From: an uncultured Verrucomicrobiae bacterium
Lineage (GTDB): Bacteria; Verrucomicrobiota; Verrucomicrobiia; Limisphaerales; UBA11358
DNA length: 64,000 nt
NCBI GenBank assembly: GCA_963835625.1
Contig: CAWIGO010000002.1
Coordinates: 8,116-72,115 of the forward strand
Direction: 5' to 3'
Part shown: piece after piece, positions 1-64,000 of the stretch
How the letters are laid out: each line of letters opens with the position of its first letter
Position numbering within the stretch: the first letter of the stretch is position 1
Notes under the pieces: model-generated
What the model was told of the DNA's origin: nothing
The model's database searches: none
The model's input: only the letters and a program-made list of their open reading frames with translations
Position numbers and translations under genes: made by a program

Positions 1-198
1 CGGCAGGGAAAGCAGAATGTGAATGTGATCTTCAACTCCACCGATTTCGATGGCCTTCATTTTATTCTGCCGGGCGATGCCGCCAAGAAATGGCCAAAGC
101 CGTTCGCGGAGTTCCGGCGTGATGAAAGGGCGGCGTTCTTTGGTGCTGAAAACGCAATGGAAATAACAACTAACGTAGGACATGGAATCCATTCAGCC

Positions 199-277
199 GT
201 CCCTGCGGGACTTTGGCAATGCGGAATTTATCCCGGCGTTAAAACGCCGGGCTATTGTCAGGATGTCCCGCTGGGAC
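199..277. repeat. Cluster of three short hairpins (GTCCC-N3-GGGAC, CCCGGCG-N6-CGCCGGG, GTCCC-N3-GGGAC), REP/MITE-like
   Basis: Self-complementary stems read directly at 199-211, 232-251 and 265-277. Confidence 0.5.
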
Positions 278-400
278 AAAGTCAAATGGGTTATTTTCAG
301 CTGAAAAGGGTGCTCGGCCGGGCACTTCATCCCCAAACTTGCCCAATAGGCAGAACAATCGCGCTTGCCGTCGTGCGATGCATTTCCCATCCTCATCACA

Positions 401-1417
401 ATGTCTGAACGGCCCATTTCCACTTTAAACAAACCCGACCCGGCATTGGAACTGACGCTGCGCCCGTCGCTATTTTCCGAATTCACAGGTCAGTTAAAAG
501 TCAAAGAACGTCTGGAAATCGCCGTCGCGGCCGCCAAAAAGCGGAAAGAGGCGCTCGACCATATTTTATTGAGCGGCCCGCCCGGCCTCGGCAAGACCAC
601 GCTCGCCTACATCCTCGCCAAAGCCATGGGCGCAAACGTCAGGAGCACCAGCGGCCCGACCATTGAAAAAGCGGGCGACCTCGCCGGCCTGCTCACCAAT
701 CTCGAAGAAGGCGACGTGCTGTTCATTGACGAAATCCATCGCCTGCAAAAAACCATCGAAGAATATCTTTATCCGGCGATGGAGGATTTCAAACTCGATA
801 TCATCATTGATCAGGGACCAAACGCCCGCAGCGTCCGCCTGAACCTGCCCCGGTTCACCCTGATTGGCGCGACGACCCGCAGCGGCCTGCTCACCGCGCC
901 GTTGCTGACGCGCTTTGCCATCCGCGAACGGCTTGATTATTACGTGGCCGAAGATTTGGAGAAAATCGTCGTCCGCTCCGCGCGGTTGCTGAAGGTGGAA
1001 ATCGAACCCGCCGGCGCGCATGAAATCGCCCGGCGCAGCCGCGGCACGCCGCGCATCGTGAACAACCTGCTCCGCCGCGTCCGCGATTACGCGCAGGTCC
1101 GTCACGACGGCCGCATCACCGCCGCCGTTGCCGACAAGGCGCTGGCCATGCTGGAAATTGACCAGAACGGTCTCGACGAAATGGACAAGCGCATCATCGA
1201 AGCCATCATCGTGAAATTCGGCGGCGGACCGGTCGGTCTCAATTCTCTTGCCGTGGCCGTGGGTGAAGAGCCGGACACGATTGAGGAAGTTTACGAGCCG
1301 TATCTCATCATGGAAGGTTTTCTGAACCGCACGTCGCAAGGCCGCATGGCAACGGAATTGAGTTACAAAAAGCTGGGTTTGAAACCGGCGGCGGGGAATC
1401 AAACGCGGTTGCTTTAG
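401..1417 (+). CDS. ruvB: Holliday junction branch-migration helicase RuvB
   Basis: ORF 365..1417. AAA+ Walker [10 protein letters not shown] and Walker B DEIHR, RuvB-like over the full length. Start moved to ATG 401 (MSERPIS). Confidence 0.95.
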
Positions 1418-1431
1418 CCACAGATTAAATT

Positions 1432-2979
1432 ATGCCTAAACGGACGGACATTCATTCAGTGCTCATCATCGGCGCCGGACCGATCATCATCGGGCAGGCG
1501 TGCGAGTTCGATTATTCCGGCACGCAGGCTTGCAAGGCGCTCAAAGAGGAAGGCTATCGCGTCGTTCTCGTCAACTCCAACCCGGCCACCATCATGACCG
1601 ACCCGGAGTTCGCCGACCGCACCTACATCGAGCCGATTACACCCGAGTGCGTCGAGAAAATCATCGTGCGCGAATTGGAAGAGATGAAACGGATGGGCGT
1701 GCCTGTCGGCCAATCCGCAATCCGCAATCCGCAATCCGCAATTCCACATAAACTCGTTTTGCTCCCGACGCTCGGCGGCCAGACGGCGCTGAACACGGCG
1801 ATGGCCCTCTACCGCAGCGGCGTGCTGGATAAATACGGCGTCGAGATGATTGGCGCGAATGACAAAGCCATCGAACGCGGCGAAGACCGGCAGGTTTTCA
1901 AAGACCTTATGCTCTCCATCGGCCTCGACGTTCCGATTTCCGGCACCGCGCATAACATAGAGGAAGCCCGCGCTGTGACGGACAAGATTGGACGATTTCC
2001 TGTCATCATTCGTCCGGCGTTCACGCTGGGCGGCACCGGTGGCGGCATCGCCTATAACCGCGATGAATTCGACGAACTCGCCAGGCGCGGCATGGAGCTT
2101 TCGCCCGTCAACGAAATCCTCATCGAAGAATCGCTGCTCGGCTGGAAGGAATATGAAATGGAGGTCATGCGCGACAAAGCCGACAACTGCGTCATCATCT
2201 GCTCCATCGAGAACTTCGACCCGATGGGCGTCCACACCGGCGATTCCATCACCGTCGCGCCCATCCAGACGCTGACGGACAAGGAATTCCAGATCATGCG
2301 CGACGCCAGCTTCGCGGTGATTCGCGCGGTGGGCGTCGAGACCGGCGGCTCCAACATCCAGTTTGCCGTCAACCCGGACAACGGCCGCATGGTCATCATC
2401 GAGATGAACCCGCGCGTCAGCCGCAGCTCCGCGCTGGCGTCCAAGGCAACGGGCTTTCCCATCGCAAAAATCGCCGCCAAACTCGCCGTTGGCTACCTGC
2501 TCGACGAACTCAAAAACGACATCACGCGCGAAACCCCGGCTAGCTTCGAGCCGAGCATTGATTACGTCGTCATCAAGATTCCGCGGTTTGCCTTCGAGAA
2601 ATTCGCGCAGGCCGACCCGACTCTGACAACCCAGATGAAAAGCGTGGGCGAAGCGATGGCGATTGGCCGCACGTTCAAGGAAAGCCTGCAAAAATGCCTG
2701 CGCTCGCTGGAGATTGGTCGCAGCGGTCTGGGCGGCGACGGCAAACCCTGGCGCATCGGCACGGAAGTCTATGGCGACCGCGACATCCTGCCGAAGGACG
2801 TCATCAGCCGCAAATTGAGCGTACCGAATGCCGAACGGATTTTCTTCATCCGGCATGCATTGCGGGCAGGATTCACAATTGAGGAAATCTTCCAACTGAC
2901 CAAGATTGACAGATGGTTTTTAGTCCAAATAAAAGAAATCGTGGACTTCGAAGAAGAACTCGCCACGGCTAAACACTAA
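1432..2979 (+). CDS. carB: Carbamoyl-phosphate synthase large subunit, N-terminal half only (split CarB)
   Basis: CPSase ATP-grasp motifs ([43 protein letters not shown]). Stops at residue 515 just after the [11 protein letters not shown] motif of the oligomerisation domain. Confidence 0.9.
1712..1746. repeat. 7-bp-period tandem array (AATCCGC x4 plus one degenerate unit) inside carB
   Basis: Direct reading. Translates in frame as [11 protein letters not shown]. Confidence 0.9.
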
Positions 2980-2989
2980 AATGACCGCT

Positions 2990-3079
2990 TCATTCCGCAA
3001 TCAGCTTGGCCGCTGGTTTCTGACGCAGATCAAAGAAATCGTAGATTTTGAAGAAGAGTTGGCGGCAGCGAAGAATTAG
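2990..3079 (+). repeat. Diverged second copy of the carB-N 3' terminus (encodes [22 protein letters not shown]-stop)
   Basis: Protein-level match to the carB end ([22 protein letters not shown]-stop) with the stop codon at the equivalent position. Confidence 0.85.
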
Positions 3080-3083
3080 TCAG

Positions 3084-3134
3084 GTAGGGCGCGCCACTCC
3101 GTGCGCGCCGGTGGGGCGAGCGTCCTCGCGAGCC
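3084..3134. repeat. REP-like pair: GTAGGG head plus hairpin, followed by a GTGGGG unit
   Basis: GTAGGGCGCGCCACTCCGTGCGCGCC followed by GGTGGGGCGAGCGTCCTCGCGAGCC. Confidence 0.6.
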
Positions 3135-3221
3135 GTAACTAAAATTAGGAAACTTGAAGTCACAAACTGTGACCTCAAAGGTAGTCGCAACCTGTGACCA
3201 CCTCTCAGAGAAAGGGAAAAA

Positions 3222-3777
3222 ATGAATGGGCAAATGGCGGTGGTTCCGATGGAACGAATTGAAAGGGCAATCTTCTCCATTCGCGGCGAAAAGGTGATGC
3301 TGGACAGCGATCTGGCTGAACTTTATGGGGTAGAAACGAAGGCCTTGAATCAGGCCGTCAAACGCAATGCCAATCGCTTTCCAGAAGACTTCATGTTCCA
3401 ACTCACTGCAGGTGAGGTCTTTAAGCTGAACCGGTCACAAATTGTGACCGGTTCCCAGAAGCACCGCGATCCACGTTTTCCGCCTTACGCCTTCACCGAA
3501 CATGGGGCATTGATGCTGGCTAACGTGTTGAACAGCGAGCGGGCGGCGCAAACCAGCGTTCAGGTGGTGCGTGCGTTCGTGCGGCTGACGGCAAATGCTG
3601 GCTTCCAATGCCGAATTGGCGCGGAAACTCGCGGCGGTTGAAAATAAATACGACCGACAGTTCAAAGTTGTCTTTGACGCCATCCGACAGTTAATGTCTC
3701 CACCGGAAACCAAGTGGCGCGAAATCGGATTTCATGTGAAATATGACGACGACAAGCCAAAATCAAAGAAGCGATAG
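3222..3777 (+). pseudogene. ORF6N (KilA-N-like) domain protein, frameshifted near 3590-3600
   Basis: ORFs 3222..3641 and 3595..3777 together rebuild a typical ORF6N protein (IRGEKVMLDSDLAELYGVETKALNQAVKRNANRFPEDFMFQLT ... [33 protein letters not shown]). Confidence 0.8.
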
Positions 3778-3782
3778 TGACG

Positions 3783-3810
3783 CTCAACCCTCAACCATGA
3801 ACTCTCAACC
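3783..3810. repeat. 7-bp-period tandem array (CTCAACC units)
   Basis: ctcaacc ctcaacc atgaact ctcaacc, read directly. Confidence 0.7.
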
Positions 3811-3814
3811 GACT

Positions 3815-3880
3815 TCGTTTCTGGTGCAGGTTAAAGAGATTGTGGATTTTGAGGAAGAACTGGCGGGGGCGACGAAATGA
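3815..3880 (+). repeat. Diverged third copy of the carB-N 3' terminus (encodes [21 protein letters not shown]-stop)
   Basis: Protein-level match to the carB end with the stop at the equivalent position. Confidence 0.8.
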
Positions 3881-3917
3881 AATAATCCGGCAAAACTGCA
3901 ATCTGAAAGGTAAAGCT

Positions 3918-5069
3918 ATGACTACGGATAACTATATTATGATATTCCTCGTAGCAACCTTGTTCGTCTTCGGGACATTCGCGTTGCAAATGTTTTTCAG
4001 ATGGCAGCGAGAAACGAATAAAGACCGGCACGCGGAGGAACAAGCAAGTCGAGAGCAGATGGCCGTTTTTCAGAAAATGCAACAAGAGGCTTCGGAAAGG
4101 CAATCCGCGCATTTGGCTCAAATTTTGCACAGCACGTTGAAATCACAAGAGGACCTTCAGCGTAAAGTCACAAGCCAAGAACCACGCGAAGACGCGGGCT
4201 TAAACGCAGGTGGCTACATAATTTTCGACATACCCGAAGCGAAAAAAAGCATGTTTCACGACTTACTCAAAGGTTTCGAGGATTATGCAAAACTGAGGGG
4301 ATACGTAATAAACTTTTCAATTGACAATTCTTTTTCAAACAAGGTCGCTTTCAAGTTCACATTGGATAGCAGTGGGATCGTCGTCTCGACAAAGCAGGTG
4401 CGCCAAGATTTTAAGGATTACATTGAAAAGATTCAGAGGGGAGATTCCTTGGATGATTTGCCTGTGGTTTTATCGCAAGAAGAACACGCCACCTTACTTG
4501 CTTGCATGAAAACACGGATCAACTTCTTACAGCACAATTACAACATGGAGAAGACTGAAAAGGAGTTTTATCGTCGGTTGGTAAGCGAACTACCAAAACT
4601 TGGGTTTGGAATTGCACCTCTGCAAAACTTTTTTTTGCAAGCGGGCAATTCAAACCAGGCATCCAGCTACCATGCTCTGAATTCGCCCCAAGCCGCTGTA
4701 GGGGTGGGAAACCGCCTAATTGGCAATACGATTGACCAAAGCATTTACATTGCAGATTCGTTCAACGGAAGAACTGAACAGGTTCATGCAGTGTCGGATT
4801 TATGGCTAAAGCTTTGCGATGAATGTAAAAAGCTGCCTGAAGGTAGCCCGGAACACAAAGAATGTTCAAAAGCTATAGATAACCTGCGTAAGGTTGAAAA
4901 CGAGATGAGGGAAGGCGAGCCTCCTGAGCCCAATCGAATTCACAAATGGCTTGAACAGACCAAATACGCGCTTAAAGCGTTCGGGTTGACTAAGGAAATA
5001 ATTGATGCTGGGCGAAAACTTGAAGAAGCGTTTCATCTTTCGGATTGGATCGCGCCCCTCATTTCCTGA
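3918..5069 (+). CDS. Hypothetical protein: N-terminal TM helix, charged coiled-coil segment, unknown C-terminal domain
   Basis: Long ORF in a visibly AT-richer stretch. ATG 3918 is preceded by aaagg. No recognisable motif. Confidence 0.6.
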   Translation: MTTDNYIMIFLVATLFVFGTFALQMFFRWQRETNKDRHAEEQASREQMAVFQKMQQEASERQSAHLAQILHSTLKSQEDLQRKVTSQEPREDAGLNAGGYIIFDIPEAKKSMFHDLLKGFEDYAKLRGYVINFSIDNSFSNKVAFKFTLDSSGIVVSTKQVRQDFKDYIEKIQRGDSLDDLPVVLSQEEHATLLACMKTRINFLQHNYNMEKTEKEFYRRLVSELPKLGFGIAPLQNFFLQAGNSNQASSYHALNSPQAAVGVGNRLIGNTIDQSIYIADSFNGRTEQVHAVSDLWLKLCDECKKLPEGSPEHKECSKAIDNLRKVENEMREGEPPEPNRIHKWLEQTKYALKAFGLTKEIIDAGRKLEEAFHLSDWIAPLIS

Positions 5070-5185
5070 AAGCGCGTTGAAGCGGGTTGAATCCCGCGTT
5101 CCGTCCGCGCATCCCAACGGAATGGACTCACTCGCTCCTGCTCGCTCGGCCCTTGCAGGCCTTCGGCTTCGCCGCCACCTGATTC

Positions 5186-5259
5186 AACCGCGAAACACAC
5201 GAACCACGCGAAAAGAAAAATCCGGACTCCGGTTCGCGTATTTGGCGTCTTTCGCGGTT
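5186..5259. repeat. Imperfect inverted repeat (CGCGAA / TTCGCG-rich arms)
   Basis: Arms 5186-5212 and 5233-5259 are about 21/27 complementary. Confidence 0.5.
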
Positions 5260-5354
5260 TGCCCTGCCGCCGTCTCCCACTTTCCCCGTGCTGCACCCAA
5301 AACGCTTCGGTTTGAATTGAGTTATCCGCCGAGCTTCTTCATTCTGCGAATCAT

Positions 5355-6189
5355 CATGGGCGCAAAACAGAACTCCTCCCGCCGCGCGGATGAATACGTC
5401 CACGGTTATTCGGAGCGCGAGGATCAACGGCTTCGCGATCAAGCACAAACGCTGGCGGAATTGTTGCATCAAGACACATTTTATCCGGTCGGAAGCCGCG
5501 TGCTTGAAGCCGGCTGCGGCGTCGGCGCGCAAACGGTCATTCTGGCGAAGAACAGTCCCGGCGCGCGGTTCACGTCCGTGGATATTTCGCCCGTGTCGGT
5601 GAAGGCGGCGGAAGCGGCGGTTCACCGCGCGGGTTTTTCCAACGTTACTTTTCGGCCGGCAAACATTTTCAAGCTGCCATTTCCGAAGGCGAGTTTCGAT
5701 CATGTGTTCGCGTGCTTCGTGCTGGAACATTTGAAAGAGCCAGCCAAAGCGCTGCGGTGTTTGAAGGCGGTTCTGAAGCCGGGCGGGACGCTGACGGTCA
5801 TCGAAGGCGACCACGGCTCGACTTTATTTCATCCGCGCAGTGACGCGGCGTGGAAGACCATCCAGTGCCTGATTGATCTTCAGGCGGAGGCGGGCGGTGA
5901 TGCGCTGATTGGCCGGCGGCTGTTTCCCCTGGTGCGTGCGGCGGGTTTTCGCAAGGTCAAGGTTTCGCCACGCTTTGTTTATGTGGACGCCAGCCGTCCC
6001 GCGTGGGTGGAGGGATTCACGCGCAACACTTACATCGCCATGGTGGAAGGCGTGCGCGACCGCGCACTGGCGGCGGGATTGATTGGCCGGCGGGCATGGG
6101 AAAAAGGCATCGCCGACTTGAAGGAGAGCGCCGGTTCGAGCGGTGTGTTTTGTTACACCTTCTTCAAAGCGGTGGCGGTGAAAAGTTAA
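5355..6189 (+). CDS. Class I SAM-dependent methyltransferase
   Basis: Motif I VLEAGCGVGAQT and Methyltransf_11-like layout. Start set at ATG 5355 (MGAKQNSS). Confidence 0.8.
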
Positions 6190-6294
6190 CTCGTCCGGAG
6201 GCAACCATCCCCCGTTTTCCCCGCGCTTCCGTCCTCGCTTCGCTGCGACCAGTTGCGTTGAAACCCGCGCGAAAGGGATGATTTCTTCCGCGCG

Positions 6295-7047
6295 TTGTGT
6301 CATCATGAAGTCGTGGCGCGACACCAATCCCATCGCGGGCCGGCTTCCAAGAACGAACAGCTCTTTGGCGCGCGTCAGCTTCCCGCGTTATGCACCGCCA
6401 TGCAAGACCTCTGCTGGCTGCTCGACCGTGGTTACGCTTCGCACTCCGCCACCGAACTCGTCGGCAACCGCCACAATCTCACCAGCCGCCAGCGCATGGC
6501 GGTGGGCCGTTGCGCCTGTTCTCTCGACGACGCGCAACATCGCCGTCGCCTTCAGCTCCAGCCTGCGGATGTCCGTGGCCGGGAACTCTGGCTGGACGGT
6601 TACAACGTGTTGACCGTGCTTGAAAGCGCGCTTGCCGGCGGCGTGGTGTTGCTGGGCCGCGACGGTTGTTGCCGCGACATCGCCGGCATTCACCGCCGTT
6701 ATCGAAAAGTGAATGAGACCGCAACCGCGCTGCGCATGGTCGGTGAAACCGCGGCGGGCTGGGGAGTGACGTGTTGCCGTTGGTGGCTGGACAAACCGGT
6801 GTCGAACAGCGGGCGGCTCAAGACGCTCATCAAGGAAATGGCCGCCAGCGCCGGTTGGAACATGCCGGTGGAACTGGTGTTCAATCCCGACCGCGTTCTG
6901 TGGGAAAGCGAACACGTCATCGCCACGTCCGACGGTGTCGTGCTGGATCGTTGCCGGCAATGGGTGAACCTGACTCGGCAAATCATCATGGAGCGCATCC
7001 CACAGGCGCGGCTGCTGAATTTGTCTTGTCCCGACGGGACAAGGTAG
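6295..7047 (+). CDS. DUF434-like conserved hypothetical protein
   Basis: HRGP...LF...L..A..DL.WLLDRGY....ELVGNRHNLTSRQRMAV pattern recalled from the DUF434 family. Start uncertain. Confidence 0.55.
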   Translation: MCHHEVVARHQSHRGPASKNEQLFGARQLPALCTAMQDLCWLLDRGYASHSATELVGNRHNLTSRQRMAVGRCACSLDDAQHRRRLQLQPADVRGRELWLDGYNVLTVLESALAGGVVLLGRDGCCRDIAGIHRRYRKVNETATALRMVGETAAGWGVTCCRWWLDKPVSNSGRLKTLIKEMAASAGWNMPVELVFNPDRVLWESEHVIATSDGVVLDRCRQWVNLTRQIIMERIPQARLLNLSCPDGTR

Positions 7048-7058
7048 TGTCTTAGTTT

Positions 7059-7113
7059 GGTAGGGACGCCTCGCCGAGGCGTCCGCGGACGGCTAGGGCC
7101 AGCCGTCCCTACC
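7059..7113. repeat. REPIN: two inverted REPs, each a GTAGGG head plus an 8-9 bp stem
   Basis: GGTAGGGACGCCTCGCCGAGGCGTCC ... GGACGGCTAGGGCCAGCCGTCCCTACC. Confidence 0.8.
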
Positions 7114-7244
7114 ACAGCAATTAGGACACTGCCTGGCACATCGTGCCAGGTTCACCGTCCTTTTAACCTCCCACCAAAGCTGGGGGTTGAGACCCGGACG
7201 GCATGTGCTAACTTGCAAGCGTGGCTCATATTCAAATTAAGATA

Positions 7245-7850
7245 ATGTCCTGTGCGGTGATTACCGGGGCGTTGTGGCTTTGCACCCGCACCGTTCTGCC
7301 GGCTGACCCGCTGACGTCGCAATCATCCAACATCAACAGCAATATCGTGAAAACTTTTCAAAAACCTTCCGAAACGGAATTGAAAAAGAAACTGACCACC
7401 GAACAATTCGCGGTCACGCAGAAATCAGCCACCGAGCCGGCGTTCCACAATGCCTATTGGGACAATCACAAGCCGGGTATTTATGTGGACGTGGTGTCGG
7501 GCGAACCGCTGTTCAGTTCGCTGGACAAGTTTGATTCAGGGTGCGGCTGGCCGAGTTTCACCAAACCCGTCTCCAACGCGGAAATCACCGAACGTTCGGA
7601 TCATTCCTATGGCATGGACCGCACTGAAGTAAGGTCAAAAACCGCCGATTCGCACCTCGGGCATTTGTTCGATGACGGACCGGGACCGACGCATTTGCGT
7701 TATTGCATCAACTCAGCATCATTGCGGTTCATTCCCGTCGAAAAAATGCAAGCGGAAGGTTACGGCGCTTATCTGAAGCCGTTCATTAAAGCCGGCCTCT
7801 ACAAATCGGCGGCCGCGCAATCTCAAACCAACAATCCGCCGAAGAATTAA
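7245..7850 (+). CDS. msrB: Peptide-methionine (R)-S-oxide reductase MsrB with signal peptide
   Basis: SelR motifs [37 protein letters not shown]. Confidence 0.9.
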
Positions 7851-7870
7851 CAGCAAGCGCGGTTTTTTTC

Positions 7871-7930
7871 GGTGGGGCGAGCGTCCCCGCGAGCCGGAAA
7901 TTTCGGTCGCCTCGGCGAGGCAACCCTACC
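7871..7930. repeat. REPIN (GTGGGG unit plus inverted GTAGGG unit)
   Basis: GGTGGGGCGAGCGTCCCCGCGAGCC ... GGTCGCCTCGGCGAGGCAACCCTACC. Confidence 0.75.
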
Positions 7931-7934
7931 TTGC

Positions 7935-8657
7935 TTACTTCATCGCCACATACACGCGATGCACATCGTCGTGATCGTCAAGGGCGTTGAGGAAGTCCAC
8001 GACTTGTTTGCGATTGGCTGCGCTGATTTCGGGGAAATTCTTGGCGATGTAACGAATTTCAGCGGCGATGACGTTCCAACCGGCGGCCTTCAACGCCTTG
8101 GAAACGTGGTCGAGGTCTTTGATCTCGGTCAAAAACCGCGCGCCCTTCTGTCCGGCGGGAACTTCGTCGGATTCAAGCGGTTCGATTTCCTGCGCACCAG
8201 CTTCAATGGCATCGCCTTCGGCGTCGCGGTTGGCGTCGGTGTGCGTGGCTTCGACGACCCCGAGATGATTGAAGAAAAATGCGACGCTGCCCGGCTGGCC
8301 GAGTGAGCCGGCCTTGAACAAATTGCGGATTTCCGGCGCAGTGCGGTTGCGACTATCGGTGAGACACTCAACAATGACCGGCACCTTGTGCGGCGCGAAC
8401 CCTTCGTAGGTGACCAATTCGTAATTGACCTTTTCCGTGTCGAGTCCGGCGCCCTTCCTGATGGCACGTTCGATGGTGTCGCGGTAAACGGAGGCTTTCT
8501 TGGCTTTTTCGACGGCGGCGAAGAGGCGCGGATTGAGGTCGGGATCAGGTCCGCCGAGTTTGGCCGCGACCATGATTTCGCGGGCCAGCTTGACGACCAT
8601 CTGGCCTTTTTTCTGCGCGTTGATTTCGCGTCCGGATTGTTTCCATTGTGCGCCCAT
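7935..8657 (-). CDS. YebC/PmpR family transcriptional regulator
   Basis: 240 aa. N-terminus MGAQWKQSGREINAQKKGQMVVKLAREI..AAKLGGPDPDLNPRL is typical of YebC. Confidence 0.9.
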   Translation of the reverse strand: MGAQWKQSGREINAQKKGQMVVKLAREIMVAAKLGGPDPDLNPRLFAAVEKAKKASVYRDTIERAIRKGAGLDTEKVNYELVTYEGFAPHKVPVIVECLTDSRNRTAPEIRNLFKAGSLGQPGSVAFFFNHLGVVEATHTDANRDAEGDAIEAGAQEIEPLESDEVPAGQKGARFLTEIKDLDHVSKALKAAGWNVIAAEIRYIAKNFPEISAANRKQVVDFLNALDDHDDVHRVYVAMK

Positions 8658-8726
8658 GGGTTTTGACCAGTGTGAAAAGACCGGCGCGCCGGTTCAATGT
8701 AAATTGCGTGCAAAATGGCGTCATTT

Positions 8727-8819
8727 GTGGTTTACTGCGCGCATTCTTAATTGGCCGTCATATGGATGGCATGAATTCATTGATGGAACAGCACAAGGCC
8801 AAGCTGACCCCCGGAATCT
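8727..8819 (+). repeat. Diverged copy of the lysS 5' region (upstream leader plus first 16 codons)
   Basis: The atggatggcatgaattcattgatggaacagcacaaggccaagctgacc segment aligns to lysS 10383-10430 (40/48 identical by hand count). The upstream gatttactgcg motif is shared. Confidence 0.85.
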
Positions 8820-10303
8820 CCAGGACGTGCGAGCGCACAATCGTCTGTCTGTTGTGCCTGCTGGCGGCAATTCATGTTTTTGTTTATTCCGCCGCCTTTC
8901 CTTTTTTCAACAACGTGGATGAGCAAATCCATCTCGACTTGGTGGTGAGATACTCGCAAGCCCGCCTTCCGCGCGCGTTGGACACGCCGTGTCCGGAAGC
9001 CATGCTTTATTTCGTGATTTATAACACTCCGGAATATCTATGGCCGCCGGACACCTACCCTGGCGGACGATTTCCCGCGCCGCCGTGGATCCAGCCGTTG
9101 AACAAGGTCATGCCCATGTTGCAATCGCGGATAGCCGCGTGGCAAAGCATGAAAAATTGTGAAACCTCGCAGCCGCCACTCTATTACACGCTGGCGGGTT
9201 TGTGGTGGCGCTTGGGAAAGGTATGCGGAATTCATGACGGCTTTTTGCTCTATTGGGTCCGCTTCCTGAATGTGTTTCTCGTTGCGGTACTCGTGTGGCT
9301 GGGTTTTTTGGCCGCACGGATGGTTTTTCCGGACAACCTGTTTTTGCGGCTCGGCGTGCCGACATTGATCGCGTTCATGCCGCAAACCGCGTTTTACTCG
9401 ATTCAAAATGACGTGCTTTCACCATTGTGTTTCGGCGCGGCATTCATCTGCCTGGTGAAATTGCAGCGTGCGGAGGTGCCGGATACCCGACTCGGAACCG
9501 CCACCGGGCTGGCGCTGGCGGCCACGTTCCTGACCAAAATCAGCAACCTGCCGTTGCTGGTCATCTCGGCTTTGGTCGTTCTGTTCAAAACGTGGCGACT
9601 ATTCCGGGCTGAACAATTGCGCACGGCGGCTCCGGCCTTGTTATCGCTCGCGATTTGCGCCGGATTACCGATGGTGCTTTGGCTCGCGTGGTGCAAAATC
9701 GTCTTTGGCGATTTCACCGGCACGTCGGCCAAAATCCAATTCCTCGGCTGGACGCACAAACCGTTCGGCGAATGGTGGCACCACCCGATTTTCACGCCAC
9801 ATGGGTTGTGGACATTTGTTTCGGGACTCATGGCGACGTTGTGGCAGGGCGAGTTTTTCTGGCATCGCATGCCACTGGCTTGGCCTGCCATTGACACCGT
9901 TTACACGATTTCATCAATCGGCTTCATCGGGGTGGCCTTGGTCGCTTTGCTGCCGCGATTCACGGTTGTGACCCAACTACAGCGTCAGGCGCTTTGGCTT
10001 GGCTTCTGGTGTCTCATCGCGGCAGTCGCATTTCTCGGATTTCTGTCCCTCATTTACAATTTTCACGATTGCCTTTATCCATCGCAAGCGCATCCGTATT
10101 TCACTTCAGGACGGCTGATGCTTGGCGCACTGATTCCATTTCTGCTGCTGTTCGTGTATGGACTAGACCGGACATTAAGTTGTACGAAACGCCATTGGCC
10201 GCGGTGGCTGGCGTTGGGGGGATTTGTCCTGTTCATGCTGGTTTCGGAGATTGCCATAGACTGGCGGATTTTCCCGAATCCCTACAACTGGTTTCACATG
10301 TGA
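8762..10303 (+). CDS. Polytopic membrane protein, GT-C (ArnT/PMT-like) glycosyltransferase fold candidate, with a lysS-derived N-terminus
   Basis: About 12 predicted TM segments, with a DE..H motif in the first loop (NNVDEQIHLD). The first 16 codons, MDGMNSLMEQHKAKLT, mirror LysS MDDTNSLIEQRKAKLT. Confidence 0.65.
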   Translation: MDGMNSLMEQHKAKLTPGISRTCERTIVCLLCLLAAIHVFVYSAAFPFFNNVDEQIHLDLVVRYSQARLPRALDTPCPEAMLYFVIYNTPEYLWPPDTYPGGRFPAPPWIQPLNKVMPMLQSRIAAWQSMKNCETSQPPLYYTLAGLWWRLGKVCGIHDGFLLYWVRFLNVFLVAVLVWLGFLAARMVFPDNLFLRLGVPTLIAFMPQTAFYSIQNDVLSPLCFGAAFICLVKLQRAEVPDTRLGTATGLALAATFLTKISNLPLLVISALVVLFKTWRLFRAEQLRTAAPALLSLAICAGLPMVLWLAWCKIVFGDFTGTSAKIQFLGWTHKPFGEWWHHPIFTPHGLWTFVSGLMATLWQGEFFWHRMPLAWPAIDTVYTISSIGFIGVALVALLPRFTVVTQLQRQALWLGFWCLIAAVAFLGFLSLIYNFHDCLYPSQAHPYFTSGRLMLGALIPFLLLFVYGLDRTLSCTKRHWPRWLALGGFVLFMLVSEIAIDWRIFPNPYNWFHM

Positions 10304-10382
10304 TGCGGAACGCCATGCTGCGCCGCATCTTTTGCGTGCGAAGCGAGTTCCGGTGTGATTTACTGCGTGGACACCAATCGGT

Positions 10383-11831
10383 ATGGACGACACGAATTCA
10401 TTGATCGAACAACGCAAGGCCAAGCTGACCGCGTTGCGCGCCAAGGGCATTGACCCGTTCAAAAATAAATTCACGCCCGGCGAAACCTGCGAGCATGCGC
10501 GCGACCATTACGCCGAAGGCCGTGAAGTCGCCATTGCCGGTCGCATTACCGCGCACCGCGAGATGGGCAAAAGCATGTTCATTGACGTGCGCGACCAGAG
10601 CGGACGCATCCAGGCTTACGCGCAGAAAAATGTCCTCGGCGACGAGCAATTCGACATCTTCCGGCATCTCGACCTCGGTGATTTCATCGGCGCACGTGGA
10701 CATTTGTTCACAACCAAAACCGGTGAAATTTCCATCAAGCTCGCCAGCTTCACGATTCTGGCCAAGGCGTTGCGTCCGCCACCGGCGAAATGGTATGGAC
10801 TTGAAGACACGGAAATCCGTTACCGCCAACGTTATCTCGATTTGATGGCGAATCCAGAAGTGAAGGATGTTTTTTTCAAGCGCAGCCAAATCATCGCCGA
10901 GATCCGGAATTTTCTACATTCGCGCGGCTTTGTGGAAGTCGAGACACCGATGATGCAGGCGATTCCCGGCGGCGCGGCGGCGCAACCGTTCAAGACGCAT
11001 CACAACGCACTCGGCTGCGATTTTTATCTGCGCATTGCGCTGGAACTTTACCTTAAGCGTCTGCTTGTCGGCGGTGTGGACAAGGTTTTCGAGATTGGCC
11101 GCATCTTCCGCAACGAAGGTTTTTCGCGCAAACACAATCCCGAATTCACGATGTTGGAACTCTATCAGGCCTACGGCGATTACGAGAGCATGATGGAACT
11201 CATGCAAGGCATGGTCTGCCACGTTGCGCAAAAAGTTTTGGGCACGCTGAAAATCGAAACCAAAGACGCCGGGGGCAAGGTCACCAAAACAATTGATCTC
11301 ACGCCGAACTGGAAGCGTGTGAAATACAAGGATCTTGTGCGTGGAAAAGCGGGCGCGGATTGGTTTGACGTTTCACCAAAGGAACGGCACGAGCGCGCAA
11401 TCAAACTCGGCGCAGAGATTGCGAAGGACTACGAAGATTTTGAAGTCACACAGGCCGTATTCGAGAAGCTGATTGAACCAACACTTATCAATCCGACGTT
11501 TGTGACACACGCGCCGAAGGAATTGATTCCACTCGCCAAACTTTCACCCGACGATCCGACGACCGTCGAAGTTTTTGAGTGCTGCATCAACGGCCAGGAA
11601 ATCGCGCCTGCTTACACCGAACAGAACGACCCGATTGAGCAGCGCGAACGGCTGGAGCATCAGGCCGGCGGCGAGCAGCAAAAGCTGGATGAAGATTTTC
11701 TTGTCGCGCTCGAACATGGCATGCCTCCGGCGGGTGGCATGGGCGTGGGCATTGACCGTTTGTGCATGATGCTGCTCGGTCAGGAAAGCATCCGCGACGT
11801 GATTTTATTCCCGCAGTTGAAGCCAAAATAA
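10383..11831 (+). CDS. lysS: Lysine--tRNA ligase (class II)
   Basis: 482 aa with class II motifs ([33 protein letters not shown]). Confidence 0.95.
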   Translation: MDDTNSLIEQRKAKLTALRAKGIDPFKNKFTPGETCEHARDHYAEGREVAIAGRITAHREMGKSMFIDVRDQSGRIQAYAQKNVLGDEQFDIFRHLDLGDFIGARGHLFTTKTGEISIKLASFTILAKALRPPPAKWYGLEDTEIRYRQRYLDLMANPEVKDVFFKRSQIIAEIRNFLHSRGFVEVETPMMQAIPGGAAAQPFKTHHNALGCDFYLRIALELYLKRLLVGGVDKVFEIGRIFRNEGFSRKHNPEFTMLELYQAYGDYESMMELMQGMVCHVAQKVLGTLKIETKDAGGKVTKTIDLTPNWKRVKYKDLVRGKAGADWFDVSPKERHERAIKLGAEIAKDYEDFEVTQAVFEKLIEPTLINPTFVTHAPKELIPLAKLSPDDPTTVEVFECCINGQEIAPAYTEQNDPIEQRERLEHQAGGEQQKLDEDFLVALEHGMPPAGGMGVGIDRLCMMLLGQESIRDVILFPQLKPK

Positions 11832-11842
11832 GCTGTTAAATT

Positions 11843-12499
11843 TCAATCTTCCAACCATTCAATAATTTCGTGATCTCTACGCATATCAAATTTGGCGTAA
11901 TCTTCTCTTGAAGCATCGAATCCGTATTTCAAATGATACATAAGTGATTTTCCGTCTTCCGGATCATGTTTAAAACACACCTCATACCAAACTGTTTGCA
12001 AATTAAATTGCTGATGGAATACGTTCATAATTCCACGAATGAGTGCAAGCGCAGCTGTGATTTCTGAAAATTGAATCGTTGGCAAAGGGATTTCCTTCAT
12101 CTGCCTTAAGAGGTCGTTGTGCGCTATTTTCTCGTCACGCCAAGTTTTGACGGCTTTCATTTTCCCTTTGAGTGCTAAAATCTGTTGTGACACCTGACTT
12201 TGCAGACTTGCATCTTTAATTTCTAACACGAGATTATCAAACGACAGATTTTCTTTGACGATTGATTTAACTTTTGTTTTAGGTGGGTCTGTCAGCCTAG
12301 CGATGGAAAGAAGAATATCAAACAGCATTAAATTCCAGAGGTAGCCGAAAAATACTGGCGCTGTTTCATTCAACAATTTCACCTTCCTATCGCTGCCAAA
12401 AACCTGTTTGAAGTGTTTCCACTTGTAGTGCAATCGCACCACTTCAGCGTCAATGGCTTTGATCTTATTTTTAAGTGTGTCTGGCATATTGGCGGCCAC
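11843..12499 (-). CDS. HEPN-domain protein, AbiU2-like
   Basis: 218 aa, helical, with an R-x5-H motif (WRDEKIAHND). AT-rich. Overlaps the upstream GIY-YIG gene by 29 nt. Confidence 0.55.
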   Translation of the reverse strand: MAANMPDTLKNKIKAIDAEVVRLHYKWKHFKQVFGSDRKVKLLNETAPVFFGYLWNLMLFDILLSIARLTDPPKTKVKSIVKENLSFDNLVLEIKDASLQSQVSQQILALKGKMKAVKTWRDEKIAHNDLLRQMKEIPLPTIQFSEITAALALIRGIMNVFHQQFNLQTVWYEVCFKHDPEDGKSLMYHLKYGFDASREDYAKFDMRRDHEIIEWLED

Positions 12500-13310
12500 G
12501 TTTTAGAGTTACGCCCAAACGTCGTAGGCGACTCGATATGCCATGATGGTCTATGTTAAACAACCGCCCGATTTCGCGGCACGATTTGCCTTCTGAATGT
12601 AATTTTAGACAGGCCTGATCCATTTCTTCTGCACTATTAAAACCTAAAGATTTTCTGTTAAATTTTTCAAAATAGATTTTTCGAAGCCCTGCGGTTCTCG
12701 ATGGTAACTTTCTAATTTTATCCAAAAGCTGAACCAGCGGGTTGTAAATTTCTGGACGTTTGAGGGCTGCTGTAAAACCAGCTATGCGCTTGGCTTCATT
12801 TTCCGGCGAATGCAACCATTTTTGCGCGTTCTTTCTCCATTCTGGATTTTTTGCATGACGTTGTTTCAGTGCTTCAGAAACTCGCTTGTGAGTGTCAGGC
12901 GTCCATACGCCTCTGCGATACCCACGAATTTTCTTCTTCTGTGATTCGGTCCATTTGTAACCGCGGGTTGATTCTGCTTTTGGCGCAGAATTGAAGTTTC
13001 TCGTGTAAGCATGGAAATGATCCATCCAGAATTGTTCCCGTTCATCTAACCGTTTGCTCTCGCCAACCTTTTCCAACAAAATAGCTGTGAAAGCTCCTTG
13101 GCCATATTTGTTCCATGCTCTTTGCAAATGTCTTGAGTGATGTCGTTTTGCTAGAAGCGCCCGTAAATGCTGGTTGAGCCGCTTCCGAACAATTTTCGAG
13201 CTGCCAACATAGATTCTGCCACTGGCATCGTGCCGGATGCCATAAACGCCACAACATTGGAAATCAATTGATAAGCGATTGTTGAATATGCTTTCAATTA
13301 TTCCGAGCAT
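12471..13310 (-). CDS. GIY-YIG homing-type endonuclease (I-TevI/Seg-like architecture with a C-terminal HTH)
   Basis: GVYGI...RIYVGSS, conserved R (KRLNQHLR), E (REQFWMDHF), and a C-terminal HTH (SCREIGRLFNIDHHGISSRLRRLG). Confidence 0.8.
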   Translation of the reverse strand: MLGIIESIFNNRLSIDFQCCGVYGIRHDASGRIYVGSSKIVRKRLNQHLRALLAKRHHSRHLQRAWNKYGQGAFTAILLEKVGESKRLDEREQFWMDHFHAYTRNFNSAPKAESTRGYKWTESQKKKIRGYRRGVWTPDTHKRVSEALKQRHAKNPEWRKNAQKWLHSPENEAKRIAGFTAALKRPEIYNPLVQLLDKIRKLPSRTAGLRKIYFEKFNRKSLGFNSAEEMDQACLKLHSEGKSCREIGRLFNIDHHGISSRLRRLGVTLKRGRQYARHT

Positions 13311-13323
13311 GGTAGAAGTTTAA

Positions 13324-13482
<159 letters not shown>

Positions 13483-13556
13483 TGTAGGACAGGCATCTTG
13501 CCTGTCTCCATTATTTGAAATATGAAGTTAGAGACAGGCTGGAAGCCTGTTCTACA
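13483..13556. repeat. REPIN (GTAGGACAGGC-hairpin and inverted GTAGAACAGGC-hairpin)
   Basis: TGTAGGACAGGCATCTTGCCTGTCTC ... GAGACAGGCTGGAAGCCTGTTCTACA. Confidence 0.8.
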
Positions 13557-13562
13557 TACCGG

Positions 13563-14147
13563 TTACAACCACGACTTCAATCGTTCGCGCAAAATCTGCC
13601 GGGCGCGATACAATCGAGATTCAACCGCTTTCGGCGTTGTCTCAAGAATCGCCGCGGCTTCAGCGACGCTGCATTCCTCCCATTCGCACAACACAATCGC
13701 TTCGCGCAAATCCTCCGGCAATTTGCTGACCGCAATCCGAACGGCTTTGGCGCGTTCAGTGGCGAGGGCTTGTTCGTTGGGTGCCGGATCATTCGCCGGA
13801 AGCGCGCCGCCAAGCGTCTGTTCCGCTTCGCCGATTTCCGTTTCGAGCGAAATGTTGGGATGCCGCGCGCGCCAGCGGAAATGGTTGCGCGCCAGATTGG
13901 CGGCAATGGTGTAAAGCCAGGTGGAGAATTTTTCGTTCGTCCGAAAACTGGCGCGGGCGCGGAAGACGCGGACGAAGGTTTCCTGTGCGAGATCATTGGC
14001 GTCGTCCTCATTGCCGACCCTGCGGCAGAGAAAACGAAAAACCGGTGTGGCGTGGCGTTCCATCAGGTCGTTGAGCGCCGTGTCGTGGCCGGCGATTAAT
14101 CGCTCCATGTCGGCCCGGTCATGGGCATCAGTGTTGGTGATGCTCAT
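13563..14147 (-). CDS. ECF-type RNA polymerase sigma-70 family factor (CnrH-like position)
   Basis: Region 2 (DDANDLAQETFVRVF, STWLYTIAANLARN) and region 4 (REAIVLCEWEECSVAEAAAILETTPKAVESRLYRAR). Confidence 0.85.
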   Translation of the reverse strand: MSITNTDAHDRADMERLIAGHDTALNDLMERHATPVFRFLCRRVGNEDDANDLAQETFVRVFRARASFRTNEKFSTWLYTIAANLARNHFRWRARHPNISLETEIGEAEQTLGGALPANDPAPNEQALATERAKAVRIAVSKLPEDLREAIVLCEWEECSVAEAAAILETTPKAVESRLYRARQILRERLKSWL

Positions 14148-14622
14148 GGCTGGAGGCGGGAGACATGGATTTCTCGATTTCTTCATGGAAACCGAGGGTG
14201 AGGCGTTGCATTTCGGCGAGGTAACGGCGGCCTTGTTCCGGCGGCATGGCCTGGCTGACGGCGATGAAATGCCGGAGCATTTGCGCCTGGCATTGGGCGC
14301 GGAGTTCGCCGAGTTCGGTCAGTTTCTTTTGCGCGTCGGCGGTGACATTGGTGCCATTGGCCAGCACCGCTTGAACTTCGGATTTCTTCGCGGCGAGAAG
14401 CGCGCACATTTTTGCGCATTGCGGCATGTATCCCTCATGCAATTGCCGGATGCGCGCCATTTCGGCGGCATTCAGATGAAATTCATCATGCAACCAGCTC
14501 AAATCGTCCGCCGGATTCGCCATGCCCATCACACAAGCCCGCTGGCTGACAAAGTATGAGCCTGCGAAAACCGCCACGCCCAAGGCCAGTGCGCCCAACA
14601 CGATGATCAGCGAGCGGTTCAT
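14128..14622 (-). CDS. Periplasmic heavy-metal sensor, Spy/CpxP/CnrX-like, with a His-rich C-terminus
   Basis: N-terminal TM, all-helical body, C-terminal SHEHHQH. Sits between a small TM protein gene and the ECF sigma gene. Confidence 0.55.
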   Translation of the reverse strand: MNRSLIIVLGALALGVAVFAGSYFVSQRACVMGMANPADDLSWLHDEFHLNAAEMARIRQLHEGYMPQCAKMCALLAAKKSEVQAVLANGTNVTADAQKKLTELGELRAQCQAQMLRHFIAVSQAMPPEQGRRYLAEMQRLTLGFHEEIEKSMSPASSHEHHQH

Positions 14623-14625
14623 GCA

Positions 14626-14952
14626 TTAGCGCAGCGGATTGGGAGCGACAACGGCGAGATAACGCGCTTGTGAATCCTGTCGTGCGACCTGCGTGCCTTG
14701 ATATGTGCCCAGCAAAACGCCCGCGAGTGCCAAGGCAGCGACGGTGGCAAATGCGAGTCGCGGACGCAGCATCAAGGCCGCAAGCGCGTCCAGCCAGGAA
14801 ACGCCGCCAATGGATTTGGAGGATGCGGCTGCGTCTTCAATTCGTCGCCAGACACTCTCTTGGAAGCGCGGTGGCAACGCCGGAGCAATGCGCGATTCAC
14901 GCAGGAGCATGGTGAGCCTGGCGTCAGCCGGATTGATATTTTCTTTGTTCAT
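14626..14952 (-). CDS. Small single-pass membrane protein, anti-sigma (CnrY-like) candidate
   Basis: 108 aa from ATG 14952 with one TM (LAFATVAALALAGVLLG). First gene of the sigma operon. Confidence 0.45.
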   Translation of the reverse strand: MNKENINPADARLTMLLRESRIAPALPPRFQESVWRRIEDAAASSKSIGGVSWLDALAALMLRPRLAFATVAALALAGVLLGTYQGTQVARQDSQARYLAVVAPNPLR

Positions 14953-15032
14953 CGGTTCAGGGGAGGCGGAGATTTTGTCCGCCGCCCATAGTTTACTGGT
15001 TTTGTTGTGCCGGGACAACCCGGCTGATGGTT

Positions 15033-15377
15033 TTATGGCGTTGTGCTCTTTGCCGCTGTTGACATGTGGCATCCCGACATGTTGGCGGGATTGCCGGTGC
15101 AAGCTTGAATCGCCTTCGGGCTGGCGGTCATGTTACGACAGTTCATAGTCGGATTCACGTCGTTAGCCACAGTGGCGACGGTGATGGTCTGGTTAGCGGC
15201 GGTGCGCGGCGACAGGGCAATTCCCGTCGCTGGTGCGGCCTGAACCACGGTGGTGCCGGAAACGCTCTTGATTTGGTTGGCTGCGGCACGCGGGGAAAGC
15301 GCAATGTCGCTGGCGTTGATGGTTATCGCGGCCAGGACTGCCGCGCCGATGGTTGTGAGGAGTATTTGTGTTTTCAT
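15033..15377 (-). CDS. Secreted hypothetical protein with a duplicated ALSPR-AANQ motif
   Basis: Signal peptide MKTQILLTTIGAAVLAA and an internal repeat IALSPRAAANQ / IALSPRTAANQ. Confidence 0.5.
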   Translation of the reverse strand: MKTQILLTTIGAAVLAAITINASDIALSPRAAANQIKSVSGTTVVQAAPATGIALSPRTAANQTITVATVANDVNPTMNCRNMTASPKAIQACTGNPANMSGCHMSTAAKSTTP

Positions 15378-15659
15378 GTTTTGTTTTTCAATTTTTGGCG
15401 GCACTTCATTGTGCCGCCGAATGATTGTGCCTGTAATTACCCCGTAGCCTGGCGAACCCCGCAAATTTTTTCAAGCAGCCAGAACTGGAATAGATTCGCA
15501 GTCCATGGTTGAAGAGAAAGGGAGTCTGCGGAGCGGCTTAATTGAAAAGCAACCGGCGGACCAGGCATTTCTACCTAGCCGCCGGTTACACTCTGGCATC
15601 GGAGGAGGATGCTCAGAATTTGTAAACGAATAAGAATCGTGCGAAACGCCACACTGCTG

Positions 15660-16981
15660 CTAAAAGGTGAAGAGGGCGTCCACGTTGAATGTCAACTGGT
15701 TGTGTTCGCCGCTGGCGAAGACCGGTTGGTCAGCGTAGTCGTAGCGAACTTCCGGCCGGATCAGCAAGTGCGAAAGGATATTGTTTTTTGGGAACGGCTT
15801 GATGGCCACGCCCACGGTGGCCTCATAGTAATCGGCGCTGACGGGCGCACCGGTGGAGAAGCCATTGGCGGCGTCTTTATACCACTCCAGCCGCGTGTTC
15901 AGTGTGAAGTGCGGATCAAGCGCGTAGCTGACGTATTGAGCCACGCCGCCCCACTGCTTGTCATTGCCCGCATAGCCGGGGATATGCGGAGTATAGACAT
16001 AGTCAAAGCCCAAGCCGAGGCTCAATTTGTCAGTGACCTTCTGGGTGAGAACCAAATCCAAGGCGGTCCAAAAGTCGCTGTTGTCGCGCGGAGGTAGATT
16101 GTTTCCTACGGTCGTCGGAAACTCCGGGCCTTCCGTCATCACGAAAATGATGGAAGTCTTGTCGCTTGGTGTAAAGGTTACGCGGCCCAGGAAGTCCAGA
16201 GAATCGTGGGAGGAGCGCAGAGACTGGTTCCAGCCCAGCGTGAAGCCGGCGTCAAATGTCCACTGGGGTTTAGCACATAGGTGAGCAAAGCACCCGTCTG
16301 CGTGCCCGGCTCGGCGTAGAGAAACTGGTAACTATAAGAATAGAGCGCCTTGGCCGGATCACCAAAGGCCCCGTAAATGTTGGCGCTGTATTGCTCGAAG
16401 CCGGCCAGCTCAATCCATTTGCCCACGCGGAGCCGCATCGGCAAGCCGGGGAGGGTCACGTCCACATAGGCTTGAAGAGGGTCCCATTGGTAGCGACCCG
16501 TCTGCGTATCCACCAACCCATCCGAGTGGATGAACTTGGCATCCGCACCATAGATGCCTTCCACGCGGAAGCCCATGTCAAACTGCTTCTTGGTCGGATC
16601 GACCGTGCGCTCCACATTCAAACTGATTTTGTCAAGGATGGCCGTGTTTTTATAACTGTTAAATCCCATGTAAGTTGGGCCATCGTGACCGCTCGGCGCG
16701 GAGAAGTCGCGCATGTAGCCGCCTTCGACATAGCCGTAGATGTTGATCCCGGCCTTATTCAAAGGATCGGCCAGGCCCACCTTGCCCAAAGCCATCATCA
16801 AGGGTGCTGGCGTCGGCGCGGCTACAGACGGCGGGTTTGCCACTTGGGTCTGATTGGTGTTCGCTGTTGATACCGGTGCGTTTTCATCGGCATGCAAAAC
16901 GGAAGTCATGCTGATGACGCCTAAGACAGTCAAACACGCCGTCCATGGATTAAGGCGAACAATTCTTTTCATGGGATTCAT
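15660..16981 (-). pseudogene. Outer-membrane beta-barrel porin (OmpL/BBP2-like), one frameshift near 16265-16275
   Basis: ORF 16178..16981 (signal peptide plus beta strands) continues in another frame as PQWTFDAGFTLGWNQSL... into ORF 15660..16142, which ends in a terminal F. Confidence 0.7.
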
Positions 16982-17233
16982 TTTCTAACGCGGCAAACAC
17001 TTTTTATTGAGTTTCTGTTTTTATTTGTTCCCCAAGTACCTCTTGGGAGCGTTCATGGAAGACTTAGCAGAAGCATTGCCAACACCAGATTGCCGATGGG
17101 GATGCCCGCGCCGTTAGCGTTAAACACTGAAAATCATCGCGCATAATTTTTTTCAGGCGAATCTCGTGGGGCACAAAGCTCCAAAATTGACGGATTGGAT
17201 TTGCGCAGCGTGAGCAAATGCCCGCATCGTAAT

Positions 17234-17312
17234 GTAGGGTGGGCTATGGACAAGATTTGTTCAAGGGTTCAGCCGCCTCGGCGGCCAGTAGGGTGTTCAG
17301 CGGGATGTGAAC
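17234..17312. repeat. REP-like units with GTAGGG heads
   Basis: GTAGGGTGGGC..., GCCGCCTCGGCGGC hairpin, GTAGGGTGTTCAGCGGGATGTGAACC. Confidence 0.4.
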
Positions 17313-17450
17313 CGATCGTGTTTTGTGGCGGTGCGAAAACCGGCTGTAAAAATTTCTGCGGAATTTTGCCGGTTGCGGTGTATAATCAGTAAGTGGCACC
17401 CGCGATGGGCGCCCGACTCAAACTGACAACAACAAAGGAAGATTGGAATT

Positions 17451-17768
17451 ATGAAACTGTTTAACCACATCAGCCGGCCTGTAATTAGGGGGTTGATTAT
17501 GGCCGCAGCGCTTGCGGTCATCTCATTTAACGTTCGCGCTGACGACACGAATTCCGTAAGTTCCGCTACCGCCAAGCCCAAGCCGGATTTACTAACAACG
17601 TGTCCTGTCTCCGGCGACAAACTTGGCGAAATGGGCAAGCCTTTGGTTTTTGTGTATCAAGGACAAGAGGTCAAACTCTGCTGTCCGCATTGTAAAAAGG
17701 ATTTCGACAAGGACCCGGCCAAATACATCAAGAAAATCCGCGAGGCCGACAAAGATACAAAAAATTGA
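17451..17768 (+). CDS. Secreted YHS/TRASH-type metal-binding domain protein
   Basis: Signal peptide, then CPVSGDKL....CCPHCKKDFDKDP. Confidence 0.6.
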   Translation: MKLFNHISRPVIRGLIMAAALAVISFNVRADDTNSVSSATAKPKPDLLTTCPVSGDKLGEMGKPLVFVYQGQEVKLCCPHCKKDFDKDPAKYIKKIREADKDTKN

Positions 17769-17883
17769 CGGATAAAGCTCAAAAGGCGCCCGGCTTATCT
17801 AATTCATTTCTTCCAAAGCTCGTAGTGTGCCTTGAGTCGGCGCACTACGTCCTGTTCTATTTTACGCCTTGTGTCTGTAAAGT

Positions 17884-19290
17884 ATGTTTGAAACCGTAAC
17901 TGAATTAATGAAACCGATTGCAATTTTGCCCGCCTTGCTGGTCGCCATTGGCGTGCTGGGCCTGGCCGGTTGCCGGGGTATTCCAGCACCGGGCGAACGG
18001 CAGGCGCGCCATGATCTCGGCGCGATCACCGGCCAATATCGGCCCGGTCAGCACAAGCCGGAATTGCCGGTGCTGACGCCCGACGCCGGCCTCAGCAATT
18101 TCCTCGCTTACACGCTGCTCAATTCGCCGAACGTGGAGGCCACTTACGACGATTGGGCGGCATCCGTTGAGCGCATCACTGTGGAACGCTCGCTGCCTGA
18201 CCCGCAAATCACGTTTCAATCGGACATCGCGGACATCGTGATGACGGTAATGCCCGGTTTCATGCAGGAGTTTCCCGGTCCCGGCAAATTGCGGGCGCGT
18301 GCCGCCACCGCCACCGCCGAAAGCCGGGTCAAATACTTCGTCTTTGAAAGCGCCGCACTGCAAACCGCGTTTGATTTGAAACAGGCTTACTACGAACTTT
18401 ACTTTCTTGATGAACGGCTGCGCATCAATCGCGAAACACTTTCGTTGCTGAACAACCTGGAACGCATCGCGCGGGCACAGAATGAAGTCGGCAAGGGAAC
18501 CTTGCAGGATGTGCTGCGCGCCCAGATCGAGAGCGACCGTGTCCGCACCGATATTGCCAATCTCGAAGATTCACGTCGGCCGATGATGGCGTCGTTCAAG
18601 GCCGCGCTTGGTCTGGCGCACGACCAACCCGACCCGCCAGTGCCCGCGCGACTGGAAACGACTACAGCAAATCCCGATTCCGATGAATTGCTGCGCGTTG
18701 CGTTCGCCCGCAATCCACGGCTTAAGGCAATGGAAGCCGACGTGCGCGCGGCGGAGGCGGGCATCGCCATGGCCTACAAGGAAAGAGTGCCCGATTTCAG
18801 CCTCGGCTTGATGGCTGATGTCAAAGCGTCGCCAACGATGTTTCGTCCACTCGCGGGGATGACCTTGCCGATTTGGCGCGACAAAATCGCGGCGGAAATC
18901 GCACAGGCCAAGGCGAACGAACTGGCAGCACGGGCGCGCCTAAGCGCGGCGCAGATTGTACTGGCGGTGGACTTCGCAAAACAATCTTTCGCTTACCGTG
19001 AAATAGGCCGCAATCTTGATTTGCTTGAAAATCAGCTTATTCCCAAAGCGCGCCAGTCGCTTGAAATCGCGCGTGCCAGTTATCTCGCGGGCACGATTGA
19101 TTTCTTCAACCTGATGGACACGGAGCGGACGCTGTTGAACTTCGAGCTTTCGGAAGTCGAAGCCCGCACCCAGCGCGAGATTGTGCTCTCGAAGTTGTCG
19201 CTGCTAATCGCGGGCGAGTTGCCAATGGGGACGGCGCTGTTCCCTGAAAACAGAATGGGCCGGCCCGCTTCAACCAAAATTTCAAAATGA
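17884..19290 (+). CDS. TolC-family outer-membrane efflux lipoprotein (CusC/CzcC-like)
   Basis: Lipobox LAGC and two OEP repeats. First gene of the RND operon. Confidence 0.85.
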   Translation: MFETVTELMKPIAILPALLVAIGVLGLAGCRGIPAPGERQARHDLGAITGQYRPGQHKPELPVLTPDAGLSNFLAYTLLNSPNVEATYDDWAASVERITVERSLPDPQITFQSDIADIVMTVMPGFMQEFPGPGKLRARAATATAESRVKYFVFESAALQTAFDLKQAYYELYFLDERLRINRETLSLLNNLERIARAQNEVGKGTLQDVLRAQIESDRVRTDIANLEDSRRPMMASFKAALGLAHDQPDPPVPARLETTTANPDSDELLRVAFARNPRLKAMEADVRAAEAGIAMAYKERVPDFSLGLMADVKASPTMFRPLAGMTLPIWRDKIAAEIAQAKANELAARARLSAAQIVLAVDFAKQSFAYREIGRNLDLLENQLIPKARQSLEIARASYLAGTIDFFNLMDTERTLLNFELSEVEARTQREIVLSKLSLLIAGELPMGTALFPENRMGRPASTKISK

Positions 19291-21083
19291 GAAACGCCAT
19301 GAACTCAAAATCAAAAATCACCCTGCTCATCATTTTGCTGGCGGCAGCCGTCGGCATCGGCCTTTTCGCCGCCGGTTGTTCCAAGCCAACAGACAAGGCC
19401 GCTGCTGCGACGCAGACCAAAACGCTCTACACCTGCGGCATGCATCCGCAGGTTATCCAGGATCATCCGGGCAACTGCCCGATTTGCGGCATGAAGCTGA
19501 CGCCCATTCGTAAACAGGCCGTCAGCGGCGCCTCGACCGCAACCGGGGTGCACAAAATCAAATACTACAAGTCCACGATGATGCCGGGTGAAGTGCGGCA
19601 GACTCCAGGCAAGGACAGCATGGGCATGGACATGGTGCCGGTTTACGAAGACGAAGCATCGGCGGCAGAATCATCCGCCATCGAGATTGACCCGGTGACG
19701 ATGCAGAACATGGGCATTCGAACGGCGACTGTCACACGCGGGCCGTTGCGCCGGGCCATCCGCACAGTCGGCGTGATTGATTACGATGAGACGACGCTGG
19801 CGGACGTGACGACCAAGTTCAAAGGCTGGATTGAGAAGCTGTACGTGAACGCCACGGGCCAGTTGGTGATCGCGGCGATCCGCTGTTTGAGATTTATTCG
19901 CCCGAACTTTACAGCGCGCAAGTCGAATATCTGCATTGTGACTGATCCTGCAAATAAAGCCGGCGCGGGCAGCGATGCGCTCAAAGCCTCGGCGCTGACG
20001 AAGTTGAAATTCTTCGACATCTCCGACGAGCAAATCGCCGAGTTGGAACGAACCCGGCAAGCGCGCAAAACCTTGCGCATCCTGGCGCCGCAGGACGGAT
20101 TCGTGATCGAAAAAAACATCGTCGAAGGCCAGATGGTGGATGCCGGCATGAAGATTTACCGGCTGGCCGATTTCGGATTGGTCTGGGTGCAGGCGCAGAT
20201 TTACGAACAGGATTTGGCTTACCTCAAGCTCGGCCAGGAGGCGACAGTCACACTGTCCTATCTGCCCGACCGCGAATTCCGCGGGCGAGTAACCTACATT
20301 TATCCGAATGTGGACGAGAAAACGCGCACGGCGAAAGTGCGGATGGAGTTTCACAATCCCGGCTATTTCCTCAAGCCCGGCATGTTTGCAACAGTTCAAG
20401 TCACATCCGAGTTGGAACCTTCGGTGTTGCTCGTGCCGGATATGGCGGTGCTGCGCAGCGGCGAGAAAAACGACCGTCTTCGTCGCTCTGGACGGCGGCA
20501 AGTTCGAGCCGCGCACAGTCACGCTCGGCCCGCAGGCCGAGAACGACATGTATCAGGTGTTGAGCGGATTGAACGAAGGCGAGCGCATCGTCACGTCCGG
20601 GCAGTTCATGCTCGATTCGGAAAGCCAGCTGCGCGAGGCGATCCAGAAAATGCTGAAGCCAAACAAATCCGGCACTTCCGCGCCGGTGGGCCAGGACGAA
20701 CGCGACGGTTACAGGTTTAACCAATCAGGAGGCGACGTCCGAAGAAGCAGCTCCCGTGAAATACATCTGCCCGATGCCGGAGCATGTCTCCATCGAATAC
20801 GATCATCCCGGCAAATGTCCCGATTTGCGGCATGACGCTGGTGCCCGTGTCCGCAAGCGAACCTGCAAGCAAGCTGCAGCCCGGCGGGAAGATTCTTTAC
20901 TACACCTGCCCGATGCCGGAGCACAGCGACGTGCGTTCCGACAAACCGGGCAAATGCCCCAAGTGCGGCATGACACTCATTCCGGTGATGGAAGCGCCTC
21001 CGCAGCCGAGGTCCGCCTCGCAATCTCCCGTTGGTGATGAAACCATGCCCGAAGGGATGGTCATGCCTGAACCGCAGCATTAA
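19287..21083 (+). pseudogene. RND membrane-fusion protein (CusB/CzcB-like) with CxxC metal-binding domains, about 5 frameshifts
   Basis: The reading frame must switch near 19868, 19935, 20468, 20700-20750 and 20820 to keep the homologous sequence (DPLFEIYSPELYSAQVEYL; TVFVALDGGKFEPRTVTLG; YICPMPEH..GKCPICGM; YYTCPMPEH..GKCPKCGM). Confidence 0.75.
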
Positions 21084-21098
21084 GCGCAAAGGATTTTC

Positions 21099-24000
21099 AT
21101 GCTCAAAGGCATCATAGATTTTTCGCTGAAGAACAAGTTCATCGTTCTTCTCGGCACGATGGTGCTCGTGCTGGGCGGCGTTTACGCGGTGAAGAACATC
21201 CCGCTCGACGCCATCCCCGATCTCTCGGACGTGCAGGTCATCATTTACACCGAATGGCCGGGCCAGGCGCCACAAATCGTCCAGGACCAGGTCACCTATC
21301 CCATCACGACCAAGATGCTTTCCGTGCCGAAGGCAAAGGTCGTGCGTGGCTATTCGTTCTACGGCTTCTCGTTCGTGTATGTGATTTTCGAGGACGGCAC
21401 CGATCCATATTGGGCGCGCAGCCGCGTGCTCGAATATCTCAACGGCTTGAGCGGACGCCTGCCCAAAGGCGTTTCGCCCGCGCTCGGCCCGGACGCCACC
21501 GGCGTCGGCTGGGCGTTCATGTATTCGCTCAACTCCACCAATCGCGATCTCGCCGCAACTGCGCTCAATGCAGGATTGGTATCTGCGCTACCAACTTGCG
21601 TCCGTCGAAGGCGTGTCTGAAGTCGCATCCGTCGGCGGCTTCGTGAAGCAATACCAGGTGACGGTGGACCCGACGAAACTCCGTGCTTACAACCTGTCCA
21701 TTTCAGACGTGGCCATGGCCGTCAAGCGCAGCAACGGCGAGGTCGGCGGGCGCTCCATCGAATTGTCGGAAAAGGAATTCATCCTGCGCGTAAAGGGTTA
21801 CGTCCAAAATCTGGAGGATTTGCGGAAAGTCGCCGTGGGCGTCGGGAACAACGGCGTGCCCATCCTGCTGCGCGACGTGGCGAACATCCAGTTCGGACCT
21901 GACATGCGGCGTGGCATCGCCGAGTTGAACGGCGAAGGAGAAACCGTCGGTGGCATTGTTATCGTCCGTTACGGCGCGAATGCGCGGCAGGTAATCCTCG
22001 ACGTGAAGAAAAAACTCGACACGGCGATGAAGGGTTTGCCGCCGGACGTAAAGTACACCATTGCCTACGACCGCAGTGCGCTGATTGATCGCGCTGTCAA
22101 AACGCTCGAAGAAAAGCTCCTCGAGGAAAGCATCGTGGTGGCGCTGGTGTGTATCGCCTTCCTGATGCACCTGCGTAGCGCGTTTGTCGCCATCGTCATT
22201 CTGCCAATCGCCGTCTTGATTTCATTCCTCGTCATGTTTGGCCAGGGCATCAGTTCCAACATCATGTCGCTCGGCGGCATTGCCATTGCCATTGGCGCGA
22301 TGGTGGACGCGGTCATCATTATGATCGAAAACGCCCACAAACATCTCGAACATGATCAGGGCAAGAAAGCGCATTGGGACATCATCCGCGACGCGGCGGT
22401 GGAGGTCGGGCCGGCCCTGTTCTACTCATTGCTGGTCATCACTGTGTCGTTCATTCCCGTGTTCACGCTCCAGGCACAGGAAGGCCGTCTTTTCAAGCCG
22501 CTGGCGTTCACAAAGACGTATTCGATGGGCGCGGCCGCACTGCTCTCCATTACGCTCGCGCCAATTCTCATGGGCTTCTTCATTCGTGGCAAGATTCCGC
22601 CCGAAGAAAAGAATCCTATCAATCGCTTTCTCATCTGGCTCTATCATCCGGTGATTGATTTTGTCATCAAGTGGCGCTGGCCGGTCATCTTCACTGCCGC
22701 CGCGCTCATCGTCTGGGTGTTCCTGCCTTCGAACAAACTCGCAGCACGGCTGCTGCCCGATGGTAAAGCCAAGGAATGGGCGTTCAAGGTTGGGAAAATC
22801 TTCCCTTACCAGAACATCGGCTCCGAATTCATGCCGCCGCTTTACGAAGGTGATTTGCTCTACATGCCGACAACTTTCCCCGGCATCTCGCCCACCAAGG
22901 CGCGCGAAATCATCCAGACCACCGACCGCATCATCAAAACGTTTCCCGAAGTGCATCATGTCTTCGGCAAGATTGGTCGCGCGGAAACCGCCACCGATCC
23001 AGCGCCCTTCGACATGATTGAAACGACCATCATGCTGAAGCCTGAAGAAGAATGGCCGAAGGTGGACATCAAAGATGAGAACGGCAAAGTCATCGCGCAC
23101 CGGCGTCGGACGCCCGACGAATTGGTGGATGCCATGAACGCCGCGGTTCAAATCCCCGGTCTGAACAACGCCTGGACCATGCCGATCAAAACGCGAATCA
23201 ACATGCTCGCCACCGGCATCAAGACGCCCGTCGGCATCAAGGTCGCTGGACCAGATCTGGCCGAGTTGGAGCGAGTGGCTTCGGAAGTCGAAGCTGTGGT
23301 CAAGGGTGTGCCCGGCACGTTGAGCGCGTTTGCCGAGCGCACGATGGGTGGCAACTACATTCAGTTCACCATTAACCGCGACGCCATCGCCCGTTACGGC
23401 CTGACCGTCGGCGACGTTCAGGACGTGCTGGAAGTTGCGTTGGGCGGAATGCCGCTGACGACGACGGTCGAAGGCTTGGAGCGGTATGACGTGAACCTTC
23501 GTTACAGCCGTGATTTCCGCGAAAACCTCGGCGCGTTGCGCGACATTGTTGTGCCCACTCCGACCGGAGCGCAAGTGCCGCTCGGACAGTTGGCGAAAAT
23601 TGAAACCGTCCACGCCCCAATGGGCATTAAGAGCGAAGCCGCCATACCCAATGCCTGGATTTACGTGGACGTAAAGGGCATTGACGTTGGTACCTACGTG
23701 CAAATGGCCATGCGCGCTGTCAACGATGCTGTCGCCAGTGGCACCATCAAGCTGCCTAGCGGCTACAACATCTTCTGGAGCGGACAATACGAATACATGA
23801 TGCGCGCCAAGCAGCGGTTGATGATGGTCGTGCCGCTCACGCTGTTCATCATTATCTTGATCGTTTACCTGAACACCCGGTCATCCGTTGCCACTGCCAT
23901 CATCATGCTGTCGGTGCCGCTGGCGCTGGTCGGCTCGTTCTGGATGCTCTACCTCTACGGCTACAATTTGAGCGTGGCGGTGTGGATCGGGTTGATTGCG

Positions 24001-24366
24001 CTGGCCGGCGTGAGCGCGGAAACCGGCGTGGTAATGCTGCTGTATCTCAACCTGGCCCACGACAAATGGAAACGCGAAGGCCGGTTGCGCACTCTCGCTG
24101 ACCTGCGTGATGCGATTTACCACGGCGCAGTCAAGCGCGTCCGGCCCAAGGCCATGACAGCGTGCGTCATCGTTGCCGGCCTCGCACCAATTCTCTGGAG
24201 CCACGGCGCCGGCGCGGACGTGATGAAACGCATCGCCACGCCGATGGTGGGCGGTGTTATCACCTCGGTAATCATGGAACTGGTCGTTTACCCGGCGGTT
24301 TTCTACCTGTGGCGCTCGCGCGAAATCAAGCAAGGGGGAGAGTTGATAAATTCGGCTGGCAGGTGA
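21099..24366 (+). pseudogene. CusA/CzcA-family heavy-metal RND permease, one frameshift near 21555-21570
   Basis: ORF 21099..21620 (N-terminus) and ORF 21568..24366 join as ...[18 protein letters not shown]. Confidence 0.8.
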
Positions 24367-24376
24367 ATTGAAGAGA

Positions 24377-25411
24377 TTATTTTGATTTACCACGCTTTTG
24401 TTTCGCGCCGAGTTTTTTTTCCAATTCCGCGACGCGCTTGAGCAGTTCTGGCAGGAGTTGAATGGCAATCATCTGGCGCTTGGTTTGTTTGTCCGGCTGC
24501 GCGGGAATTCCCATCCATTTCCCGCCGTCGGGAATGTCACTCATCACGCCGGCCTTCGCTACGACCGTGACTTGATTGCCGATTTTCAGATGCCCGGCAA
24601 TGCCGACTTGTCCGGCAATCACGACATAGTTGCCCAGCTTGGAACTGCCCGCAATGCCGGCTTGCGCGACGAGCAGACAGCCTTCGCCGATTTCAACGTT
24701 GTGCGCGACTTGCACGAGGTTATCGATCTTCGTGCCTTTGCCGATGACCGTCGAGCCGAGCGCGCCGCGGTCAATCGTCACGCCCGCGCCGATTTCCACG
24801 TCGTCGCCGATGAGCACATTTCCAATCTGCGGCACTTTTCGGTGAATGTCCCCGTCTTGCACATAACCAAAACCGTCCGCACCAACCACCGTGTTGGCAT
24901 GAATGCGGACGCGGTGGCCGATTTCCGTGCGCGGATAAATAGTCACGTTGGGAAACAAATTGACGTCATCACCGAGTTTGGAATCATCGCCGACAAAGCT
25001 GCCGGCTTGCAAAACCGTTCGCGCGCCCATGCGCACGCGCTCGCCAACGACGCAGTGCGGTCCGATGTGTGCGCTCGCGTCAATTTGCGCGCTTGATGCG
25101 ATGACGGCGGTCGGATGAATGCCCGCGGCGAATTTTTGTTCCGGGAAAAACAATGCAAGCGCCTTGGCAAATGCAATGCGCGCATTGGGCACACGGATTA
25201 AAATTTTATGCGCGGATTTGAAACGGTTGTCCGCGATAATTGCGGTCGCAGCGCTTTGTTCGGCACGGGCAAAATAGGCCTCATTTTCAGCGAACGTGAG
25301 GTCGCCGGCCTGCGCATGTTCTATGGGCGCAAAGTTTTTCAGGATGGCGGTATTATCTCCAACCGCCTTGCCACCAACGTGTTTTGCAACTTCTAATACT
25401 GTAAATGGCAT
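24377..25411 (-). CDS. lpxD: UDP-3-O-acylglucosamine N-acyltransferase
   Basis: 344 aa, N-terminal LpxD domain plus hexapeptide left-handed beta-helix repeats. Confidence 0.9.
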
Positions 25412-25497
25412 ATTTTTGCTTTTGGATGCTTGCTCGTTGACTTACTCGTTGCGGCTCACTATAAAGACCGGCAGATTCAGTTCAATCCCTACTTTTT

Positions 25498-26643
25498 ATG
25501 GCGAGGACCTTTCGTGTCGGCCTAATCGGCTACCGCTTCATGGGCAGGGCGCACTCGAATGCCTGGCGGCAGGCGCCACGCTTCTTCAATCTCAAGGCGA
25601 ATGTCGAGATGCACACCCTATGCGGGCGCGATGTGGTAGGGGTGCAAATGGCGCGCGCACAACTCGGCTGGCAGAACACCACGACGGATTGGCGCGAAAT
25701 TGTCGAATCGCCGCTGATTGACATCGTGGACATCGTCACGCCGACGAATTTTCACGCGGAAATGGCGATTGCCGCGGTGAAAAACGGCAAGCACGTTTTG
25801 TGCGAAAAGCCGCTGGCGCTGAATCTCAAACAGGCCGAGGCGATGTTCGCCGCCGCGCACAAGGCGAAGGTCGTCCACATGGTCTGCCACAATTACCGGC
25901 GCATTCCGGCAATCGCGCTGGCGAAGCGGATGATTGGCGAAGGCGCGCTGGGCCGGATTTTTCATTTTCACGCGCGTTACGCGCAGGACCGGCTGGCCGA
26001 CCCGGAATTTCCGCTGGACTGGCGTTTGCAAAAGGAGACCAGCGGCTGTGGCGTCCACAGCGACATCAATTCGCACGTCATTGATTTGGGGCGTTACCTC
26101 GTCGGCGAATTCAAGGAGGTCTGCGGGTTGCTGAACACGTTTATACCGGAACGTCCGCTGGCGGATGCGCTGGCCAAAGGCGCGCGCAGGATGGGCAAGG
26201 TCACCGTGCCGGACTCCGCAATGTTCATCGGGCGGATGGAAAATGGCGTGCTGGCGAACGTGGAAGCCACGCGCTACGCGCTCGGCCGCAAGAACCACAT
26301 CGCTGTCGAAATCAACGGAAGCAAAGGCTCGATCTATTTTGATTTTGAGGACATGAACCGGCTGAAATTTTACAATGGCGACGACCCGAAAGACCGGCGG
26401 GGTTTCCGCGACATTCTCGTGACGGAGCGCGACGGCGTGCAACCGTATGTCGGCCATTGGTGGCCGCCGGGACACGGCATCGGCTACGAACACACGTTCA
26501 TTCATGTGGTCGCCGATTTTGTGAACGCCTGCGTCGAGAGGAAACCGGCGCAACCAACTTTTGAGGATGGCTTGAAAAATCAGCGCGTGCTCGCCGCCGT
26601 CGAGGAATCGGCCAAAACCGGCAAATGGGTGAAATTGAAATGA
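25498..26643 (+). CDS. Gfo/Idh/MocA family oxidoreductase
   Basis: N-terminal Rossmann VGLIGYRFMGRAH and an EKP motif (VLCEKPLA). Confidence 0.85.
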   Translation: MARTFRVGLIGYRFMGRAHSNAWRQAPRFFNLKANVEMHTLCGRDVVGVQMARAQLGWQNTTTDWREIVESPLIDIVDIVTPTNFHAEMAIAAVKNGKHVLCEKPLALNLKQAEAMFAAAHKAKVVHMVCHNYRRIPAIALAKRMIGEGALGRIFHFHARYAQDRLADPEFPLDWRLQKETSGCGVHSDINSHVIDLGRYLVGEFKEVCGLLNTFIPERPLADALAKGARRMGKVTVPDSAMFIGRMENGVLANVEATRYALGRKNHIAVEINGSKGSIYFDFEDMNRLKFYNGDDPKDRRGFRDILVTERDGVQPYVGHWWPPGHGIGYEHTFIHVVADFVNACVERKPAQPTFEDGLKNQRVLAAVEESAKTGKWVKLK

Positions 26644-26698
26644 TTTGACCCGCCCGTCCGCGCGCCGGTGCGCATTGAAAAAGGCCGCTGGTCATTGT

Positions 26699-26735
26699 GC
26701 CCGCGTGGCGAAATTGGCAGACACGCCAGATTCAG
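26699..26735 (+). pseudogene. tRNA-Leu 5' half remnant (acceptor, D arm and anticodon stem up to CAG)
   Basis: GCCCGCGTGGCGAAATTGGCAGACACGCCAGATTCAG aligns to the first 37 nt of the intact tRNA at 27232, then the similarity stops. Confidence 0.85.
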
Positions 26736-26891
26736 TTTTTTACGTTCACCATTTTTAGAGGACATCTCCGCGTTTCAATGAGAGCGATAATGGCGGGGAT
26801 TTTGCAAAGTTATAAATAATTCTATACAGGCTGAAGAATGTGTTATAAACGGCATTAACCCATTAAAAACCATCGTGAATGAAACCAAAAT

Positions 26892-27080
26892 ATGAAAGCC
26901 ACAATCAAAATCGAAGTGGAAGTGCCTGATGGGACAATGGATCACCAATTAACCGTGGACAGGATTTTAACCACCAGAGATATTTTCTCTGAGGTAAAGC
27001 GTGATATGGAATCCTATTTTAGAACCAGTGGTGACTGGCAAACCATTGCGAGGCTCAAATTTTCCATGATGCCGGAATAA
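26892..27080 (+). CDS. Hypothetical 62-aa protein (cassette cargo)
   Basis: The only ORF in the AT-rich insert. No clear SD and no motif. Confidence 0.3.
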   Translation: MKATIKIEVEVPDGTMDHQLTVDRILTTRDIFSEVKRDMESYFRTSGDWQTIARLKFSMMPE

Positions 27081-27092
27081 TGGTGTCTGATC

Positions 27093-27176
27093 TGTTTGAG
27101 GCGGCGGCTCAGCCGGTGCTCAAGGCGGTGTGTCGAAGAATCGTCCAAAGCCGGCAAGTGGGTGAAATTGGAATGA
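27093..27176 (+). pseudogene. Diverged, frameshifted copy of the oxidoreductase 3' terminus
   Basis: Encodes LFEAAAQPVLKAV / (1-nt shift) / VEESSKAGKWVKLE-stop, against TFEDGLKNQRVLAAVEESAKTGKWVKLK-stop in the gene. Confidence 0.8.
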
Positions 27177-27231
27177 TTTGGCTTGCCCGTTCATGCGGTG
27201 GCGCGTATTGAAAGAAGCTGCCGGTCATCGT

Positions 27232-27316
27232 GCCCGCGTGGCGGAATTGGCAGACGCGCTAGATTCAGGTTCTAGTGGGTAACACCATACAGGTTCAAAT
27301 CCTGTCGCGGGCACCA
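27232..27316 (+). tRNA. tRNA-Leu (anticodon CAG), type II with a long variable arm and encoded CCA
   Basis: Manual fold: acceptor GCCCGCG/CGCGGGC, anticodon stem CTAGA/TCTAG with loop TTCAGGT, T arm ACAGG-TTCAAAT-CCTGT. Confidence 0.9.
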
Positions 27317-27464
27317 TATTGAAACTTGATGGATTCTCGAGGAGGAGCGACCCTGCATTCCGGCGTTGGGATGGACGGCGTTTGGCCTTTCAGGCTGGTC
27401 ATTGAATTTGCCGGGAAATCAGTTCGACAGGAAAAACAATGTGAGTTAATCTTGTCCTCAACAC

Positions 27465-27911
27465 ATGAAGATTCTGTTCCTAAATGGTCCGAATTTGAAT
27501 TTGCTCGGAGGACGTGAACCGGATGTATATGGCCATGCGACTTTGGCTGACATCGAGACCGAGGTCCGTGAACACGCCAAAGGCTTGGGTGTGGAAGTTG
27601 ACTTTCGACAGTCCAACTTGGAGGGTGAATTAGTTGGTTGGATTCAAGAAGCAAAAGGGAATTTCGATGTGATCGTTCTCAATGCCGCTGCCTATACCCA
27701 TACTAGCGTCGCGCTTCGGGATGCAATTGCTGCGGTTGGGGTACCAACAATTGAAATCCATCTTTCAAATATCCATGCAAGGGAAAAATTTAGGCAAAAG
27801 TCGCTGATAGCTCCAGTTTGCTGTGGTCAGATTACAGGTTTTGGGCAACAGTCTTACATTCTGGCATTAGAAGCGTCAGTTAGCGTTAAAGTATATAAAA
27901 AATGCCATTAA
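27465..27911 (+). CDS. aroQ: Type II 3-dehydroquinate dehydratase
   Basis: [21 protein letters not shown] and [12 protein letters not shown] motifs. Confidence 0.92.
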
Positions 27912-27964
27912 AATGGCTGATTTTAGTTATTTTTTGGTTGAATTCAATTTGTTATTTTGTTTCC

Positions 27965-27993
27965 TTGACGTTAATAATTTGGACCAATAAGCT
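27965..27993 (+). promoter_or_regulatory. Candidate sigma-70 promoter upstream of accB
   Basis: TTGACG, 17 nt spacer, TAAGCT. Confidence 0.3.
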
Positions 27994-28095
27994 GATGCCA
28001 GATTAACAAGAAATTAAGCAGAGTCGCAACACGGCTACTGCTTTTTTGCTTATGGCTCGAAGTTGGGATTTGTAATAACTCTAACGAAATCGAAC

Positions 28096-28563
28096 GTGGA
28101 TATTAAAGATATTAAGGCTATAATTGACCTGATGAAGAAAAACTCCATCACGGAGTTTGAGTTGGAAAGGCAGGATTCCAAAATCAGGTTAAAACGCGGA
28201 TTGAATGGTGGCCCCCTCCCATCTGTTCAATATGAGGAACCGATGTTATCTCCGCCCAGTCAACCGACGGTTCCTGTTTCGTCAACACTTCCAGTAGTTG
28301 CGCCGCAAGCTCTGGTGACGGGCGAAATTGAGATTAAATCGCCAATGATTGGCACATTTTACCGGGCGCCATCTCCCGAGGCCAACAGCTATGTTGAAAT
28401 TGGCACTGAGGTCAATCCTGATACCGTCGTTTGCATCATTGAAGCGATGAAAGTGATGAATGAAATCAAGGCGGAAGTAAAAGGCGTCATCACTCAAGTT
28501 TTAGTTGAAAATGCCAAGCCGGTGGAATTTGGCCAGCCCTTGTTCAAAACACGTCCGGCTTGA
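28096..28563 (+). CDS. accB: Biotin carboxyl carrier protein of acetyl-CoA carboxylase
   Basis: EAMKVMNEI biotinylation motif. GTG 28096 start gives VDIKDIKAIIDLM. Confidence 0.9.
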   Translation: MDIKDIKAIIDLMKKNSITEFELERQDSKIRLKRGLNGGPLPSVQYEEPMLSPPSQPTVPVSSTLPVVAPQALVTGEIEIKSPMIGTFYRAPSPEANSYVEIGTEVNPDTVVCIIEAMKVMNEIKAEVKGVITQVLVENAKPVEFGQPLFKTRPA

Positions 28564-28611
28564 AGGTGCAAAACCATACTGATTGACCCCATTCGCCCTC
28601 ACTAAAAGTCC

Positions 28612-29994
28612 ATGTTCGAAAAAATCCTGGTCGCTAATCGCGGTGAGATTGCTGTTCGGATTATTCGCGCTTGCAAGGAGTTGAACATCCGAACGGTGGC
28701 TGTTTATTCCAAGGCGGATGTGAACTCAATGCACGTGCAACTGGCCGATGAAGCCATTTGTATCGGTGAAGCACCATCGGCAGAGAGTTATTTGCGCATT
28801 GACCGAATTATAAGCGCAGCGGAAGTAATGGATGTGGATGCGATTCATCCCGGCTACGGTTTTCTTTCTGAGAACCCTCATTTTGTCGAAGTATGTTCAA
28901 GTTGTAATATTCGCTTCATAGGACCCAGCCCACGCGCAATGCAATTGTTAGAAGATAAGGCAGTCAGCCGTGCGCTGGCCAAAAAAGCTGGTGTGCCAAC
29001 GCCGCCGGGTTCGGAAGGCGCTGTTGAGAAAGAGCAGGAAGCATTGGCCATCGCCAAACGCATTGGTTATCCGGTGATGATTAAGGCTGTGGCTGGCGGC
29101 GGCGGACGTGGGATGCGCACGGCGCATAATGATATTTCGCTGGTGAAGGGCTATCACACGGCGCGAACCGAAGCGGAAAAGGCGTTTGGCAATTCAGGCG
29201 TCTATATCGAGAAATTCATCGAAAATCCGCATCACATTGAAATTCAAATTCTGGGCGATCAAAAGGGTCGCATCATTCATTTGGGGGAGCGTGATTGTTC
29301 CGTTCAACGCCGCAACCAAAAACTTATTGAAGAGGCGCCGTCGCCGTTGCTGGAATACAAGTTTCGCAAACTACGGGACAAAATCGGCAAGGCCGCCGTG
29401 AAAATTGCCGAGGCGGCGCACTACACCAACGCCGGCACGGTTGAATTCCTCGTGGATAGCCGCGGCAATTTTTATTTCCTCGAAGTCAACAAACGAATTC
29501 AAGTCGAGCACCCTGTTACCGAGGAAGTTACTGGCATTGACCTCGTGCGTTATCAAATCTTGCTCGCGATGGGCGAACCATTGCAGCATTCGCAGAGCGA
29601 CATCCAAATCAAAGGCCATGCTATTGAATGCCGCATTAATGCCGAAGACCCGTTTGATGGCTTTCGTCCCAGCCCCGGTCGCATTGAAATGTATTTTCAA
29701 CCCGGCGGACGAGGTGTGCGCGTGGATACGCATGCTTACGCGGGTTACACGATTCCGCCGACTTATGACTCGATGATTGGCAAGCTCATCACGAGCGGCA
29801 ATGATCGGCGTGAGGCCATGGATCGAATGAACTGCGCGCTCTCCGAATACATGATTACAGGCATCAAGACAAATGTCGCCTTTCAGCAAGCCGTCATGCA
29901 GGATCCGAATTTCCGGCGCGGTGTTTATTCAACCGGCTTTGTCGAGCAATTACTGGGTGGTGCACGACGGGAGCTGATTGATGAAAAAAGTTAA
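28612..29994 (+). CDS. accC: Acetyl-CoA carboxylase biotin carboxylase subunit
   Basis: [23 protein letters not shown]-grasp fold, 460 aa. Confidence 0.95.
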
Positions 29995-30035
29995 AATTGT
30001 TCCACTTTTTGTTGATTTCGAACGGTTGTTCTCTT

Positions 30036-30073
30036 AACCGGAGTGGTATTTTTTGCCCGGTTTTTATTTTTTT
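30036..30073 (+). terminator. Weak intrinsic terminator candidate after accC
   Basis: AACCGG-15 nt-CCGGTT followed by a T-run. Confidence 0.3.
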
Positions 30074-30083
30074 GAATAAGGAT

Positions 30084-30111
30084 TTGACAGCCGCCGGAGG
30101 CCGGTTATTCT
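30084..30111 (+). promoter_or_regulatory. Candidate sigma-70 promoter
   Basis: TTGACA, 16 nt spacer, TATTCT. Confidence 0.3.
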
Positions 30112-30126
30112 AACTGACCAAACATT

Positions 30127-30540
30127 ATGGCCGAGATTCCTCCGAAAATTCCAAGTGCTTCCACGGGCATTGTGCTGCCGCCGAAAAAAGAAACCGGCAA
30201 AGTTCAGCCCAAAAAAGAAACCGTTCGCATCAGTTTACCGTCCAAGCCGTCCACCGCGCCGACAATTAAATTGCCCACGCTTCCACCCGGCGGCCCAACC
30301 GGTGCGCCAAGCGCCATGCCGTCCGCTGCAGCTCCCGCGCAAGCTGTGCCTCGTGCAACTGCTGCGCCCGCTACTCCACCACGTTCCGCTCCGGCAGTGC
30401 GGCAAACTGCGCGTGCTGCTGCTCCGACGATCAACCCGCTGGATCAAATTCTTGTCATTGCCGCAGCCGTGACCGGACTGTTCGCCATCGTCACAACGGT
30501 TTGGATGATGCTGATTCTGAGCGGCGCGATGAATCGGTAA
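30127..30540 (+). CDS. Pro/Ala-rich hypothetical protein with a C-terminal TM anchor
   Basis: Low-complexity PKKET repeats and one C-terminal TM. Confidence 0.5.
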   Translation: MAEIPPKIPSASTGIVLPPKKETGKVQPKKETVRISLPSKPSTAPTIKLPTLPPGGPTGAPSAMPSAAAPAQAVPRATAAPATPPRSAPAVRQTARAAAPTINPLDQILVIAAAVTGLFAIVTTVWMMLILSGAMNR

Positions 30541-30575
30541 TTTGGTGCGACAACCGTATTTTTCTCGTTTGACGT

Positions 30576-30908
30576 ATGGCTTCCCCATTAATCGTCGCGC
30601 TCACACAGGAAAACTTTGCCCATCAAGTTTTGCAATCACCGGTGCCCGTGCTCGTGGATTTCTGGGCTGAATGGTGTGGCCCGTGTAAAATGATCGTGCC
30701 GCTTCTTGACGAACTCGCCGACGAATACGACGGCAAAGTGAAAATCGGCAAGGTCAATGTTGACGAACAACAGTTGCTCGCCGCCGAATATGGCATTCGC
30801 GCCATTCCCACGTTGCTCATTTTCCACAACGGCCAGGTTGCCGACCAGATTGTCGGTGCGCGCAGCAAACGGGAATTTAAAGCCAGTCTCGACAGCGTCA
30901 TGGCCTGA
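30576..30908 (+). CDS. trxA: Thioredoxin
   Basis: WAEWCGPCK active site, 110 aa. Confidence 0.95.
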   Translation: MASPLIVALTQENFAHQVLQSPVPVLVDFWAEWCGPCKMIVPLLDELADEYDGKVKIGKVNVDEQQLLAAEYGIRAIPTLLIFHNGQVADQIVGARSKREFKASLDSVMA

Positions 30909-30998
30909 GAGTGTCGCGGAGTACGCCTTTCATTGTGTCACACCCCGACAATTCACCCGGCGCTGCGGGCGGATTCTAATTCCACTTTCACCGCATTT

Positions 30999-33182
30999 TT
31001 ACAACTCATCTTGCCGGCTGAATTCGCGAATCGCGGCTCTCCACCATGACCCGAGTGATTCCCTTGGACACAGCCATGATTGATGATGCAGCCAGACCAT
31101 CGTGTGTGCATCGGCCATGACCAAAAGCCGTTCAGCAGCGGTCAGCTTGTTCGGCCCATCGGCGAGCAGTTTTTCAGCGAGCGCACGAACCACCGGACTG
31201 CCAACGCCGAGTTTGTTCAATTGCTCGGCATAAATCGGATTTAATTTTTTCTCGCGTAAAAGTGAAACATGAATCGCGTTGACATAAGGGTCGAGCACGG
31301 CTTTGGCCAGGCCGGCATGCGGGCGGCATGGCGCGGTATCACTGGTGAGTTCATGAATTTTCAAATGTGCGCGCAAAGAGACAAGTTCCGGCGGCGGTTT
31401 TGTTTCTTCCGGCGTTAGAAACAGTCCGAGTTTTCGCGCGTGCGCTCCAAGGCTGCGCCGGCTGGTCAACACGCTGAGTGGAATGGAAAACGCCAAGCCC
31501 GTGAATACAGGCGTGAACCACCAGAACAAAGACCGGTCAAGCTGCCACATGAACGCGCCCCAAATCAATCCAATCAATGTGTGTCCCCAATGACGTCGAA
31601 TGGCAAATAACCAGGATGTGCCATCGGCGGCGCGTTTTTGCCGGCCCCAACTCACGCTCCTGCCAAACAGATTTGTGACGATAAAGCGCGTATGCCACAA
31701 CATTTGCAACGGTGCATGCAAGGTGGAAAAGATTGTTTCGCCGGTGACGCCAACAGTGGCACGGGACAACCCGCCAAACGCCCGCCGACGTTTCCCATCG
31801 TGTGCGAGGTCGATCAGAGCGAGCAGTTTGGGCAGCATGAGCACGATCATGCAAATAATGAAAACGAGCAACGCGTGCGCGGTACCGCTCAAGTTCAAAT
31901 ATGGTGTGAAGGCGTGAACGGTGATGTTTGACAGGCCGGAGTGTTTTTGAAACCAGTGGATCCAAATAAACGTCACCAGGAATGCCAGCCAAAGCGGTCC
32001 CGCGAGATAGCCACAAATGCCAAGGAGCAAATGCACCCGGCTTACGTCGCGCAATCCTTTGGCAAAGAGCACGAGGCCGTGTTGCAGGTTGCCCTGGCAC
32101 CAGCGGCGGTCGCGTTGGGCATTTTCGATGATGCCTTGAGGCGTTTCTTCATAGCTGCCTTCAAGGTCGTAAGCGAACCAGATTTCCCAGTTTTCGCGCA
32201 GCAATAACGCAGCTTCGACAAAGTCGTGGCTGAGAATCTGGCCGCCGAACGGTTTGCGACCGGGCAGTTGCGGCAGGTCGCAATATTGCATAAACGGCTC
32301 GGTGCGGATGATGGCGTTGTGTCCCCAATAATTGCCGAGGTTGAGCGCCCAATAATTCAGGCCGGCGATGAAAAGCGGCGCATAGAGGCGGTTGGCGAAT
32401 TGCTGAATGCGTCCGAATAACGATTCCGCATTGACCAGCGCCGGCACCGTTTGAATCAGTCCGACGGTCGGATGCGCTTCCATTAATTTGACCAAACCCA
32501 CGAGTGTTTCACCGCGCATGACGCTGTCGGCATCGCACACCATGAAATAGCGATAACGACGGCCCCAGACGTTGAGAAAATCACGGACGTTGCCACTCTT
32601 GCGGCCTTCGTTGTTCAGGCGGCGTCGATAGTAAATGCGGCCGAGCGCGTCGAGTTCGTGAATCAAATCATACCAGCACTGTTCCTCTTCAACCCATTTG
32701 TCGGGGTCGGTCGAATCACTCAGGATGAAGAAGTCGAAACGCTCAAGTTGGCCGGTTTTTTCGAGCGATTCATAAGTGGCGCGCAAGCCTTCATAAACGC
32801 GGACGACATTCTCGTTGTAGATCGGGAAGACAATTGCCGTGCTCGTGCCGGCGATGCTCTGCGCGCGGCAGTCCACCAGTCGCGTGATGCTTTGGCGCGC
32901 GCCGGACTTTCGCAGCACAAAGCCATATATGCCGTGCATGCAGCCGATGGCGGCCAGAAAAAACAAAATGACGAACAAAACCAGCAAAACCGTCCGCGAC
33001 GCGGACCAGCCCGTGCGCCAAAGCAAATCGGCAAAAAGCATCGAAACCAAGCCAGTGAGCGCCATGGCGCATGAATAAAAAATGAACAGCCGCCAGCCGC
33101 GTCGGATGCGAGGCATGGGCGTCACGCCAAGCGGTGGCGACTGGCTCGAAGCCGGAGGGGATTGGGAAACAACGCCGGGCAT
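30999..33182 (-). CDS. opgH: Osmoregulated periplasmic glucan glucosyltransferase OpgH/MdoH
   Basis: 727 aa, GT2 core with DAD and QRDRRWCQGNLQH motifs, multiple TMs. Confidence 0.9.
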   Translation of the reverse strand: MPGVVSQSPPASSQSPPLGVTPMPRIRRGWRLFIFYSCAMALTGLVSMLFADLLWRTGWSASRTVLLVLFVILFFLAAIGCMHGIYGFVLRKSGARQSITRLVDCRAQSIAGTSTAIVFPIYNENVVRVYEGLRATYESLEKTGQLERFDFFILSDSTDPDKWVEEEQCWYDLIHELDALGRIYYRRRLNNEGRKSGNVRDFLNVWGRRYRYFMVCDADSVMRGETLVGLVKLMEAHPTVGLIQTVPALVNAESLFGRIQQFANRLYAPLFIAGLNYWALNLGNYWGHNAIIRTEPFMQYCDLPQLPGRKPFGGQILSHDFVEAALLLRENWEIWFAYDLEGSYEETPQGIIENAQRDRRWCQGNLQHGLVLFAKGLRDVSRVHLLLGICGYLAGPLWLAFLVTFIWIHWFQKHSGLSNITVHAFTPYLNLSGTAHALLVFIICMIVLMLPKLLALIDLAHDGKRRRAFGGLSRATVGVTGETIFSTLHAPLQMLWHTRFIVTNLFGRSVSWGRQKRAADGTSWLFAIRRHWGHTLIGLIWGAFMWQLDRSLFWWFTPVFTGLAFSIPLSVLTSRRSLGAHARKLGLFLTPEETKPPPELVSLRAHLKIHELTSDTAPCRPHAGLAKAVLDPYVNAIHVSLLREKKLNPIYAEQLNKLGVGSPVVRALAEKLLADGPNKLTAAERLLVMADAHTMVWLHHQSWLCPRESLGSWWRAAIREFSRQDEL

Positions 33183-33185
33183 GGC

Positions 33186-33764
33186 TCAATGGGTGAGGAT
33201 GAAAATAATTATCAGCAACAATGCAAATAACGTCCATGACAACGCCATTTTCAGGTAGGGGATCCGGCCCAAATTTGTTAGTGTTGTGATGGGGCCGAGA
33301 TCAAATGGGCGCGGTGTCATTTTGGAAAGCTGAAAATCCGGCCCGGCGCGCAAATAGGTTTCGCGCATGGCATCGACAAATTGCTCAGGCCACGGGCCAG
33401 GACGCAAAAATTGATCCTGCCACCTGCCCGGCATATCGGCGAGCAGCAATGCCAGCCGCCCGCGCGTCGTTAACATTTGATCGGCATTCGCAGGCGATTC
33501 CTGAAGCACGGCGGCGAACCATTCAATCACAAGACGATCCATTTCCTCGGCGGCGAGCTGGGTGGTGGAACGGTCCGGCTCGGCGGGCGCGCGGTGCGCG
33601 GCGCGTTCGAGCACGCGGAGCACCAACTGGCCGAGCAGGGCTTTGTTGCGGACGCGCAGGGCGTGGAAATAATTCTCCACTTTTTCATACGCCGCATTCC
33701 ATTCTTCGAGCGGACGTCCCGCCAATTGGCCGGAGGAGTCGGTCAGCGTGCCGATGCCATTCAT
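33186..33764 (-). CDS. Hypothetical protein with a C-terminal TM, embedded between opgG and opgH
   Basis: The start ATG overlaps the opgG stop (ATGA) and the stop lies 3 nt before the opgH start. No recognisable domain. Confidence 0.6.
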   Translation of the reverse strand: MNGIGTLTDSSGQLAGRPLEEWNAAYEKVENYFHALRVRNKALLGQLVLRVLERAAHRAPAEPDRSTTQLAAEEMDRLVIEWFAAVLQESPANADQMLTTRGRLALLLADMPGRWQDQFLRPGPWPEQFVDAMRETYLRAGPDFQLSKMTPRPFDLGPITTLTNLGRIPYLKMALSWTLFALLLIIIFILTH

Positions 33765-35323
33765 GGCGGACTCCATTGATATGTCCAGGTTTCGCTTAAA
33801 ATGTTGGTTCCCTTTTGCAACGTGCAGCGCAGATCCACCAGATCGGTGTTGCCGGGCTTGGGCTGCATTTTTAAAACAACGCGCCAGGTGCCCAGTTCGG
33901 TGCAGCGCATGACCTGATTGTCCACAATCGCCGCGTTGGCACTGCAATTGGCAATGGCCTGCGGGGGATTGGTTTCGGAAATGGCGTCGAGTTCCGGCCC
34001 GTCGAAATCAATCACGAATTGCCGGCAATTCGCACAGCTTGAGTCAAGCCCCATGCGCGTGGACACGACTCTGTTTTCGGACACTTTGTCCGTTTCGCTC
34101 ATCCAACGAAGTGTATAGCTGAAGCGGTAGGGTTGCAGCGGCGCGGGTTTGTCTTTGGGATCCCAAAATACCACGATGTTGTCGCAGCCCTCGTAATTCG
34201 CGCTCAGTTCCACCAGATGCAAATCGCCGTCGCCCCAGTCGCCCCGCGGCTCGATCCACACGCTTGGTTCAAGCTGATAAAGGTTGAACATATCCTGGTA
34301 CGCCGCGAATGAACGCTCGCGCTGCAACAACCCAAAACCGCGGACATTCGGGGCGGAAAAAATCTGGTGGCGCATGACGGAGGGATTGTCGAGCGGATGC
34401 CAGAGCATTTCGCCGTTGTCCATGTGCACCAGCAGTCCATCGGTGTCGTGAACTTCAGGGCGGTAATCGTCGAATTTGCGCTCCGAATTTTTGCCGTACC
34501 AAAACATGCTTGTCAACGGCGCCAGCCCGATGGTTTTGACGGGTAGCCGGTTCGTATCCACGGCGTGGACCATGTTCGTATCGCGAAAAAACAGCACAGC
34601 CTCAACGTCAACCACGGTCGTTTCACCCGGGTGGATGATAAATTGATACGCGCCGGCGCAACTCACGCTGTCGAGTATGGCGAACAACTTTAATTGTCCA
34701 TCGTCCTTTTGCGGCTTGCCCAGCCACCAGTCGGTGAAAATGGGAAATTCCTCCGGACGATCCGGTTCGCCGCAGTCTAGGGCCAGCCCGCGCGCGGATT
34801 GGCCGTAACGTTGATCTTTGCCGAGCAGCCGGAAATAGCTTGCGCCAAGAAATGCGCCCAGTTCGTCCCATTGGTTGGTTTTGTTCAATTTATACAACAA
34901 ACGGAAGCCGGCGTAACCCGTGTCCGCGGGAATCTGGTTTTGAATGTGCAGATCCCCGTAATCGAAAAAATCCTGCACAAAGCGGATGGGCTGCATGTGC
35001 GTGGCCGTAAATTCATTGATATGCACCGGCTCCTGATAAAGATAGCCCGGGTGGAAAAACTCGACACGAAAGGGCAGATCGTCCGCCGTCCAGAGCGCTT
35101 GGTCGCGGCGGAAGCGGATTTCGCGATACTTGTCGTAATCGAGATTTTCCTGCCGCAATACCTTCGGCAAATCGGCGCGCGGCGAGTGGAAGGGATGTTC
35201 CGCCCGTTTCTCGGCCAGTTTTGCCACATAATCCAGCGTCACCTCGGCTGAATCCATGCCGGCCGAAGCCCTGGCCGCCAGCATCATACCCAAGAGCAAA
35301 ATCAGGCAATTACGTCGCAACAT
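33761..35323 (-). CDS. opgG: Periplasmic glucan biosynthesis protein OpgG/MdoG
   Basis: 520 aa, signal peptide, MdoG-family pattern (FHPGYLYQ, GFRLLYKLN, RGLALD). Confidence 0.88.
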   Translation of the reverse strand: MLRRNCLILLLGMMLAARASAGMDSAEVTLDYVAKLAEKRAEHPFHSPRADLPKVLRQENLDYDKYREIRFRRDQALWTADDLPFRVEFFHPGYLYQEPVHINEFTATHMQPIRFVQDFFDYGDLHIQNQIPADTGYAGFRLLYKLNKTNQWDELGAFLGASYFRLLGKDQRYGQSARGLALDCGEPDRPEEFPIFTDWWLGKPQKDDGQLKLFAILDSVSCAGAYQFIIHPGETTVVDVEAVLFFRDTNMVHAVDTNRLPVKTIGLAPLTSMFWYGKNSERKFDDYRPEVHDTDGLLVHMDNGEMLWHPLDNPSVMRHQIFSAPNVRGFGLLQRERSFAAYQDMFNLYQLEPSVWIEPRGDWGDGDLHLVELSANYEGCDNIVVFWDPKDKPAPLQPYRFSYTLRWMSETDKVSENRVVSTRMGLDSSCANCRQFVIDFDGPELDAISETNPPQAIANCSANAAIVDNQVMRCTELGTWRVVLKMQPKPGNTDLVDLRCTLQKGTNILSETWTYQWSPP

Positions 35324-35401
35324 AAAAGGATATAAGTAACGGATTGGCTGCGATTTGCAAGTTTACTCGGAACTCGCTGCGAATTGGAGAATTGCGCACG
35401 T

Positions 35402-36541
35402 TTAATCCAACGTCTGGCGGTAACGCTTGATGCCGATGGCCAGCATCACGACCAAGAACAGCGCAATCGGCCAGAGATCGGGCGTGATTTCGGCAAAGCC
35501 GTTTCCCTTCAACAAAATCCCGCGCACGACGCGGAGAAAATGCGTGAGCGGCAAAAGCTCGCCGATGTCCTGCGCCCAACCCGGCATTCCTCGAAACGGA
35601 AACATGTAGCCGGACAACAGCAGCGACGGCAGAAAAAAGAAAAACGCCATTTGCACCGCCTGAAGCTGGTTTTTGGCAATGGTCGAAAACGTGATGCCGA
35701 CCGCGAGGTTCGCCACGATGAACAGAAACGTAAGCCCCAGCAACAACGGCACGCTGCCCACAATCGGCACGTTGAACAGAAACTTCGACGCCAGCAAAAT
35801 CAGAAAGACCTGAATGTAACCTACTGTGATGTAGGGCACGATTTTGCCAATCATCACTTCACCCGGACGCGCCGGTGTGGAGAGCAGATTTTCCATCGTG
35901 CCGCGCTCGCGCTCGCGCGTGATGGCCAGCGCGGTGATGATGATCATTGTCATTGTCAGCATAATGCCCATCAACCCGGGCACGATGTTGTATTGGGTGA
36001 TGTTTTCCGGGTTGTAATGCTGATGCACCACTAGATTGAACGGCGAAGGGGTGTAGCGCAGCTTCGTCAATGGTCCGGTGAGGTCGCGATTCAACACAGT
36101 GGTCGCCAGCAAGTTTACAGCGGCGATGGCGTAGCCGGTGGCTGCCGGATCGGTCGCGTCGGCTTCCAGCAACAAGTCGGGTTTTTCGCCGTGCAGCAGT
36201 TTGCGGGAAAAATCCACCGGGATTTCCATGGCGAATTGGACCGTGCCTTGAGCGAGCATTTTTTGGATTTCCGCCTCATTTTTCGGTTCGCGGACAATGT
36301 CGAAGTAACTGCTGTTGCGCATTGCCCACACAATCGTCCGCGAAAAAACGCTGTTATCCGCCACATAAACGGCTGTGGGCAGATGCTTCGGATCAGAATT
36401 GATGGCGTAGCCGAAGATAATAAGCTGGAGTATCGGGATGCCGATCATCATGGCGAACGTGACACGGTCACGGCGCATCTGGATGAATTCCTTGCCGACA
36501 ATCGCGCAGAACCGCCGCCAGTTGAACTCGTGCAGTTTCAT
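35402..36541 (-). CDS. ABC-2 type transporter permease
   Basis: YbhS/YbhR-like layout with a large first loop and six TMs. ATGA overlap with the upstream ATPase gene. Confidence 0.85.
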   Translation of the reverse strand: MKLHEFNWRRFCAIVGKEFIQMRRDRVTFAMMIGIPILQLIIFGYAINSDPKHLPTAVYVADNSVFSRTIVWAMRNSSYFDIVREPKNEAEIQKMLAQGTVQFAMEIPVDFSRKLLHGEKPDLLLEADATDPAATGYAIAAVNLLATTVLNRDLTGPLTKLRYTPSPFNLVVHQHYNPENITQYNIVPGLMGIMLTMTMIIITALAITRERERGTMENLLSTPARPGEVMIGKIVPYITVGYIQVFLILLASKFLFNVPIVGSVPLLLGLTFLFIVANLAVGITFSTIAKNQLQAVQMAFFFFLPSLLLSGYMFPFRGMPGWAQDIGELLPLTHFLRVVRGILLKGNGFAEITPDLWPIALFLVVMLAIGIKRYRQTLD

Positions 36542-37464
36542 GAAAAATTGTCCTCTGCACTTTTCATCAGGCCGACGAATACGTCCTCCAGCCCGGATTC
36601 GATTTGTTGCCAGCGATACGCGCCGGTCATCCACGGACTCATGCTTTCGCGCAGTCGCGCCGCGTCACGACCGCTCACGTGCAACGTCGTGCCAAACGCG
36701 ACGACCTGTTCGACTCCGGGTTTGTTGCGGATTTTTCCGGCGAGCTCCGGCAAATCCGGCCCGGTGACTTCCCAAGTTGTCAGGCCTGCGGCTTTCACGA
36801 CCTCCTCAACGCTGCCACGCGTGAGCAAATTACCATAGGCGATGTAGGCCAGCCGATGGCAGCGTTCGGCCTCATCCATGTAATGTGTCGTGATGAGGGC
36901 GGTCAAGCCACCGGCGGCGAGCTGGTGAATCTCGTCCCAAAAATCGCGGCGCGCCTTTGGGTCCACACCCGCCGTCGGCTCATCAAGCAGCAGCAATTGC
37001 GGCTCATGAATCAAACATGCGGAAAGCGCCAATCGTTGTTTCCAACCACCGGAAAGCGTTCCGGCAAGCTGGCGGCGGCGCGCCGTCATGCCGAGGCGTT
37101 CAAGGCTTTTTTCAACGGCGGTTTTGCGCCGCGGCACGCCGTAAATGCGCGCAGTGAAATCCAGATTCTCCTCGATGGTCAGGTCTTCATAAAAACTGAA
37201 CCGCTGTGTCATGTAACCGACGTTTTTCTTGATCTCGCTGGATTCAGTGCGGATGTCGAACCCCAGACAACGCCCGCTGCCGCCGTCAGGCCTGAGCAGG
37301 CCGCAGAGCATACGCAGAAACGTTGTCTTGCCGCTGCCGTTCGGCCCAAGAAAACCGTAAATCTCGCCACGCTGCACCTGCATGGGGATGTTGTTTACGA
37401 CCGTGCGGCTGCCGAACCGCTTCGTGATGCCCTGCACGTCAATCACGAGGTCGTTCGCACTCAT
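36538..37464 (-). CDS. ABC transporter ATP-binding protein
   Basis: Walker A GPNGSGKTT, signature LSGGWKQR, Walker B LLLLDEPT. Confidence 0.92.
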   Translation of the reverse strand: MSANDLVIDVQGITKRFGSRTVVNNIPMQVQRGEIYGFLGPNGSGKTTFLRMLCGLLRPDGGSGRCLGFDIRTESSEIKKNVGYMTQRFSFYEDLTIEENLDFTARIYGVPRRKTAVEKSLERLGMTARRRQLAGTLSGGWKQRLALSACLIHEPQLLLLDEPTAGVDPKARRDFWDEIHQLAAGGLTALITTHYMDEAERCHRLAYIAYGNLLTRGSVEEVVKAAGLTTWEVTGPDLPELAGKIRNKPGVEQVVAFGTTLHVSGRDAARLRESMSPWMTGAYRWQQIESGLEDVFVGLMKSAEDNFS

Positions 37465-37466
37465 AA

Positions 37467-38285
37467 TCAGGGATTTACCTGCACATCAACTGGCTGCCCG
37501 GGACGAAGGTTCGCCGCATCCGCCGGAGAAAATTTTGCTTCAATCATGTAAACCAGCTTCGCGCGGTTCTCTTGGCTGTAAATCACCGGTGGCGTGAACT
37601 CGGCCTGTGTCGAAATGTAATTGACCGTGGCCGAATGCGCGTGCTGACCGCCATCGAACGTCACGCTGACGGTCTGGCCGGGTTTGATTCGCGGCAAAAC
37701 CGTTTCCGGCACGAAGAAACGCACTTTAATGTTTGCCGGCGGCAGCAATTCAACGACTGGATTGCCCGCCGCCACCCATTCGCCGACGCGATACAGCGTG
37801 TCTTGAACGAACGCATTCGTCGGTGCGAATTGCTCCTTTTGGTCGAATGACCAGAGCGCTTTGTCCACCGCGGCTTTTTGCGACCCGACTCGCGCCTGGT
37901 CGGCATCCCGCTGAGCACGGGCCTGGTCCAGTTCTTCGGCGGAAATCACCTCCAGATGATCTTCGCGCAATTGTTGGCGGCGGGCATATTCGGCTTGTGA
38001 AAGCACAAGGTTGGCTTCCGCTTGCGCCAGATTTTTTTCGGCCTCATTCAATGCGGCAGCCTCGGAATTCCGCTCCAATTCAAACAGCAGTTGTCCGGTT
38101 TTTACCTCATCGCCACGGGCGACGGCAAGATTTGTCAGTGCGCCACCGAGGGGAGAGGCCACGTAAACATATTCGCCTTCGATGTAGCCTTGGAACACGC
38201 TGGACGATTTGCTTGAACAACCGGTGATAAAAACCGCGGATAAAAGCAGTCCGACGGACAAAATGGCAGTTTTTCGCAGGCTCAT
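37467..38285 (-). CDS. HlyD-family periplasmic adaptor lipoprotein
   Basis: Lipobox ITGCS, biotinyl-lipoyl-like hairpin plus coiled coil. Confidence 0.85.
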   Translation of the reverse strand: MSLRKTAILSVGLLLSAVFITGCSSKSSSVFQGYIEGEYVYVASPLGGALTNLAVARGDEVKTGQLLFELERNSEAAALNEAEKNLAQAEANLVLSQAEYARRQQLREDHLEVISAEELDQARAQRDADQARVGSQKAAVDKALWSFDQKEQFAPTNAFVQDTLYRVGEWVAAGNPVVELLPPANIKVRFFVPETVLPRIKPGQTVSVTFDGGQHAHSATVNYISTQAEFTPPVIYSQENRAKLVYMIEAKFSPADAANLRPGQPVDVQVNP

Positions 38286-38364
38286 TTACGTCAAGAAGAA
38301 CCGAAGTGGCGGAAATTTGCAAGTTTGCGTCAGACTGGCTGGAACTGCTAAGTTTGTGGCCGGT

Positions 38365-39747
38365 ATGAAAAGACCGTTTTTAGGCGTTAAAATTCTCCTA
38401 CTGGCATTTATTGGATTCCTCCATTGGAATGCGATTGCGCAAAACGCAAACACGAATTTACCCGCGTGGCTTACGCGGCCACTGCCGCTGATGGATTGCT
38501 TGAATCTGGCGTTGCAGCAAAATGCCACCATCCTCAAGGCCAAGAACGATCTCGAAGCGTCTTATGGTATCGTCGTGCAAACACGCGCCGTGGCGCTTCC
38601 GCGGGTGCAGGCCACTGGCAATTACACGGATACCGACCCGGAAGCGATTGACAAGTTTCCCATTTTGCCTTCCGGCTTCACCCAGCCGCATGAAAATTGG
38701 AATGCCGGTATCAAGATTATTCAATCCATCTATGAAGGCGGGAAGATGCTTGCTGCGGTGCGCGCGGCCAAAGTCACCAAGGAACAGGTATTGGCACAAT
38801 ATCAAACCACGATTGCCGACACATTGCTCGCCACGCGCGTGGCGTATTACGATGTGCTGCTCGCCGCGCAACAAATCACCGTGCACGAGGCCTCGGTCAA
38901 CCTGCTTCAAAATGAACTCGAAGACCAGCAACGCCGCTACGACGCCGGCACGGTGCCGCATTTCAACGTGCTCCGCGCCGAAGTCGCCGTCGCCAACGAA
39001 CGCCCCAATTTGATTCGGGCGCGCAATGACAATCGCATTGCCAAAAATAATCTGGCCAATCTGCTCGGCTACAATCTGCCGCGGGATGTTTGGGAAGACG
39101 TTCCGCTGCAACTGACCGACACCCTGGAGGCCGCGCCGTATCAGGTAAATCTGCCCAACGCTGTCCAGCAGGCGCTGGCCAATCGCACGGAACTGGTGGC
39201 CCTGCGCAAGACGGTTGAACTACAGCGACTCAACGTCGTCAACGCCGAGGCCGGCTATAAACCAACCGTCCAGGTGTTTGCCGGTTACAATTGGTTCAAC
39301 TCGCAATTTACAGACGACTTGAACCACGATTTACACGGCTGGAACGCGGGTGCGCAAATGAGCTGGGACATTTTCGATGGAATGTTGACCCACGGCAGAG
39401 TTATTCAGGCCAAGGCGCTTTACGAAAAAGCCAAAACCGACGTGATTGATCAAGCGCGTCAGATTGAGCTTCAAGTCCGCACGGCTTATTCCAGTTTCAT
39501 CGAAGCCAGGGAGGTTCTGGAATCCCAGCAAAAGGTGCAGGAGGAAGCCGAGGAAGCCTTGCGTGAGGCCGAGGCGCGCGCTGCCGCCGGCACCGGCACT
39601 CAACTCGACGTGCTCGACGCCCAGACATCGCTCACTCAAGCGCGCACAACGCAGGTGCAGGCGCTGCACGATTACGCCGCCGCTTGCGCCAGGCTCGAGC
39701 GCGCGATTGGCGAGGACATGCTTCAAACCGCGGCGAATAAATCGTGA
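38365..39747 (+). CDS. TolC-family outer-membrane protein
   Basis: Signal peptide and two OEP repeats. Divergent from the HlyD-ABC operon. Confidence 0.85.
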   Translation: MKRPFLGVKILLLAFIGFLHWNAIAQNANTNLPAWLTRPLPLMDCLNLALQQNATILKAKNDLEASYGIVVQTRAVALPRVQATGNYTDTDPEAIDKFPILPSGFTQPHENWNAGIKIIQSIYEGGKMLAAVRAAKVTKEQVLAQYQTTIADTLLATRVAYYDVLLAAQQITVHEASVNLLQNELEDQQRRYDAGTVPHFNVLRAEVAVANERPNLIRARNDNRIAKNNLANLLGYNLPRDVWEDVPLQLTDTLEAAPYQVNLPNAVQQALANRTELVALRKTVELQRLNVVNAEAGYKPTVQVFAGYNWFNSQFTDDLNHDLHGWNAGAQMSWDIFDGMLTHGRVIQAKALYEKAKTDVIDQARQIELQVRTAYSSFIEAREVLESQQKVQEEAEEALREAEARAAAGTGTQLDVLDAQTSLTQARTTQVQALHDYAAACARLERAIGEDMLQTAANKS

Positions 39748-39792
39748 TTTGCCGTTGACGAAACCGGCAAGTCTGGAAGATTTTGTCACGTC

Positions 39793-41343
39793 ATGGCGAA
39801 AATTCAACGGGCGCTGCTCTCTGTTTCCGAGAAAACCGGCCTCATTCCGCTGGCGCAAATCCTTGTGACGGCGGGCATCGAACTGATTTCAACCGGTGGC
39901 ACGGCCAAAATCCTTCGCGACGCGGGACTCAAGGTGAAGGACATTGGCGAACACACCGGCTTTCCTGAAATGCTCGACGGCCGCGTCAAGACGCTGCATC
40001 CCAAAGTTCACGGGGGTCTGCTCTTTATTCGTGGAAACGAGAGTCATGAAGCCGCTGTGCGGGCGCACGGGATTAAGCCGATTGATCTGGTCGTCGTGAA
40101 TCTTTATCCATTCGAGCAAACGGTTGCGAAGCCGGATGCAACATTACACGATGCAATTGAAAACATAGACATTGGCGGACCTTCGATGCTTCGCAGCGCG
40201 GCAAAGAATCATGAGAGCGTAACCGTCGTGGTTGACCCGGCGGATTACGACGAAGTCGCCGCGCAAATCAGTGCGAACGGCAATACGACGCTGGAGTTGC
40301 GCCGCAGACTGGCTGCAAAGGTGTTTGCACGGACTGCGGCGTATGATGCCGCCATCGCGTCGCATTTGAATAAAACGTTTGACGTGCAGAGCGCCGGCTT
40401 GCCGGACGCACTTTTTATTTATGCGCCACTTGTCCAACCGTTGCGTTATGGCGAAAATCCACACCAAGTCGCGGCGCTCTACGGCAGCTTTCATGATTTT
40501 TTCCAGCAAATCCACGGCAGGGAACTTTCCTACAACAATGTTTTGGACCTGACAGCGGCGGCAAATTTGATCACGGAATTTTCGGAGGACATTCCGACGT
40601 TGGCGATTTTGAAACACACGAATCCGTGCGGCGTCGGACAAGGTGAAAATTTATGTGAAGCGTGGAACAAGGCGTTCGCAACGGACAAACAAGCGCCTTT
40701 TGGCGGGATCATCGTGACAAACCGTCCGCTCGATGGCGCGTGCGCCGCAGCCATCGCTGAAATTTTCAGTGAGGTCATTGTCGCGCCGGATTTTTCCGCA
40801 GATGCACTGGCGGCTTTGCAAAAGAAAAAGAACCTGCGTTTGTTGAAAATGGTGAAATCGCCAACAGCCGGCAGCGAGTTCAATTTGCGGAGCGTCGGCG
40901 CAAATTCGTTTTTGTTGCAGGAGCATGATACAAAAGTGACGGCGCGCGCGAACTTGAAGATTGTAACATGGCGCAAGCCGAACGAGGAAGAATTGCGTGC
41001 AATGCTGTTTGGCTGGCATGTGGTCAAGCATGTGAAATCAAACGCGATTGTTTATGCAGCGGACGACCGGACGCTGGGCATTGGCGCGGGACAAATGAGC
41101 CGCGTGGACGCGAGCCGGATTGCGGTTTGGAAAGCGCGCGAAGCCGGATTATCGCTCAAGGGTAGTGTGGTGTGCAGCGACGCGTTTTTCCCGTTCCCCG
41201 ATGGTTTAATTGCCGCAGCGGAAGCGGGCGCGACGGCGGCAATTCAGCCGGGCGGTTCGGTGCGCGACGCAGAAGTCACCGCTGCGGCGAACGAGCGGAA
41301 TATGGCGATGGCATTCACCGGCATCCGCCATTTCCGGCATTAA
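39793..41343 (+). CDS. purH: Bifunctional AICAR transformylase / IMP cyclohydrolase
   Basis: [27 protein letters not shown], 516 aa. Confidence 0.95.
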
Positions 41344-41732
41344 TGAATCAGCTGGTAGATTAGAAAAAGCTCACACAAGACAACCAGGGCCAGAAGAGCC
41401 CAAAAGAACCCTTCGCGGAGACACAAGCCACGCTGTCGAACTGCAGTAAGCCAAAATTGGAGTTTGGCAGCACCGAGAGTGATGACATCGCCATTGCGGA
41501 GCAGTGCGGTTTGCACGGGCTGACTGTTCACGGTGACCAGAGCGTTCGGCGCTGCCGCGAGGATGACGCCCTGCTGTGGGTTGAATTCAAGCGTCGAATG
41601 TTGATCCCAGACACCATCATCATCCAACTGTAAATCGTTTCCATGCGCGCGGCCGATACGAAAAGGAAAACGGCAGGCAACCAATTGATTGCCCGCCTTC
41701 TTGCCCGCAAGGATGTGAAGTTGAATCTTCAA
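41340..41732 (-). CDS. FHA-domain protein with a C-terminal TM anchor
   Basis: FHA core (FRIGR...NDLQL.D..VWDQHSTLEF ... NGDVITLG). 4-nt overlap with the wza-like gene. Confidence 0.7.
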   Translation of the reverse strand: MKIQLHILAGKKAGNQLVACRFPFRIGRAHGNDLQLDDDGVWDQHSTLEFNPQQGVILAAAPNALVTVNSQPVQTALLRNGDVITLGAAKLQFWLTAVRQRGLCLREGFFWALLALVVLCELFLIYQLIH

Positions 41733-42385
41733 AAGAAGCGGCGCAGCACTTGGATTTGGTCGCCGGGATAAACAGGCGGGTCCAAAGACGGGTTTTCAAA
41801 GACTTTGTTGCAGTTGACCTTGATGCGTTTCCCATTGGCGCGGATGAGCCACACCTTGCCTCGGTTCGCGAAATCAGTGAAATCACCGGCGGATTGAATG
41901 GCTTGGGTTACGGTGGTTTCGCCTACGTAAAGTTGGCGGCCGGGTTGCTTGACTTCGCCGCCAACGTAATAAACGCGGTCCCCTGATTTCACGGTGACAG
42001 TAAGCCGAACGTAATATTTGGGCACGTAAAGGTTGTGAATCTCATTCTGCAGTTGACCGAGCGTCTTGCCTGCCGCCTGAACCGCGCCAATATAGGGAAG
42101 CGTGATGGTGCCGTCTTCTTTGATGGGCTCTGCATGTTCGGGGATTTGCTCGACTGTGCCTGTGAGATCCACAATCACAGTTTCACCCACGTGGAAACCG
42201 TTGGCGGCTGGATTACCAGGTGCCGAATCCTCCGGCAAGGGCCCGGCCAAAGAAGGCGGCGGTTTAGGTTTGTTGGGAGCCAATGACCGGTCTGAGGACG
42301 ATGAACAGCCGCCGAGCACAAGCCCAAGCAGCAAAAACCCGCATGCGCACCATTCCAAACACGACGGTCTGCAAAACAGTTTCAT
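41729..42385 (-). CDS. Polysaccharide export lipoprotein (Wza-like, Poly_export plus SLBB)
   Basis: Lipobox LGGCSS, then the FHVGETVIVDL...YVGGEVKQPG...PGDQIQV pattern. Confidence 0.75.
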   Translation of the reverse strand: MKLFCRPSCLEWCACGFLLLGLVLGGCSSSSDRSLAPNKPKPPPSLAGPLPEDSAPGNPAANGFHVGETVIVDLTGTVEQIPEHAEPIKEDGTITLPYIGAVQAAGKTLGQLQNEIHNLYVPKYYVRLTVTVKSGDRVYYVGGEVKQPGRQLYVGETTVTQAIQSAGDFTDFANRGKVWLIRANGKRIKVNCNKVFENPSLDPPVYPGDQIQVLRRFF

Positions 42386-42419
42386 GTGCACACCAATCCT
42401 TGTTAAATTCACCGCACAA

Positions 42420-44564
42420 TCAATACTTTTGTTTGATCCCGGCCTCATTGGATTCGTCGGGAACATTTTGGGCTGGTGTTTCCTGTTTGTCTTCGTTGCG
42501 CGAATAGTAGTAGTAATAACCTTCGTCGTGCGACATGGTGACATTGTTGAGGACGATGCCGATCAGATTACCGCCCGCCTTCTCGACCAACTGTTTGACG
42601 CGCATGTTCATCTGTTGTGGGTAACGGCGGTATTGTATGACTTGCACGGCCATGTCCACTTCGCTGGCCAGTATGGCGGCATCGCTCACGCCCAGGATTG
42701 GAGGTGAGTCGAAAAACACGAAATCATAGCGCCGTTTCAATTCCGCAATTAAATCTTTCATCTGCGGCGAATTGAGAATGCTCATGGAACTGCTTGGTAA
42801 TTTGCCACTGGCCATGAAATCAAGCATCGTCACACTGGTGGTTTGAATGACTTCTTCAAGCGTGTTTTGTTTCAGTAGATAATTGGTCAGGCCGATGTTG
42901 TTGCTGACGCGGAGCAAGTTGTGGAGGGTGGGGCGACGCAGATCCGAGTCCACGATCAAAACACGCTGGCCAGCTTGAGCAAAGACCGTAGCCAGATTGA
43001 GGGTGGTGATGGATCTGCCTTCGCCCATACCGGCACTGATGGTGACAATCGCATTGCGCTCGTCATCCTTGCGAGAAAACAAAAGATGGGTTCGCAAGAC
43101 GCGATAAACCTCGGCATGTTGGCTCTCGGGACCTTCGTCCAGCAGACAACCAACGTTCTGGGGAATCACACCAAGCACTGGCACTTGAAACACGCGCTCG
43201 ATTTCATCAATGGTTTTGACGCTGGTGTCGAGATATTCGATGAAGAAGGCCAGAGCGATGCCAAGAACCAAACCGCCGATAATACCGAGAGTGATGTTCA
43301 GTTTTTTATTTGGAGAAACGGGATTTTTAGCCGGTTCGGCCCGGCGGATGATTTCCACCATCGCCGTTCTTGGAATTTCCACGTCGAGCTTCTCCGCTTC
43401 AATTTTCGCGGCGAGCAACTTGTGGAATTCCAGCATGTTCGCGAATTTGCGCTTTTCCTCCCAGTAAGGCTGTCCTCTCGAGGCTTCCTCCTGATCTTTC
43501 TGTTTGGCTTCGTCAACCGCCTCGGTGAGCGCATCAAGCGCGGCCTTCTCGGATTCCACCTGGCTGCCAAGGCCAGCCATGATGCCGCTGACCCGGTCAT
43601 CAATCTGAAGATTCAACTTGTCAATCAAGGATTGCACGCGGGTGACATCCGGGTTTGCAAGCGAATAATCATTCGTCAAGGTGACGAATTTCTGCTGGGC
43701 TTCATGCAGTTTTCCCAACAATTCAGAAAGCGCAGCATCAGGAACAACCGTGGGCAAAACCTCCCTCAATTTTTCCGGGCCTAATGGTTGCAGTTCGGTC
43801 AACTGTTTTTCAAACTTCATGTAGCGCGCCTGGCCTTCGATCATCAAGTTGTTGTAGTTGTGCAGTTGCTCCGAAGTCAGCGTGGGGGTGGGGCTGGTGG
43901 AATTGGGATCGTAGTCGTGAATGCGCAGTTCCTTGCGCAATTGATCCACTTTTTGCTCGACGACATCAAGTTGCTGTTCGTCTGCTTGATACTGGTCTTC
44001 AAAAACCTTGATGCCGCGCAGCGATTGTTCCTTGCGCAGGTTGATCCGGTAATCGCGATAGGCTTCGGTGGTGGCATTGGCAATGCGGGCCGCCAAATCG
44101 TTGTCCTCGTCGCGCACGGTGATTTCGATCAATTTGGTGTTGCGGATGGGGTTGAGAGACATCCGTCCTTTGAGCATCTCCATTGTGATGGAGGTCTCAA
44201 GTGGTACACCGCCGTTATATTTCCTGCCCCACTCAACATTCAAATTGAGCTTTTCGATGATCTTGCCGAGGACAACTTGGTCATGAATGATTTCAAATGC
44301 AGTCTGAATGAAATATGGATCGTATGGGGCGTATGTGACATCACCTGCTCCAACCCCTTGAATGTCTGAAATGATATCAGGTTCGATCTGGATTCGCGCG
44401 GTGCTGGCGTAGGTCGGCCGCAGAATGAACGTTACCACCGTAGCGACGGTAAGGGTAATCAAAAAAACGGTAATGATGATGGTTTTGCGGGTGCGAAGGA
44501 TGCGCCAATAGTCCAGGAAGTGCAGCCTGGTTTCCTGTTGCGGCTGATTTTGTAATGCATCCAT
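42420..44564 (-). CDS. Polysaccharide co-polymerase / tyrosine autokinase (Wzc/GumC-like)
   Basis: Wzz N-terminal domain, long coiled coil, P-loop-like SAGMGEGRS, C-terminal tyrosine cluster EGYYYYYS. Confidence 0.85.
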   Translation of the reverse strand: MDALQNQPQQETRLHFLDYWRILRTRKTIIITVFLITLTVATVVTFILRPTYASTARIQIEPDIISDIQGVGAGDVTYAPYDPYFIQTAFEIIHDQVVLGKIIEKLNLNVEWGRKYNGGVPLETSITMEMLKGRMSLNPIRNTKLIEITVRDEDNDLAARIANATTEAYRDYRINLRKEQSLRGIKVFEDQYQADEQQLDVVEQKVDQLRKELRIHDYDPNSTSPTPTLTSEQLHNYNNLMIEGQARYMKFEKQLTELQPLGPEKLREVLPTVVPDAALSELLGKLHEAQQKFVTLTNDYSLANPDVTRVQSLIDKLNLQIDDRVSGIMAGLGSQVESEKAALDALTEAVDEAKQKDQEEASRGQPYWEEKRKFANMLEFHKLLAAKIEAEKLDVEIPRTAMVEIIRRAEPAKNPVSPNKKLNITLGIIGGLVLGIALAFFIEYLDTSVKTIDEIERVFQVPVLGVIPQNVGCLLDEGPESQHAEVYRVLRTHLLFSRKDDERNAIVTISAGMGEGRSITTLNLATVFAQAGQRVLIVDSDLRRPTLHNLLRVSNNIGLTNYLLKQNTLEEVIQTTSVTMLDFMASGKLPSSSMSILNSPQMKDLIAELKRRYDFVFFDSPPILGVSDAAILASEVDMAVQVIQYRRYPQQMNMRVKQLVEKAGGNLIGIVLNNVTMSHDEGYYYYYSRNEDKQETPAQNVPDESNEAGIKQKY

Positions 44565-44722
44565 ATGTCGAAAAAAAAATTAATGGAAGCCATGCCATTG
44601 CCCCGGCTCCCGTCTACATTGACCCGGTCCCCGTCTAAACGTTCAAAACAATTTGCGGAGTATATAGTTAGCGCAAATAGCGGTGATGCTGGCGTGGATT
44701 GTGCCGGGACAGAGGCAAAACC

Positions 44723-44896
44723 TCACTGGCTCTTCGCTATCTCGATTATTTGTCGCCTCAAAAGGTCAAGCTCTCTCTGCGTCTCGCCATTTTGAAGTTG
44801 CAACTCCGTAATTGTGTTATCGTGGGATTCATTTGCTTTCTCAAGCTCCGCAACTCGGTTACGGAGTTCCGCTGCCATTTTTTGGTCTTCATTCAT
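44723..44896 (-). CDS. Small coiled-coil protein (57 aa), hypothetical
   Basis: Hand-translated: MNEDQKMAAELRNRVAELEKANESHDNTITELQLQNGETQRELDLLRRQIIEIAKSQ. Below the ORF-track cutoff, weak RBS. Confidence 0.3.
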   Translation of the reverse strand: MNEDQKMAAELRNRVAELEKANESHDNTITELQLQNGETQRELDLLRRQIIEIAKSQ

Positions 44897-45025
44897 AATG
44901 TCGCTTCAGCCTTTTGCCAGCAAAAGCGATGCCACCCAAAACGCGCTGGCAACAAACTAAGCCTGCATTACCCTTTTCTTGTAAAACGACCGGCAAAAGG
45001 CTGGCCTAAGGCGGAGGTTTAGCTT

Positions 45026-45214
45026 ATGAGCACATTCAAAATCATAGCTATATGCGTCGTTGTCCTCGGTTTAGTTCTTGGTTTCTTTGAACGCCTTAAA
45101 GCACCGTCCTTTCTTGTTATAGAGCAATCGCCCAATTATCCAGCTTGGCTTGGATGGTTTGGCTGGATTTTGGCCGCAGCGGGCACGTTAATGTTGATTT
45201 TTGCCCAAGAATAA
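45026..45214 (+). CDS. Small two-TM membrane protein (62 aa), hypothetical
   Basis: Strong SD (GGAGG 7 nt upstream of the ATG) and two hydrophobic helices. Confidence 0.5.
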   Translation: MSTFKIIAICVVVLGLVLGFFERLKAPSFLVIEQSPNYPAWLGWFGWILAAAGTLMLIFAQE

Positions 45215-45265
45215 CGCGGTTTGCGTTAGATATATACTCCCGACAATTTGGTTTAACACGGCTGG

Positions 45266-46654
45266 CTAATAGGCGGCTGTAACTCCCAAGTAAATGCGGT
45301 TGCGCGTGTAACCGTTTCCTGAAATTTGAGAGACAATGTTTCCTGGAATTTGAGAGACAACATCATCAAAATTATAGCCGGCATCAACTGAAAGGTGCTG
45401 GTTGAAACTATACGACAGGTTCACACCCAAACTATAGTAATCACTCGCCTGATTGTTGTAAAAGCCCCCGTTGTATACCGAGTGTTGCCAGCGCCCAATG
45501 ACTGAGCCCAGCAGCTTGGGTGTCAATTTGTGGTTGATGGAAGCGTAAACCGTGGAACTTTCCTGGCTCTGCGTAATACGCCCTTGGGCGTCCGGCGTAA
45601 TCTCGTCCGTTGCACTCTGCGATTCCGTGAAACCAATCTGCGCATAGCTGCCCGGAGCATAGGTGTAGGTTGCCGACATGACCGCATAAGGAGCCAGCGA
45701 TGGCGAGCTAAGCGGATCATTGTAAGTCTCCGAATATTGAAAGCCGCCCTGTGCGTTCACAGACAGATTCGGCAGAAAGGCGTGTTGAAAACCCAAATAA
45801 CCGGTGTAGGAACGACTGTTGCGGTCGGAACTGTGATAAAGAATGGATGTGTTTGGATCGTATGGAAACGGCGAAAAATAAGCCACAGGTTCGTTTCCCG
45901 TGTAATTCACCAGCCCAAAGTTGCCACCGACCAGGACCATGGTTTCCGGCCGGACCTGCCATTGCAAATTCAACCATACTGATTGTTCAATCCGATTCAG
46001 CAAGCCGGCAAGGCTGGTAACGACCAACCCGGGAGAGCCGACCGACCCAGGAAAGAAGAAGTAGGGGTAGACCGAAGGCACGGGCGGGGTAGCCGTCCCG
46101 CCACTGTTTTCGTAGTCGTAAATTGTGTTTTGATAGCCCAACACGGTGCTGAACAGCCGCGTCCAAACCGTGTTCAGAGTTAGGCTGCCCGTGTTGCTGA
46201 TGTTATTTCCCTCAGTGCGGGTAGTCAGAGAGGTATTGGGATCAATCAATTCCGGCTCCTGCCCCACGACGAATGAATCCTGCACTCTTGCCTGCCAGCG
46301 TTCGGAGAACGCGTGATCCACCCACAAATCAAACTGGTGCGTCTGGTCAACCGGATTCTCGCCGAGGGTCTTCCGATCCTGATAATAATACAAACCGTAA
46401 GTGTAGCGCAGTCCCAATTCCGTTTGTTGAAGCGGCACATTCAGGCTGAAAGAAGGACTGACTTCAAATGCGAAACTGCCGCGTTTGCTTGGCCCCGACG
46501 ACACGGTGTTGTAGTTATCGTCATAGAAACCGCGCAAGGTGCCTGACAGGCTCCACATGGAAGCCGACGTGGAACTCCAGTCAGGGGCATAGGCAGCCTG
46601 AAGGCTGGCCGTCCCAGCAGCAATGAGTCCCACAGAGGCAAAAAACTTCCTCAT
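45266..46654 (-). CDS. Outer-membrane beta-barrel protein (EPS-locus associated)
   Basis: Signal peptide MRKFFASVGLIAAGTASLQA, alternating beta-strand pattern, aromatic C-terminus (AAY). Confidence 0.6.
   Translation of the reverse strand: MRKFFASVGLIAAGTASLQAAYAPDWSSTSASMWSLSGTLRGFYDDNYNTVSSGPSKRGSFAFEVSPSFSLNVPLQQTELGLRYTYGLYYYQDRKTLGENPVDQTHQFDLWVDHAFSERWQARVQDSFVVGQEPELIDPNTSLTTRTEGNNISNTGSLTLNTVWTRLFSTVLGYQNTIYDYENSGGTATPPVPSVYPYFFFPGSVGSPGLVVTSLAGLLNRIEQSVWLNLQWQVRPETMVLVGGNFGLVNYTGNEPVAYFSPFPYDPNTSILYHSSDRNSRSYTGYLGFQHAFLPNLSVNAQGGFQYSETYNDPLSSPSLAPYAVMSATYTYAPGSYAQIGFTESQSATDEITPDAQGRITQSQESSTVYASINHKLTPKLLGSVIGRWQHSVYNGGFYNNQASDYYSLGVNLSYSFNQHLSVDAGYNFDDVVSQIPGNIVSQISGNGYTRNRIYLGVTAAY
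45314..45361. repeat. 24-bp tandem duplication within the barrel gene
   Basis: gtttcctgaaatttgagagacaat / gtttcctggaatttgagagacaac. Encodes IVSQIPGN IVSQISGN. Confidence 0.85.
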
Positions 46655-46804
46655 AATATGCTTTTCTTCACGTTGCTGATTAAAAAACACCGGACGGCCA
46701 ACGAACACAGAAACAACCGATGACTATGGCGGAAGTATCAACAAGAGGAGAATTCTGTCAAACCCATTTCCAATTTTTCGATTCAAAAAATCCCGCTGAT
46801 TCGC

Positions 46805-48565
46805 TTAAAATCCTTTATTTTTAAGCCGTTTGGACTTTAACTCCTTCAACAACACCTTCAATGGCGACGCATTTACCACATCCACTTTCTCCAACCAACC
46901 TTTTCGCCCAATCCCCGCGCCCAACCGGAGAAAACCCGCGTGCTCATTCCGATGCGCGTCTGGATTAATGACGCACTTGACACCTTTGCTTTTCGCGTAA
47001 GGCCAAAGCCGCCAGTCCAAATCGAACCGATGCGGATTGCAATTCAGTTCAATCCACGTGCCCATCTCCGCGCACACGTCAATCACTGCCTGCGCATTGA
47101 CAGGATATGCCTCCCGCTCGAGCAACAGCCGGCCAGTCATATGACCAATCATGTGAACGAACGGATTCTGTGCCGCGCGAATCAACCGTTTTGTGTTTTC
47201 CGCCTCATTGTTGGACGGAACATGCAGGCTCGCAACGACCACGTCCAGCTCAACAAGTAATTCATCATCGAAATCCAGCCGGTCGCGTAAAATGTCCACT
47301 TCGATGCCCGTGAGTAAACAAAACTTGCTGCCACGTCGGGCGAATCGCTCGTTAATTTTTTTGATTTCCTTGATTTGCTCACGAACCCGCTTCACATCGA
47401 GGCCGTTCGCCTGAAACGACGATTTTGAATGGTCGGTGATGGCCCAGTATTCAAGGCCGAGTTCCTCCATGTAATCGGCGATTTCGCCCAATTGATCATG
47501 CCCGTCGCTCCAGGTCGAATGACCATGCAACGCGCCCCGCAAATCCGTCCATTCAATGAGTTGTGGCAGTGCATTTTTTTCGCCGGCGGCAAATTCGCCA
47601 TGGTCTTCGCGTAATTCCGGCGGGACAAATGGCAAGTCGAGCTTCGCAAAAATTTCTTCTTCATCCCGGCATGGCACGAGCAATTTCGGGTCGCGGGTTT
47701 CTTCCTTTGACTTGAACAGCCCATATTCATTCAACCGCAAACCACGCTGGATCGCGCGCTGGCGCATGACGATATTGTGTTCCTTGCTGCCGGTGAAATA
47801 CGCGAGCGCAAACGGAAATTCCCTGTCGCCCACCACACGCAGATCGCATTGAATGCCGCCTTCCAGAATCACACTTGCCTTCGTTTCGCCTTTCGCCGTC
47901 ACCTTGATGATTCCGGGTTGCAAAACGAAAAATTCAATCACTTCCACCGGTTTTTTTGACGACGCGAGCAAATCAATGTCACCGATGACTTCCCTGAATC
48001 GGCGCAAGCTGCCCGCCGCGCTGCAGCGAATCACTCCGGGATGCTCGCGCAGGCTTTCCAGCAATGGCTCCGCGGCGGCCAGTGTGTCGCTCAACAAATG
48101 TTTGGAAGCGTAAGTTCGCCGACGCTCAATGCCTTCAAGAATGTTGGCCTGTGTCTTTTCGCCGAAGCCGTCGATCTCCGCAACTTTGCCTGCCTTGCAC
48201 GCGGCTTCAAGTTTCTCGACCGAATCCACGCCGAGTTTTTTGTTGAGCGCCTGGATTTTCTTGGGTCCGAGTCCGGAAATTTCCAGCATCGCAATCAAGC
48301 CCGGTGGAATCGAAGCTTTCAGTTCGTCGTAGTAGGCAAGTTTGCCGGTTTCGACCAGCTCGGTGATTTTCTTTTCCAGCGCTTCGCCGATGCCTTTGAT
48401 TTGGCCAAGCTGTTTTTCAGCGACGATTTTTGCCAGCGGCTCGCTCAAGCTTTCAATCGTGCGCGCGGCATTCATGTAGGCGCGCGTCTTGAAAGGATTT
48501 TCGCCCTTCAGTTCGAGCAACGTCCCGATCTCGACCAGGATTTCCGCAACTTGGTCCTTGTCCAT
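46805..48565 (-). CDS. polX: Family X DNA polymerase with a C-terminal PHP domain
   Basis: HhH N-terminus (GENPFKTRAY), nucleotidyltransferase core (GSLRR..E.IGDIDLL), PHP motifs (HGHSTWSDG). Confidence 0.9.
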   Translation of the reverse strand: MDKDQVAEILVEIGTLLELKGENPFKTRAYMNAARTIESLSEPLAKIVAEKQLGQIKGIGEALEKKITELVETGKLAYYDELKASIPPGLIAMLEISGLGPKKIQALNKKLGVDSVEKLEAACKAGKVAEIDGFGEKTQANILEGIERRRTYASKHLLSDTLAAAEPLLESLREHPGVIRCSAAGSLRRFREVIGDIDLLASSKKPVEVIEFFVLQPGIIKVTAKGETKASVILEGGIQCDLRVVGDREFPFALAYFTGSKEHNIVMRQRAIQRGLRLNEYGLFKSKEETRDPKLLVPCRDEEEIFAKLDLPFVPPELREDHGEFAAGEKNALPQLIEWTDLRGALHGHSTWSDGHDQLGEIADYMEELGLEYWAITDHSKSSFQANGLDVKRVREQIKEIKKINERFARRGSKFCLLTGIEVDILRDRLDFDDELLVELDVVVASLHVPSNNEAENTKRLIRAAQNPFVHMIGHMTGRLLLEREAYPVNAQAVIDVCAEMGTWIELNCNPHRFDLDWRLWPYAKSKGVKCVINPDAHRNEHAGFLRLGAGIGRKGWLEKVDVVNASPLKVLLKELKSKRLKNKGF

Positions 48566-48613
48566 GTCGCTAATCTACGTGGTCAGCGGTGATTTGTGAA
48601 TGGCGAAGGCGCG

Positions 48614-48648
48614 CACAATTCACTATTCACCATTCACAATTCACTATT
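48614..48648. repeat. 7-bp-period tandem array (CACAATT / CACTATT / CACCATT), 5 units
   Basis: Direct reading, upstream of thiD. Confidence 0.85.
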
Positions 48649-48658
48649 TAATTGCGCC

Positions 48659-49453
48659 ATGCCGAAGCGGAAACAATTACCCGTCGCGCTGACCATCGCC
48701 GGCTCGGATAGTGACGGCGGCGCGGGCATTCAGGCCGACTTGAAAACGTTCGCCGCGCTTGGCGTGCATGGCGCAAGCGTCATCACTTGTGTGACCGCGC
48801 AAAATCCAAATCGCGTTCGCAATATCGAATCGTGCTCACCCAAAATCGTGCGGCAACAAATCGAAACCGTGTTCGAAGAATTGCGACCGGGGGCGGTGAA
48901 AACTGGCATGCTGTTTTCTGCTGAAATTGTCCGTGTCGTCGCCAGTTTTTTCAAAAAAAGGGATCGCCCGCCGTTCATTATTGATCCGGTGATGATTTCG
49001 ACCAGCGGCGCAATGTTGCTGAAGCCGGCGGCAATTAAACTTTTACGGGAACACCTGCTGCCACTTGCTGCGCTGGTCACGCCCAATTTACACGAGGCCG
49101 GAATTTTGACCGGACGCAAAATGACATCCATCGAAAATATGCGCGCCGCCGCCCACGAGATTCACGCGCATTTTGGATGCGCAGCGCTGGTGAAGGGCGG
49201 TCATTTGCGTGGAGGGTGTGAGGCGGTGGACATTTTTTTTGATGGCCGGACGGAATTGCTGTTAACCGCGCCATTTGTGAAAAGAGTCCACCCGCACGGC
49301 ACCGGTTGTGTGTATTCAGCGGCTATCGCGGCGGAGCTTGCGTTGGGGCATGATTTGTCGGATGCGGTAAAACTTGCCAAACACTACGTCACTCACGCCA
49401 TCGCGCGAAGCTATCGCATCGGGCAACATTTTGCGCTCGGACATTTTGCTTGA
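48659..49453 (+). CDS. thiD: Hydroxymethylpyrimidine/phosphomethylpyrimidine kinase
   Basis: ALTIAGSDSDGGAGIQADLKTF and GTGC motifs. Confidence 0.92.
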   Translation: MPKRKQLPVALTIAGSDSDGGAGIQADLKTFAALGVHGASVITCVTAQNPNRVRNIESCSPKIVRQQIETVFEELRPGAVKTGMLFSAEIVRVVASFFKKRDRPPFIIDPVMISTSGAMLLKPAAIKLLREHLLPLAALVTPNLHEAGILTGRKMTSIENMRAAAHEIHAHFGCAALVKGGHLRGGCEAVDIFFDGRTELLLTAPFVKRVHPHGTGCVYSAAIAAELALGHDLSDAVKLAKHYVTHAIARSYRIGQHFALGHFA

Positions 49454-49466
49454 GCGCGCGAAATTT

Positions 49467-51059
49467 TCACGGTCGCTGCAGCCGGAAAAACTGGCTGCCA
49501 TTCGTCGCGCCGAGCGTGACGCAATTTTGACTATTGGTCACGGCGGGAGCCGGGTTGTTTGTATTCCAAACCGGCGCAGCCAGATTGGTGGCGGCTTGGA
49601 GCACGAAGCCCGCCGGGTAAATCGGCCATGTGAGAACTATATTGGTGCCGGAGCTGGCGATGTTCAACGGCGTCGAGAAAAATTCAAATGCCAGCGCGTA
49701 GGTTTCATTGGTGCTGACCGTCGCTCCGCCACTTTTGAAAACCTGCAAATCGTAACGGCCTTGCGCCAGATGCGGCACCCAGATGTGTTCGACGTTGTCC
49801 ACTAGGCTCGTGCTGCAGGCGACCAGGTTGCTGGAAATCGCGTCATATAAAAACAGGTCAAGGTTGTTGATGTTGGTCTTATTCAGGTGGCGATTCCAAA
49901 CGAGCGTGATGGTCGCGGTAAAAGTGGCGCTGTTCACACCGTTGGTGACGTTGAAATAATAATGGTTCACCCCGTCGGACGAGGAACTGCTGGTGTTGGT
50001 GTTGAAATCCCAGCCGCTCAACACACTGACCGTTCCGGTGGCGCTGGTCGGTGGATGCAGGCTGTTGGTGAAAACACTCATTGAAACGATGTAACCATGC
50101 TTGCCGCCGGTGAGCTGCTCGTAGGAGTTGAAAACGTTTAATACGCCCGCGCCGTAGCGGGTGTCCAGCGGCGAAGGCGCGTTGTTTGTCCAATCAGCGG
50201 GCTTGATCGCGCCGTTTAGCAGCAATGCTTTCACCGTGCGGATGTCGGCGGCGGAATTGGTGTCGCTGCCGCCGTCGCCGCGCAATCCCGCCTGCATCAG
50301 CACCGCCGCCGCGCCCGCAACCTGCGGCGTGGAAAAGCTTGTGGCACTTGCCGGGGCGGTGATGTCCGGTTTGGCGCGGCCATTGTCGATCGTCGGCCCA
50401 AAACTCGAAATGCCGCCGTAAGCGCCGACGCCGATGCAGTTGTAGCTGGTTCCCGGCGGGCTGACCGATCCGCTGTTGTTCACAGCCGAAACAAAAAGCG
50501 TGTTATAGTGCGCGGCGTAATTGTCATACTGCGAATCAACCTGTTGCTGTTCGCTGACGGAGAGATAATTGGTAGGCGTGGGAATGTTGGTGGACACGTT
50601 GCCAAACGTGAAGCTTTGATTGACTGCCAGGCTATTCAGGCTTGGCTGAAAAGGCGAAGCGGCGATGAAGTTCGTGTAAAAGAAATAAGCGTCGTAATTG
50701 TCCACGTGCGCAACGTTCGTGGCCACGCCGTTTGGAATCCCGTAAAAAGCGTTGCCAACGTCTTCTGCGTGCCAGGAGTTGGTTCCCAAGGTGTTCGGAT
50801 AAACATTGGTCGAACCGTCGGCGGAAAAATAAGTAAAAAGACTCGCGGACTGGCCGACATGGGCCGGGTTCACCTCAAAGGCAATCGGATTCACGGCTAC
50901 ATCCGCCTCCACCTGCGCCACGCGGATGCCCGCGCCGTTGACGTTGGTCGTCACCGCTTGCAACAGCGTAACGCCGATGGTGTCGAGATTCTGTGCGCGG
51001 GCGGCCATGTGCCCCAAGAAAACGAAGGCCAGGAGGAATTGTGCGCCGCGCAATTTCAT
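49467..51059 (-). CDS. Secreted S8 (subtilisin-like) serine peptidase with a C-terminal beta domain
   Basis: Signal peptide, His box SWHAEDVG, Ser box ATSFSTPQVAGAAAVL. Confidence 0.8.
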   Translation of the reverse strand: MKLRGAQFLLAFVFLGHMAARAQNLDTIGVTLLQAVTTNVNGAGIRVAQVEADVAVNPIAFEVNPAHVGQSASLFTYFSADGSTNVYPNTLGTNSWHAEDVGNAFYGIPNGVATNVAHVDNYDAYFFYTNFIAASPFQPSLNSLAVNQSFTFGNVSTNIPTPTNYLSVSEQQQVDSQYDNYAAHYNTLFVSAVNNSGSVSPPGTSYNCIGVGAYGGISSFGPTIDNGRAKPDITAPASATSFSTPQVAGAAAVLMQAGLRGDGGSDTNSAADIRTVKALLLNGAIKPADWTNNAPSPLDTRYGAGVLNVFNSYEQLTGGKHGYIVSMSVFTNSLHPPTSATGTVSVLSGWDFNTNTSSSSSDGVNHYYFNVTNGVNSATFTATITLVWNRHLNKTNINNLDLFLYDAISSNLVACSTSLVDNVEHIWVPHLAQGRYDLQVFKSGGATVSTNETYALAFEFFSTPLNIASSGTNIVLTWPIYPAGFVLQAATNLAAPVWNTNNPAPAVTNSQNCVTLGATNGSQFFRLQRP

Positions 51060-51212
51060 GAGATTTTCATTTTTTGCCGCAAATTTTATGCCCCAATTCC
51101 AACCCCATATCTGAAGTTTGAGGCGGTTGCGGATTCCTAGAATATAGCCGCGAATCGTGCCAAAGCAAATCACCGCCATTTCCTTTTAACGCCGGAGCGC
51201 TACACTGCCAGC

Positions 51213-51956
51213 GTGTCCGACACACTGGTTGTCAACGAAATCTATTTGGGCCTGCAAGGGGAAAGCACCTTCGCCGGGCTGCCGTGCGTTTTTATCCGGC
51301 TCACCGCCTGCGACTTGCGCTGCTCGTATTGCGACACCGCCTACGCCTTCACCGAAGGCAGAAAAATGTCGCTCGGAGAAATCCGCGCGGCAGTGCAGCG
51401 CTTGGCCTTGCCATTCTCAAATCCGAAATCCGAAGTCCGAAATCAAAAATTGCCCCTGGTCGAGCTGACCGGCGGCGAGCCGTTGCTTCAGAAAAATTCC
51501 CTGGCGCTGATGGAGCAGCTTTGTGACGATGGGTTCACCGTTCTTCTCGAAACCAGCGGCGCACACGACATTTCTCAAGTGGACGCCCGGGTTCGCCAGA
51601 TCATGGATTTGAAATGTCCCAGCAGCGGCGAAGTCGCGCGCAATCGTCTTGAGAACATTCCGCACCTCAAGGCCACCGATGAAATCAAATTCGTCGTTGG
51701 CACGCAGCAGGATTACGATTGGGCAAAGCAAAAAATTTCCGAGCACAAGCTCGACGCCATTTGCCCGTTGTTAATTTCGTGGGTGCAGCCGCTCGCGCCG
51801 GAGCAGCGGGATACATCGCTTAAAAAAGTTCCATTGGGGCAGACGCCCATTTCACGCCAGCAACTCGCGGAAAAAATCATCGCCGACGCACTGCCCGTGC
51901 GTTTTCAGATTCAAATACACAAGGTGATTTGGCCGCCGGAGCAACGCGGCGTTTGA
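51213..51956 (+). CDS. queE: 7-carboxy-7-deazaguanine synthase (radical SAM)
   Basis: LQGESTFAGLPCVFIRLTACDLRCSYCDT and TGGEPLLQ motifs. Confidence 0.9.
   Translation: MSDTLVVNEIYLGLQGESTFAGLPCVFIRLTACDLRCSYCDTAYAFTEGRKMSLGEIRAAVQRLALPFSNPKSEVRNQKLPLVELTGGEPLLQKNSLALMEQLCDDGFTVLLETSGAHDISQVDARVRQIMDLKCPSSGEVARNRLENIPHLKATDEIKFVVGTQQDYDWAKQKISEHKLDAICPLLISWVQPLAPEQRDTSLKKVPLGQTPISRQQLAEKIIADALPVRFQIQIHKVIWPPEQRGV
51420..51447. repeat. 7-bp-period tandem array (AATCCGA-type, 4 units) inside queE
   Basis: aatccga aatccga agtccga aatcaaa. In frame as NPKSEVRNQ. Confidence 0.85.
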
Positions 51957-51961
51957 TTCCG

Positions 51962-53257
51962 ATGAAGACGAAACAAATTCTCGATTTATTGCGTGCTTAC
52001 GAATCGCGCAACATTGTTTTCATGGAGCCGGACGGCTCTTGGCCCATCATTTGGGAACGCGCCAAAGATGTTTACGTTTGGGACACTGACGGAAAAAAAT
52101 ATCTGGATTTGTCCGGTGCATTCGGTGTTGCCGCTGCAGGTCACGCGAATCGGCACGTCGTCAAGGCCGGTCAAAAACAAATGGCGCGGTTACTCCACGC
52201 GATGGGCGACGTGCATCCACATGCGCGCAAGGCCGAGCTCGCGCGCGAGTTGAGCCGGATTACTTTCGAGCGATGGAGCAACGGCAAAAAATCCGGCAAA
52301 ACCATCTTCAGCAATTCCGGCTTCGAGGCCGTCGAATCCGCGCTCAAAACCGCGATTCTTGCCACGGGCAAACAGGGCGTCATCGCATTTTCCGGCGCGT
52401 ATCACGGACTCGGCTACGGTGCGCTCAACGCGACGCACCGCGATTTTTTCCGCAGCCCGTTCCAATCGCAACTTCGCGAGTTCGGGCATTTCGTCCAGTT
52501 TCCGTCAAAAGCCAGCGACCTCGCATCCGTGGAGTTCAGCATCCGCCACTTTTTTCGGCGTGAACGCATTGGCGCGATTCTGGTCGAACCGGTCCAAGCT
52601 CGCGGTGGCATCAATGTTCCGCCAAAAGAATTTTTGCCGCTGCTTCGCAAACTTTGCGACGAACACGGCGTGTTGTTGATTCTCGATGAAATTTACACCG
52701 GCTTTGGCCGCACCGGAAAATGGTTTGCGTGTGAACACAACGGCGTGGTTCCTGATTTGATTTGCCTCGGCAAGGCGCTTACCGGCGGTTTCCCGCTCTC
52801 GGCTTGTGTCGGTCGCGCCGACCTGATGGATGCCGCATGGCCGGCTTCGCGCGGCGAGGCGATTCACACCAGCACATTTCTCGGCCATCCTGTTGGTTGC
52901 GCGATGGCGCTGGCGCAAATCAAGGAAATTGAGCGACTCAACCTTTGCAAACGAAGCGCGGAGCTCGGAGAATTTCTTTTGGCGGAGTTGTTTAAAATCC
53001 AAAGTCTAAAATTCAAAGTTGTTTGCAAATCACGCGGTTTGGGTCTGATGGCCGGTGTTGAATTGCGATTGCCCGACGGCAAACCTGCCACCGAAGCCAC
53101 AATGCGGGCCATCAAAAACATGTTGCATCGTGGCTTCATTCTTTTGCCCGAAGGCGAGCATAGCAACGTCATCAGCTTCACACCGCCGCTTACGATTACC
53201 AAAATGCAATTGGCCAAAGCGGTCAACACGCTGGCGGAAGTCTTGAACCACGGATAA
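51962..53257 (+). CDS. Class III pyridoxal-phosphate aminotransferase (ArgD/GabT-like)
   Basis: SGFEAVESALK, LILDEIYTGFGRTG, LGKALTGG motifs. Confidence 0.85.
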   Translation: MKTKQILDLLRAYESRNIVFMEPDGSWPIIWERAKDVYVWDTDGKKYLDLSGAFGVAAAGHANRHVVKAGQKQMARLLHAMGDVHPHARKAELARELSRITFERWSNGKKSGKTIFSNSGFEAVESALKTAILATGKQGVIAFSGAYHGLGYGALNATHRDFFRSPFQSQLREFGHFVQFPSKASDLASVEFSIRHFFRRERIGAILVEPVQARGGINVPPKEFLPLLRKLCDEHGVLLILDEIYTGFGRTGKWFACEHNGVVPDLICLGKALTGGFPLSACVGRADLMDAAWPASRGEAIHTSTFLGHPVGCAMALAQIKEIERLNLCKRSAELGEFLLAELFKIQSLKFKVVCKSRGLGLMAGVELRLPDGKPATEATMRAIKNMLHRGFILLPEGEHSNVISFTPPLTITKMQLAKAVNTLAEVLNHG

Positions 53258-53365
53258 ACACGGATGGACACGGATATGGAAAACAAATCTTTACGCGAAT
53301 GCCGCCAATTGTCGCGAATTGTTTGCGTCTGTTTTTTAATTCGTGCCAATTCGCGCAATTCGTGT
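53249..53365. repeat. Composite repeat: 10-bp-period array (CACGGATNNN x3) plus a CGCGAATTG-type inverted repeat
   Basis: cacggataaa cacggatgga cacggatatg. Arms 53293-53321 and 53339-53365 are partly complementary. Confidence 0.6.
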
Positions 53366-53396
53366 AAAAGCTGCTTTCCCGGTGAAGCTTTCTGAG

Positions 53397-54230
53397 ATGC
53401 GGGAACTTCTGGCCACGCGCGGGATTCAGTTGACGAAATCCCTCGGCCAGAATTTTCTGCACGACGGCAATCAACTTCGGCGCATCATTGAGGCGGCGGA
53501 ATTAAAAAAGACGGACAAAGTCCTTGAAATCGGGCCGGGACTTGGGCCGCTCACCGAATTGCTTTTGGAAAGAGCGGGTGAGGTTTTGGCCATTGAAAAG
53601 GACGCGCGGCTGGTGCAATTTTTGCGCGAGCGATTTTCCAACCCGCAATCCGTAATCCGCAATCCGCCATTGCATTTGCTCCACGCCGACGCGCTTGAAT
53701 TCCTGCGTCGTGAGCCGCGCGACTGGAGCGATTGGAAGCTCGTGGCCAATCTGCCGTATTCCGTCGCTTCGCCGATTTTGGTGGAACTGGCGCAATCGCG
53801 CGGGCGACCGGAACGGATGGTCGCAACGCTGCAACTCGAAGTCGCGCGGCGGCTCACGGCCAAAGCCGGCGATGCGGATTACGGCGTGTTCACGTTGCTG
53901 ATTCAACTCGACTATGAATCCCGAAAGACTTCGGGATTCAAGATTCCGGCAAGTTGCTTTTTCCCGGAGCCGGACGTGGATTCAGCATGTGTGGTTTTGA
54001 TTCGCCGCGCCACGCCGCTTTTGCCCGAAAGCCAGCGTGCGGCGTTTGTGAAAATTGTGAAACGGGCGTTTTCGCAGCGGCGTAAAATGATGCTGAAACT
54101 GCTGCGCGAAGACTGGCTGGCGGAGAAATTGGAGCGGGCGTTTGAAGACTTACAGCTTTCGTCACAAGTGCGCGCGGAAGCGGTGAGCTTGGAGCAGTTT
54201 ATTGAGTTAACTCAAATATTGGCGGAGTAG
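53397..54230 (+). CDS. rsmA: 16S rRNA (adenine1518/1519-N6)-dimethyltransferase
   Basis: KSLGQNFL, EIGPGLGPLT, NLPYSVASP motifs. Confidence 0.92.
   Translation: MRELLATRGIQLTKSLGQNFLHDGNQLRRIIEAAELKKTDKVLEIGPGLGPLTELLLERAGEVLAIEKDARLVQFLRERFSNPQSVIRNPPLHLLHADALEFLRREPRDWSDWKLVANLPYSVASPILVELAQSRGRPERMVATLQLEVARRLTAKAGDADYGVFTLLIQLDYESRKTSGFKIPASCFFPEPDVDSACVVLIRRATPLLPESQRAAFVKIVKRAFSQRRKMMLKLLREDWLAEKLERAFEDLQLSSQVRAEAVSLEQFIELTQILAE
53640..53667. repeat. 7-bp-period tandem array (AATCCGC-type, 4 units) inside rsmA
   Basis: aacccgc aatccgt aatccgc aatccgc. In frame as NPQSVIRNP. Confidence 0.85.
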
Positions 54231-54316
54231 TTTTTATCCAAAAATCGGGAGGATCGGCATATTACCGGCCAAAATTTCAGGGATGGCGGCACGCCGTCCC
54301 TCCCATGTGTTGAATC

Positions 54317-54823
54317 ATGACCGAAGAAATTTTTGATGTCGTCAACGAGCGCGACGAGGTGATTGACCACCAGCCGCGCAGCGAAGTGCACCGCCTCGGC
54401 TTGCTGCACCGCGCGGTGCATGTGCTGGTGTTCAATTCGCGCGGCGAGATTTTTCTCCAAAAGCGTTCGATGAAGAAAGACCGCGAGCCGGGTAAATGGG
54501 ATTCGTCGGCATCCGGTCACGTGGGTTCAGGTGAGGATTATGATGCCTGTGCGGTGCGCGAATTGCGTGAGGAAATTGATCTGGAAATTGCGCGGCCACC
54601 GCAACGATTATTCAAAATCACCGCGTGCAAGGAAACAGACATGGAATTCGTCTGGGTTTATCGCTGTGAGAATGAAGGGCCGTTTCAGTTGCATCCTGAC
54701 GAAATTGAGCGTGGCGGGTGGTTTCCGCTGGAAAAAGTCACGCGTTGGGTTGCGGAAAAACCGGAAGATTTCGCCGGCGCGTTCAGACTCGATCTGGCAA
54801 ACGTTGAACCGTTGAATTGTTGA
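54317..54823 (+). CDS. NUDIX hydrolase
   Basis: Nudix box [23 protein letters not shown]. Confidence 0.85.
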
Positions 54824-54890
54824 ATCGTTACATCGGCTGCCATGCCAGGCGTCCGGTTCAACGATTTAACGATGCAACCATTCACGATTC
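54802..54890. repeat. Inverted pair of 8-bp-period arrays (CGTTGAAN x4 / NNCAACGA-type x4)
   Basis: Left arm 54802-54833 and right arm 54855-54890 are largely reverse-complementary. Overlaps the NUDIX stop codon. Confidence 0.6.
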
Positions 54891-54939
54891 CCGTTTCGCG
54901 CCTTTACCTTTCGCCGTGAATGGGGTATTGGTTTCCCAT

Positions 54940-55569
54940 ATGCAAAATTTCCTGGTTCCGATTGTGGTCGAGCAGACCGGTCGCGGTGAGCGGACGTGGG
55001 ACATCTATTCGCGCCTGCTTGTGGATCGTATCATTTTTCTCGGCATGGCCGTGGATGACACGGTCTCCAACATCGTCATCGCCCAATTGCTTTTCCTCCA
55101 AATGTCCGATGCAAAGAAGGATATTCATCTCTACATCAACTCGCCAGGCGGCAGCGTCACGGCGGGGCTGGCGATTTACGACACGATGCAATATCTCACG
55201 TGCGACGTGAATACGTATTGCGTCGGGCAGGCCTCAAGCATGGCTGCCGTGCTGCTCGCGGCGGGCACGAAGGGCAAACGTTACGCACTGCCGAACGCAC
55301 GCATCCTGATCCATCAGCCGTGGGGTGGCGTGCAGGGACAGGCCTCCGACATCAGCATTCAGGCCAAAGAGATTCTGCGGCTCAAAGACCGGCTGAATGA
55401 AATCCTTGCCAAACATTGCGGGCGCCAGGTCGAGGAACTCACGCGCGACACCGACCGCGACCGTTTCATGTCCGCCGAAGAAGCGAAAGAATACGGCCTC
55501 GTGGATCAAGTCGTGCAATCGCGCAAGGAAATCGCGGGACTGACTGAAAAAACTTCCGTGGTGGTTTGA
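54940..55569 (+). CDS. clpP: ATP-dependent Clp protease proteolytic subunit
   Basis: [30 protein letters not shown] motifs. Confidence 0.95.
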
Positions 55570-55617
55570 CACAAAAGAATTGTTCGGTGCGGGCGGGGTT
55601 GGGAAGTGACGTGAGAA

Positions 55618-56055
55618 TCATTCACCGATATCTTCATTCCACAATTCTGGCCGCGTGGCGATAAAATCGCGCATGAGTTGAATGCACACTGGGTCTTGCA
55701 GCACTTCCACTTTCACGCCTTGGGAGCAGACATATTCCTCCGGGCCTTGGAAGGTTTTGTTTTCGCCAACGACGATACGCGGGATTTTGTAGAGCAAAAT
55801 CGCGCCGCTGCACATCGGGCACGGCGAAAGTGTCGAATACAAAACACAACGCTTATAGACCGATGCTTTGAGCCGCCCGGTGTTTTCGAGGCAGTTCATT
55901 TCCGCGTGATGAATCACGCTGTCGCGTTGAACGCGTTGATTATGTCCGCGCCCGATGACTTTGCCATCGAGCACAAGCACCGAACCGATAGGAATGCCGC
56001 CTTCCGCCAGGCCTTTTCTGGCCTCTTCAATGGCTGCTTGCAGAAAAACATCCAT
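55618..56055 (-). CDS. CMP/dCMP-type zinc deaminase (cytosine/nucleoside deaminase-like)
   Basis: HAEMNC and PCPMCSGA zinc motifs. Confidence 0.85.
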   Translation of the reverse strand: MDVFLQAAIEEARKGLAEGGIPIGSVLVLDGKVIGRGHNQRVQRDSVIHHAEMNCLENTGRLKASVYKRCVLYSTLSPCPMCSGAILLYKIPRIVVGENKTFQGPEEYVCSQGVKVEVLQDPVCIQLMRDFIATRPELWNEDIGE

Positions 56056-56090
56056 GCACGGAGTGAAACATCTTTTCGAGGGGATAACAA

Positions 56091-56166
56091 GGTAGGGACA
56101 CGCGGCCCGCGCGTCCGGCGGAAGTTCCGCTTCCCAACCCGGTCGCCTCGGCGAGGCGCCCCTACC
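56091..56166. repeat. REPIN (two inverted GTAGGG-head REPs)
   Basis: GGTAGGGACACGCGGCCCGCGCGTCC ... GGTCGCCTCGGCGAGGCGCCCCTACC. Confidence 0.75.
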
Positions 56167-56170
56167 AATT

Positions 56171-57148
56171 TTAGCGCGCAAAAATCTGGCGAATCACGTC
56201 CTCAATCGGCACTTCCTGAATGTCAATGTCGCTCACCGGCAAATCGTCGAGCAGCGATTTGCAGACGGCGATGACACGGTCGCGTTTCACCTTGAAGGTG
56301 ATTGAGCCGGCATTTTTTCCGACGATTTCGCCGTAACGACTCAAATGATCCGCCGGATAATCATTCGCCTTTTCGCATTGGATCGTTACAACCTTGAAGT
56401 CGGCGAAGCGATCCACAATTTCGTCGAGTTTGCCATCGTAGAAAATCTTGCCGTGGTCAATGATGATGACACGCTCGCAAAGCGCCTGAATATCAGCCAT
56501 GTAATGGCTCGTAAGCAGAATCGTTGTCTTTTGCCCGGCGTTGTGGCGGCGGATGAATTCGCGGACGGTCTTTTGCGAAACCACGTCGAGGCCGATGGTC
56601 GGCTCGTCGAGGAACAGAACCTTGGGCTGGTGGAGCAATGACGCGATGAGTTCCATTTTCATCCGTTCGCCAAGCGAAAGCTCGCGAACGCTGATGTTGA
56701 GTTTGTCGCGGGTGTTGAGCATTTCGCTCATTTCGGCGACGGTGCGCTCGAAGCGGTCGGCGGGAATGCCGTAAATTTTTGAGTTCAGTTCAAGCGATTC
56801 GCGCGCAGGCAAGTCCCACCAAAGCTGGTTTTTCTGGCCGAGCACGAGTGCGAACTGGCGGCGGTAGCCGTCGTGGCGCTCCCACGGAACGTAGCCGAGC
56901 ACGCGCGCCGAACCGGCTGTCGGGTGAAGCAGGCCGGCGAGCATTTTGAGCGTGGTGGTCTTGCCCGCGCCATTCGGGCCGAGGAAACCGACGAGTTCGC
57001 CGGGTTCAATCGTGAAATGCACGTCGTTGACTGCAACGGTTTGTTCGTATCGGCGGTGAAACAACCCTTTGATCGCGCCTGTAAAACCGGGCTGCTTTTT
57101 ATAGGAGCGAAAGGTTTTGGTGAGACCGCTGACTTCAATAACAGGCAT
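56171..57148 (-). CDS. ABC transporter ATP-binding protein with no adjacent permease gene
   Basis: Walker A GPNGAGKTT, signature LSLGERMK, Walker B LFLDEPT. Confidence 0.88.
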   Translation of the reverse strand: MPVIEVSGLTKTFRSYKKQPGFTGAIKGLFHRRYEQTVAVNDVHFTIEPGELVGFLGPNGAGKTTTLKMLAGLLHPTAGSARVLGYVPWERHDGYRRQFALVLGQKNQLWWDLPARESLELNSKIYGIPADRFERTVAEMSEMLNTRDKLNISVRELSLGERMKMELIASLLHQPKVLFLDEPTIGLDVVSQKTVREFIRRHNAGQKTTILLTSHYMADIQALCERVIIIDHGKIFYDGKLDEIVDRFADFKVVTIQCEKANDYPADHLSRYGEIVGKNAGSITFKVKRDRVIAVCKSLLDDLPVSDIDIQEVPIEDVIRQIFAR

Positions 57149-57159
57149 CGGGGAAGTCT

Positions 57160-57222
57160 TCAGTTTTAAGTTTTCAGTTTCAAGTTCTAAAACTGAACAC
57201 TGGAAACTTCAGACTTGAAACT
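57160..57222. repeat. Inverted pair of 7-bp-period arrays (CAGTTTT-type x4 / AAAACTG-type x5)
   Basis: Direct reading. Lies immediately after the dnaA stop, so it could act as a hairpin terminator. Confidence 0.7.
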
Positions 57223-58586
57223 TATCTCATCAATTGCTTTTCGATGTAATGGACGACCTGACGGACGTTGGCGTCCACTTCCATGCGGTCTTTGACGAGG
57301 CGGCAGGCGTGCATCACCGTGCCGTGATCGCGCCCGCCGTAGGCTTCGCCGATGGAGTTGAGCGAACTTTCGGTCATCCGACGCGAAAGATACATGGCGA
57401 TTTGGCGCGGGAAAGCGATGTTTTCCGGGCGGCGCTTGCTGGTCATGTCGGCAAGGCGAATGTCAAAATGTTCCGCGACTTTCTTCTGAATGACTTCGAT
57501 GCTGATGGAAAAACGGCCTTCTTCGTGAAGGATTTCACGCAGCAAGCCTTCGACGACCTCGATGCTGAGTTTCTTGCCGGTGAGCGAAGCGTAGGACGCC
57601 ACGCGGATGAGCGCGCCTTCGAGCCGGCGGACATTGGTGCGGATGCGGTTGGCCAGAAAATTCATAATGTCATCCGACAGCGTCACGCCCATAATCTGCG
57701 CCTTTTTGTTGAGAATGGCCAGGCGCACTTCGACGTCCGGCGGCTGCAAATCCGTCACCAAGCCCCATTCGAAACGCGAGACGAGGCGGTGTTCGAGCCC
57801 CTGAATCTCGCTGGCCGGGCGGTCGCACGTGAGCACGATTTGCTTGTGCGATTCGTGAAGCGCGTTGAAGGTATGGAAAAATTCCTCCTGAATCCGTTCC
57901 TTGCCGGCTAGAAACTGGATGTCGTCAATCAACAGCACGTCGGTCTGGCGGTATTTTTTGCGGAATTTGACGAGTTGGTTGTTTTGGATTCCGTCAATGT
58001 ATTCGTTGGTGAACTTCTCCGAGGATAAATAGGCGACGTGCGCACCTTTCCTGTTGCTGACAACATACTGGCCGATGGCGTGAAGCAGGTGTGTCTTGCC
58101 GAGACCCACACCCCCGTAAAGGAAAAGCGGGTTATAGGATTTGCCGGGCGCTTGGGCGACGGCGAGCGCGGCGGCGTAGGCAAAGTTATTGTTATTGCCA
58201 ACAACAAAGGCTTCGAACGTGTTCTTGGGATTAAAACCAAATTCGCCATTGTGTGTTGCTCGTTCGTGGCTGGAGCCAGCAGCTTTTGTTGTTTTCGCCG
58301 GTGCTGGAGAAAGTGCAGCGGCGGGGTGAACATTTCCGCCGGCAATTTTGAATTTTACCTGCAATTGGCGGCCAGCGGCCACAGCCAGGGCATCTTGCAA
58401 CAGGCTGAGGTAATTGTCCTTAAGCCAGACTTCGCAGAATTCGTTGGCCACTTCCAAAGTGACGTGGTTGGAATCAATCGCATTGGCTCGCAACGGAGCA
58501 AACCACATGTTGTAAGTGTCTGCGTTCAACTTGGAACGGAGATGTTCCTGCGCCGAATTCCAAATTTTTTCTGCTGAAAGCTGCAT
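57222..58586 (-). CDS. dnaA: Chromosomal replication initiator protein DnaA
   Basis: Walker A GGVGLGKTHL, LLIDDIQF, and domain IV (IAFPRQIAMYL...SL..IG..YGGRDHGTVMHA). Confidence 0.96.
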   Translation of the reverse strand: MQLSAEKIWNSAQEHLRSKLNADTYNMWFAPLRANAIDSNHVTLEVANEFCEVWLKDNYLSLLQDALAVAAGRQLQVKFKIAGGNVHPAAALSPAPAKTTKAAGSSHERATHNGEFGFNPKNTFEAFVVGNNNNFAYAAALAVAQAPGKSYNPLFLYGGVGLGKTHLLHAIGQYVVSNRKGAHVAYLSSEKFTNEYIDGIQNNQLVKFRKKYRQTDVLLIDDIQFLAGKERIQEEFFHTFNALHESHKQIVLTCDRPASEIQGLEHRLVSRFEWGLVTDLQPPDVEVRLAILNKKAQIMGVTLSDDIMNFLANRIRTNVRRLEGALIRVASYASLTGKKLSIEVVEGLLREILHEEGRFSISIEVIQKKVAEHFDIRLADMTSKRRPENIAFPRQIAMYLSRRMTESSLNSIGEAYGGRDHGTVMHACRLVKDRMEVDANVRQVVHYIEKQLMR

Positions 58587-59040
58587 TTACGTTTCGTCAA
58601 AAAGCCCGTTTTTCAAGCGTTTTATTCACTTAGCCCTAAAATTGGCGGTTAACCTCGCCCGCTGTGACCGCCCACGCCGCTCAAAACCTGCTGTTTCGTT
58701 AAAGGGTTCGCATACACGCTTTTATTAATTAAAATCTTCATCCAAGTACTGAAACAACACATTGACTCCCAATATGTTACAAATCAAAAAATCAAAACCC
58801 TCATCCCGCTTTTTCCACAGATGCTAAAACGGCCGCGACCGACTCATACTTACACGAGGGTTTTATGTGAATGAGCCGAACGTTTCGAGGATAACATATT
58901 AACTTTTGTTCACGAGTTATTCACATCGGCCTTTCGACCCATTAAATCAATGATTTACAATTACTTTACAAATCGCTTTCTGAATTTGCACCCGGTCAAA
59001 ATTATACTTCCAACGGGTATTTCCCTCAAAAAGAAATCAC
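58587..59040. other. Candidate oriC / dnaA upstream region
   Basis: AT-rich. DnaA-box matches: TTTTCCACA 58811-58819 and TTATTCACA 58917-58925 fit TTWTNCACA; near matches lie at 58622-58630, 58866-58874 (reverse strand) and 58906-58914. Confidence 0.5.
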
Positions 59041-59478
<438 letters not shown>

Positions 59479-59531
59479 TCATTGACACTATTTTCCCCGA
59501 CTGTTAGCTTTCGTCCTTCCAGAAGCCCAAA

Positions 59532-62435
59532 ATGGACTATAAAAACACATTGAATTTGCCGCGCACCGATTTCCCAATGAGGGCCGATTTGGTGGCGCGC
59601 GAGCCTGAACGGTTGAAAAAGTGGGGGGCGGCGAGGCTTTACGAAAAAATCCAGGCTGACCACGCCAATGTGAAGGAAAAGTTTGTCCTGCACGATGGTC
59701 CGCCGTTTGCCAACGGCGACGTGCACATCGGCACCGCGCTGAACAAGATTCTCAAGGATATCATCGTCAAATACAAGACCTTGCGTGGCTTCAGCACGCC
59801 CTACATTCCGGGTTGGGATTGCCACGGATTGCCCATCGAATTCAAGGTTTCACAGGAGATGCGGAAAGGCCAGAAGTCAGAAGTCGGAAGTCAGAAGCCG
59901 GATCCCGATCGATTTTCGCCGTCCGCGATTCGCAAAGCTTGCGAAGCTTACGCCCGCAAGTTCATTGACATCCAGCGAACTCAATTCAAACGGCTCGGCG
60001 TGCTCGGCGATTGGGACAATCCCTATCTCACATTCAATAAAGAATACGAGGCCGACGAACTGCGCCTGTTCGCCGACATCGTTGAAAAGGGTTTTATCTA
60101 TCGCGGCAAAAAGCCGGTTTACTGGAGCATCCCTTGCCACACCGCGCTGGCTGAAGCCGAGGTCGAATATCAAGACCACGTTAGCCCCAGCATCTATGTA
60201 AAATTTCCGGTCGTCGGCCAGTCAAAAACTTTTATCCTGATCTGGACGACCACTCCATGGACTCTGCCGGCGAATCTCGCGGTGGCTTACAATTCGAAGT
60301 TCCAATACGTGAAGGTCCGCGTCGGCGATGAAAATTACATTCTGTTCCGCGGTCTGCTGGCCGCTGTCGCGGGAAAATGCGGTTGGAGCAATTGCAAAGA
60401 ACAACCGTTTCCAACCAAAAAGCTTGCTGTGCTGCAGTTTCAGCATCCATTCTGTAGTCGCACTGGCAGGTTTTATCCCGCTGACTTTGTTGCCAGCGAC
60501 ACTGGCACGGGCTTCGTCCATATCGCACCGGGACACGGCTTGGAGGACTATCAACTCGGCTCATCTGTCGGTCTGCCGATTTATTCGCCGGTGGATGATG
60601 ATGGTAAGTTCATGCACACGAACGATTTGCCCGTTGAGCAACAGATGCCGTCAGAGATGGTTGGCAAATCCATCCTCGAAAAACATGGCAAGAGCGATGC
60701 GAACGAAGCAGTGCTACATGAACTGCGCGTTCGTAAGGCGCTGTTGCACCAGGAAGATTATCACCACAGCTATCCGCATTGCTGGCGCAGCAAAACGCCA
60801 ATCATTTTCCGCGCAATGGATCAATGGTTCATCGAAATTGACCATGAGAAATTCCGTGACCGTGCTCTGGCAGAAATTGACCGCGTGAACTGGATTCCCG
60901 ATTGGAGCGTCAATCGAATTAAAAGTGCCGTGCAAACTCGTCCCGACTGGTGCATCTCGCGCCAGCGCACTTGGGGTGTGCCGATTCCCGCGTTCTACGA
61001 TGCGAAAGGAAATCCGATTCTCGATGCACAAATTGTTCGCAACGCGGCTGATTTGATTGAAAAGCATGGTTCAAATATCTGGTTCGAAAAATCCGCTGCG
61101 GAACTTTGGTCGCTGGTGAAACCGAAGAATTGGAATGGACCAGAAGCCGTCACCAAATCCAACGACACATTGGATGTGTGGATCGATTCGGGAAGTTCGT
61201 CGCGAAGTGTGCTGATGCGGCGGACGGAACTCCATCATGAGGTAGGGCGCGCTGTCCCCAGCGCGCCGCGGCGCAGTGAGAACACTGCGCCCTACCAGGC
61301 TTGGCAAGCCGACATTTATTTCGAAGGCTCCGACCAGCATCGCGGCTGGTTTCAATCGTCACTGCTGCTGTCACTCGCGGGCAACGGGGCCGCGCCGTTT
61401 AAGACGGTGCTTACGCACGGATTCATGGTGGATGCCGACCGCGAAAAGATTTCCAAGAGCAAACAAAGCCAGGGCGGCTACGAAAAACCGCAGACATCCG
61501 AAGCCTATGTGAAGAAATGGGGCGCGGATATTGTGCGCCTGTGGGTTTCGTCGCAGGATTTTCGCAACGACATCATTGTGAGCGAGGAGCGCATCAACAA
61601 GGTGGCCGAGACCTACCGCGTCATCCGCAACGCGCTGCGTTATCAACTTTCGAACCTTTACGACTTCGATCCGGCAAAACACACCGTGCCGGACGACAAG
61701 CTCACCGGTCTCGACCGCTGGATTCTCGGCGAATTCTCGAAACTGGAGCGGGAAGTCATCGAGGCTTACGATAAATACGAATTTCACGTCGTCTATCAGG
61801 AGGTCAGCCAGTTCATTGCTGTTGAGTTGTCCTCGATTTACCACGACGTCATCAAAGACCGGCTTTACACCGACCCGGCGAATTCGCATCGCCGCCGCTC
61901 GACGCAGACGGCGTTGCACCGGCTCGTGACCGGCCTGTGCCAGATGCTCGCGCCGGTTCTGGCGTTCACGGCAGACGAAGCGTGGGAGTTTGTGCCGGGG
62001 AAAAAGGTGAATTCCGTTCATAAAGCGAATTGGAAACTAATTAAATTCTCGCTGACGGGATCTGAAATAGAAGATTGGGAATATTTATTCGTAGCGCGCG
62101 AAATCTGGTTGCCAATGTTGGAACAGAAACGTCGCGACAAAACTATCGGGAAATCTCTGGACGCTAAAATCCGACCTGTAACCGAACAAATGCCAGAATT
62201 GGCAAATAGCGAAAAACTTCAAGACACATTCAAAGAGTTGTTGAATGTTTCGCAGCTTGAATTTTTATCTTACAAAGGCAATCCAGAAGCCGATTTTACA
62301 GGCAAATTAGTCGTTCATGCTGATGGGCAAAAATGCGAGCGTTGTTGGCATTGGGAAACCGATATCGGTCAGAACAAGGAACATCCGACGCTTTGCGGTC
62401 GTTGTGTCGAGGCGGTGATTCAATTTAAGACGTAA
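59532..62435 (+). CDS. ileS: Isoleucine--tRNA ligase
   Basis: HDGPPFANGDVHIGT (HIGH), KISKSK (KMSKS), EGSDQHRGWF, C-terminal Cys cluster CERCWH...CGRC. Confidence 0.96.
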   Translation: MDYKNTLNLPRTDFPMRADLVAREPERLKKWGAARLYEKIQADHANVKEKFVLHDGPPFANGDVHIGTALNKILKDIIVKYKTLRGFSTPYIPGWDCHGLPIEFKVSQEMRKGQKSEVGSQKPDPDRFSPSAIRKACEAYARKFIDIQRTQFKRLGVLGDWDNPYLTFNKEYEADELRLFADIVEKGFIYRGKKPVYWSIPCHTALAEAEVEYQDHVSPSIYVKFPVVGQSKTFILIWTTTPWTLPANLAVAYNSKFQYVKVRVGDENYILFRGLLAAVAGKCGWSNCKEQPFPTKKLAVLQFQHPFCSRTGRFYPADFVASDTGTGFVHIAPGHGLEDYQLGSSVGLPIYSPVDDDGKFMHTNDLPVEQQMPSEMVGKSILEKHGKSDANEAVLHELRVRKALLHQEDYHHSYPHCWRSKTPIIFRAMDQWFIEIDHEKFRDRALAEIDRVNWIPDWSVNRIKSAVQTRPDWCISRQRTWGVPIPAFYDAKGNPILDAQIVRNAADLIEKHGSNIWFEKSAAELWSLVKPKNWNGPEAVTKSNDTLDVWIDSGSSSRSVLMRRTELHHEVGRAVPSAPRRSENTAPYQAWQADIYFEGSDQHRGWFQSSLLLSLAGNGAAPFKTVLTHGFMVDADREKISKSKQSQGGYEKPQTSEAYVKKWGADIVRLWVSSQDFRNDIIVSEERINKVAETYRVIRNALRYQLSNLYDFDPAKHTVPDDKLTGLDRWILGEFSKLEREVIEAYDKYEFHVVYQEVSQFIAVELSSIYHDVIKDRLYTDPANSHRRRSTQTALHRLVTGLCQMLAPVLAFTADEAWEFVPGKKVNSVHKANWKLIKFSLTGSEIEDWEYLFVAREIWLPMLEQKRRDKTIGKSLDAKIRPVTEQMPELANSEKLQDTFKELLNVSQLEFLSYKGNPEADFTGKLVVHADGQKCERCWHWETDIGQNKEHPTLCGRCVEAVIQFKT
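59872..59899. repeat. 7-bp-period tandem array (AGAAGTC-type, 4 units) inside ileS
   Basis: agaagtc agaagtc ggaagtc agaagcc. In frame as QKSEVGSQK. Confidence 0.85.
61241..61296. repeat. REPIN inserted in frame within ileS
   Basis: GGTAGGGCGCGCTGTCCCCAGCGCGCC + GCGGCGCAGTGAGAACACTGCGCCCTACC. Terminal GGTAGGGCGC/GCGCCCTACC inverted repeat and two internal hairpins. Translates as EVGRAVPSAPRRSENTAPYQ. Confidence 0.85.
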
Positions 62436-62455
62436 AAAGAAAATGCAAAATCCAA

Positions 62456-63313
62456 TTACGCATACAGTCCGTCAACCTGCAACAACGCTAGTTGCGGTGG
62501 CAACCATTCGCTGCCAAGCAATTTGGCGTTCTTACTTTCGTTGCACTGTCCACATGACATGCAAATATTTTCTGGGGAATGCGACCCGCCACGAGCTAAA
62601 GCTACGATGTGTTCAACGTGCATGTTCTTTGTCAAAAACCTCTTGGCACAATATGCACAATCGGCGTGCCTATGTGACAGCATTTGAATGATTTTAAGAT
62701 CGGCGGCTTTAATTTGTTCGGGCGTGCTGTTTTTATATTTGCGGGCGCGGCGGCGATGCCCTTTGGCGCGCACCTTGTCGGGATTGTTAGCCGCCCACCT
62801 TGCGTTAATTATTTTCTTAAAATCTCGGTTTTCAGACCGCCATTTCGCCGAATATTTGACGTTTCTTTCAGGGTGTTGTTTATTCCATTCTTGAATTCTG
62901 GATAGCACCTGATTCCTATTTTTAAGATAATATTTTTTGACAGAGGCTATCTTCTGCCGCCTTACTTCGAGATAATGTTTTGCATCGTATATTTTCTTCC
63001 GCTTGTTATTTTCAGGGTGGGCAGCTTTATACGTCGGCCATTTCGCTAAAATCGCGCCGCGATTTTTGGCATACCACGCCGCGTTTGTGGCTTTGCGCCT
63101 TTCCTTATTTTCCGCCCGCCATTTCGCATCAGCGGCTTTTTTTCGCTCCTTATTTTCACTGACCCATTTCCGGTTACTTGATCTCTCACGATCCTTGTTT
63201 TCGAGATAACGCTTTATCCTATTTGCTTTCTGCGTTGCCCGATTATTTGCATACCATCTTACTTGATAGTCTTTCTGCTTTTTTCTTTGTTCGGGCGAGA
63301 GGATACGTTTCAC
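62456..63313 (-). CDS. HNH endonuclease with a long N-terminal array of ~15-aa basic (W/Y)xxxN repeats
   Basis: HNH core HVEHIVALARGGSHSPENICMSCGQCNESK. About 10 repeat units such as WVSENKERKKAADAK and WRAENKERRKATNAA. AT-rich. Convergent with ileS. Confidence 0.8.
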   Translation of the reverse strand: MKRILSPEQRKKQKDYQVRWYANNRATQKANRIKRYLENKDRERSSNRKWVSENKERKKAADAKWRAENKERRKATNAAWYAKNRGAILAKWPTYKAAHPENNKRKKIYDAKHYLEVRRQKIASVKKYYLKNRNQVLSRIQEWNKQHPERNVKYSAKWRSENRDFKKIINARWAANNPDKVRAKGHRRRARKYKNSTPEQIKAADLKIIQMLSHRHADCAYCAKRFLTKNMHVEHIVALARGGSHSPENICMSCGQCNESKNAKLLGSEWLPPQLALLQVDGLYA

Positions 63314-63399
63314 AATTTTGACTTTGCGCCGGGCAAAAATTTTGTCCAGAAAAAATCACACCGGCTGCTGCTGCGTGAGGCGTGCAACGAACCGACAAC

Positions 63400-63560
63400 A
63401 AACCAAGCCCCGTCAGGGGCGACATATTTGTAGAAATCGCATCCCAAAACATTTCCAAGCTCCGTCAGGAGCGGCATATTCCGTTCGCCACCAGACGATG
63501 CCGCTTCTGACGGAGCTTGGGATTTCTACAAAACGCAAAACTACAAATATGCCGCGCCTA
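63400..63560. repeat. MITE-like hairpin repeats (CCGTCAGGAGCGGCATAT family)
   Basis: ccaagctccgtcaggagcggcat (63451-) and atgccgcttctgacggagcttgg (-63517) form an inverted repeat. Related half-sites lie at about 63400-63440 and 63535-63560. Confidence 0.6.
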
Positions 63561-63565
63561 CGGCG

Positions 63566-63610
63566 CTTTGCGGCCGTTGTGTCAAAGCAGTAAAACGGTT
63601 CAAGGCATAA
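63566..63610 (+). pseudogene. Diverged second copy of the ileS 3' terminus
   Basis: Encodes (PTA)LCGRCVKAVKRFKA-stop against (HPT)LCGRCVEAVIQFKT-stop at 62391-62435. About 33/45 nt identical by hand count, with the stop aligned. Confidence 0.6.
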
Positions 63611-63682
63611 ACGTGTCACAGACCTCTGGTCTGTATTTCCAACCCCTCACAGGCGTGACGCCCGTGCCACATTTTCGCTCGC

Positions 63683-64000
63683 CTAAAACCCGCCGCCCTT
63701 GTTGTTGATGAAGCTGATGCGGTTGGTGCTGCTGAAAGAGTTGGCTTGGGAAGTGTTCAGGAACCGGCAATTGGCGACGGTCACGTCCGTAATCGGGTTC
63801 GCAGAACTCAATCCCTGGAGATAAATCGCCTGCTTCACATTGGCAAAGGCGCAATCGCGGATGTCAATGTTGTGAATGACCGGCGTGTTCGTGCCCGTGT
63901 TGGCCGGGGAAGAGGAAGTATACTGCATCGTCATGTGAATGCCGGTTGTCTTGATAATTTTTAACATGCAGTTGCGAAAGTAAATGTTTGCAATATAACC
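63683..64000 (-). CDS. Right-handed beta-helix (pectin-lyase fold / GH28-like) protein, C-terminal part; the gene continues beyond the window
   Basis: The frame is open to position 64000, with periodic N/I/V beta-helix rungs (IHNIDIRDCAF, ITDVTVANCRF). Confidence 0.45.
   Translation of the reverse strand, partial: GYIANIYFRNCMLKIIKTTGIHMTMQYTSSSPANTGTNTPVIHNIDIRDCAFANVKQAIYLQGLSSANPITDVTVANCRFLNTSQANSFSSTNRISFINNKGGGF

Follow-up and report, generated by a model that had tools for sequence, protein, structure and literature searches.

A tRNA-Leu(CAG) locus in an uncultured Limisphaerales genome as the probable relic of a reversed-polarity integrative element

The tRNA-Leu(CAG) locus described here lies in a 64,000-nucleotide stretch of DNA from an uncultured Verrucomicrobiae bacterium of the order Limisphaerales, and that whole stretch is referred to as the window. 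We consider the locus to be, probably, an old and immobilized relic of a tyrosine-integrase element that targeted the anticodon loop of this tRNA with reversed polarity and that has since lost its integrase. The sequence on the two sides of the junction points to site-specific integration with reversed polarity, not plain homology, as the process that made it, and it is solely by homology to its relatives that an integrase is implicated in the window insert. The evidence comprises a duplication with one junction inside the anticodon loop, the reciprocal decay of its two copies, the same arrangement in other species, and full-length related elements that carry integrases at the same tRNA gene.

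Organization of the duplicated region

The gene order in the window is lpxD (24377-25411, minus strand), an oxidoreductase gene, the duplicated region, tRNA-Leu(CAG), aroQ, accB and accC, with all features other than lpxD for which coordinates are given being on the plus strand. The oxidoreductase (25498..26643) is an intact GFO/IDH/MocA gene of 381 aa, identified by its ORF and Pfam matches and by the synteny of lpxD and the oxidoreductase in 80 relatives. An 825-bp stretch within it is of another lineage, and cusB and cusA, also in the window, have apparent frameshifts. The gene aroQ (27465..27911; Pfam DHquinase_II) is the native 3' neighbor of the tRNA, based on the order tRNA-aroQ-accB-accC being kept at the empty sites of two relatives, L056 and L076.

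A preliminary description of this DNA had reported a duplication of a gene 3' end, a spacer and the 5' half of the tRNA, and alignment of the two copies confirmed it. The direct repeat (26599-26738 and 27132-27271) is identical at 116 of 140 ungapped positions, with an E value of 3e-37 in a 64-kb search space, and no third copy was found in the window. The duplication is real and not an artefact. With one gap it extends leftward to about 26578/27111, and this secure edge (26599/27132 if ungapped) is about 20 nt short of the edge proposed previously, 26558/27093. The motif TTTGAGG at 27096 is also present in relatives that have no pseudo-oxidoreductase after the cargo gene, and it therefore lies outside the secure edge of the repeat.

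Copy A (26578..26738), which is defined by its match to copy B, consists of the last ~65 nt of oxidoreductase coding sequence, a 55-nt spacer with a decayed tRNA promoter and nucleotides 1-37 of the tRNA. As had been proposed, it contains the true end of the oxidoreductase, being contiguous with the intact 381-aa gene. Copy B has the same parts in the same order, but its oxidoreductase end is dead and, beyond the spacer, its tRNA segment is the 5' portion of the complete gene. Its coding part (27111..27176, with the old stop codon at 27174-27176) was correctly described as a frameshifted oxidoreductase end running into the complete tRNA-Leu(CAG), and it means that the element side carries sequence of the neighboring gene, as was also claimed. 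The lesion is a +1 frameshift in the window and an in-frame TAG in the related locus L082. The nearest match of this pseudo-oxidoreductase is the oxidoreductase of its own clade (83%), so that a foreign donor is not needed to account for copy B, even if an identity of 83% leaves room for one.

ARAGORN and Rfam (56 bits) each called one intact tRNA, tRNA-Leu(CAG) at 27232..27316, of which nucleotides 1-37 belong to copy B (the element side) and nucleotides 38-85 are native; we assign this gene as attR. The displaced fragment (26699..26735), assigned as the host half of attL, was not called as a tRNA by either program. It is nevertheless homologous to the intact gene, matching nucleotides 1-37 with three mismatches, two of which break base pairs, one within the D-stem and one in the anticodon stem with the present 3' half. 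Rfam identified no RNA gene other than the tRNA in 26400-27500, and a group I intron or a split tRNA interrupted in the anticodon loop was discarded on this basis and because the complete gene lies downstream. The displaced 5' fragment is upstream and the intact gene is downstream, and the 5' part of the restored gene comes from the element side; the portion replaced is thus the 5' half rather than the 3' half, in agreement with the preliminary description. The placement of the break in the anticodon loop also holds. Its placement exactly after CAG does not, as less decayed relatives match through CAGGT(T), tRNA nucleotides 38-40, and identity in the window stops right after CAG because of a later G-to-T change. 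The loops of the window now read TTCAGTT at attL and TTCAGGT at attR, a mismatch in the presumed overlap.

In genomes with an empty site, the arrangement ATTTGACTTGCCC-N17-TATTGAAA is conserved directly after the oxidoreductase stop codon. In copy B the corresponding spacer (27177..27231) has TTGCCC (27183-27188) and TATTGA (27206-27211) separated by 17 nt, and both boxes and their spacing are kept in the window, L082, L086 and L190, the rest of the block showing no more than isolated substitutions. This block is the putative working promoter of the tRNA, an assignment made entirely from conservation; a simple sigma-70 consensus scan did not call it. The equivalent region in copy A (26644..26698) appears to be a relic of the native promoter, with a -35-like CCGCCC (26650-26655) and a -10-like CATTGA (26673-26678), and its boxes have mutated differently in L082 (CTGCCC and ATGTAG). 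Copy A has therefore lost the promoter and the tRNA pairing and copy B has lost the oxidoreductase frame, which indicates that each copy has been conserved only where it is used. The copies were probably identical originally, and it is this reciprocal decay that accounts for their identity of 83% today.

The 357 nt between the copies are AT-rich (36-42% GC) and contain a 62-aa ORF, as the preliminary description had stated. The first ~85 nt (26736..26820), assigned as the element half of attL, align with more than 20 left ends of one family of elements (family 1), including those of L115 and L070. An AT-rich leader (26821..26891, 36-40% GC) that is conserved in L082 and L190 is followed by the only cargo gene, ORF62 (26892..27080), which encodes an orphan protein. 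The 3' flank of ORF62 (27081..27110) is common to L209 and L210 up to TGTTTGRGGCG and then diverges, and it would contain the illegitimate junction with captured host sequence. After ORF62, L209 and L210 have other sequence and no pseudo-oxidoreductase.

The fixed length of ORF62, its dN/dS values and a confident AlphaFold model make it probable that this is a real gene, subject to weak to moderate constraint. Its 20 homologues are all exactly 62 aa long and 68-90% identical, dN/dS ranges from 0.21 to 0.80, and the model (pLDDT 81.6) has a strand-strand-helix-strand arrangement. No Pfam match was obtained for the protein, a profile search of 1.84 billion representatives returned only its own cluster and repeat-protein noise, and a Foldseek search of the PDB gave nothing below an E value of 0.1. 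All ORF62 homologues with readable context are located after lpxD and the oxidoreductase, and the gene was not encountered in any full-length element.

No tyrosine integrase was identified in the insert or elsewhere in the 64-kb window, either by motif scanning or by tblastn searches that used five integrases. The preliminary description had held that an integrase belonging to the insert, immediately adjacent in an alternative assembly, would count against its reading; neither the window nor seven related assemblies yielded such a gene for the insert, and one is present beside the site in the full-length relatives described below. The arm-type repeat TGTCGCAA of one such relative is absent from 26400-27400, and the insert has neither arm-type integrase-binding repeats on its two arms nor an excision product.

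The same site in related genomes

A comparison with relatives, as had been recommended, showed that the layout of the window recurs in at least seven other assemblies of related Limisphaerales from different samples. In L081-L085 (ORF62 79% identical), L086 (69%) and L190 (77%) the parts follow in the same order, column for column. This shared layout indicates that the arrangement is not an artefact of assembly and that the event predates the split of these lineages. The tRNA fragment and left arm of these ORF62 units have undergone lineage-specific deletions in L086 and L210, both of which lack the same 43 nt of spacer and tRNA fragment. L190 has a window-type locus whose copy-B tRNA has in turn been split by a newer element.

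The comparison also identified empty sites (L056, L076, L020, L027 and L050); elsewhere the site is occupied by varied cargo. In L056 and L076 the oxidoreductase is followed by ~70 nt, the tRNA and aroQ-accB-accC, with no similarity to the family-1 left arm at either site. Empty-site genomes show the same drop in GC content between the oxidoreductase and aroQ, and the idea of a foreign flank on a large scale, or of a chimera, at the tRNA was therefore rejected.

The break in the anticodon loop is found with different cargo, ending at tRNA nucleotides 37-42 in the window, L005, L013, L070 and L115. Three of these cases (L005, L013 and L070) came from a scan of 80 related genome loci for 5' fragments by Hamming comparison, which is unbiased as to the position of the break, and their fragments end at nucleotides 40-42, each with different cargo after it. 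No 3' tRNA fragment broken in the anticodon loop was identified in 210 loci. In L013, a perfect repeat of 100 nt (60 nt of promoter flank and 40 nt of tRNA) surrounds an integrase-less cargo of 2.4 kb, and this locus is a young analogue of the window unit. The genes downstream of the fragments in L005 and L070 (tautomerase, pirin, DDE transposase and MsrA-like) had no integrase within reach.

L115 carries a complete family-1 element of 8.4 kb, bounded by a perfect 40-nt repeat that corresponds exactly to tRNA nucleotides 1-40. Paired TGTCGCAA arm repeats (3810-3829 and 11960-11979) lie ~130 nt inside its left end and 50-70 nt upstream of the tRNA. Its integrase (445 aa, PF00589) is directly upstream of the restored tRNA, at a distance of 50 nt, and reads away from it, and its cargo includes a small HTH gene and a DUF3854 protein among others. 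L097 and L188 have an L115-like layout with different arm repeats and PF00589 tyrosine integrases, and the integrases of the three elements are only 24-28% identical. In full elements the integrase is at the right end. A smaller element of 2 kb in L136 has no integrase and encodes an ECF sigma factor between intact arm repeats. Classical tyrosine integrases are thus present in complete elements of family 1 and of sister families, and on these characteristics the full-length relatives are classical site-specific elements that have the promoter side of the gene in their attP.

At least 120 metagenome contigs have a tRNA 5' half followed by a left arm; as the pattern used (5' half, non-G at nucleotide 43) forces the break to fall between nucleotides 37 and 43, this set is informative about abundance and family structure and not about break position. 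The left arms among the matches listed form about nine recurring families, of which family 1 is the commonest there, and among the same matches many of the fragments have an integrase, or an N-terminal remnant of one, ahead of them, a sign of tandem accretion. In two viral contigs from other hosts, L087 and L088, a tRNA-Leu(CAG) 5' half that ends in the loop adjoins an integrase, and in L088 this half stands behind a good host promoter. The reverse-polarity mode thus turns out to be common at tRNA-Leu(CAG) in peat-soil Verrucomicrobia/Limisphaerales, with several integrase lineages.

Origin of the window unit and alternative explanations

In the scheme that we favor, the attP of such an element would carry the promoter and tRNA nucleotides 1-40. 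A crossover within the 7-nt loop would strand the host promoter and 5' half as a dead fragment (attL, copy A) and fuse the element's own 5' copy to the native 3' half, giving a working gene (attR, copy B). Replacement of the 5' half cuts the native promoter off from the 3' half, and an element of this type must therefore bring a promoter or upstream flank with it.

The window element would since have shrunk to its 85-nt left arm and ORF62. In place of an integrase-plus-arm module, its right end appears to duplicate sequence of the host lineage itself, namely the oxidoreductase end, the tRNA promoter and the tRNA 5' half. We infer that this right end most likely originated by aberrant excision similar to that which produces lambda dgal, or by an illegitimate join, and the crossover chemistry and the order of events are likewise proposed from the structure of the locus. 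One illegitimate join linking the host flank on the left side of attL to a position immediately beyond the first cargo gene would give a unit composed of that flank, the promoter, the 5' fragment, the left arm and ORF62, from which the right-end integrase would be lost. Since the integrase of full elements is at the right end, capture of the left host flank predicts the loss of the integrase, as is seen in the window. The unit may then have been re-inserted at an intact tRNA, or an equivalent direct exchange with an empty chromosome may have occurred, to yield the observed order. For this last step, an integrase acting in trans and homologous recombination through the captured segment would give identical products.

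The preliminary description had reasoned that replacement of the 5' half and the carriage of neighboring-gene sequence are atypical for classical tRNA-targeting integrases, and had favored recombination through a single captured homology segment. That preference is not upheld, as the 85 nt adjoining the fragment are a family-1 left arm and the full relatives carry PF00589 integrases. In its general form this would be a Campbell-type event, in which a small circle with ORF62 and a captured host segment of ~160 nt recombined anywhere within the homology and required no integrase. Its product would be topologically identical to the observed one, the insert has neither integrase nor arm site, the duplicate looks self-derived, so that the homology was possibly perfect at the time, and L013 has a perfect repeat of 100 nt. 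We nevertheless regard such an origin as unlikely, since it leaves unexplained both the anticodon loop as the right edge of the homology and the adjoining 85-nt left arm of an integrase element, and a homology of 100-160 nt is short for recombination of the RecA type. An earlier site-specific event is needed for the loop junction, and a Campbell-type exchange therefore comes into question only for the final re-insertion. Any point of exchange within the shared segment has been obscured by subsequent decay of the two copies.

In another alternative, slippage or unequal exchange would have duplicated the region locally in tandem, ORF62 would have been inserted afterwards by an unrelated event, and no mobile element would be involved; the copies are indeed direct, close together and apparently self-derived. 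Such a history is highly improbable, given that the sequence between the copies begins with an element left arm exactly at the loop and that the same break occurs with unrelated cargo in L005, L013, L070 and L115. The lineage switch in the oxidoreductase and the apparent frameshifts in cusB and cusA could be taken to suggest an assembly artefact, or a chimeric join of two strains at a conserved tRNA. This is scarcely credible, as at least seven assemblies and samples that are independent of one another have the identical layout and have diverged in an orderly manner, and as empty-site genomes also show the drop in GC across the tRNA. We also considered that the unit is a still-mobile, non-autonomous cassette resembling a cis-mobilizable element (CIME), moved in trans by the integrases of resident full-length elements. 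Elements without an integrase that are flanked by both sites do exist at the same tRNA (L136 and L013), and L190 indicates that the site is still in use. The window unit, in contrast, lacks the two recombination-competent att sites that such an integrase-less cassette would have: its loops are mismatched (TTCAGTT and TTCAGGT), arm repeats are absent and lineage-specific deletions have accumulated. In addition, the different species all have the insert fixed at a single locus, in keeping with vertical descent, and we judge continued mobility to be very unlikely.

The relic of a reversed-polarity element thus remains our preferred explanation. The ORF62 unit is a fossil, as it has no integrase, no arm repeats, a mismatched loop and lineage-specific deletions. 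A further-reaching proposal is that tRNA-Leu(CAG) is a dedicated reverse-polarity capture site, upstream of which unrelated integrase lineages stack, that one-gene units of promoter and 5' half (the ORF62 unit, L013 and L136) have been moved in trans like cassettes, and that ORF62 has been domesticated for a host function. We put this forward as a speculation that is unlikely to be correct as a whole.

Comparison with known integrative systems

The window locus provides a comparative example of an island that replaces the promoter and the 5' half of a tRNA gene, and its unit illustrates the retention of a single orphan gene that has outlasted the mobile machinery. The reverse-polarity hotspot in peat Limisphaerales, which came to light only through following the relatives of the window, is the more interesting result. 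At one tRNA gene in an uncultured soil clade reverse polarity is the rule: the elements belong to many families and their integrases to at least three distant lineages, and they stack in tandem. Island finders that seek only 3' tRNA fragments downstream of a gene would miss all such elements.

In lambda dgal, aberrant excision gives a specialized transducing genome that carries host DNA and has lost element genes from the far end. The window has the same structural characteristics, with host flank contiguous with attL being carried, the far-end genes including the integrase being lost, and the host flank being duplicated, as would happen on re-insertion. Unlike lambda dgal, there is no sign of a phage or of packaging here, and the step is proposed from structure only. 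The streptococcal ICEs are known for cis-mobilizable elements and tandem accretion at tRNA sites, and the integrase-less, att-flanked remnants beside or behind full elements at tRNA-Leu(CAG) (L136, L188, L190 and the integrase remnants) resemble this accretion. The window unit differs from their cis-mobilizable elements in that its att sites have decayed and it is a fossil, fixed across species.

The anticodon loop is a known sublocation for tyrosine-integrase elements that target tRNA genes, according to Williams (2002, Nucleic Acids Res 30:866) as that work is cited in PMC1635311. As in such elements, the window has a direct repeat of part of the tRNA, a break in the loop and one gene restored intact, and the full-length relatives have a PF00589 integrase beside the site and arm-type repeats on both arms. 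In contrast to them, the repeat in the window consists of the 5' part and promoter and not the 3' part, the window is without integrase and arm sites, and the element-side repeat includes 65 nt of a neighboring gene. Use of the 5'-distal part of a tRNA gene by elements in reverse orientation is considerably less frequent than 3' use, as stated in PMC6563490, which cites Zhao and Williams (2002, J Bacteriol 184:859) and lists archaeal cases. The window element is similar to the elements described there in replacing the 5' portion of the gene. It differs from them in that reverse orientation is here the dominant mode at one tRNA across a bacterial clade, where it involves tandem arrays and integrases of several lineages. 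Reversed polarity has therefore already been described, and the window locus is a degenerate case of a known but rare kind.

The displaced tRNA fragment and ORF62

In the displaced 5' half of tRNA-Leu(CAG) downstream of the oxidoreductase gene, TTTTTT comes after the hairpin of the fragment (26714-26741), and our scan listed this structure as terminator-like. This run of thymines arose from substitutions that are common to the window and to two relatives with the same layout, L082 and L190. The hairpin together with its TTTTTT might now be terminating transcripts of the oxidoreductase gene.

A 15-nt segment (26958-26972) within ORF62, the gene for the 62-aa orphan protein, was 93% complementary to the T arm of the tRNA (27292-27306), with 17 of 20 positions pairing if the match was extended. 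The chance expectation is approximately 0.2 such matches per 3 kb, and we consider that this complementarity is probably a coincidence.

In two more distant carriers of ORF62, L209 (2751-2912) and L210 (1671-1800), the gene is followed by approximately 130 nt of common sequence and then by sugar-use genes, for an SSF transporter and a melibiase. Both the pseudo-oxidoreductase and the tRNA are absent downstream of ORF62 in these loci. This arrangement may have arisen through a subsequent deletion, or it may be the context in which ORF62 was originally carried as cargo.

The mosaic oxidoreductase gene and its surroundings

The oxidoreductase gene of the window is itself a mosaic, with a segment resembling another lineage at 25704-26526. 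These ~825 bp have 95-99% identity to the lineage of L001, L003 and L006, whereas the L082 lineage is matched instead by three stretches, namely lpxD, the initial 200 nt of the oxidoreductase gene, and all sequence from the last 100 nt of this gene onward. The right breakpoint of the mosaic falls at 26527-26539, just ~40 nt upstream of the duplication. The mosaic could be an import by homologous recombination or an assembly chimera of strains.

The cusB-like and cusA-like efflux genes of the window each appeared to be split by a frameshift (20300-20720 and 21568-21620, respectively), the former into ORFs at 19287-20720 and 20308-20835 and the latter into ORFs at 21099-21620 and 21568-24366. 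In relatives, there is one undivided ACR_tran gene, which encodes 1071 aa. The split genes are either pseudogenes or the result of indel errors. In L086 alone among the relatives, a HaeII-type restriction-modification module that includes a Vsr endonuclease has been inserted between cusA and lpxD (959-3600).

Related loci at tRNA-Leu(CAG)

In the lineage whose oxidoreductase is nearest to that of the window (L001, L003, L005, L007, L012, L013 and L060), a conserved gene for a 152-aa membrane protein and ~1 kb separate the oxidoreductase gene from the tRNA, and no tRNA fragment was recognisable after the oxidoreductase gene.

Locus L136 has a 2-kb element (4114-6186) that lacks an integrase, carries an ECF-type sigma factor and has a 5' fragment on one side and the intact tRNA on the other. 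The fragment and the tRNA were each preceded by identical GTATACAAAG arm repeats, and the adjoining element might mobilise the 2-kb element in trans. An event of classical polarity has also occurred at tRNA-Leu(CAG), in L063 (7210-8679), where the intact tRNA is followed after 1.36 kb by a 23-nt fragment of the tRNA 3' end (nt 63-85), which is located upstream of aroQ.

Follow-up and report, generated by a model that had tools for sequence, protein, structure and literature searches.

Endonuclease reading frames that bring a foreign end to their host gene are known from fungal mitochondria as mORFs, which occur in atp6 of Allomyces macrogynus and in atp6, atp9, cox2, and nad3 of Glomus sp. (PMC3630166). 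The mORFs bring a foreign C-terminus, and the native C*-terminus stays downstream as an unexpressed duplicate, with the two ends differing mostly at synonymous sites (PMC3630166). T4-like phages carry the free-standing homing endonucleases SegA-G and MobA-E, known for "intronless homing" (PMC2330249, PMC2790892). These spread by break repair, co-convert flanking markers over tracts of varying length, and act between co-infecting genomes with homology on both sides, so that no duplicated gene end is left. In the synthetic home-and-rescue (HomeR) and Cleave-and-Rescue gene drives (PMC7968924, PMC6442612), which are engineered, Cas9-based, and made for diploid animals, a nuclease that targets an essential gene is linked to a working replacement of the targeted part.

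Our window is a 64,000-nt stretch of an uncultured Verrucomicrobiae bacterium from soil (GCA_963835625.1 CAWIGO010000002.1:8116-72115), and the locus shown, 59,532-63,610, centers on ileS, the essential isoleucyl-tRNA synthetase gene. As in the fungal mORFs, an endonuclease reading frame (62456-63313) lies between a foreign C-terminal coding part (62000-62435) and a displaced native terminus (63568-63610), and the host gene is a hybrid by horizontal transfer. The locus differs from the mORFs in its setting, a bacterial chromosome and an aminoacyl-tRNA synthetase gene, and in its nuclease, which is of the HNH type (GIY-YIG at lysS) and not a LAGLIDADG or GIY-YIG enzyme fused in frame. The HNH gene is antisense and convergent, whereas mORFs run in the direction of the host gene and are often in its frame; furthermore, the remnant is only 43 nt long, and the right-hand join is an illegitimate one, with a stub of a donor neighbor gene. 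In mORFs, the native terminus is nearer to the closest relative than the inserted one is; here, the inserted tail is only 47-56% identical to the closest relative, and the 43-nt remnant is no nearer to that relative than to other lineages. It is very probable, from the comparisons set out below, that the remnant is an ileS terminus left behind after horizontal replacement by a foreign tract of ~1.7 kb (~61720-63402).

The ileS gene (59532-62435, plus strand) encodes 967 aa with the Pfam domains tRNA-synt_1, Anticodon_1, and zf-FPG_IleRS. Its first ~2.2 kb (59532-61720, plus strand) belong to the native lineage, at 86-88% nucleotide identity with L001, against 75-80% with every other relative; L001 is the closest relative of the window genome (dnaA 97% and P-II 96% identical in amino acids, downstream beta-helix gene 89%). 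The 3' part (61721-62435, plus strand) is assigned as imported on the basis of a maximum chi-square breakpoint, its identity to the distant genome L081, and its low GC content, and it comprises donor backbone (61721-62000) and a cassette-borne tail (62000-62435) that encodes the C-terminal domain and zinc finger. The breakpoint lies at 61715-61725 (~61720), with a chi2 of 204 that was reached in none of 1000 permutations (maximum 18.6). Informative sites upstream of it are L001-like at 282 positions and L081-like at 97; downstream, the counts are 26 and 180. Between 62000 and 62300, the window shares 96% of its positions with L081 and 47-56% with L001. As the last 0.7 kb of the gene come from another lineage, IleS of the window lineage is, by these alignments, a chimera whose C-terminal domain and zinc finger are foreign. 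The HNH gene had been called AT-rich from the sequence alone, and the GC content is indeed 0.40-0.47 over 62000-63350, to which the low values are confined, against 0.52-0.59 in the flanks.

A 20-nt spacer (62436-62455), identical in L081, separates the ileS stop from that of an intact HNH gene of 285 aa (62456-63313, minus strand); the convergent layout and 20-nt gap given in the sequence-only reading are exact. The reading frame is intact in the window, L081, and L100. The protein consists of N-terminal basic helical repeats (aa 7-213) and a C-terminal, zinc-bound beta-beta-alpha HNH domain (aa 219-265), with Pfam matches above cutoffs to HNH_5 (2.5e-11) and HNH (3.2e-10), and keeps all family-invariant Cys, His, and Asn residues (C219, C222, H232, H235, N249, C257, and N258). 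Its AF2 model has a mean pLDDT of 85; in the PDB it comes closest to the Gme HNH nicking endonuclease 4h9d, a marginal match (E 0.036). The protein shares the zinc-bound beta-beta-alpha core with small phage HNH nicking endonucleases (Gme HNH 4h9d; HK97 gp74 type), and relatives are encoded in phage head modules; the more distant relatives all lie in phage-like contigs, in head and tail modules. It differs from the small phage enzymes in its ~200 N-terminal residues of basic helical repeats, which have no solved counterpart, and in not being encoded beside terminase. No characterized homing member is known close to this HNH family, and this, like the marginal match to a small phage nicking enzyme, counts against homing.

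Free-standing HNH homing genes resemble this one in the intact domain, in presence/absence polymorphism at one site, and in a co-converted host flank, and the homing genes of T4-like phages resemble it in standing alone beside a conserved gene. Unlike those of the phage enzymes, the hosts here are cellular chromosomes that are ~20% diverged, and cleavage by the HNH protein is putative. The window and L081 copies of the gene are 98.8% identical in nucleotides; of the 10 differences in 858 nt, seven are non-synonymous and three synonymous, which gives no sign of purifying selection, an observation that counts against homing. Two other assignments were considered and rejected. Matches to Septu PtuB or other defense HNH proteins are weak and restricted to the HNH domain (E 2e-8), with no gene for the partner ATPase (PtuA) nearby, and a group I or II intron around the reading frame is contradicted by the lack of any Rfam intron model match in the whole window and by an ileS gene that is already complete before the cassette begins.

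Directly upstream of the HNH start lies a conserved motif, TTTCACAAWTTYGACTTTGCGCCNGGCAARAATTTTGTCCAGAAAAAATCAC (63306-63360), in donor-lineage backbone, which is presumed to be a promoter or leader for antisense cargo; it is present in two copies in L081 and also in L002, beside different cargo. It is followed by a frameshifted stub of ~40 nt (63361-63402, minus strand) that corresponds to the 3' end of a PAD_porph (agmatine-deiminase-type) gene and forms the right end of the imported tract. The stub aligns, with a 1-nt deletion, to the true 3' end of the L002 and L081 gene (ending in SLHCLTQQQPA before the stop); PAD_porph is the convergent neighbor of the ileS slot in L002, L081, and L099, and no PAD_porph gene was found in the window. 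The tract thus contains the last 0.7 kb of a donor ileS, an intact phage-type HNH gene, its upstream motif, and the PAD_porph stub. A donor stub at the end of the tract marks the right-hand join as illegitimate, and it is for this reason that the native remnant survived. Judged from both junctions, the tract evidently entered by a homologous crossover inside ileS at the left and a non-homologous join at the right, and the native ileS between the crossover and a point 43 nt before its stop was evidently lost.

The locus also has the anatomy expected of homology-facilitated illegitimate recombination in transformable bacteria (PMC3240628): homology anchors it at one end only, recipient DNA is gone, and a foreign stub has come in. 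It could be that foreign DNA was taken up and recombined passively, by RecA-dependent recombination anchored in ileS and an illegitimate join at the other end, with the HNH gene only as cargo: a phage relic, selfish gene, or defense gene in a frequently turned-over ileS slot. We regard such a passive history as a genuine contender, although its chances are clearly below even. The absence of any sign of purifying selection on the HNH gene agrees with it. Homology-facilitated illegitimate recombination is, however, an outcome and not an element, and it leaves unexplained why a nuclease-bearing core recurs at the same gene end.

This recurrence becomes apparent when related genomes are compared. 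From ~62000 to 63365-63376, the window is 96-100% identical to L081, whereas the backbones are only 78-80% identical, and in L081, too, this HNH gene follows ileS at a distance of 20 nt. Compared with its own relative L002, L081 is 94-99% identical up to ~62000 and 51-62% identical beyond. The left breakpoint is at ~62000 in L081 and at ~61720 in the window, which implies that L081 acquired its tract independently; both carriers have a mosaic ileS, joined at different points to a common foreign tail. The core (ileS tail and HNH gene, ~62000-63365) is, judged from these breakpoints, a unit that entered at least two diverged Verrucomicrobiota lineages independently. It is a difficulty for passive uptake that two diverged lineages gained this 1.3-kb core at one and the same gene end with different breakpoints, and 99% identity of the core against 20% divergence of the backbones is more than neutral turnover readily gives.

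Other aspects of the comparison bear differently on the role of the nuclease. None of 80 related ileS loci has an HNH gene; the site is occupied in the window and L081. Only two independent ileS-linked occupied sites were found, as L100 has the same sequence as the window, and no remnant was detected in L081; both points count against homing. In L002, L012, L099, and L027, what lies in the slot after ileS is unrelated cargo without a nuclease, which raises the possibility that the site is a general recombination hotspot. Such cargo in sister genomes also speaks against homing, and the different contents of the slot in L002, L012, and L099 favor passive exchange. So does L027, in which a duplicate of the ileS 3' end lies 2.3 kb downstream with no nuclease and only small membrane-protein reading frames between the copies.

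Within the imported tail, the zinc-finger codons form a hypervariable patch (62289-62424, plus strand), which contains the segment that matches the remnant. The window and L081 disagree here at 30 of 136 nt, in 22 synonymous and 6 non-synonymous codons; the flanks on both sides are 99-100% identical, and neither version matches the nearest relative of its own host. Simple homing does not predict that cassettes identical elsewhere should diverge over a 136-nt patch. Discontinuous donor segments, as are reported after natural transformation (PMC13344027), could explain the patch under passive uptake.

Between the donor stub and native DNA, exactly at the join, lies a MITE-like nested palindrome of 165 nt (63403-63567) with inverted repeats I1, I2, and I6 in the repeat finder. 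The hairpins noted earlier as MITE-like are borne out by these nested repeats and by a predicted DNA fold of -57 kcal/mol (z = -8.1). Homologues occur in L012 (9553-9716, 85%), beside cargo downstream of ileS, and in L095 (3503-3653, 71%), beside a GIY-YIG cassette; no second copy was found in the 64-kb window, and no target-site duplication was seen. Elements that integrate at, and restore, the 3' ends of genes are well known for tRNA and tmRNA genes. The position and recurrence of the palindrome could suggest a dedicated recombinase or transposase, as an integrase islet at the gene 3' end, an integron-like cassette that recombines at the palindrome, or capture by a MITE. We consider this very unlikely: there is no integrase or transposase reading frame between ileS and the beta-helix gene, the two ileS ends are 72% identical without a long identical core (exact runs of at most 10 nt), the palindrome, on the 5' side of the HNH gene, is separated from it by donor backbone, and L081 carries the cassette without the palindrome. 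An integrase-mediated island in particular was rejected, as neither a recombinase reading frame nor near-identical att core repeats were present.

The displaced terminus itself (63568-63610, plus strand) corresponds to the last 13 codons and stop of ileS and is presumably non-functional; it matches the ileS end at 31 of 43 nt with the stop in register and encodes CGRCVKAVKRFKA before its stop, compared with CGRCVEAVIQFKT at the ileS end. The sequence-only reading had extended the repeat further, and the repeat finder likewise aligns 62386-62436 with 63561-63611 (75% over 51 nt, stop in register). However, the first 7 nt (63561-63567, CGGCGCT) belong to the palindrome, whose right end is conserved in two other genomes, which places the true remnant at 63568-63610; of the peptide proposed earlier, "PTA" comes from the MITE-like element. 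The repeat is real: its local alignment score is 24, compared with a mean of 10.4 (sd 1.2) and a maximum of 15 in 1000 dinucleotide shuffles, and that score was reached by none of 121 other window blocks. Of all other 43-mers in the window, both strands included, the best reaches 23 matches against the 31 of the remnant (binomial P ~4e-7, corrected for placements), and the longest exact runs between the copies are 9-10 nt.

The similarity is nevertheless short (43 nt) and only 72%, and it might be asked whether it reflects chance, or whether the ileS end was duplicated in tandem on the spot, with HNH insertion and decay of one copy thereafter. Chance is excluded by the shuffles and 43-mer statistics. 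For duplication, the functional tail is foreign, near-identical to that of a distant genome and only 47-56% identical to L001 over 62000-62300, and it follows that the two copies did not arise from one another in the window genome. Together, chance and duplication are the least probable explanations that we considered. What had been described as a duplicated ileS end thus keeps its layout of synthetase gene, convergent nuclease, and displaced terminus, but is a foreign tail beside a native terminus instead of a copy made in place.

Support for the native origin of the remnant comes from its surroundings. In L001 the site is empty: ~20 nt separate the end of ileS from the beta-helix gene, the one that in the window comes after the remnant; the remnant occupies the position at which ileS ends in this closest empty-site relative. 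The distance from the remnant to the stop of the beta-helix gene (63683-64000, minus strand, 3' part) is 72 nt; this gene, the native convergent neighbor of ileS, is 89% (aa) and 91% (nt) identical to the L001 gene directly downstream of ileS. The intervening native region (63611-63682) contains two short hairpins, with L001 homology resuming at 63679. Other Verrucomicrobiota have ileS termini that are as similar to the remnant as the end of its own gene is, or more so (e.g., L010, ending in CGRCVEAVKQFKA before the stop). The remnant is no closer to the L001 terminus, itself atypical, than to those of other lineages, so that its "native" status is a matter of position.

The same layout is found at lysS, as the sequence-only reading had pointed out. 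There, a 135-nt remnant with 93% identity is separated from the gene by GIY-YIG and HEPN_AbiU2 genes, and the GIY-YIG protein matches the group I intron endonuclease model TIGR01453 (86.8 bits, cutoff 56). The two lysS 3' copies in the window differ by seven synonymous codons and one non-synonymous codon. In other metagenomic contigs, an 80%-identical GIY-YIG gene lies at lysS with a 376-nt open-frame remnant (63 synonymous and 20 non-synonymous codons), such that repeated association of a nuclease lineage with one target gene is seen for GIY-YIG at lysS. The lysS and carB copies differ almost only at synonymous sites, which is the mark of two alleles, each with its own history as coding sequence, and is at odds with duplication in place. 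A nuclease gene at the exchanged segment of both ileS and lysS, and a lysS enzyme of a homing family that recurs at lysS in other contigs, likewise fit passive replacement poorly.

It is plausible that the HNH protein is a homing enzyme that acts on ileS. As a free-standing homing endonuclease, it would nick or cut ileS alleles that lack the HNH gene, within the conserved zinc-finger codons (containing CCGACGATTTGCGG) and close to the start of the remnant. The remnant starts within the best conserved codons of the tail, a place at which a sequence-specific enzyme would be expected to cut, and this speaks against passive uptake. The one hint of such specific cutting, and of resistance in the carriers, is that both carrier alleles differ by 1-2 nt from the empty-site consensus CCGACGATTTGCGG. 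The break would be repaired from a cassette-bearing copy, and the gene tail would be co-converted with the nuclease gene. In the window lineage, the donor right flank has no homologue, and the right end would for that reason have been sealed by end-joining to the broken native terminus, giving rise to the remnant. That the HNH gene drove the transfer we rate at slightly under an even chance, and the full explanation, replacement history together with the nuclease as driver, as evenly poised.

Under such a mechanism, the essential ileS gene would stay intact and become resistant to cutting, in what may be a natural "home-and-rescue" design. The logic would be that of HomeR and Cleave-and-Rescue, with an essential-gene-targeting nuclease linked to a working replacement of the targeted part, although the resistance of the window tail to the HNH enzyme is only inferred. 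The gene-end-replacing layout has so far been described mainly in fungal mitochondria; here, it involves an essential bacterial aminoacyl-tRNA synthetase gene.

The ileS gene (59532..62435, + strand) encodes a 967-aa protein with class I synthetase, anticodon-binding, and zf-FPG_IleRS domains. It is followed, 20 nt beyond its stop codon, by a convergent gene (62456..63313, − strand) that was recognized from the sequence alone as an HNH nuclease gene and is indeed an intact 285-aa ORF with a C-terminal HNH/HNH_5 domain. The N-terminal 200 residues of this protein are made of basic W/Y-x3-N repeats, which form a stack of helical hairpins in an AlphaFold model (mean pLDDT 85), and a Foldseek search with this repeat domain returned no solved analogue. 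The HNH core bears a marginal likeness to small phage nicking HNH enzymes (4h9d, E 0.036), and relatives of the protein are phage-borne, apart from one close ileS-linked copy (P0001). The 64-kb window holds no HNH paralogue, and no relative was confirmed in JGI metagenome contigs and IMG/VR. A promoter and terminator scan gave signal at background level. Rfam yielded sub-threshold noise only in 62000-64000 and tRNA-Leu only in the whole window, with no intron model, which contradicts an intron as the basis of the arrangement. As dnaA (57222..58586, − strand) and a P-II gene (59041..59379, − strand) lie immediately upstream of ileS, in an order kept in four comparison loci (L001, L002, L081, and L099), the replication origin is probably nearby.

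A copy of the ileS terminus downstream of the HNH gene, as proposed in the sequence-only reading, was recovered by a repeat finder, which paired 62386-62436 with 63561-63611 (51 nt, 75% identity), both stop codons falling in register. When the terminal 60 nt of ileS were aligned locally to all downstream sequence, the score was 24, clearly above the background of 1000 dinucleotide shuffles (mean 10.4, sd 1.2, maximum 15) and reached by 0 of 121 other window blocks. The proposed extent held for all but the first 7 nt, which belong to the conserved right end (...GCCGCGCCTACGGCGCT) of a 165-nt palindrome, so that the true remnant is 63568-63610 (+ strand). It matches the ileS end at 31 of 43 nt and reads CGRCVKAVKRFKA before its stop codon, against CGRCVEAVIQFKT before that of ileS. 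Chance resemblance is contradicted by the probability of this match (P about 4e-7, corrected for placements), and the runner-up among 43-mers on either strand of the window reaches 23 matches. Other Verrucomicrobiota ileS termini (e.g., ...CGRCVEAVKQFKA before the stop codon in L010) resemble the remnant as closely as its own gene does. The remnant is a genuine ileS terminus, neither a chance match nor a piece of some other conserved element.

The palindrome itself (63403-63567), between the HNH gene and the remnant, corresponds to the MITE-like hairpins noticed earlier; it is nested, with a DNA fold z of -8.1, and blastn finds homologues in two other Verrucomicrobiota contigs, L012 (9553-9716, 85%) and L095 (3503-3653, 71%). 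Its 19-nt repeat unit is absent elsewhere in the window and in the first 82 loci. All three copies adjoin variable cargo, downstream of ileS in the window and in L012, and upstream of a GIY-YIG and AbiU2 cassette in L095.

Comparison with related genomes places the remnant where an ileS terminus belongs. One genome per species was retained, giving 80 ileS loci, all Verrucomicrobiota of Limisphaerales/Pedosphaera type, and an HNH relative was found in none of them (0/80). In the closest relative, L001 (amino acid identity of 97% for DnaA, 96% for P-II, and 89% for the downstream beta-helix protein), the site is empty, and about 20 nt separate the stops of ileS and the convergent beta-helix gene. 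Nucleotide homology between the window and L001 breaks off inside ileS and restarts at 63679. Since the remnant stop (63610) is 72 nt from the beta-helix gene, the remnant stands at the ileS end expected for the window's lineage.

The segment that replaces this terminus has a different affinity. Protein searches returned one close HNH relative, P0001 (98% amino acid identity), on ENA contig L081, where the gene is likewise convergent with ileS across a 20-nt gap. The backbones of L081 and the window share only 78-80% nucleotide identity, in contrast to 88-100% over window positions from about 61800 to 63376, and the two HNH genes differ at 10 of 858 nt. Among informative sites, at which L001 and L081 differ, the window agrees with L001 at 282 of 379 upstream of 61720 and with L081 at 180 of 206 beyond it, giving a maximum chi-square of 204 against a permutation maximum of 18.6 (1000 permutations). 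Window 62000-62300 is 96% identical to L081 and 47-56% identical to L001, with no nucleotide match in any further locus, and the AT-richness ascribed earlier to the cassette is seen as a GC drop from 0.52-0.59 to 0.40-0.47 exactly across 62000-63350. From the mosaic sites, the identity profile, and the GC drop, the IleS of the window organism is therefore a chimera with a foreign C-terminal domain. In a search for the donor lineage of this tail, the best match besides L081 has 69% amino acid identity and lies on a 1.4-kb contig. A 206-aa "fragment" (P0147) was rejected as a further remnant, being a piece of an ileS split by gene calls; dnaA is split there too, and both are read as assembly frameshifts.

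A second, independent acquisition emerges from comparison with L002, the nearest relative of L081 (backbone identity about 91%). Along ileS, L081 is 94-99% identical to L002 up to about 62000 and 51-62% identical thereafter, while its identity to the window climbs to 97-99% past about 62000. The same core, comprising the ileS tail and the HNH gene, was thus acquired independently in two lineages, whose left breakpoints differ: the window's is at about 61720 and that of L081 at about 62000. In a third sample, a 1374-nt short-read contig (L100) is 100% identical to window 61992-63365 and ends on both sides exactly at the core edges, which hints at assembly-graph branching and a cassette present in several genomic backgrounds of that sample.

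The right-hand join retains traces of both parents. The ileS slot is followed in L002 and L081 by a convergent PAD_porph gene, with a conserved motif separating that gene from the cargo. The window carries this motif at 63306-63360, followed at 63361-63402 by a stub that aligns, with a 1-nt deletion, to the true PAD_porph 3' end. There is no PAD_porph gene in the window, the native neighbour being the beta-helix gene. A stub of this kind indicates that the imported tract, from about 61720 to about 63402, reached into the neighbour gene of an L002/L081-type donor genome, and, as homology is absent on the right side, the join to the recipient there was illegitimate. The palindrome sits exactly on this join; its origin by fold-back copying of the PAD_porph stub was considered and dropped, as homologous elements exist in other genomes. 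Beyond the join, the recipient ileS survives only as the 43-nt remnant. In L081, no remnant was detected downstream of the HNH gene (scores <=15), which is accounted for by flanks that were homologous on both sides. Integrase-mediated integration is contradicted, as a recombinase ORF is absent between ileS and the beta-helix gene and the copies lack a long identical core. The observation of a duplicated terminus is thus confirmed and its structural interpretation supported, and the direct comparisons make a history of a foreign tract and a left-behind remnant highly probable. L081 (reverse complement 6851-7540) also has the HNH-upstream motif twice and the last ~35 nt of PAD_porph twice. A palindromic element of another kind lies between the PAD_porph ends, which are about 83% alike; here, too, a gene end is duplicated, on the opposite side of the slot.

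As to what drives the exchange, we favour, though only tentatively, homing by the HNH nuclease. Alleles of ileS that lack the HNH gene would be nicked or cut by the enzyme at the conserved codons of the zinc finger (...CCGACGATTTGCGG...), near the remnant start, and repair using a carrier as template would transfer the nuclease gene along with an ileS tail that is functional and resistant. This reading is favoured because an intact nuclease lies at the exchanged unit, because lineages about 20% diverged have repeatedly acquired the ileS tail and HNH gene at a single gene end, with co-conversion tracts that vary, because the lysS locus has the same layout, and because fungal mitochondrial mobile ORFs do exactly the same (PMC3630166). 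The main rival, plausible to us without being preferred, is passive uptake by one-sided homologous and illegitimate recombination (PMC3240628) into a slot that turns over anyway. The slot downstream of ileS is variable in this clade, and unrelated, non-nuclease cargo at the same place speaks for passive uptake: two antisense ORFs of unknown kind in L002 (8956-10241), a 193-aa ORF in L012 (8888-9469), and DUF4410 and periplasmic-binding protein genes in L099 (7697-10257). So does an independent 61-nt ileS-end duplicate (about 84%) in L027, 2.3 kb downstream, with only three small membrane-protein ORFs in between (slot 8902-11226), as does the excess of non-synonymous (7) over synonymous (3) codon differences between the HNH copies. 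A PemK toxin pair adjoins the L027 copy.

A 136-nt patch in the imported tail bears on the homing reading. Window 62289-62424 differs from L081 (reverse complement 5834-5969) at 30 of 136 nt, amounting to 22 synonymous and 6 non-synonymous codons, while the rest of the cassettes is 99-100% identical. The patch covers the ileS zinc-finger codons, including the segment that matches the remnant, and neither version matches its host's nearest relative. It may stem from conversion by a third allele or from patchy repair of the sort reported in natural transformation (PMC13344027), or it may represent a target-immunity polymorphism.

The resemblance to lysS that had been pointed out also stood. Downstream of lysS (10383..11831), on the opposite strand, lie genes for HEPN_AbiU2 (11843..12499) and a GIY-YIG protein (12471..13310), the latter above the cutoff of TIGR01453 (group I intron endonuclease family). 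Beyond them the end of lysS is repeated over 135 nt (13348-13482), identical at 126 of 135 positions, with 7 synonymous and 1 non-synonymous codon differences. In three other contigs (L092-L094), a GIY-YIG relative with 80% identity occurs at a lysS-type gene, and the open-frame remnant that follows is 376 nt long and shows 63 synonymous and 20 non-synonymous codon differences. A further relative (62% identity) is accompanied by AbiU2 and lies directly beside a GluRS/GlnRS-type gene (L096-L098). The synonymous excess indicates that each copy evolved as coding sequence in different lineages, which supports gene-end replacement over local duplication.

A mechanical scan of the window for gene ends repeated downstream confirmed the lysS case, and other gene ends in the window are duplicated as well. 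The end of a carB N-terminal gene (1432..2979) is present three times (2929-2979, 3029-3079, and 3830-3880), each closed by a stop codon and differing mostly at synonymous sites; the mostly synonymous differences at lysS and carB, with the foreign identity profile of the ileS tail, contradict duplication in place. Between carB-end copies 2 and 3 lies an ORF6N (anti-repressor-like) gene (3222..3641), apparently frameshifted, as its family-typical C-terminal part seems to continue in another frame to about 3776. The 3' end of a GFO/IDH/MocA oxidoreductase gene is duplicated together with the intergenic spacer and the 5' half of tRNA-Leu(CAG). The two copies (about 26596-26738 and 27129-27271) flank an insert of roughly 390 nt, in which a single small ORF is apparent by eye. 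The upstream copy of the tRNA stops within the anticodon loop, and the intact tRNA is at 27232-27316. No nuclease gene lies between the copies of the carB or GFO-type ends. Another pair from the mechanical scan (20761-20835 and 20901-20973) was rejected as a gene-end remnant, since it represents two tandem heavy-metal-binding domains (YxCPMxPE...GKCPxCGM) at 20761-20973, downstream of a HlyD/CusB-type gene.

Three described systems come closest. Fungal mitochondrial mORFs have the same architecture but differ in their host, in the class of gene affected, in nuclease family, and in orientation. Free-standing phage homing endonucleases follow the same co-conversion logic, although without a duplicated gene end, and synthetic home-and-rescue drives have the same design. 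In the full-text literature searched, no earlier case came to light in a bacterial chromosome of a nuclease cassette accompanied by a duplicated aminoacyl-tRNA synthetase terminus, which is not proof of absence. It could be speculated, and we do so guardedly, that Verrucomicrobiota chromosomes harbour natural "home-and-rescue" selfish cassettes, that is, free-standing homing endonucleases at synthetase 3' ends. Unrelated nuclease families (HNH at ileS; at lysS and a GluRS/GlnRS-type gene, GIY-YIG with an occasional HEPN AbiU2 passenger) would then invade the 3' ends of essential synthetase genes carrying their own replacement tail. Each invasion would make a chimeric synthetase and could leave a remnant terminus, the 136-nt patch would be a target-immunity polymorphism, and defence cargo could pass between lineages about 20% diverged.

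Even if uptake was passive, the locus records one-sided homologous and illegitimate recombination in nature with unusual clarity, as donor stub, recipient remnant, and both parental site types are identifiable. Were the nuclease the driver, homing endonucleases could spread in cellular chromosomes without introns or inteins, by supplying a replacement end for an essential gene, which is also the solution that engineers adopted for resistance-proof gene drives. Such cassettes could carry along small defence genes, AbiU2 for example, and ileS and lysS would be routinely chimeric in these bacteria, which would matter for phylogenies and for MAG quality checks.

Follow-up and report, generated by a model that had tools for sequence, protein, structure and literature searches.

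The ileS gene in the window (the whole 64-kb stretch of DNA that was analyzed) carries, in frame, a REPIN at positions 61241 to 61296, that is, an inverted doublet of GTAG-headed REPs. Our preferred reading, to which we assign a probability of roughly 0.8, is that a REPIN of the GTAG-headed kind mobilized by REP-associated tyrosine transposases (RAYTs) landed in a loop of isoleucyl-tRNA synthetase (IleS) and is read through. A non-autonomous GTAG-family REPIN would have arrived by RAYT-mediated single-strand transposition and inserted into the loop preceding the catalytic EGSDQHRGW strand, presumably at the surface of the enzyme. Translation of ileS would then proceed through the element and add 18 residues, many of them Pro, Ser, Ala, or Arg. 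The REPIN may survive at this location because it is 54 nt long, has a single stop-free frame (GTA GGG ...), and lies in a loop that would tolerate extra residues. The host gene, the element, and its two units are as follows.

59532 to 62435, plus strand: ileS, the host gene, encoding a type 1 isoleucyl-tRNA synthetase of 967 aa (ORF and translation)
61241 to 61296, plus strand: REPIN of 56 bp, in frame in ileS, in which two GTAG-headed REP units abut tail to tail
61241 to 61268, plus strand: left REP unit, GGTAGGGCGCGCTGTCCCCAGCGCGCCG, with a hairpin at 61246 to 61267 (9-bp stem, loop TCCC)
61269 to 61296, minus strand: right REP unit, reading GGTAGGGCGCAGTGTTCTCACTGCGCCG on the minus strand, with a hairpin at 61270 to 61291 (9-bp stem, 4-nt loop)

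The sequence of the element is GGTAGGGCGCGCTGTCCCCAGCGCGCCGCGGCGCAGTGAGAACACTGCGCCCTACC. Its terminal inverted repeats, GGTAGGGCGC and GCGCCCTACC, match exactly, as the first-pass annotation had stated. The two internal hairpins that it described are also present, although its stem and loop bounds are better redrawn as 9-bp stems with 4-nt loops: GGCGCGCTG-TCCC-CAGCGCGCC in the left unit and GGCGCAGTG-AGAA-CACTGCGCC in the right unit. The differences between the right and left stems are compensatory pairs. Both units have the GTAG head beside a short G+C-rich hairpin that defines GTAG-type REPs, and the inverted pair can fold into the single larger hairpin that defines a REPIN: GGTAG/CTACC closes the fold of the whole doublet, and the arms (61241 to 61268 and 61269 to 61296) abut. 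The RNA fold of the element reached −43.4 kcal/mol (z = −5.2), with 0 of 200 shuffles folding as well, and the DNA fold reached −27 kcal/mol (z = −7.2 versus shuffles). Sequence, ORF, and folding therefore bear out the original proposal of a 56-bp in-frame REPIN in ileS.

Other classes of element were considered and rejected. A MITE is usually 70 to 300 bp long, whereas the element is just 56 bp; its termini are REP heads, and its flanks (CATCATGAG and CAGGCTTGG) show no target-site duplication. An intragenic inverton was ruled out, since the arms of the REPIN abut and there is therefore nothing to invert. An intein or intron was also ruled out, the insert being 18 residues without motifs.

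The product of the host gene matched PDB entries 8c9e and 1ffy over residues 1 to 962 (E about 1e-222 to 1e-227; for 8c9e, E = 8e-227), the Pfam domains tRNA-synt_1, Anticodon_1, and zf-FPG_IleRS were found on IleS homologues, and the catalytic motifs are undamaged in the translation. The REPIN lies between DVWIDSGSS and EGSDQHRGW and is read through as ...HH-E-VGRAVPSAPRRSENTAPY-Q-A-W.... The stretch from GTAG to CTAC (61242 to 61295) amounts to 54 nt, or 18 codons, corresponding to V571-Y588 of IleS (VGRAVPSAPRRSENTAPY); two of its three sense frames contain stops, and the third is open. Aligned with solved IleRS sequences, the segment stands against a 22-residue gap, and the interval from DVW to RGW, 42 residues in uninserted relatives, is 17 residues longer in the IleS of the window. 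Judged from the alignments, V571-Y588 is an insertion, because the segment is missing from solved IleRS and from about one-fourth of related Verrucomicrobiota IleS. We also checked whether all orthologues might carry it; many, both close and distant, do not. The predicted read-through peptides of the REPIN are AVPSAPR and SENTAPYQAWQADIYFEGSDQHR. When the IleS was modeled with AlphaFold2 on an alignment of 40 sequences, the model had a mean pLDDT of 45 and a pTM of 0.29 and gave no surface mapping; the alignment was too shallow because all usable sequences were at least 74% identical.

Could the insertion be an assembly artifact, or lie without consequence in a decaying second copy of ileS? 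The window comes from a metagenome-type assembly, and a second ileS elsewhere in the genome is possible. However, the same REPIN occupies the same site in 10 independent assemblies (JGI, ENA, and NCBI), the ORF is intact in all 10, the catalytic motifs are intact, and the gene order dnaA-glnB(P-II)-ileS is kept across the compared loci. The 10 orthologues with the REPIN share ∼80% amino acid identity and ∼64% identity at synonymous third positions, which indicates purifying selection on ileS. We consider this explanation highly improbable.

The ileS REPIN is one of five REP elements in the window; the other four are intergenic.

3083 to 3135, plus strand: intergenic REP pair, consisting of unit 3083 to 3110 (GGTAGGGCGCGCCACTCCGTGCGCGCCG) followed by a GTGG-headed unit
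7059 to 7113, plus strand: intergenic compact REPIN of 55 bp, with the architecture seen in ileS and different stems
7871 to 7930, plus strand: intergenic REP doublet whose left unit is GTGG-headed and whose right unit is GTAG-headed
56091 to 56166, plus strand: intergenic REPIN of 76 bp, with a spacer

The window contains 11 copies of the head GGTAGGG versus 1.43 expected, and 0 of 100 shuffles reached 11. GGTAG and a 9-bp stem are common to eight REP units of the window, with 68 of 72 stem positions paired and at least two standard pair types at seven of the nine stem pairs; these pairs were counted by script, as the MAFFT alignment had misplaced a gap into the stem. The elements also share GG...CC in the stem, a tail G, and tail-to-tail doublets, while their stems differ and covary. 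The ileS REPIN had been assigned to the same family as the elements at 7059, 7871, and 56091. The shared architecture stands, but the stems differ, and the nearest relative of the ileS left unit within the window is instead unit 3083 to 3110.

Outside the window, the family pattern of the left unit, GGTAGGGCGCGC-N8-GCGCGCCG, was present on at least 120 metagenome contigs, most of which carry it outside long ORFs, as is the rule for a multicopy, dispersed, and mostly extragenic family. Among the matches listed, ileS was the host of this pattern on only 1 of the at least 120 contigs, and the exact left-unit 28-mer accounted for 12 of 156 REP units on unrelated metagenome contigs. The family was also found in frame in RecG, HrpB, UvrA, a B12/radical-SAM protein, URO-D, and a giant LRR protein, and HGD-D carries it in frame twice at an identical site.

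Is the family associated with a transposase? On two of these metagenome contigs, RAYT genes are flanked by the ileS left-unit family. The ORF on one of them (L139) scored 81.4 bits against NCBIfam NF047646 (cut-off, 80) and matched PDB 4er8 with an E of 8e-9. REPINs of the left-unit family lie on both sides of it, and the REP 28-mer upstream of the gene is identical to window unit 3083 to 3110. L097 resembles L139 and scored 73.7 bits against the same model (cut-off, 80). The small RAYT-like ORFs of L139, L097, L137, and L104 had no match in Pfam at E ≤ 0.001 but were recognized by NCBIfam and PDB. Within the 64-kb window, a RAYT gene was not found by tblastn (best E = 4.1) with an E. coli query sequence, which the match of L139 to PDB 4er8 backs indirectly. 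The probable transposase link therefore comes from other, taxonomically unplaced contigs.

We then compared the insertion site among relatives. Of the 120 closest IleS proteins, at least 12 contain the same REPIN, as do 10 DNA loci, and an insertion-site gap with the 42-residue base state was seen at about 22 of 80 related genome loci. The IleS site is thus found empty, with the ileS REPIN, or with other repeats. The earlier suggestion of a lineage-specific insertion holds insofar as many relatives are without the segment, but the IleS proteins that bear the REPIN are scattered over the IleS tree and form no clade. In relatives, this loop carries at least 12 unrelated palindrome families and three to four heptamer repeats; the inserts of other families are almost perfectly palindromic, their folding energies ranging from −40 to −82 kcal/mol, and a literature search returned no relevant report for the heptamer repeats. 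A second IleS loop, at aa 437 to 441, behaves in the same way, with various repeats. Because the IleS loops of relatives hold so many other palindromes and heptamer repeats, we read the IleS site as a putative permissive landing pad with turnover, where a resident REP might in addition draw in the next one.

The REPIN is the best-conserved DNA in ileS. Across the 10 orthologues, 8 of its 54 bases and 1 of its 18 third positions are variable, compared with at least 14 variable bases and at least 10 variable third positions in every one of the other 689 18-codon windows of the gene. The boundary of this conservation is sharp at the ends of the REPIN, since 28 and 22 sites vary in the two 60-nt flanks. 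Within the REPIN, most variation falls on loop bases or consists of C-to-T changes that leave a G.T (G.U) pair in place in the sense strand.

These data bear on the idea that no mobile element is involved and that the segment is a low-complexity linker native to IleS, which evolves fast and is only incidentally palindromic. The length of the loop does vary among all relatives, as this idea would have it. However, at the DNA level the segment is an almost perfect doublet of GTAG-headed REPs (z = −7), the left unit recurs verbatim at unrelated loci, the inserts of relatives are palindromes of other repeat families, and third codon positions are frozen, the opposite of what is seen in a fast-evolving linker. 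We give this explanation next to no weight.

Given such extreme conservation of nucleotides, either an element-specific process renews the copies of the REPIN or selection on its hairpins preserves them. Under the latter alternative, a single ancient insertion would have come under purifying selection for its nucleotide sequence, the hairpins being useful in ileS mRNA or DNA (for example, in mRNA stability, in ribosome pausing, or in binding RAYT or another protein), and the scatter would reflect later replacement in other lineages. The conservation data described above, with their sharp boundary and mostly pair-keeping variants, are consistent with this alternative. In addition, all 10 ileS copies are one heterodimer, with the left unit core TGTCCCCA and an unusual right unit stem, GCGCAGTG. 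This exact heterodimer was not seen outside ileS among the metagenome-scan matches listed, a pattern more in keeping with a single origin than with repeated insertion. An orthologous intergenic REP unit downstream of ileS likewise stays conserved among L201, L202, and L204, while the unit beside it decays. On the other hand, the presence of the REPIN on the IleS tree requires 7 to 10 changes (100 bootstrap trees), near the 10.3 expected for shuffled tips, in a neighbor-joining tree of one protein that recombination may distort, together with the turnover drawn from it. In L001, the nearest neighbor of the ileS of the window, another palindrome begins at the very nucleotide where the REPIN does. 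The scatter is just as wide for several of the other insert types, and one site can have had only one ancestral type. Finally, the invariant stems offer no covariation support for structure, and intragenic REPs have no known function. We regard a single ancient insertion held by selection as doubtful.

The scatter of the REPIN and of every other insert type on the IleS tree favors the alternative that the copies are young. A master REPIN may have been reinserted or copied into the ileS site in different lineages, by RAYT action at a resident REP, by gene conversion, or by short-patch transfer between lineages, in which case conservation would reflect recency and not selection. Consistent with this, different insert families begin at one codon position, after CAY-NNN, and the two loops of one IleS protein often hold the same repeat family (e.g., L010). 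GGTAGGGCGC heads elsewhere in the locus were also more frequent with the ileS REPIN than without it (0.33 versus 0.06 per 10 kb, ∼5-fold, from small numbers), and REPIN master sequences have been reported to be constant across species (bioRxiv 10.1101/2021.07.10.451892). Yet the matches listed contain no donor copy, the junctions of the REPIN are identical in most lineages, and REPINs reportedly duplicate very rarely, at about 1e-8 per generation. Synonymous identity was not raised in the flanks of the REPIN, which argues against patch recombination. Renewal of young copies is a tentative proposal that falls short of an even chance.

[quoted passage not shown] Like the GTAG-17 to GTAG-20 families of O. 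terrae, the ileS units have a GTAG head (sometimes GTGG in O. terrae) beside a stem (5 to 13 bp there), form dimers (with spacers of 0 to 2 bp there), and give in-frame inserts (20 to 30 residues there, starting VG..., e.g., VGPALAAGREQRARLPAAGERPPY) in a verrucomicrobial host, with helicases, UvrA, and tRNA synthetases among the targets. The REP sequence family differs, and so does the order of the host (Limisphaerales/Pedosphaera-like versus Opitutales). The IleRS of Erythrobacter litoralis (ELI_13550) carries an in-frame REP dimer that encodes 22 residues, at residues 467 to 488 (PMC3733652, Additional file 3). That dimer is CGTC-type and from an alphaproteobacterium, whereas the one described here is GTAG-type; by position numbers alone, its site (∼aa 467 of 965) looks nearer the second hot spot (aa 437 to 441) than the REPIN site. 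REPIN-RAYT systems (Bertels and Rainey 2011, PMC3116915; Nunvar et al. 2010; E. coli TnpA-REP, PDB 4er8) share with the ileS element the inverted hairpin doublet, the GTAG head, the dispersed multicopy family, and, on related contigs, RAYT genes flanked by the same REPs. Unlike classical REPINs, which are extragenic by definition and observation, the ileS copy is coding.

The first-pass annotation had likened the insert to the Rickettsia elements and called such cases rare outside that group, a view that is out of date. Rickettsia palindromic elements (RPEs; Ogata et al. 2000 and 2002; Claverie and Ogata 2003) are reportedly palindromic repeats that insert in frame into essential genes and leave them functional. 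The ileS REPIN resembles them in being palindromic and in frame in an essential gene that is not destroyed; its position in the protein is defined relative to the flanking motifs alone. Judged by its head, which is GTAG and not CGTC, it does not belong to the RPE-1 to RPE-8 sequence family and would have no sequence relationship to it; RPE-1 elements are also longer. RPE hosts have reduced intracellular genomes, whereas the host of the ileS REPIN has a large free-living soil genome. Intragenic R. conorii repeats have been equated with CGTC families, RPE-4 and RPE-6 being CGTC-type REPs (PMC3733652). The ileS insert is therefore a further case of the kind published in 2013 and not a Rickettsia-like rarity, because Di Nocera et al. 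had already catalogued intragenic GTAG REPs and the REP dimer in IleRS.

As a single case, it would be one addition to the 2013 catalogue. What goes beyond that catalogue is the presence of many unrelated repeats in one IleS loop and the conservation of the REPIN above the rest of the gene; PMC3733652 does not report many families at one site or conservation above synonymous sites. As DNA, this selfish-looking insert of 18 codons is more strongly conserved than the codons of the adjoining catalytic motif, and sister lineages have a dozen different repeats in the same loop. It is conceivable, at somewhat less than even odds, that some IleS loops of Limisphaerales-like Verrucomicrobiota cycle through REPIN families and heptamers and that the resident REPIN is actively maintained, through selection on its hairpins or RAYT-dependent copying. 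If confirmed on genome phylogenies, these loops would provide a clean, internally controlled system for setting REPIN selection against transposase renewal and would also show how essential enzymes absorb repeated peptide insertions. If the maintenance reading is true, the synonymous sites of the host gene would serve as a built-in neutral clock, and intragenic REPINs would therefore directly test whether REPINs are maintained or just tolerated, a question of long standing.

Is the palindromic doublet in ileS a true REPIN, that is, an inverted pair of GTAG-headed REP units read in frame? The first-pass annotation had proposed so, and its proposal was borne out by exact terminal repeats, two hairpins, folding relative to shuffles and an open frame. 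The gene and the element are as follows.

59532-62435, ileS ORF, type 1 isoleucyl-tRNA synthetase, 967 residues
61241-61296, ileS REPIN, sequence GGTAGGGCGCGCTGTCCCCAGCGCGCCGCGGCGCAGTGAGAACACTGCGCCCTACC

GGTAGGGCGC and GCGCCCTACC, at the two ends of the REPIN, form an exact inverted repeat, and between them lie two hairpins (61246-61267 and 61270-61291), each with a 9-bp stem and a 4-nt loop. The 56 bases fold as DNA at -27 kcal/mol (z = -7.2), and for a 74-nt mRNA stretch spanning them the folding energy is -43.4 kcal/mol (z = -5.2); in both cases, 0 of 200 shuffles did as well. Counted from the first base of GTAG to the last base of CTAC (61242-61295), the element spans exactly 54 nt, or 18 codons (V571-Y588), encoding the peptide VGRAVPSAPRRSENTAPY. 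Because TAG or TGA is present in both remaining sense frames, the element can be read through in a single frame only. No catalytic motif is missing from the ileS product, which also retains its zinc finger at the C-terminus.

The sequences of solved IleRS structures (8c9e and 1ffy) aligned along the entire window protein, with a 22-residue gap exactly at the REPIN segment. The span from DVW to RGW measures 59 residues in the window IleS versus 42 in the base state (e.g., RRPEIRGKEKPFQADMYL), which was found in ∼22 of 80 related genome loci and is of the same length class as in other bacteria. The earlier reading of this segment as an insertion therefore held, since solved IleRS and these related loci are without it. 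The proteins closest to the window IleS are named Verrucomicrobiota, Limisphaerales or Pedosphaera, which identifies the source organism as a verrucomicrobium. That the REPIN is an assembly artefact, or ileS a pseudogene, is very unlikely, since ten independent assemblies have the REPIN, the ORFs are intact and synteny is conserved. We consider the identity of the REPIN and its status as an insertion secure; that the loop bearing it is exposed at the protein surface is our assumption.

Four more elements of the same build are present in the window.

3083-3135
7059-7113
7871-7930
56091-56166

The motif GGTAGGG occurs 11 times in the window versus 1.4 expected. Eight window units have in common an invariant GGTAG, a 9-bp stem starting with GG and ending with CC, and a final G; 68 of 72 stem positions are paired, and 7 of 9 stem pairs show at least two standard pair types. 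Because of this invariant build and pairing, the family is defined by its head and a co-varying hairpin, as described for GTAG REP sub-families (PMC3733652). The first-pass annotation had assigned the elements at 7059, 7871 and 56091 to the family of the ileS element; they share its architecture and differ from it in their stems. Within the window, unit 3083-3110 comes closest to the ileS element. Scanning public metagenome contigs for the pattern GGTAGGGCGCGC-N8-GCGCGCCG returned at least 156 units on at least 120 contigs, mostly doublets with spacers of 15 to 40 nt among the matches listed. The left unit of the ileS element (core TGTCCCCA) occurred in exact form at least 12 times, just once in ileS among the matches listed.

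We then compared the 120 IleS proteins most similar to that of the window (74-82% identity). The window's loop peptide was found in 12 of them, the others having at least 12 unrelated inserts or none. The DNA of these inserts forms near-perfect palindromes that belong to other families, such as the following.

L002, loop palindrome, 87 nt, -62.6 kcal/mol
L008, loop palindrome, 111 nt, -81.9 kcal/mol
L051, loop palindrome, 90 nt, -58.5 kcal/mol

Other loop inserts are heptamers in three to four copies (TCCGCAA, CTCAACC, CGGAAAT). Most loop inserts share a starting codon position, which follows CAY-NNN. A second loop, QWFIEIDH/EK/FR (aa 437-441, about 60840-60855), is empty in the window and filled in most relatives (loci L002-L075) by 20 to 45 residues from many palindrome families, with a GTAG start and a CTAC end. 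The same insert family is often found in both loops of one protein (e.g., L010), and IleS varies at two more places (around aa 112-127 and around aa 264). From these alignments, the REPIN loop is a probable insertion hot spot in IleS relatives.

Ten REPIN-bearing ileS orthologues (window, L201-L207, L005 and L057) have a protein identity of about 80%, and third positions of same-amino-acid codons are about 64% identical. Mean identity of the REPIN across them is 95.8%.

REPIN, 18 codons, 54 nt: variable third positions 1/18, variable bases 8/54
Other 18-codon windows of ileS (n = 689): at least 10 variable third positions and at least 14 variable bases each
Left flank of REPIN, 60 nt: 28 variable bases
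Right flank of REPIN, 60 nt, encoding EGSDQHRGWFQ: 22 variable bases

The variable REPIN sites comprise two bases in the right-hairpin loop, a C-to-T at a loop-closing position that preserves G.T pairing, a single A.C mismatch, GTAG-to-GCAG and CTAC-to-CTGC (one change each), and one C-to-T at the centre. One live explanation of the conservation is a single old copy kept by selection on its hairpins, in favor of which are the confinement of variation to loops and wobble changes, the identical heterodimer in all copies, the sharp conservation boundary at the REPIN edges, and an orthologous intergenic REP 3' of ileS conserved in three lineages. This downstream cluster (L201:12951-13050, L202:5942-6040 and L204:5070-5170) keeps the unit GGTAGGGCGCGTTCTCCGAACGCGCCG in all three, and the adjoining unit decays. 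Patch recombination with long flanks was not supported.

On a neighbour-joining tree of one protein, IleS (66 sequences, 854 ungapped columns, hot spots removed), REPIN bearers do not form a clade. REPIN presence required 7 to 10 changes over 100 bootstraps, most commonly 8, versus 10.3 for shuffled tips. L001, the window's nearest neighbour, carries another palindrome (GTAGGACAGGC...) where the window has the REPIN, and other insert types are scattered on the tree as much as the REPIN; at most a single insert type can be ancestral at one site. Element-specific renewal of the REPIN by re-insertion, conversion or transfer is a second live explanation. It is favored by the scatter of every insert type, by the same family in both loops of one protein, and by the higher density, on small numbers, of family heads near REPIN-bearing ileS genes (0.33 per 10 kb versus 0.06 otherwise). 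Against it, no donor copy was found among the metagenome matches listed, and REPINs duplicate at very low rates according to published figures.

Is the family associated with a transposase? We ran tblastn with the E. coli RAYT (REP-associated tyrosine transposase) sequence as query and obtained matches in eight metagenome loci of the GGTAGGGCGCGC family. The L139 ORF is a RAYT by its matches to NCBIfam NF047646 (81.4 bits, cut-off 80) and PDB 4er8 TnpA-REP (E = 8e-9). REPINs of the GGTAGGGCGCGC family lie on both sides of it, the upstream unit being identical to window 3083-3110. Two loci are compact REPtrons, with RAYT genes of 154-155 residues flanked by GGTAGGGCGCGC-family REPINs.

L139:1076-1739, compact REPtron
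L097:311-1279, compact REPtron

L097 holds seven GGTAGGGCGCGC-family units within 1.3 kb, including a tandem array of 85-nt period. Because tblastn found no RAYT gene in the 64-kb window, we only infer RAYT-mediated transposition for the ileS copy. On another metagenome contig, a 1280-residue ORF for alanyl-tRNA synthetase (L175:880-4722, minus strand) carries in frame a Y1 transposase domain of the IS200-like/RAYT-like type (aa 339-435; Pfam PF01797, 34.5 bits), which interrupts the AlaRS catalytic domain. This transposase domain is bordered by 46-nt direct repeats with two hairpins each (GEHTRPRVS.SAPSP either side), and an entire REPtron-like unit appears to be read through within this essential gene.

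Other repeats were observed in the window. In 62436-63611, 3' of the ileS stop codon, the minus strand has an ORF encoding an HNH nuclease motif (62456-63313), located between that codon and an ileS 3'-end remnant (about 63520-63611; WDFYKTQNYKYAAPTALCGRCVKAVKRFKA*). The remnant is a copy of roughly the last 30 codons and shares 50% identity with the genuine C-terminus. The cassette has no counterpart in L201, the closest relative, and resembles a mobile insertion by which the ileS 3' end was replaced or duplicated. Within it, 63455-63520 is a 23-nt inverted repeat (96% complementary, 20-nt spacer; CCAAGCTCCGTCAGGAGCGGCAT / ATGCCGCTTCTGACGGAGCTTGG), a palindrome type other than the REPIN. The 3'-terminal 70 nt of the carB N-half gene occur in three diverged copies (2903-2972, 3003-3072 and 3804-3873; 70% and 60% identity), among which sits the REP pair 3083-3135, suggesting repeated insertions at the 3' end of this gene. 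Direct repeats of ∼140 nt lie at 11692-11830 and 13343-13481 (94% identity, 1.65 kb apart) and at 26599-26738 and 27132-27271 (83% identity, 0.53 kb apart).

The GGTAGGGCGCGC family was found in frame inside metagenome genes for RecG, HrpB, UvrA, a B12/radical-SAM enzyme, uroporphyrinogen decarboxylase, 2-hydroxyglutaryl-CoA dehydratase D (two orthologues, identical site) and an LRR protein of 3818 residues. Most of these intragenic copies are located between Pfam domains, and all of them are read in the GTA-GGG frame or the mirror of it. Di Nocera et al. 2013 (PMC3733652) defined GTAG- and CGTC-tagged REPs, described Opitutus terrae REP dimers with 1-2 bp spacers, and catalogued intragenic in-frame REPs, with the top GTAG count in O. 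terrae, a verrucomicrobium. Their targets include uvrA, helicases and tRNA synthetases, among them an Erythrobacter litoralis isoleucyl-tRNA synthetase with a REP dimer at residues 467-488 (Additional file 3, PMC3733652). The view that such insertions are rare outside Rickettsia is thus out of date. The Rickettsia elements are an older parallel, of which RPE-4 and RPE-6 are CGTC-type (PMC3733652), whereas the ileS element is GTAG-type. Because intragenic in-frame REPs are listed in that work, the ileS REPIN belongs to a kind already published.

The window ileS also carries an in-frame heptamer tandem repeat (CAGAAGT, 3.9 copies; 59871-59897, aa about 113-122) encoding GQKSEVGSQK at a third IleS indel hot spot, at which a shorter segment, SQEMRKAGDTSADAATIR, is found in most relatives. 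With the REPIN, the window IleS thus has two repeat-derived inserts. Three other window genes have in-frame heptamer repeats (CAATCCG or AAATCCG, 3.7-4.6 copies).

1711-1742, in carB N-half, ORF 1432-2979
51419-51444, in queE-like radical SAM, ORF 51213-51956
53639-53667, in rsmA/ksgA, ORF 53343-54230

The CAATCCG/AAATCCG repeat also fills the REPIN's ileS loop in other species. In this lineage, heptamer repeats seem to form a second group of in-frame colonisers.
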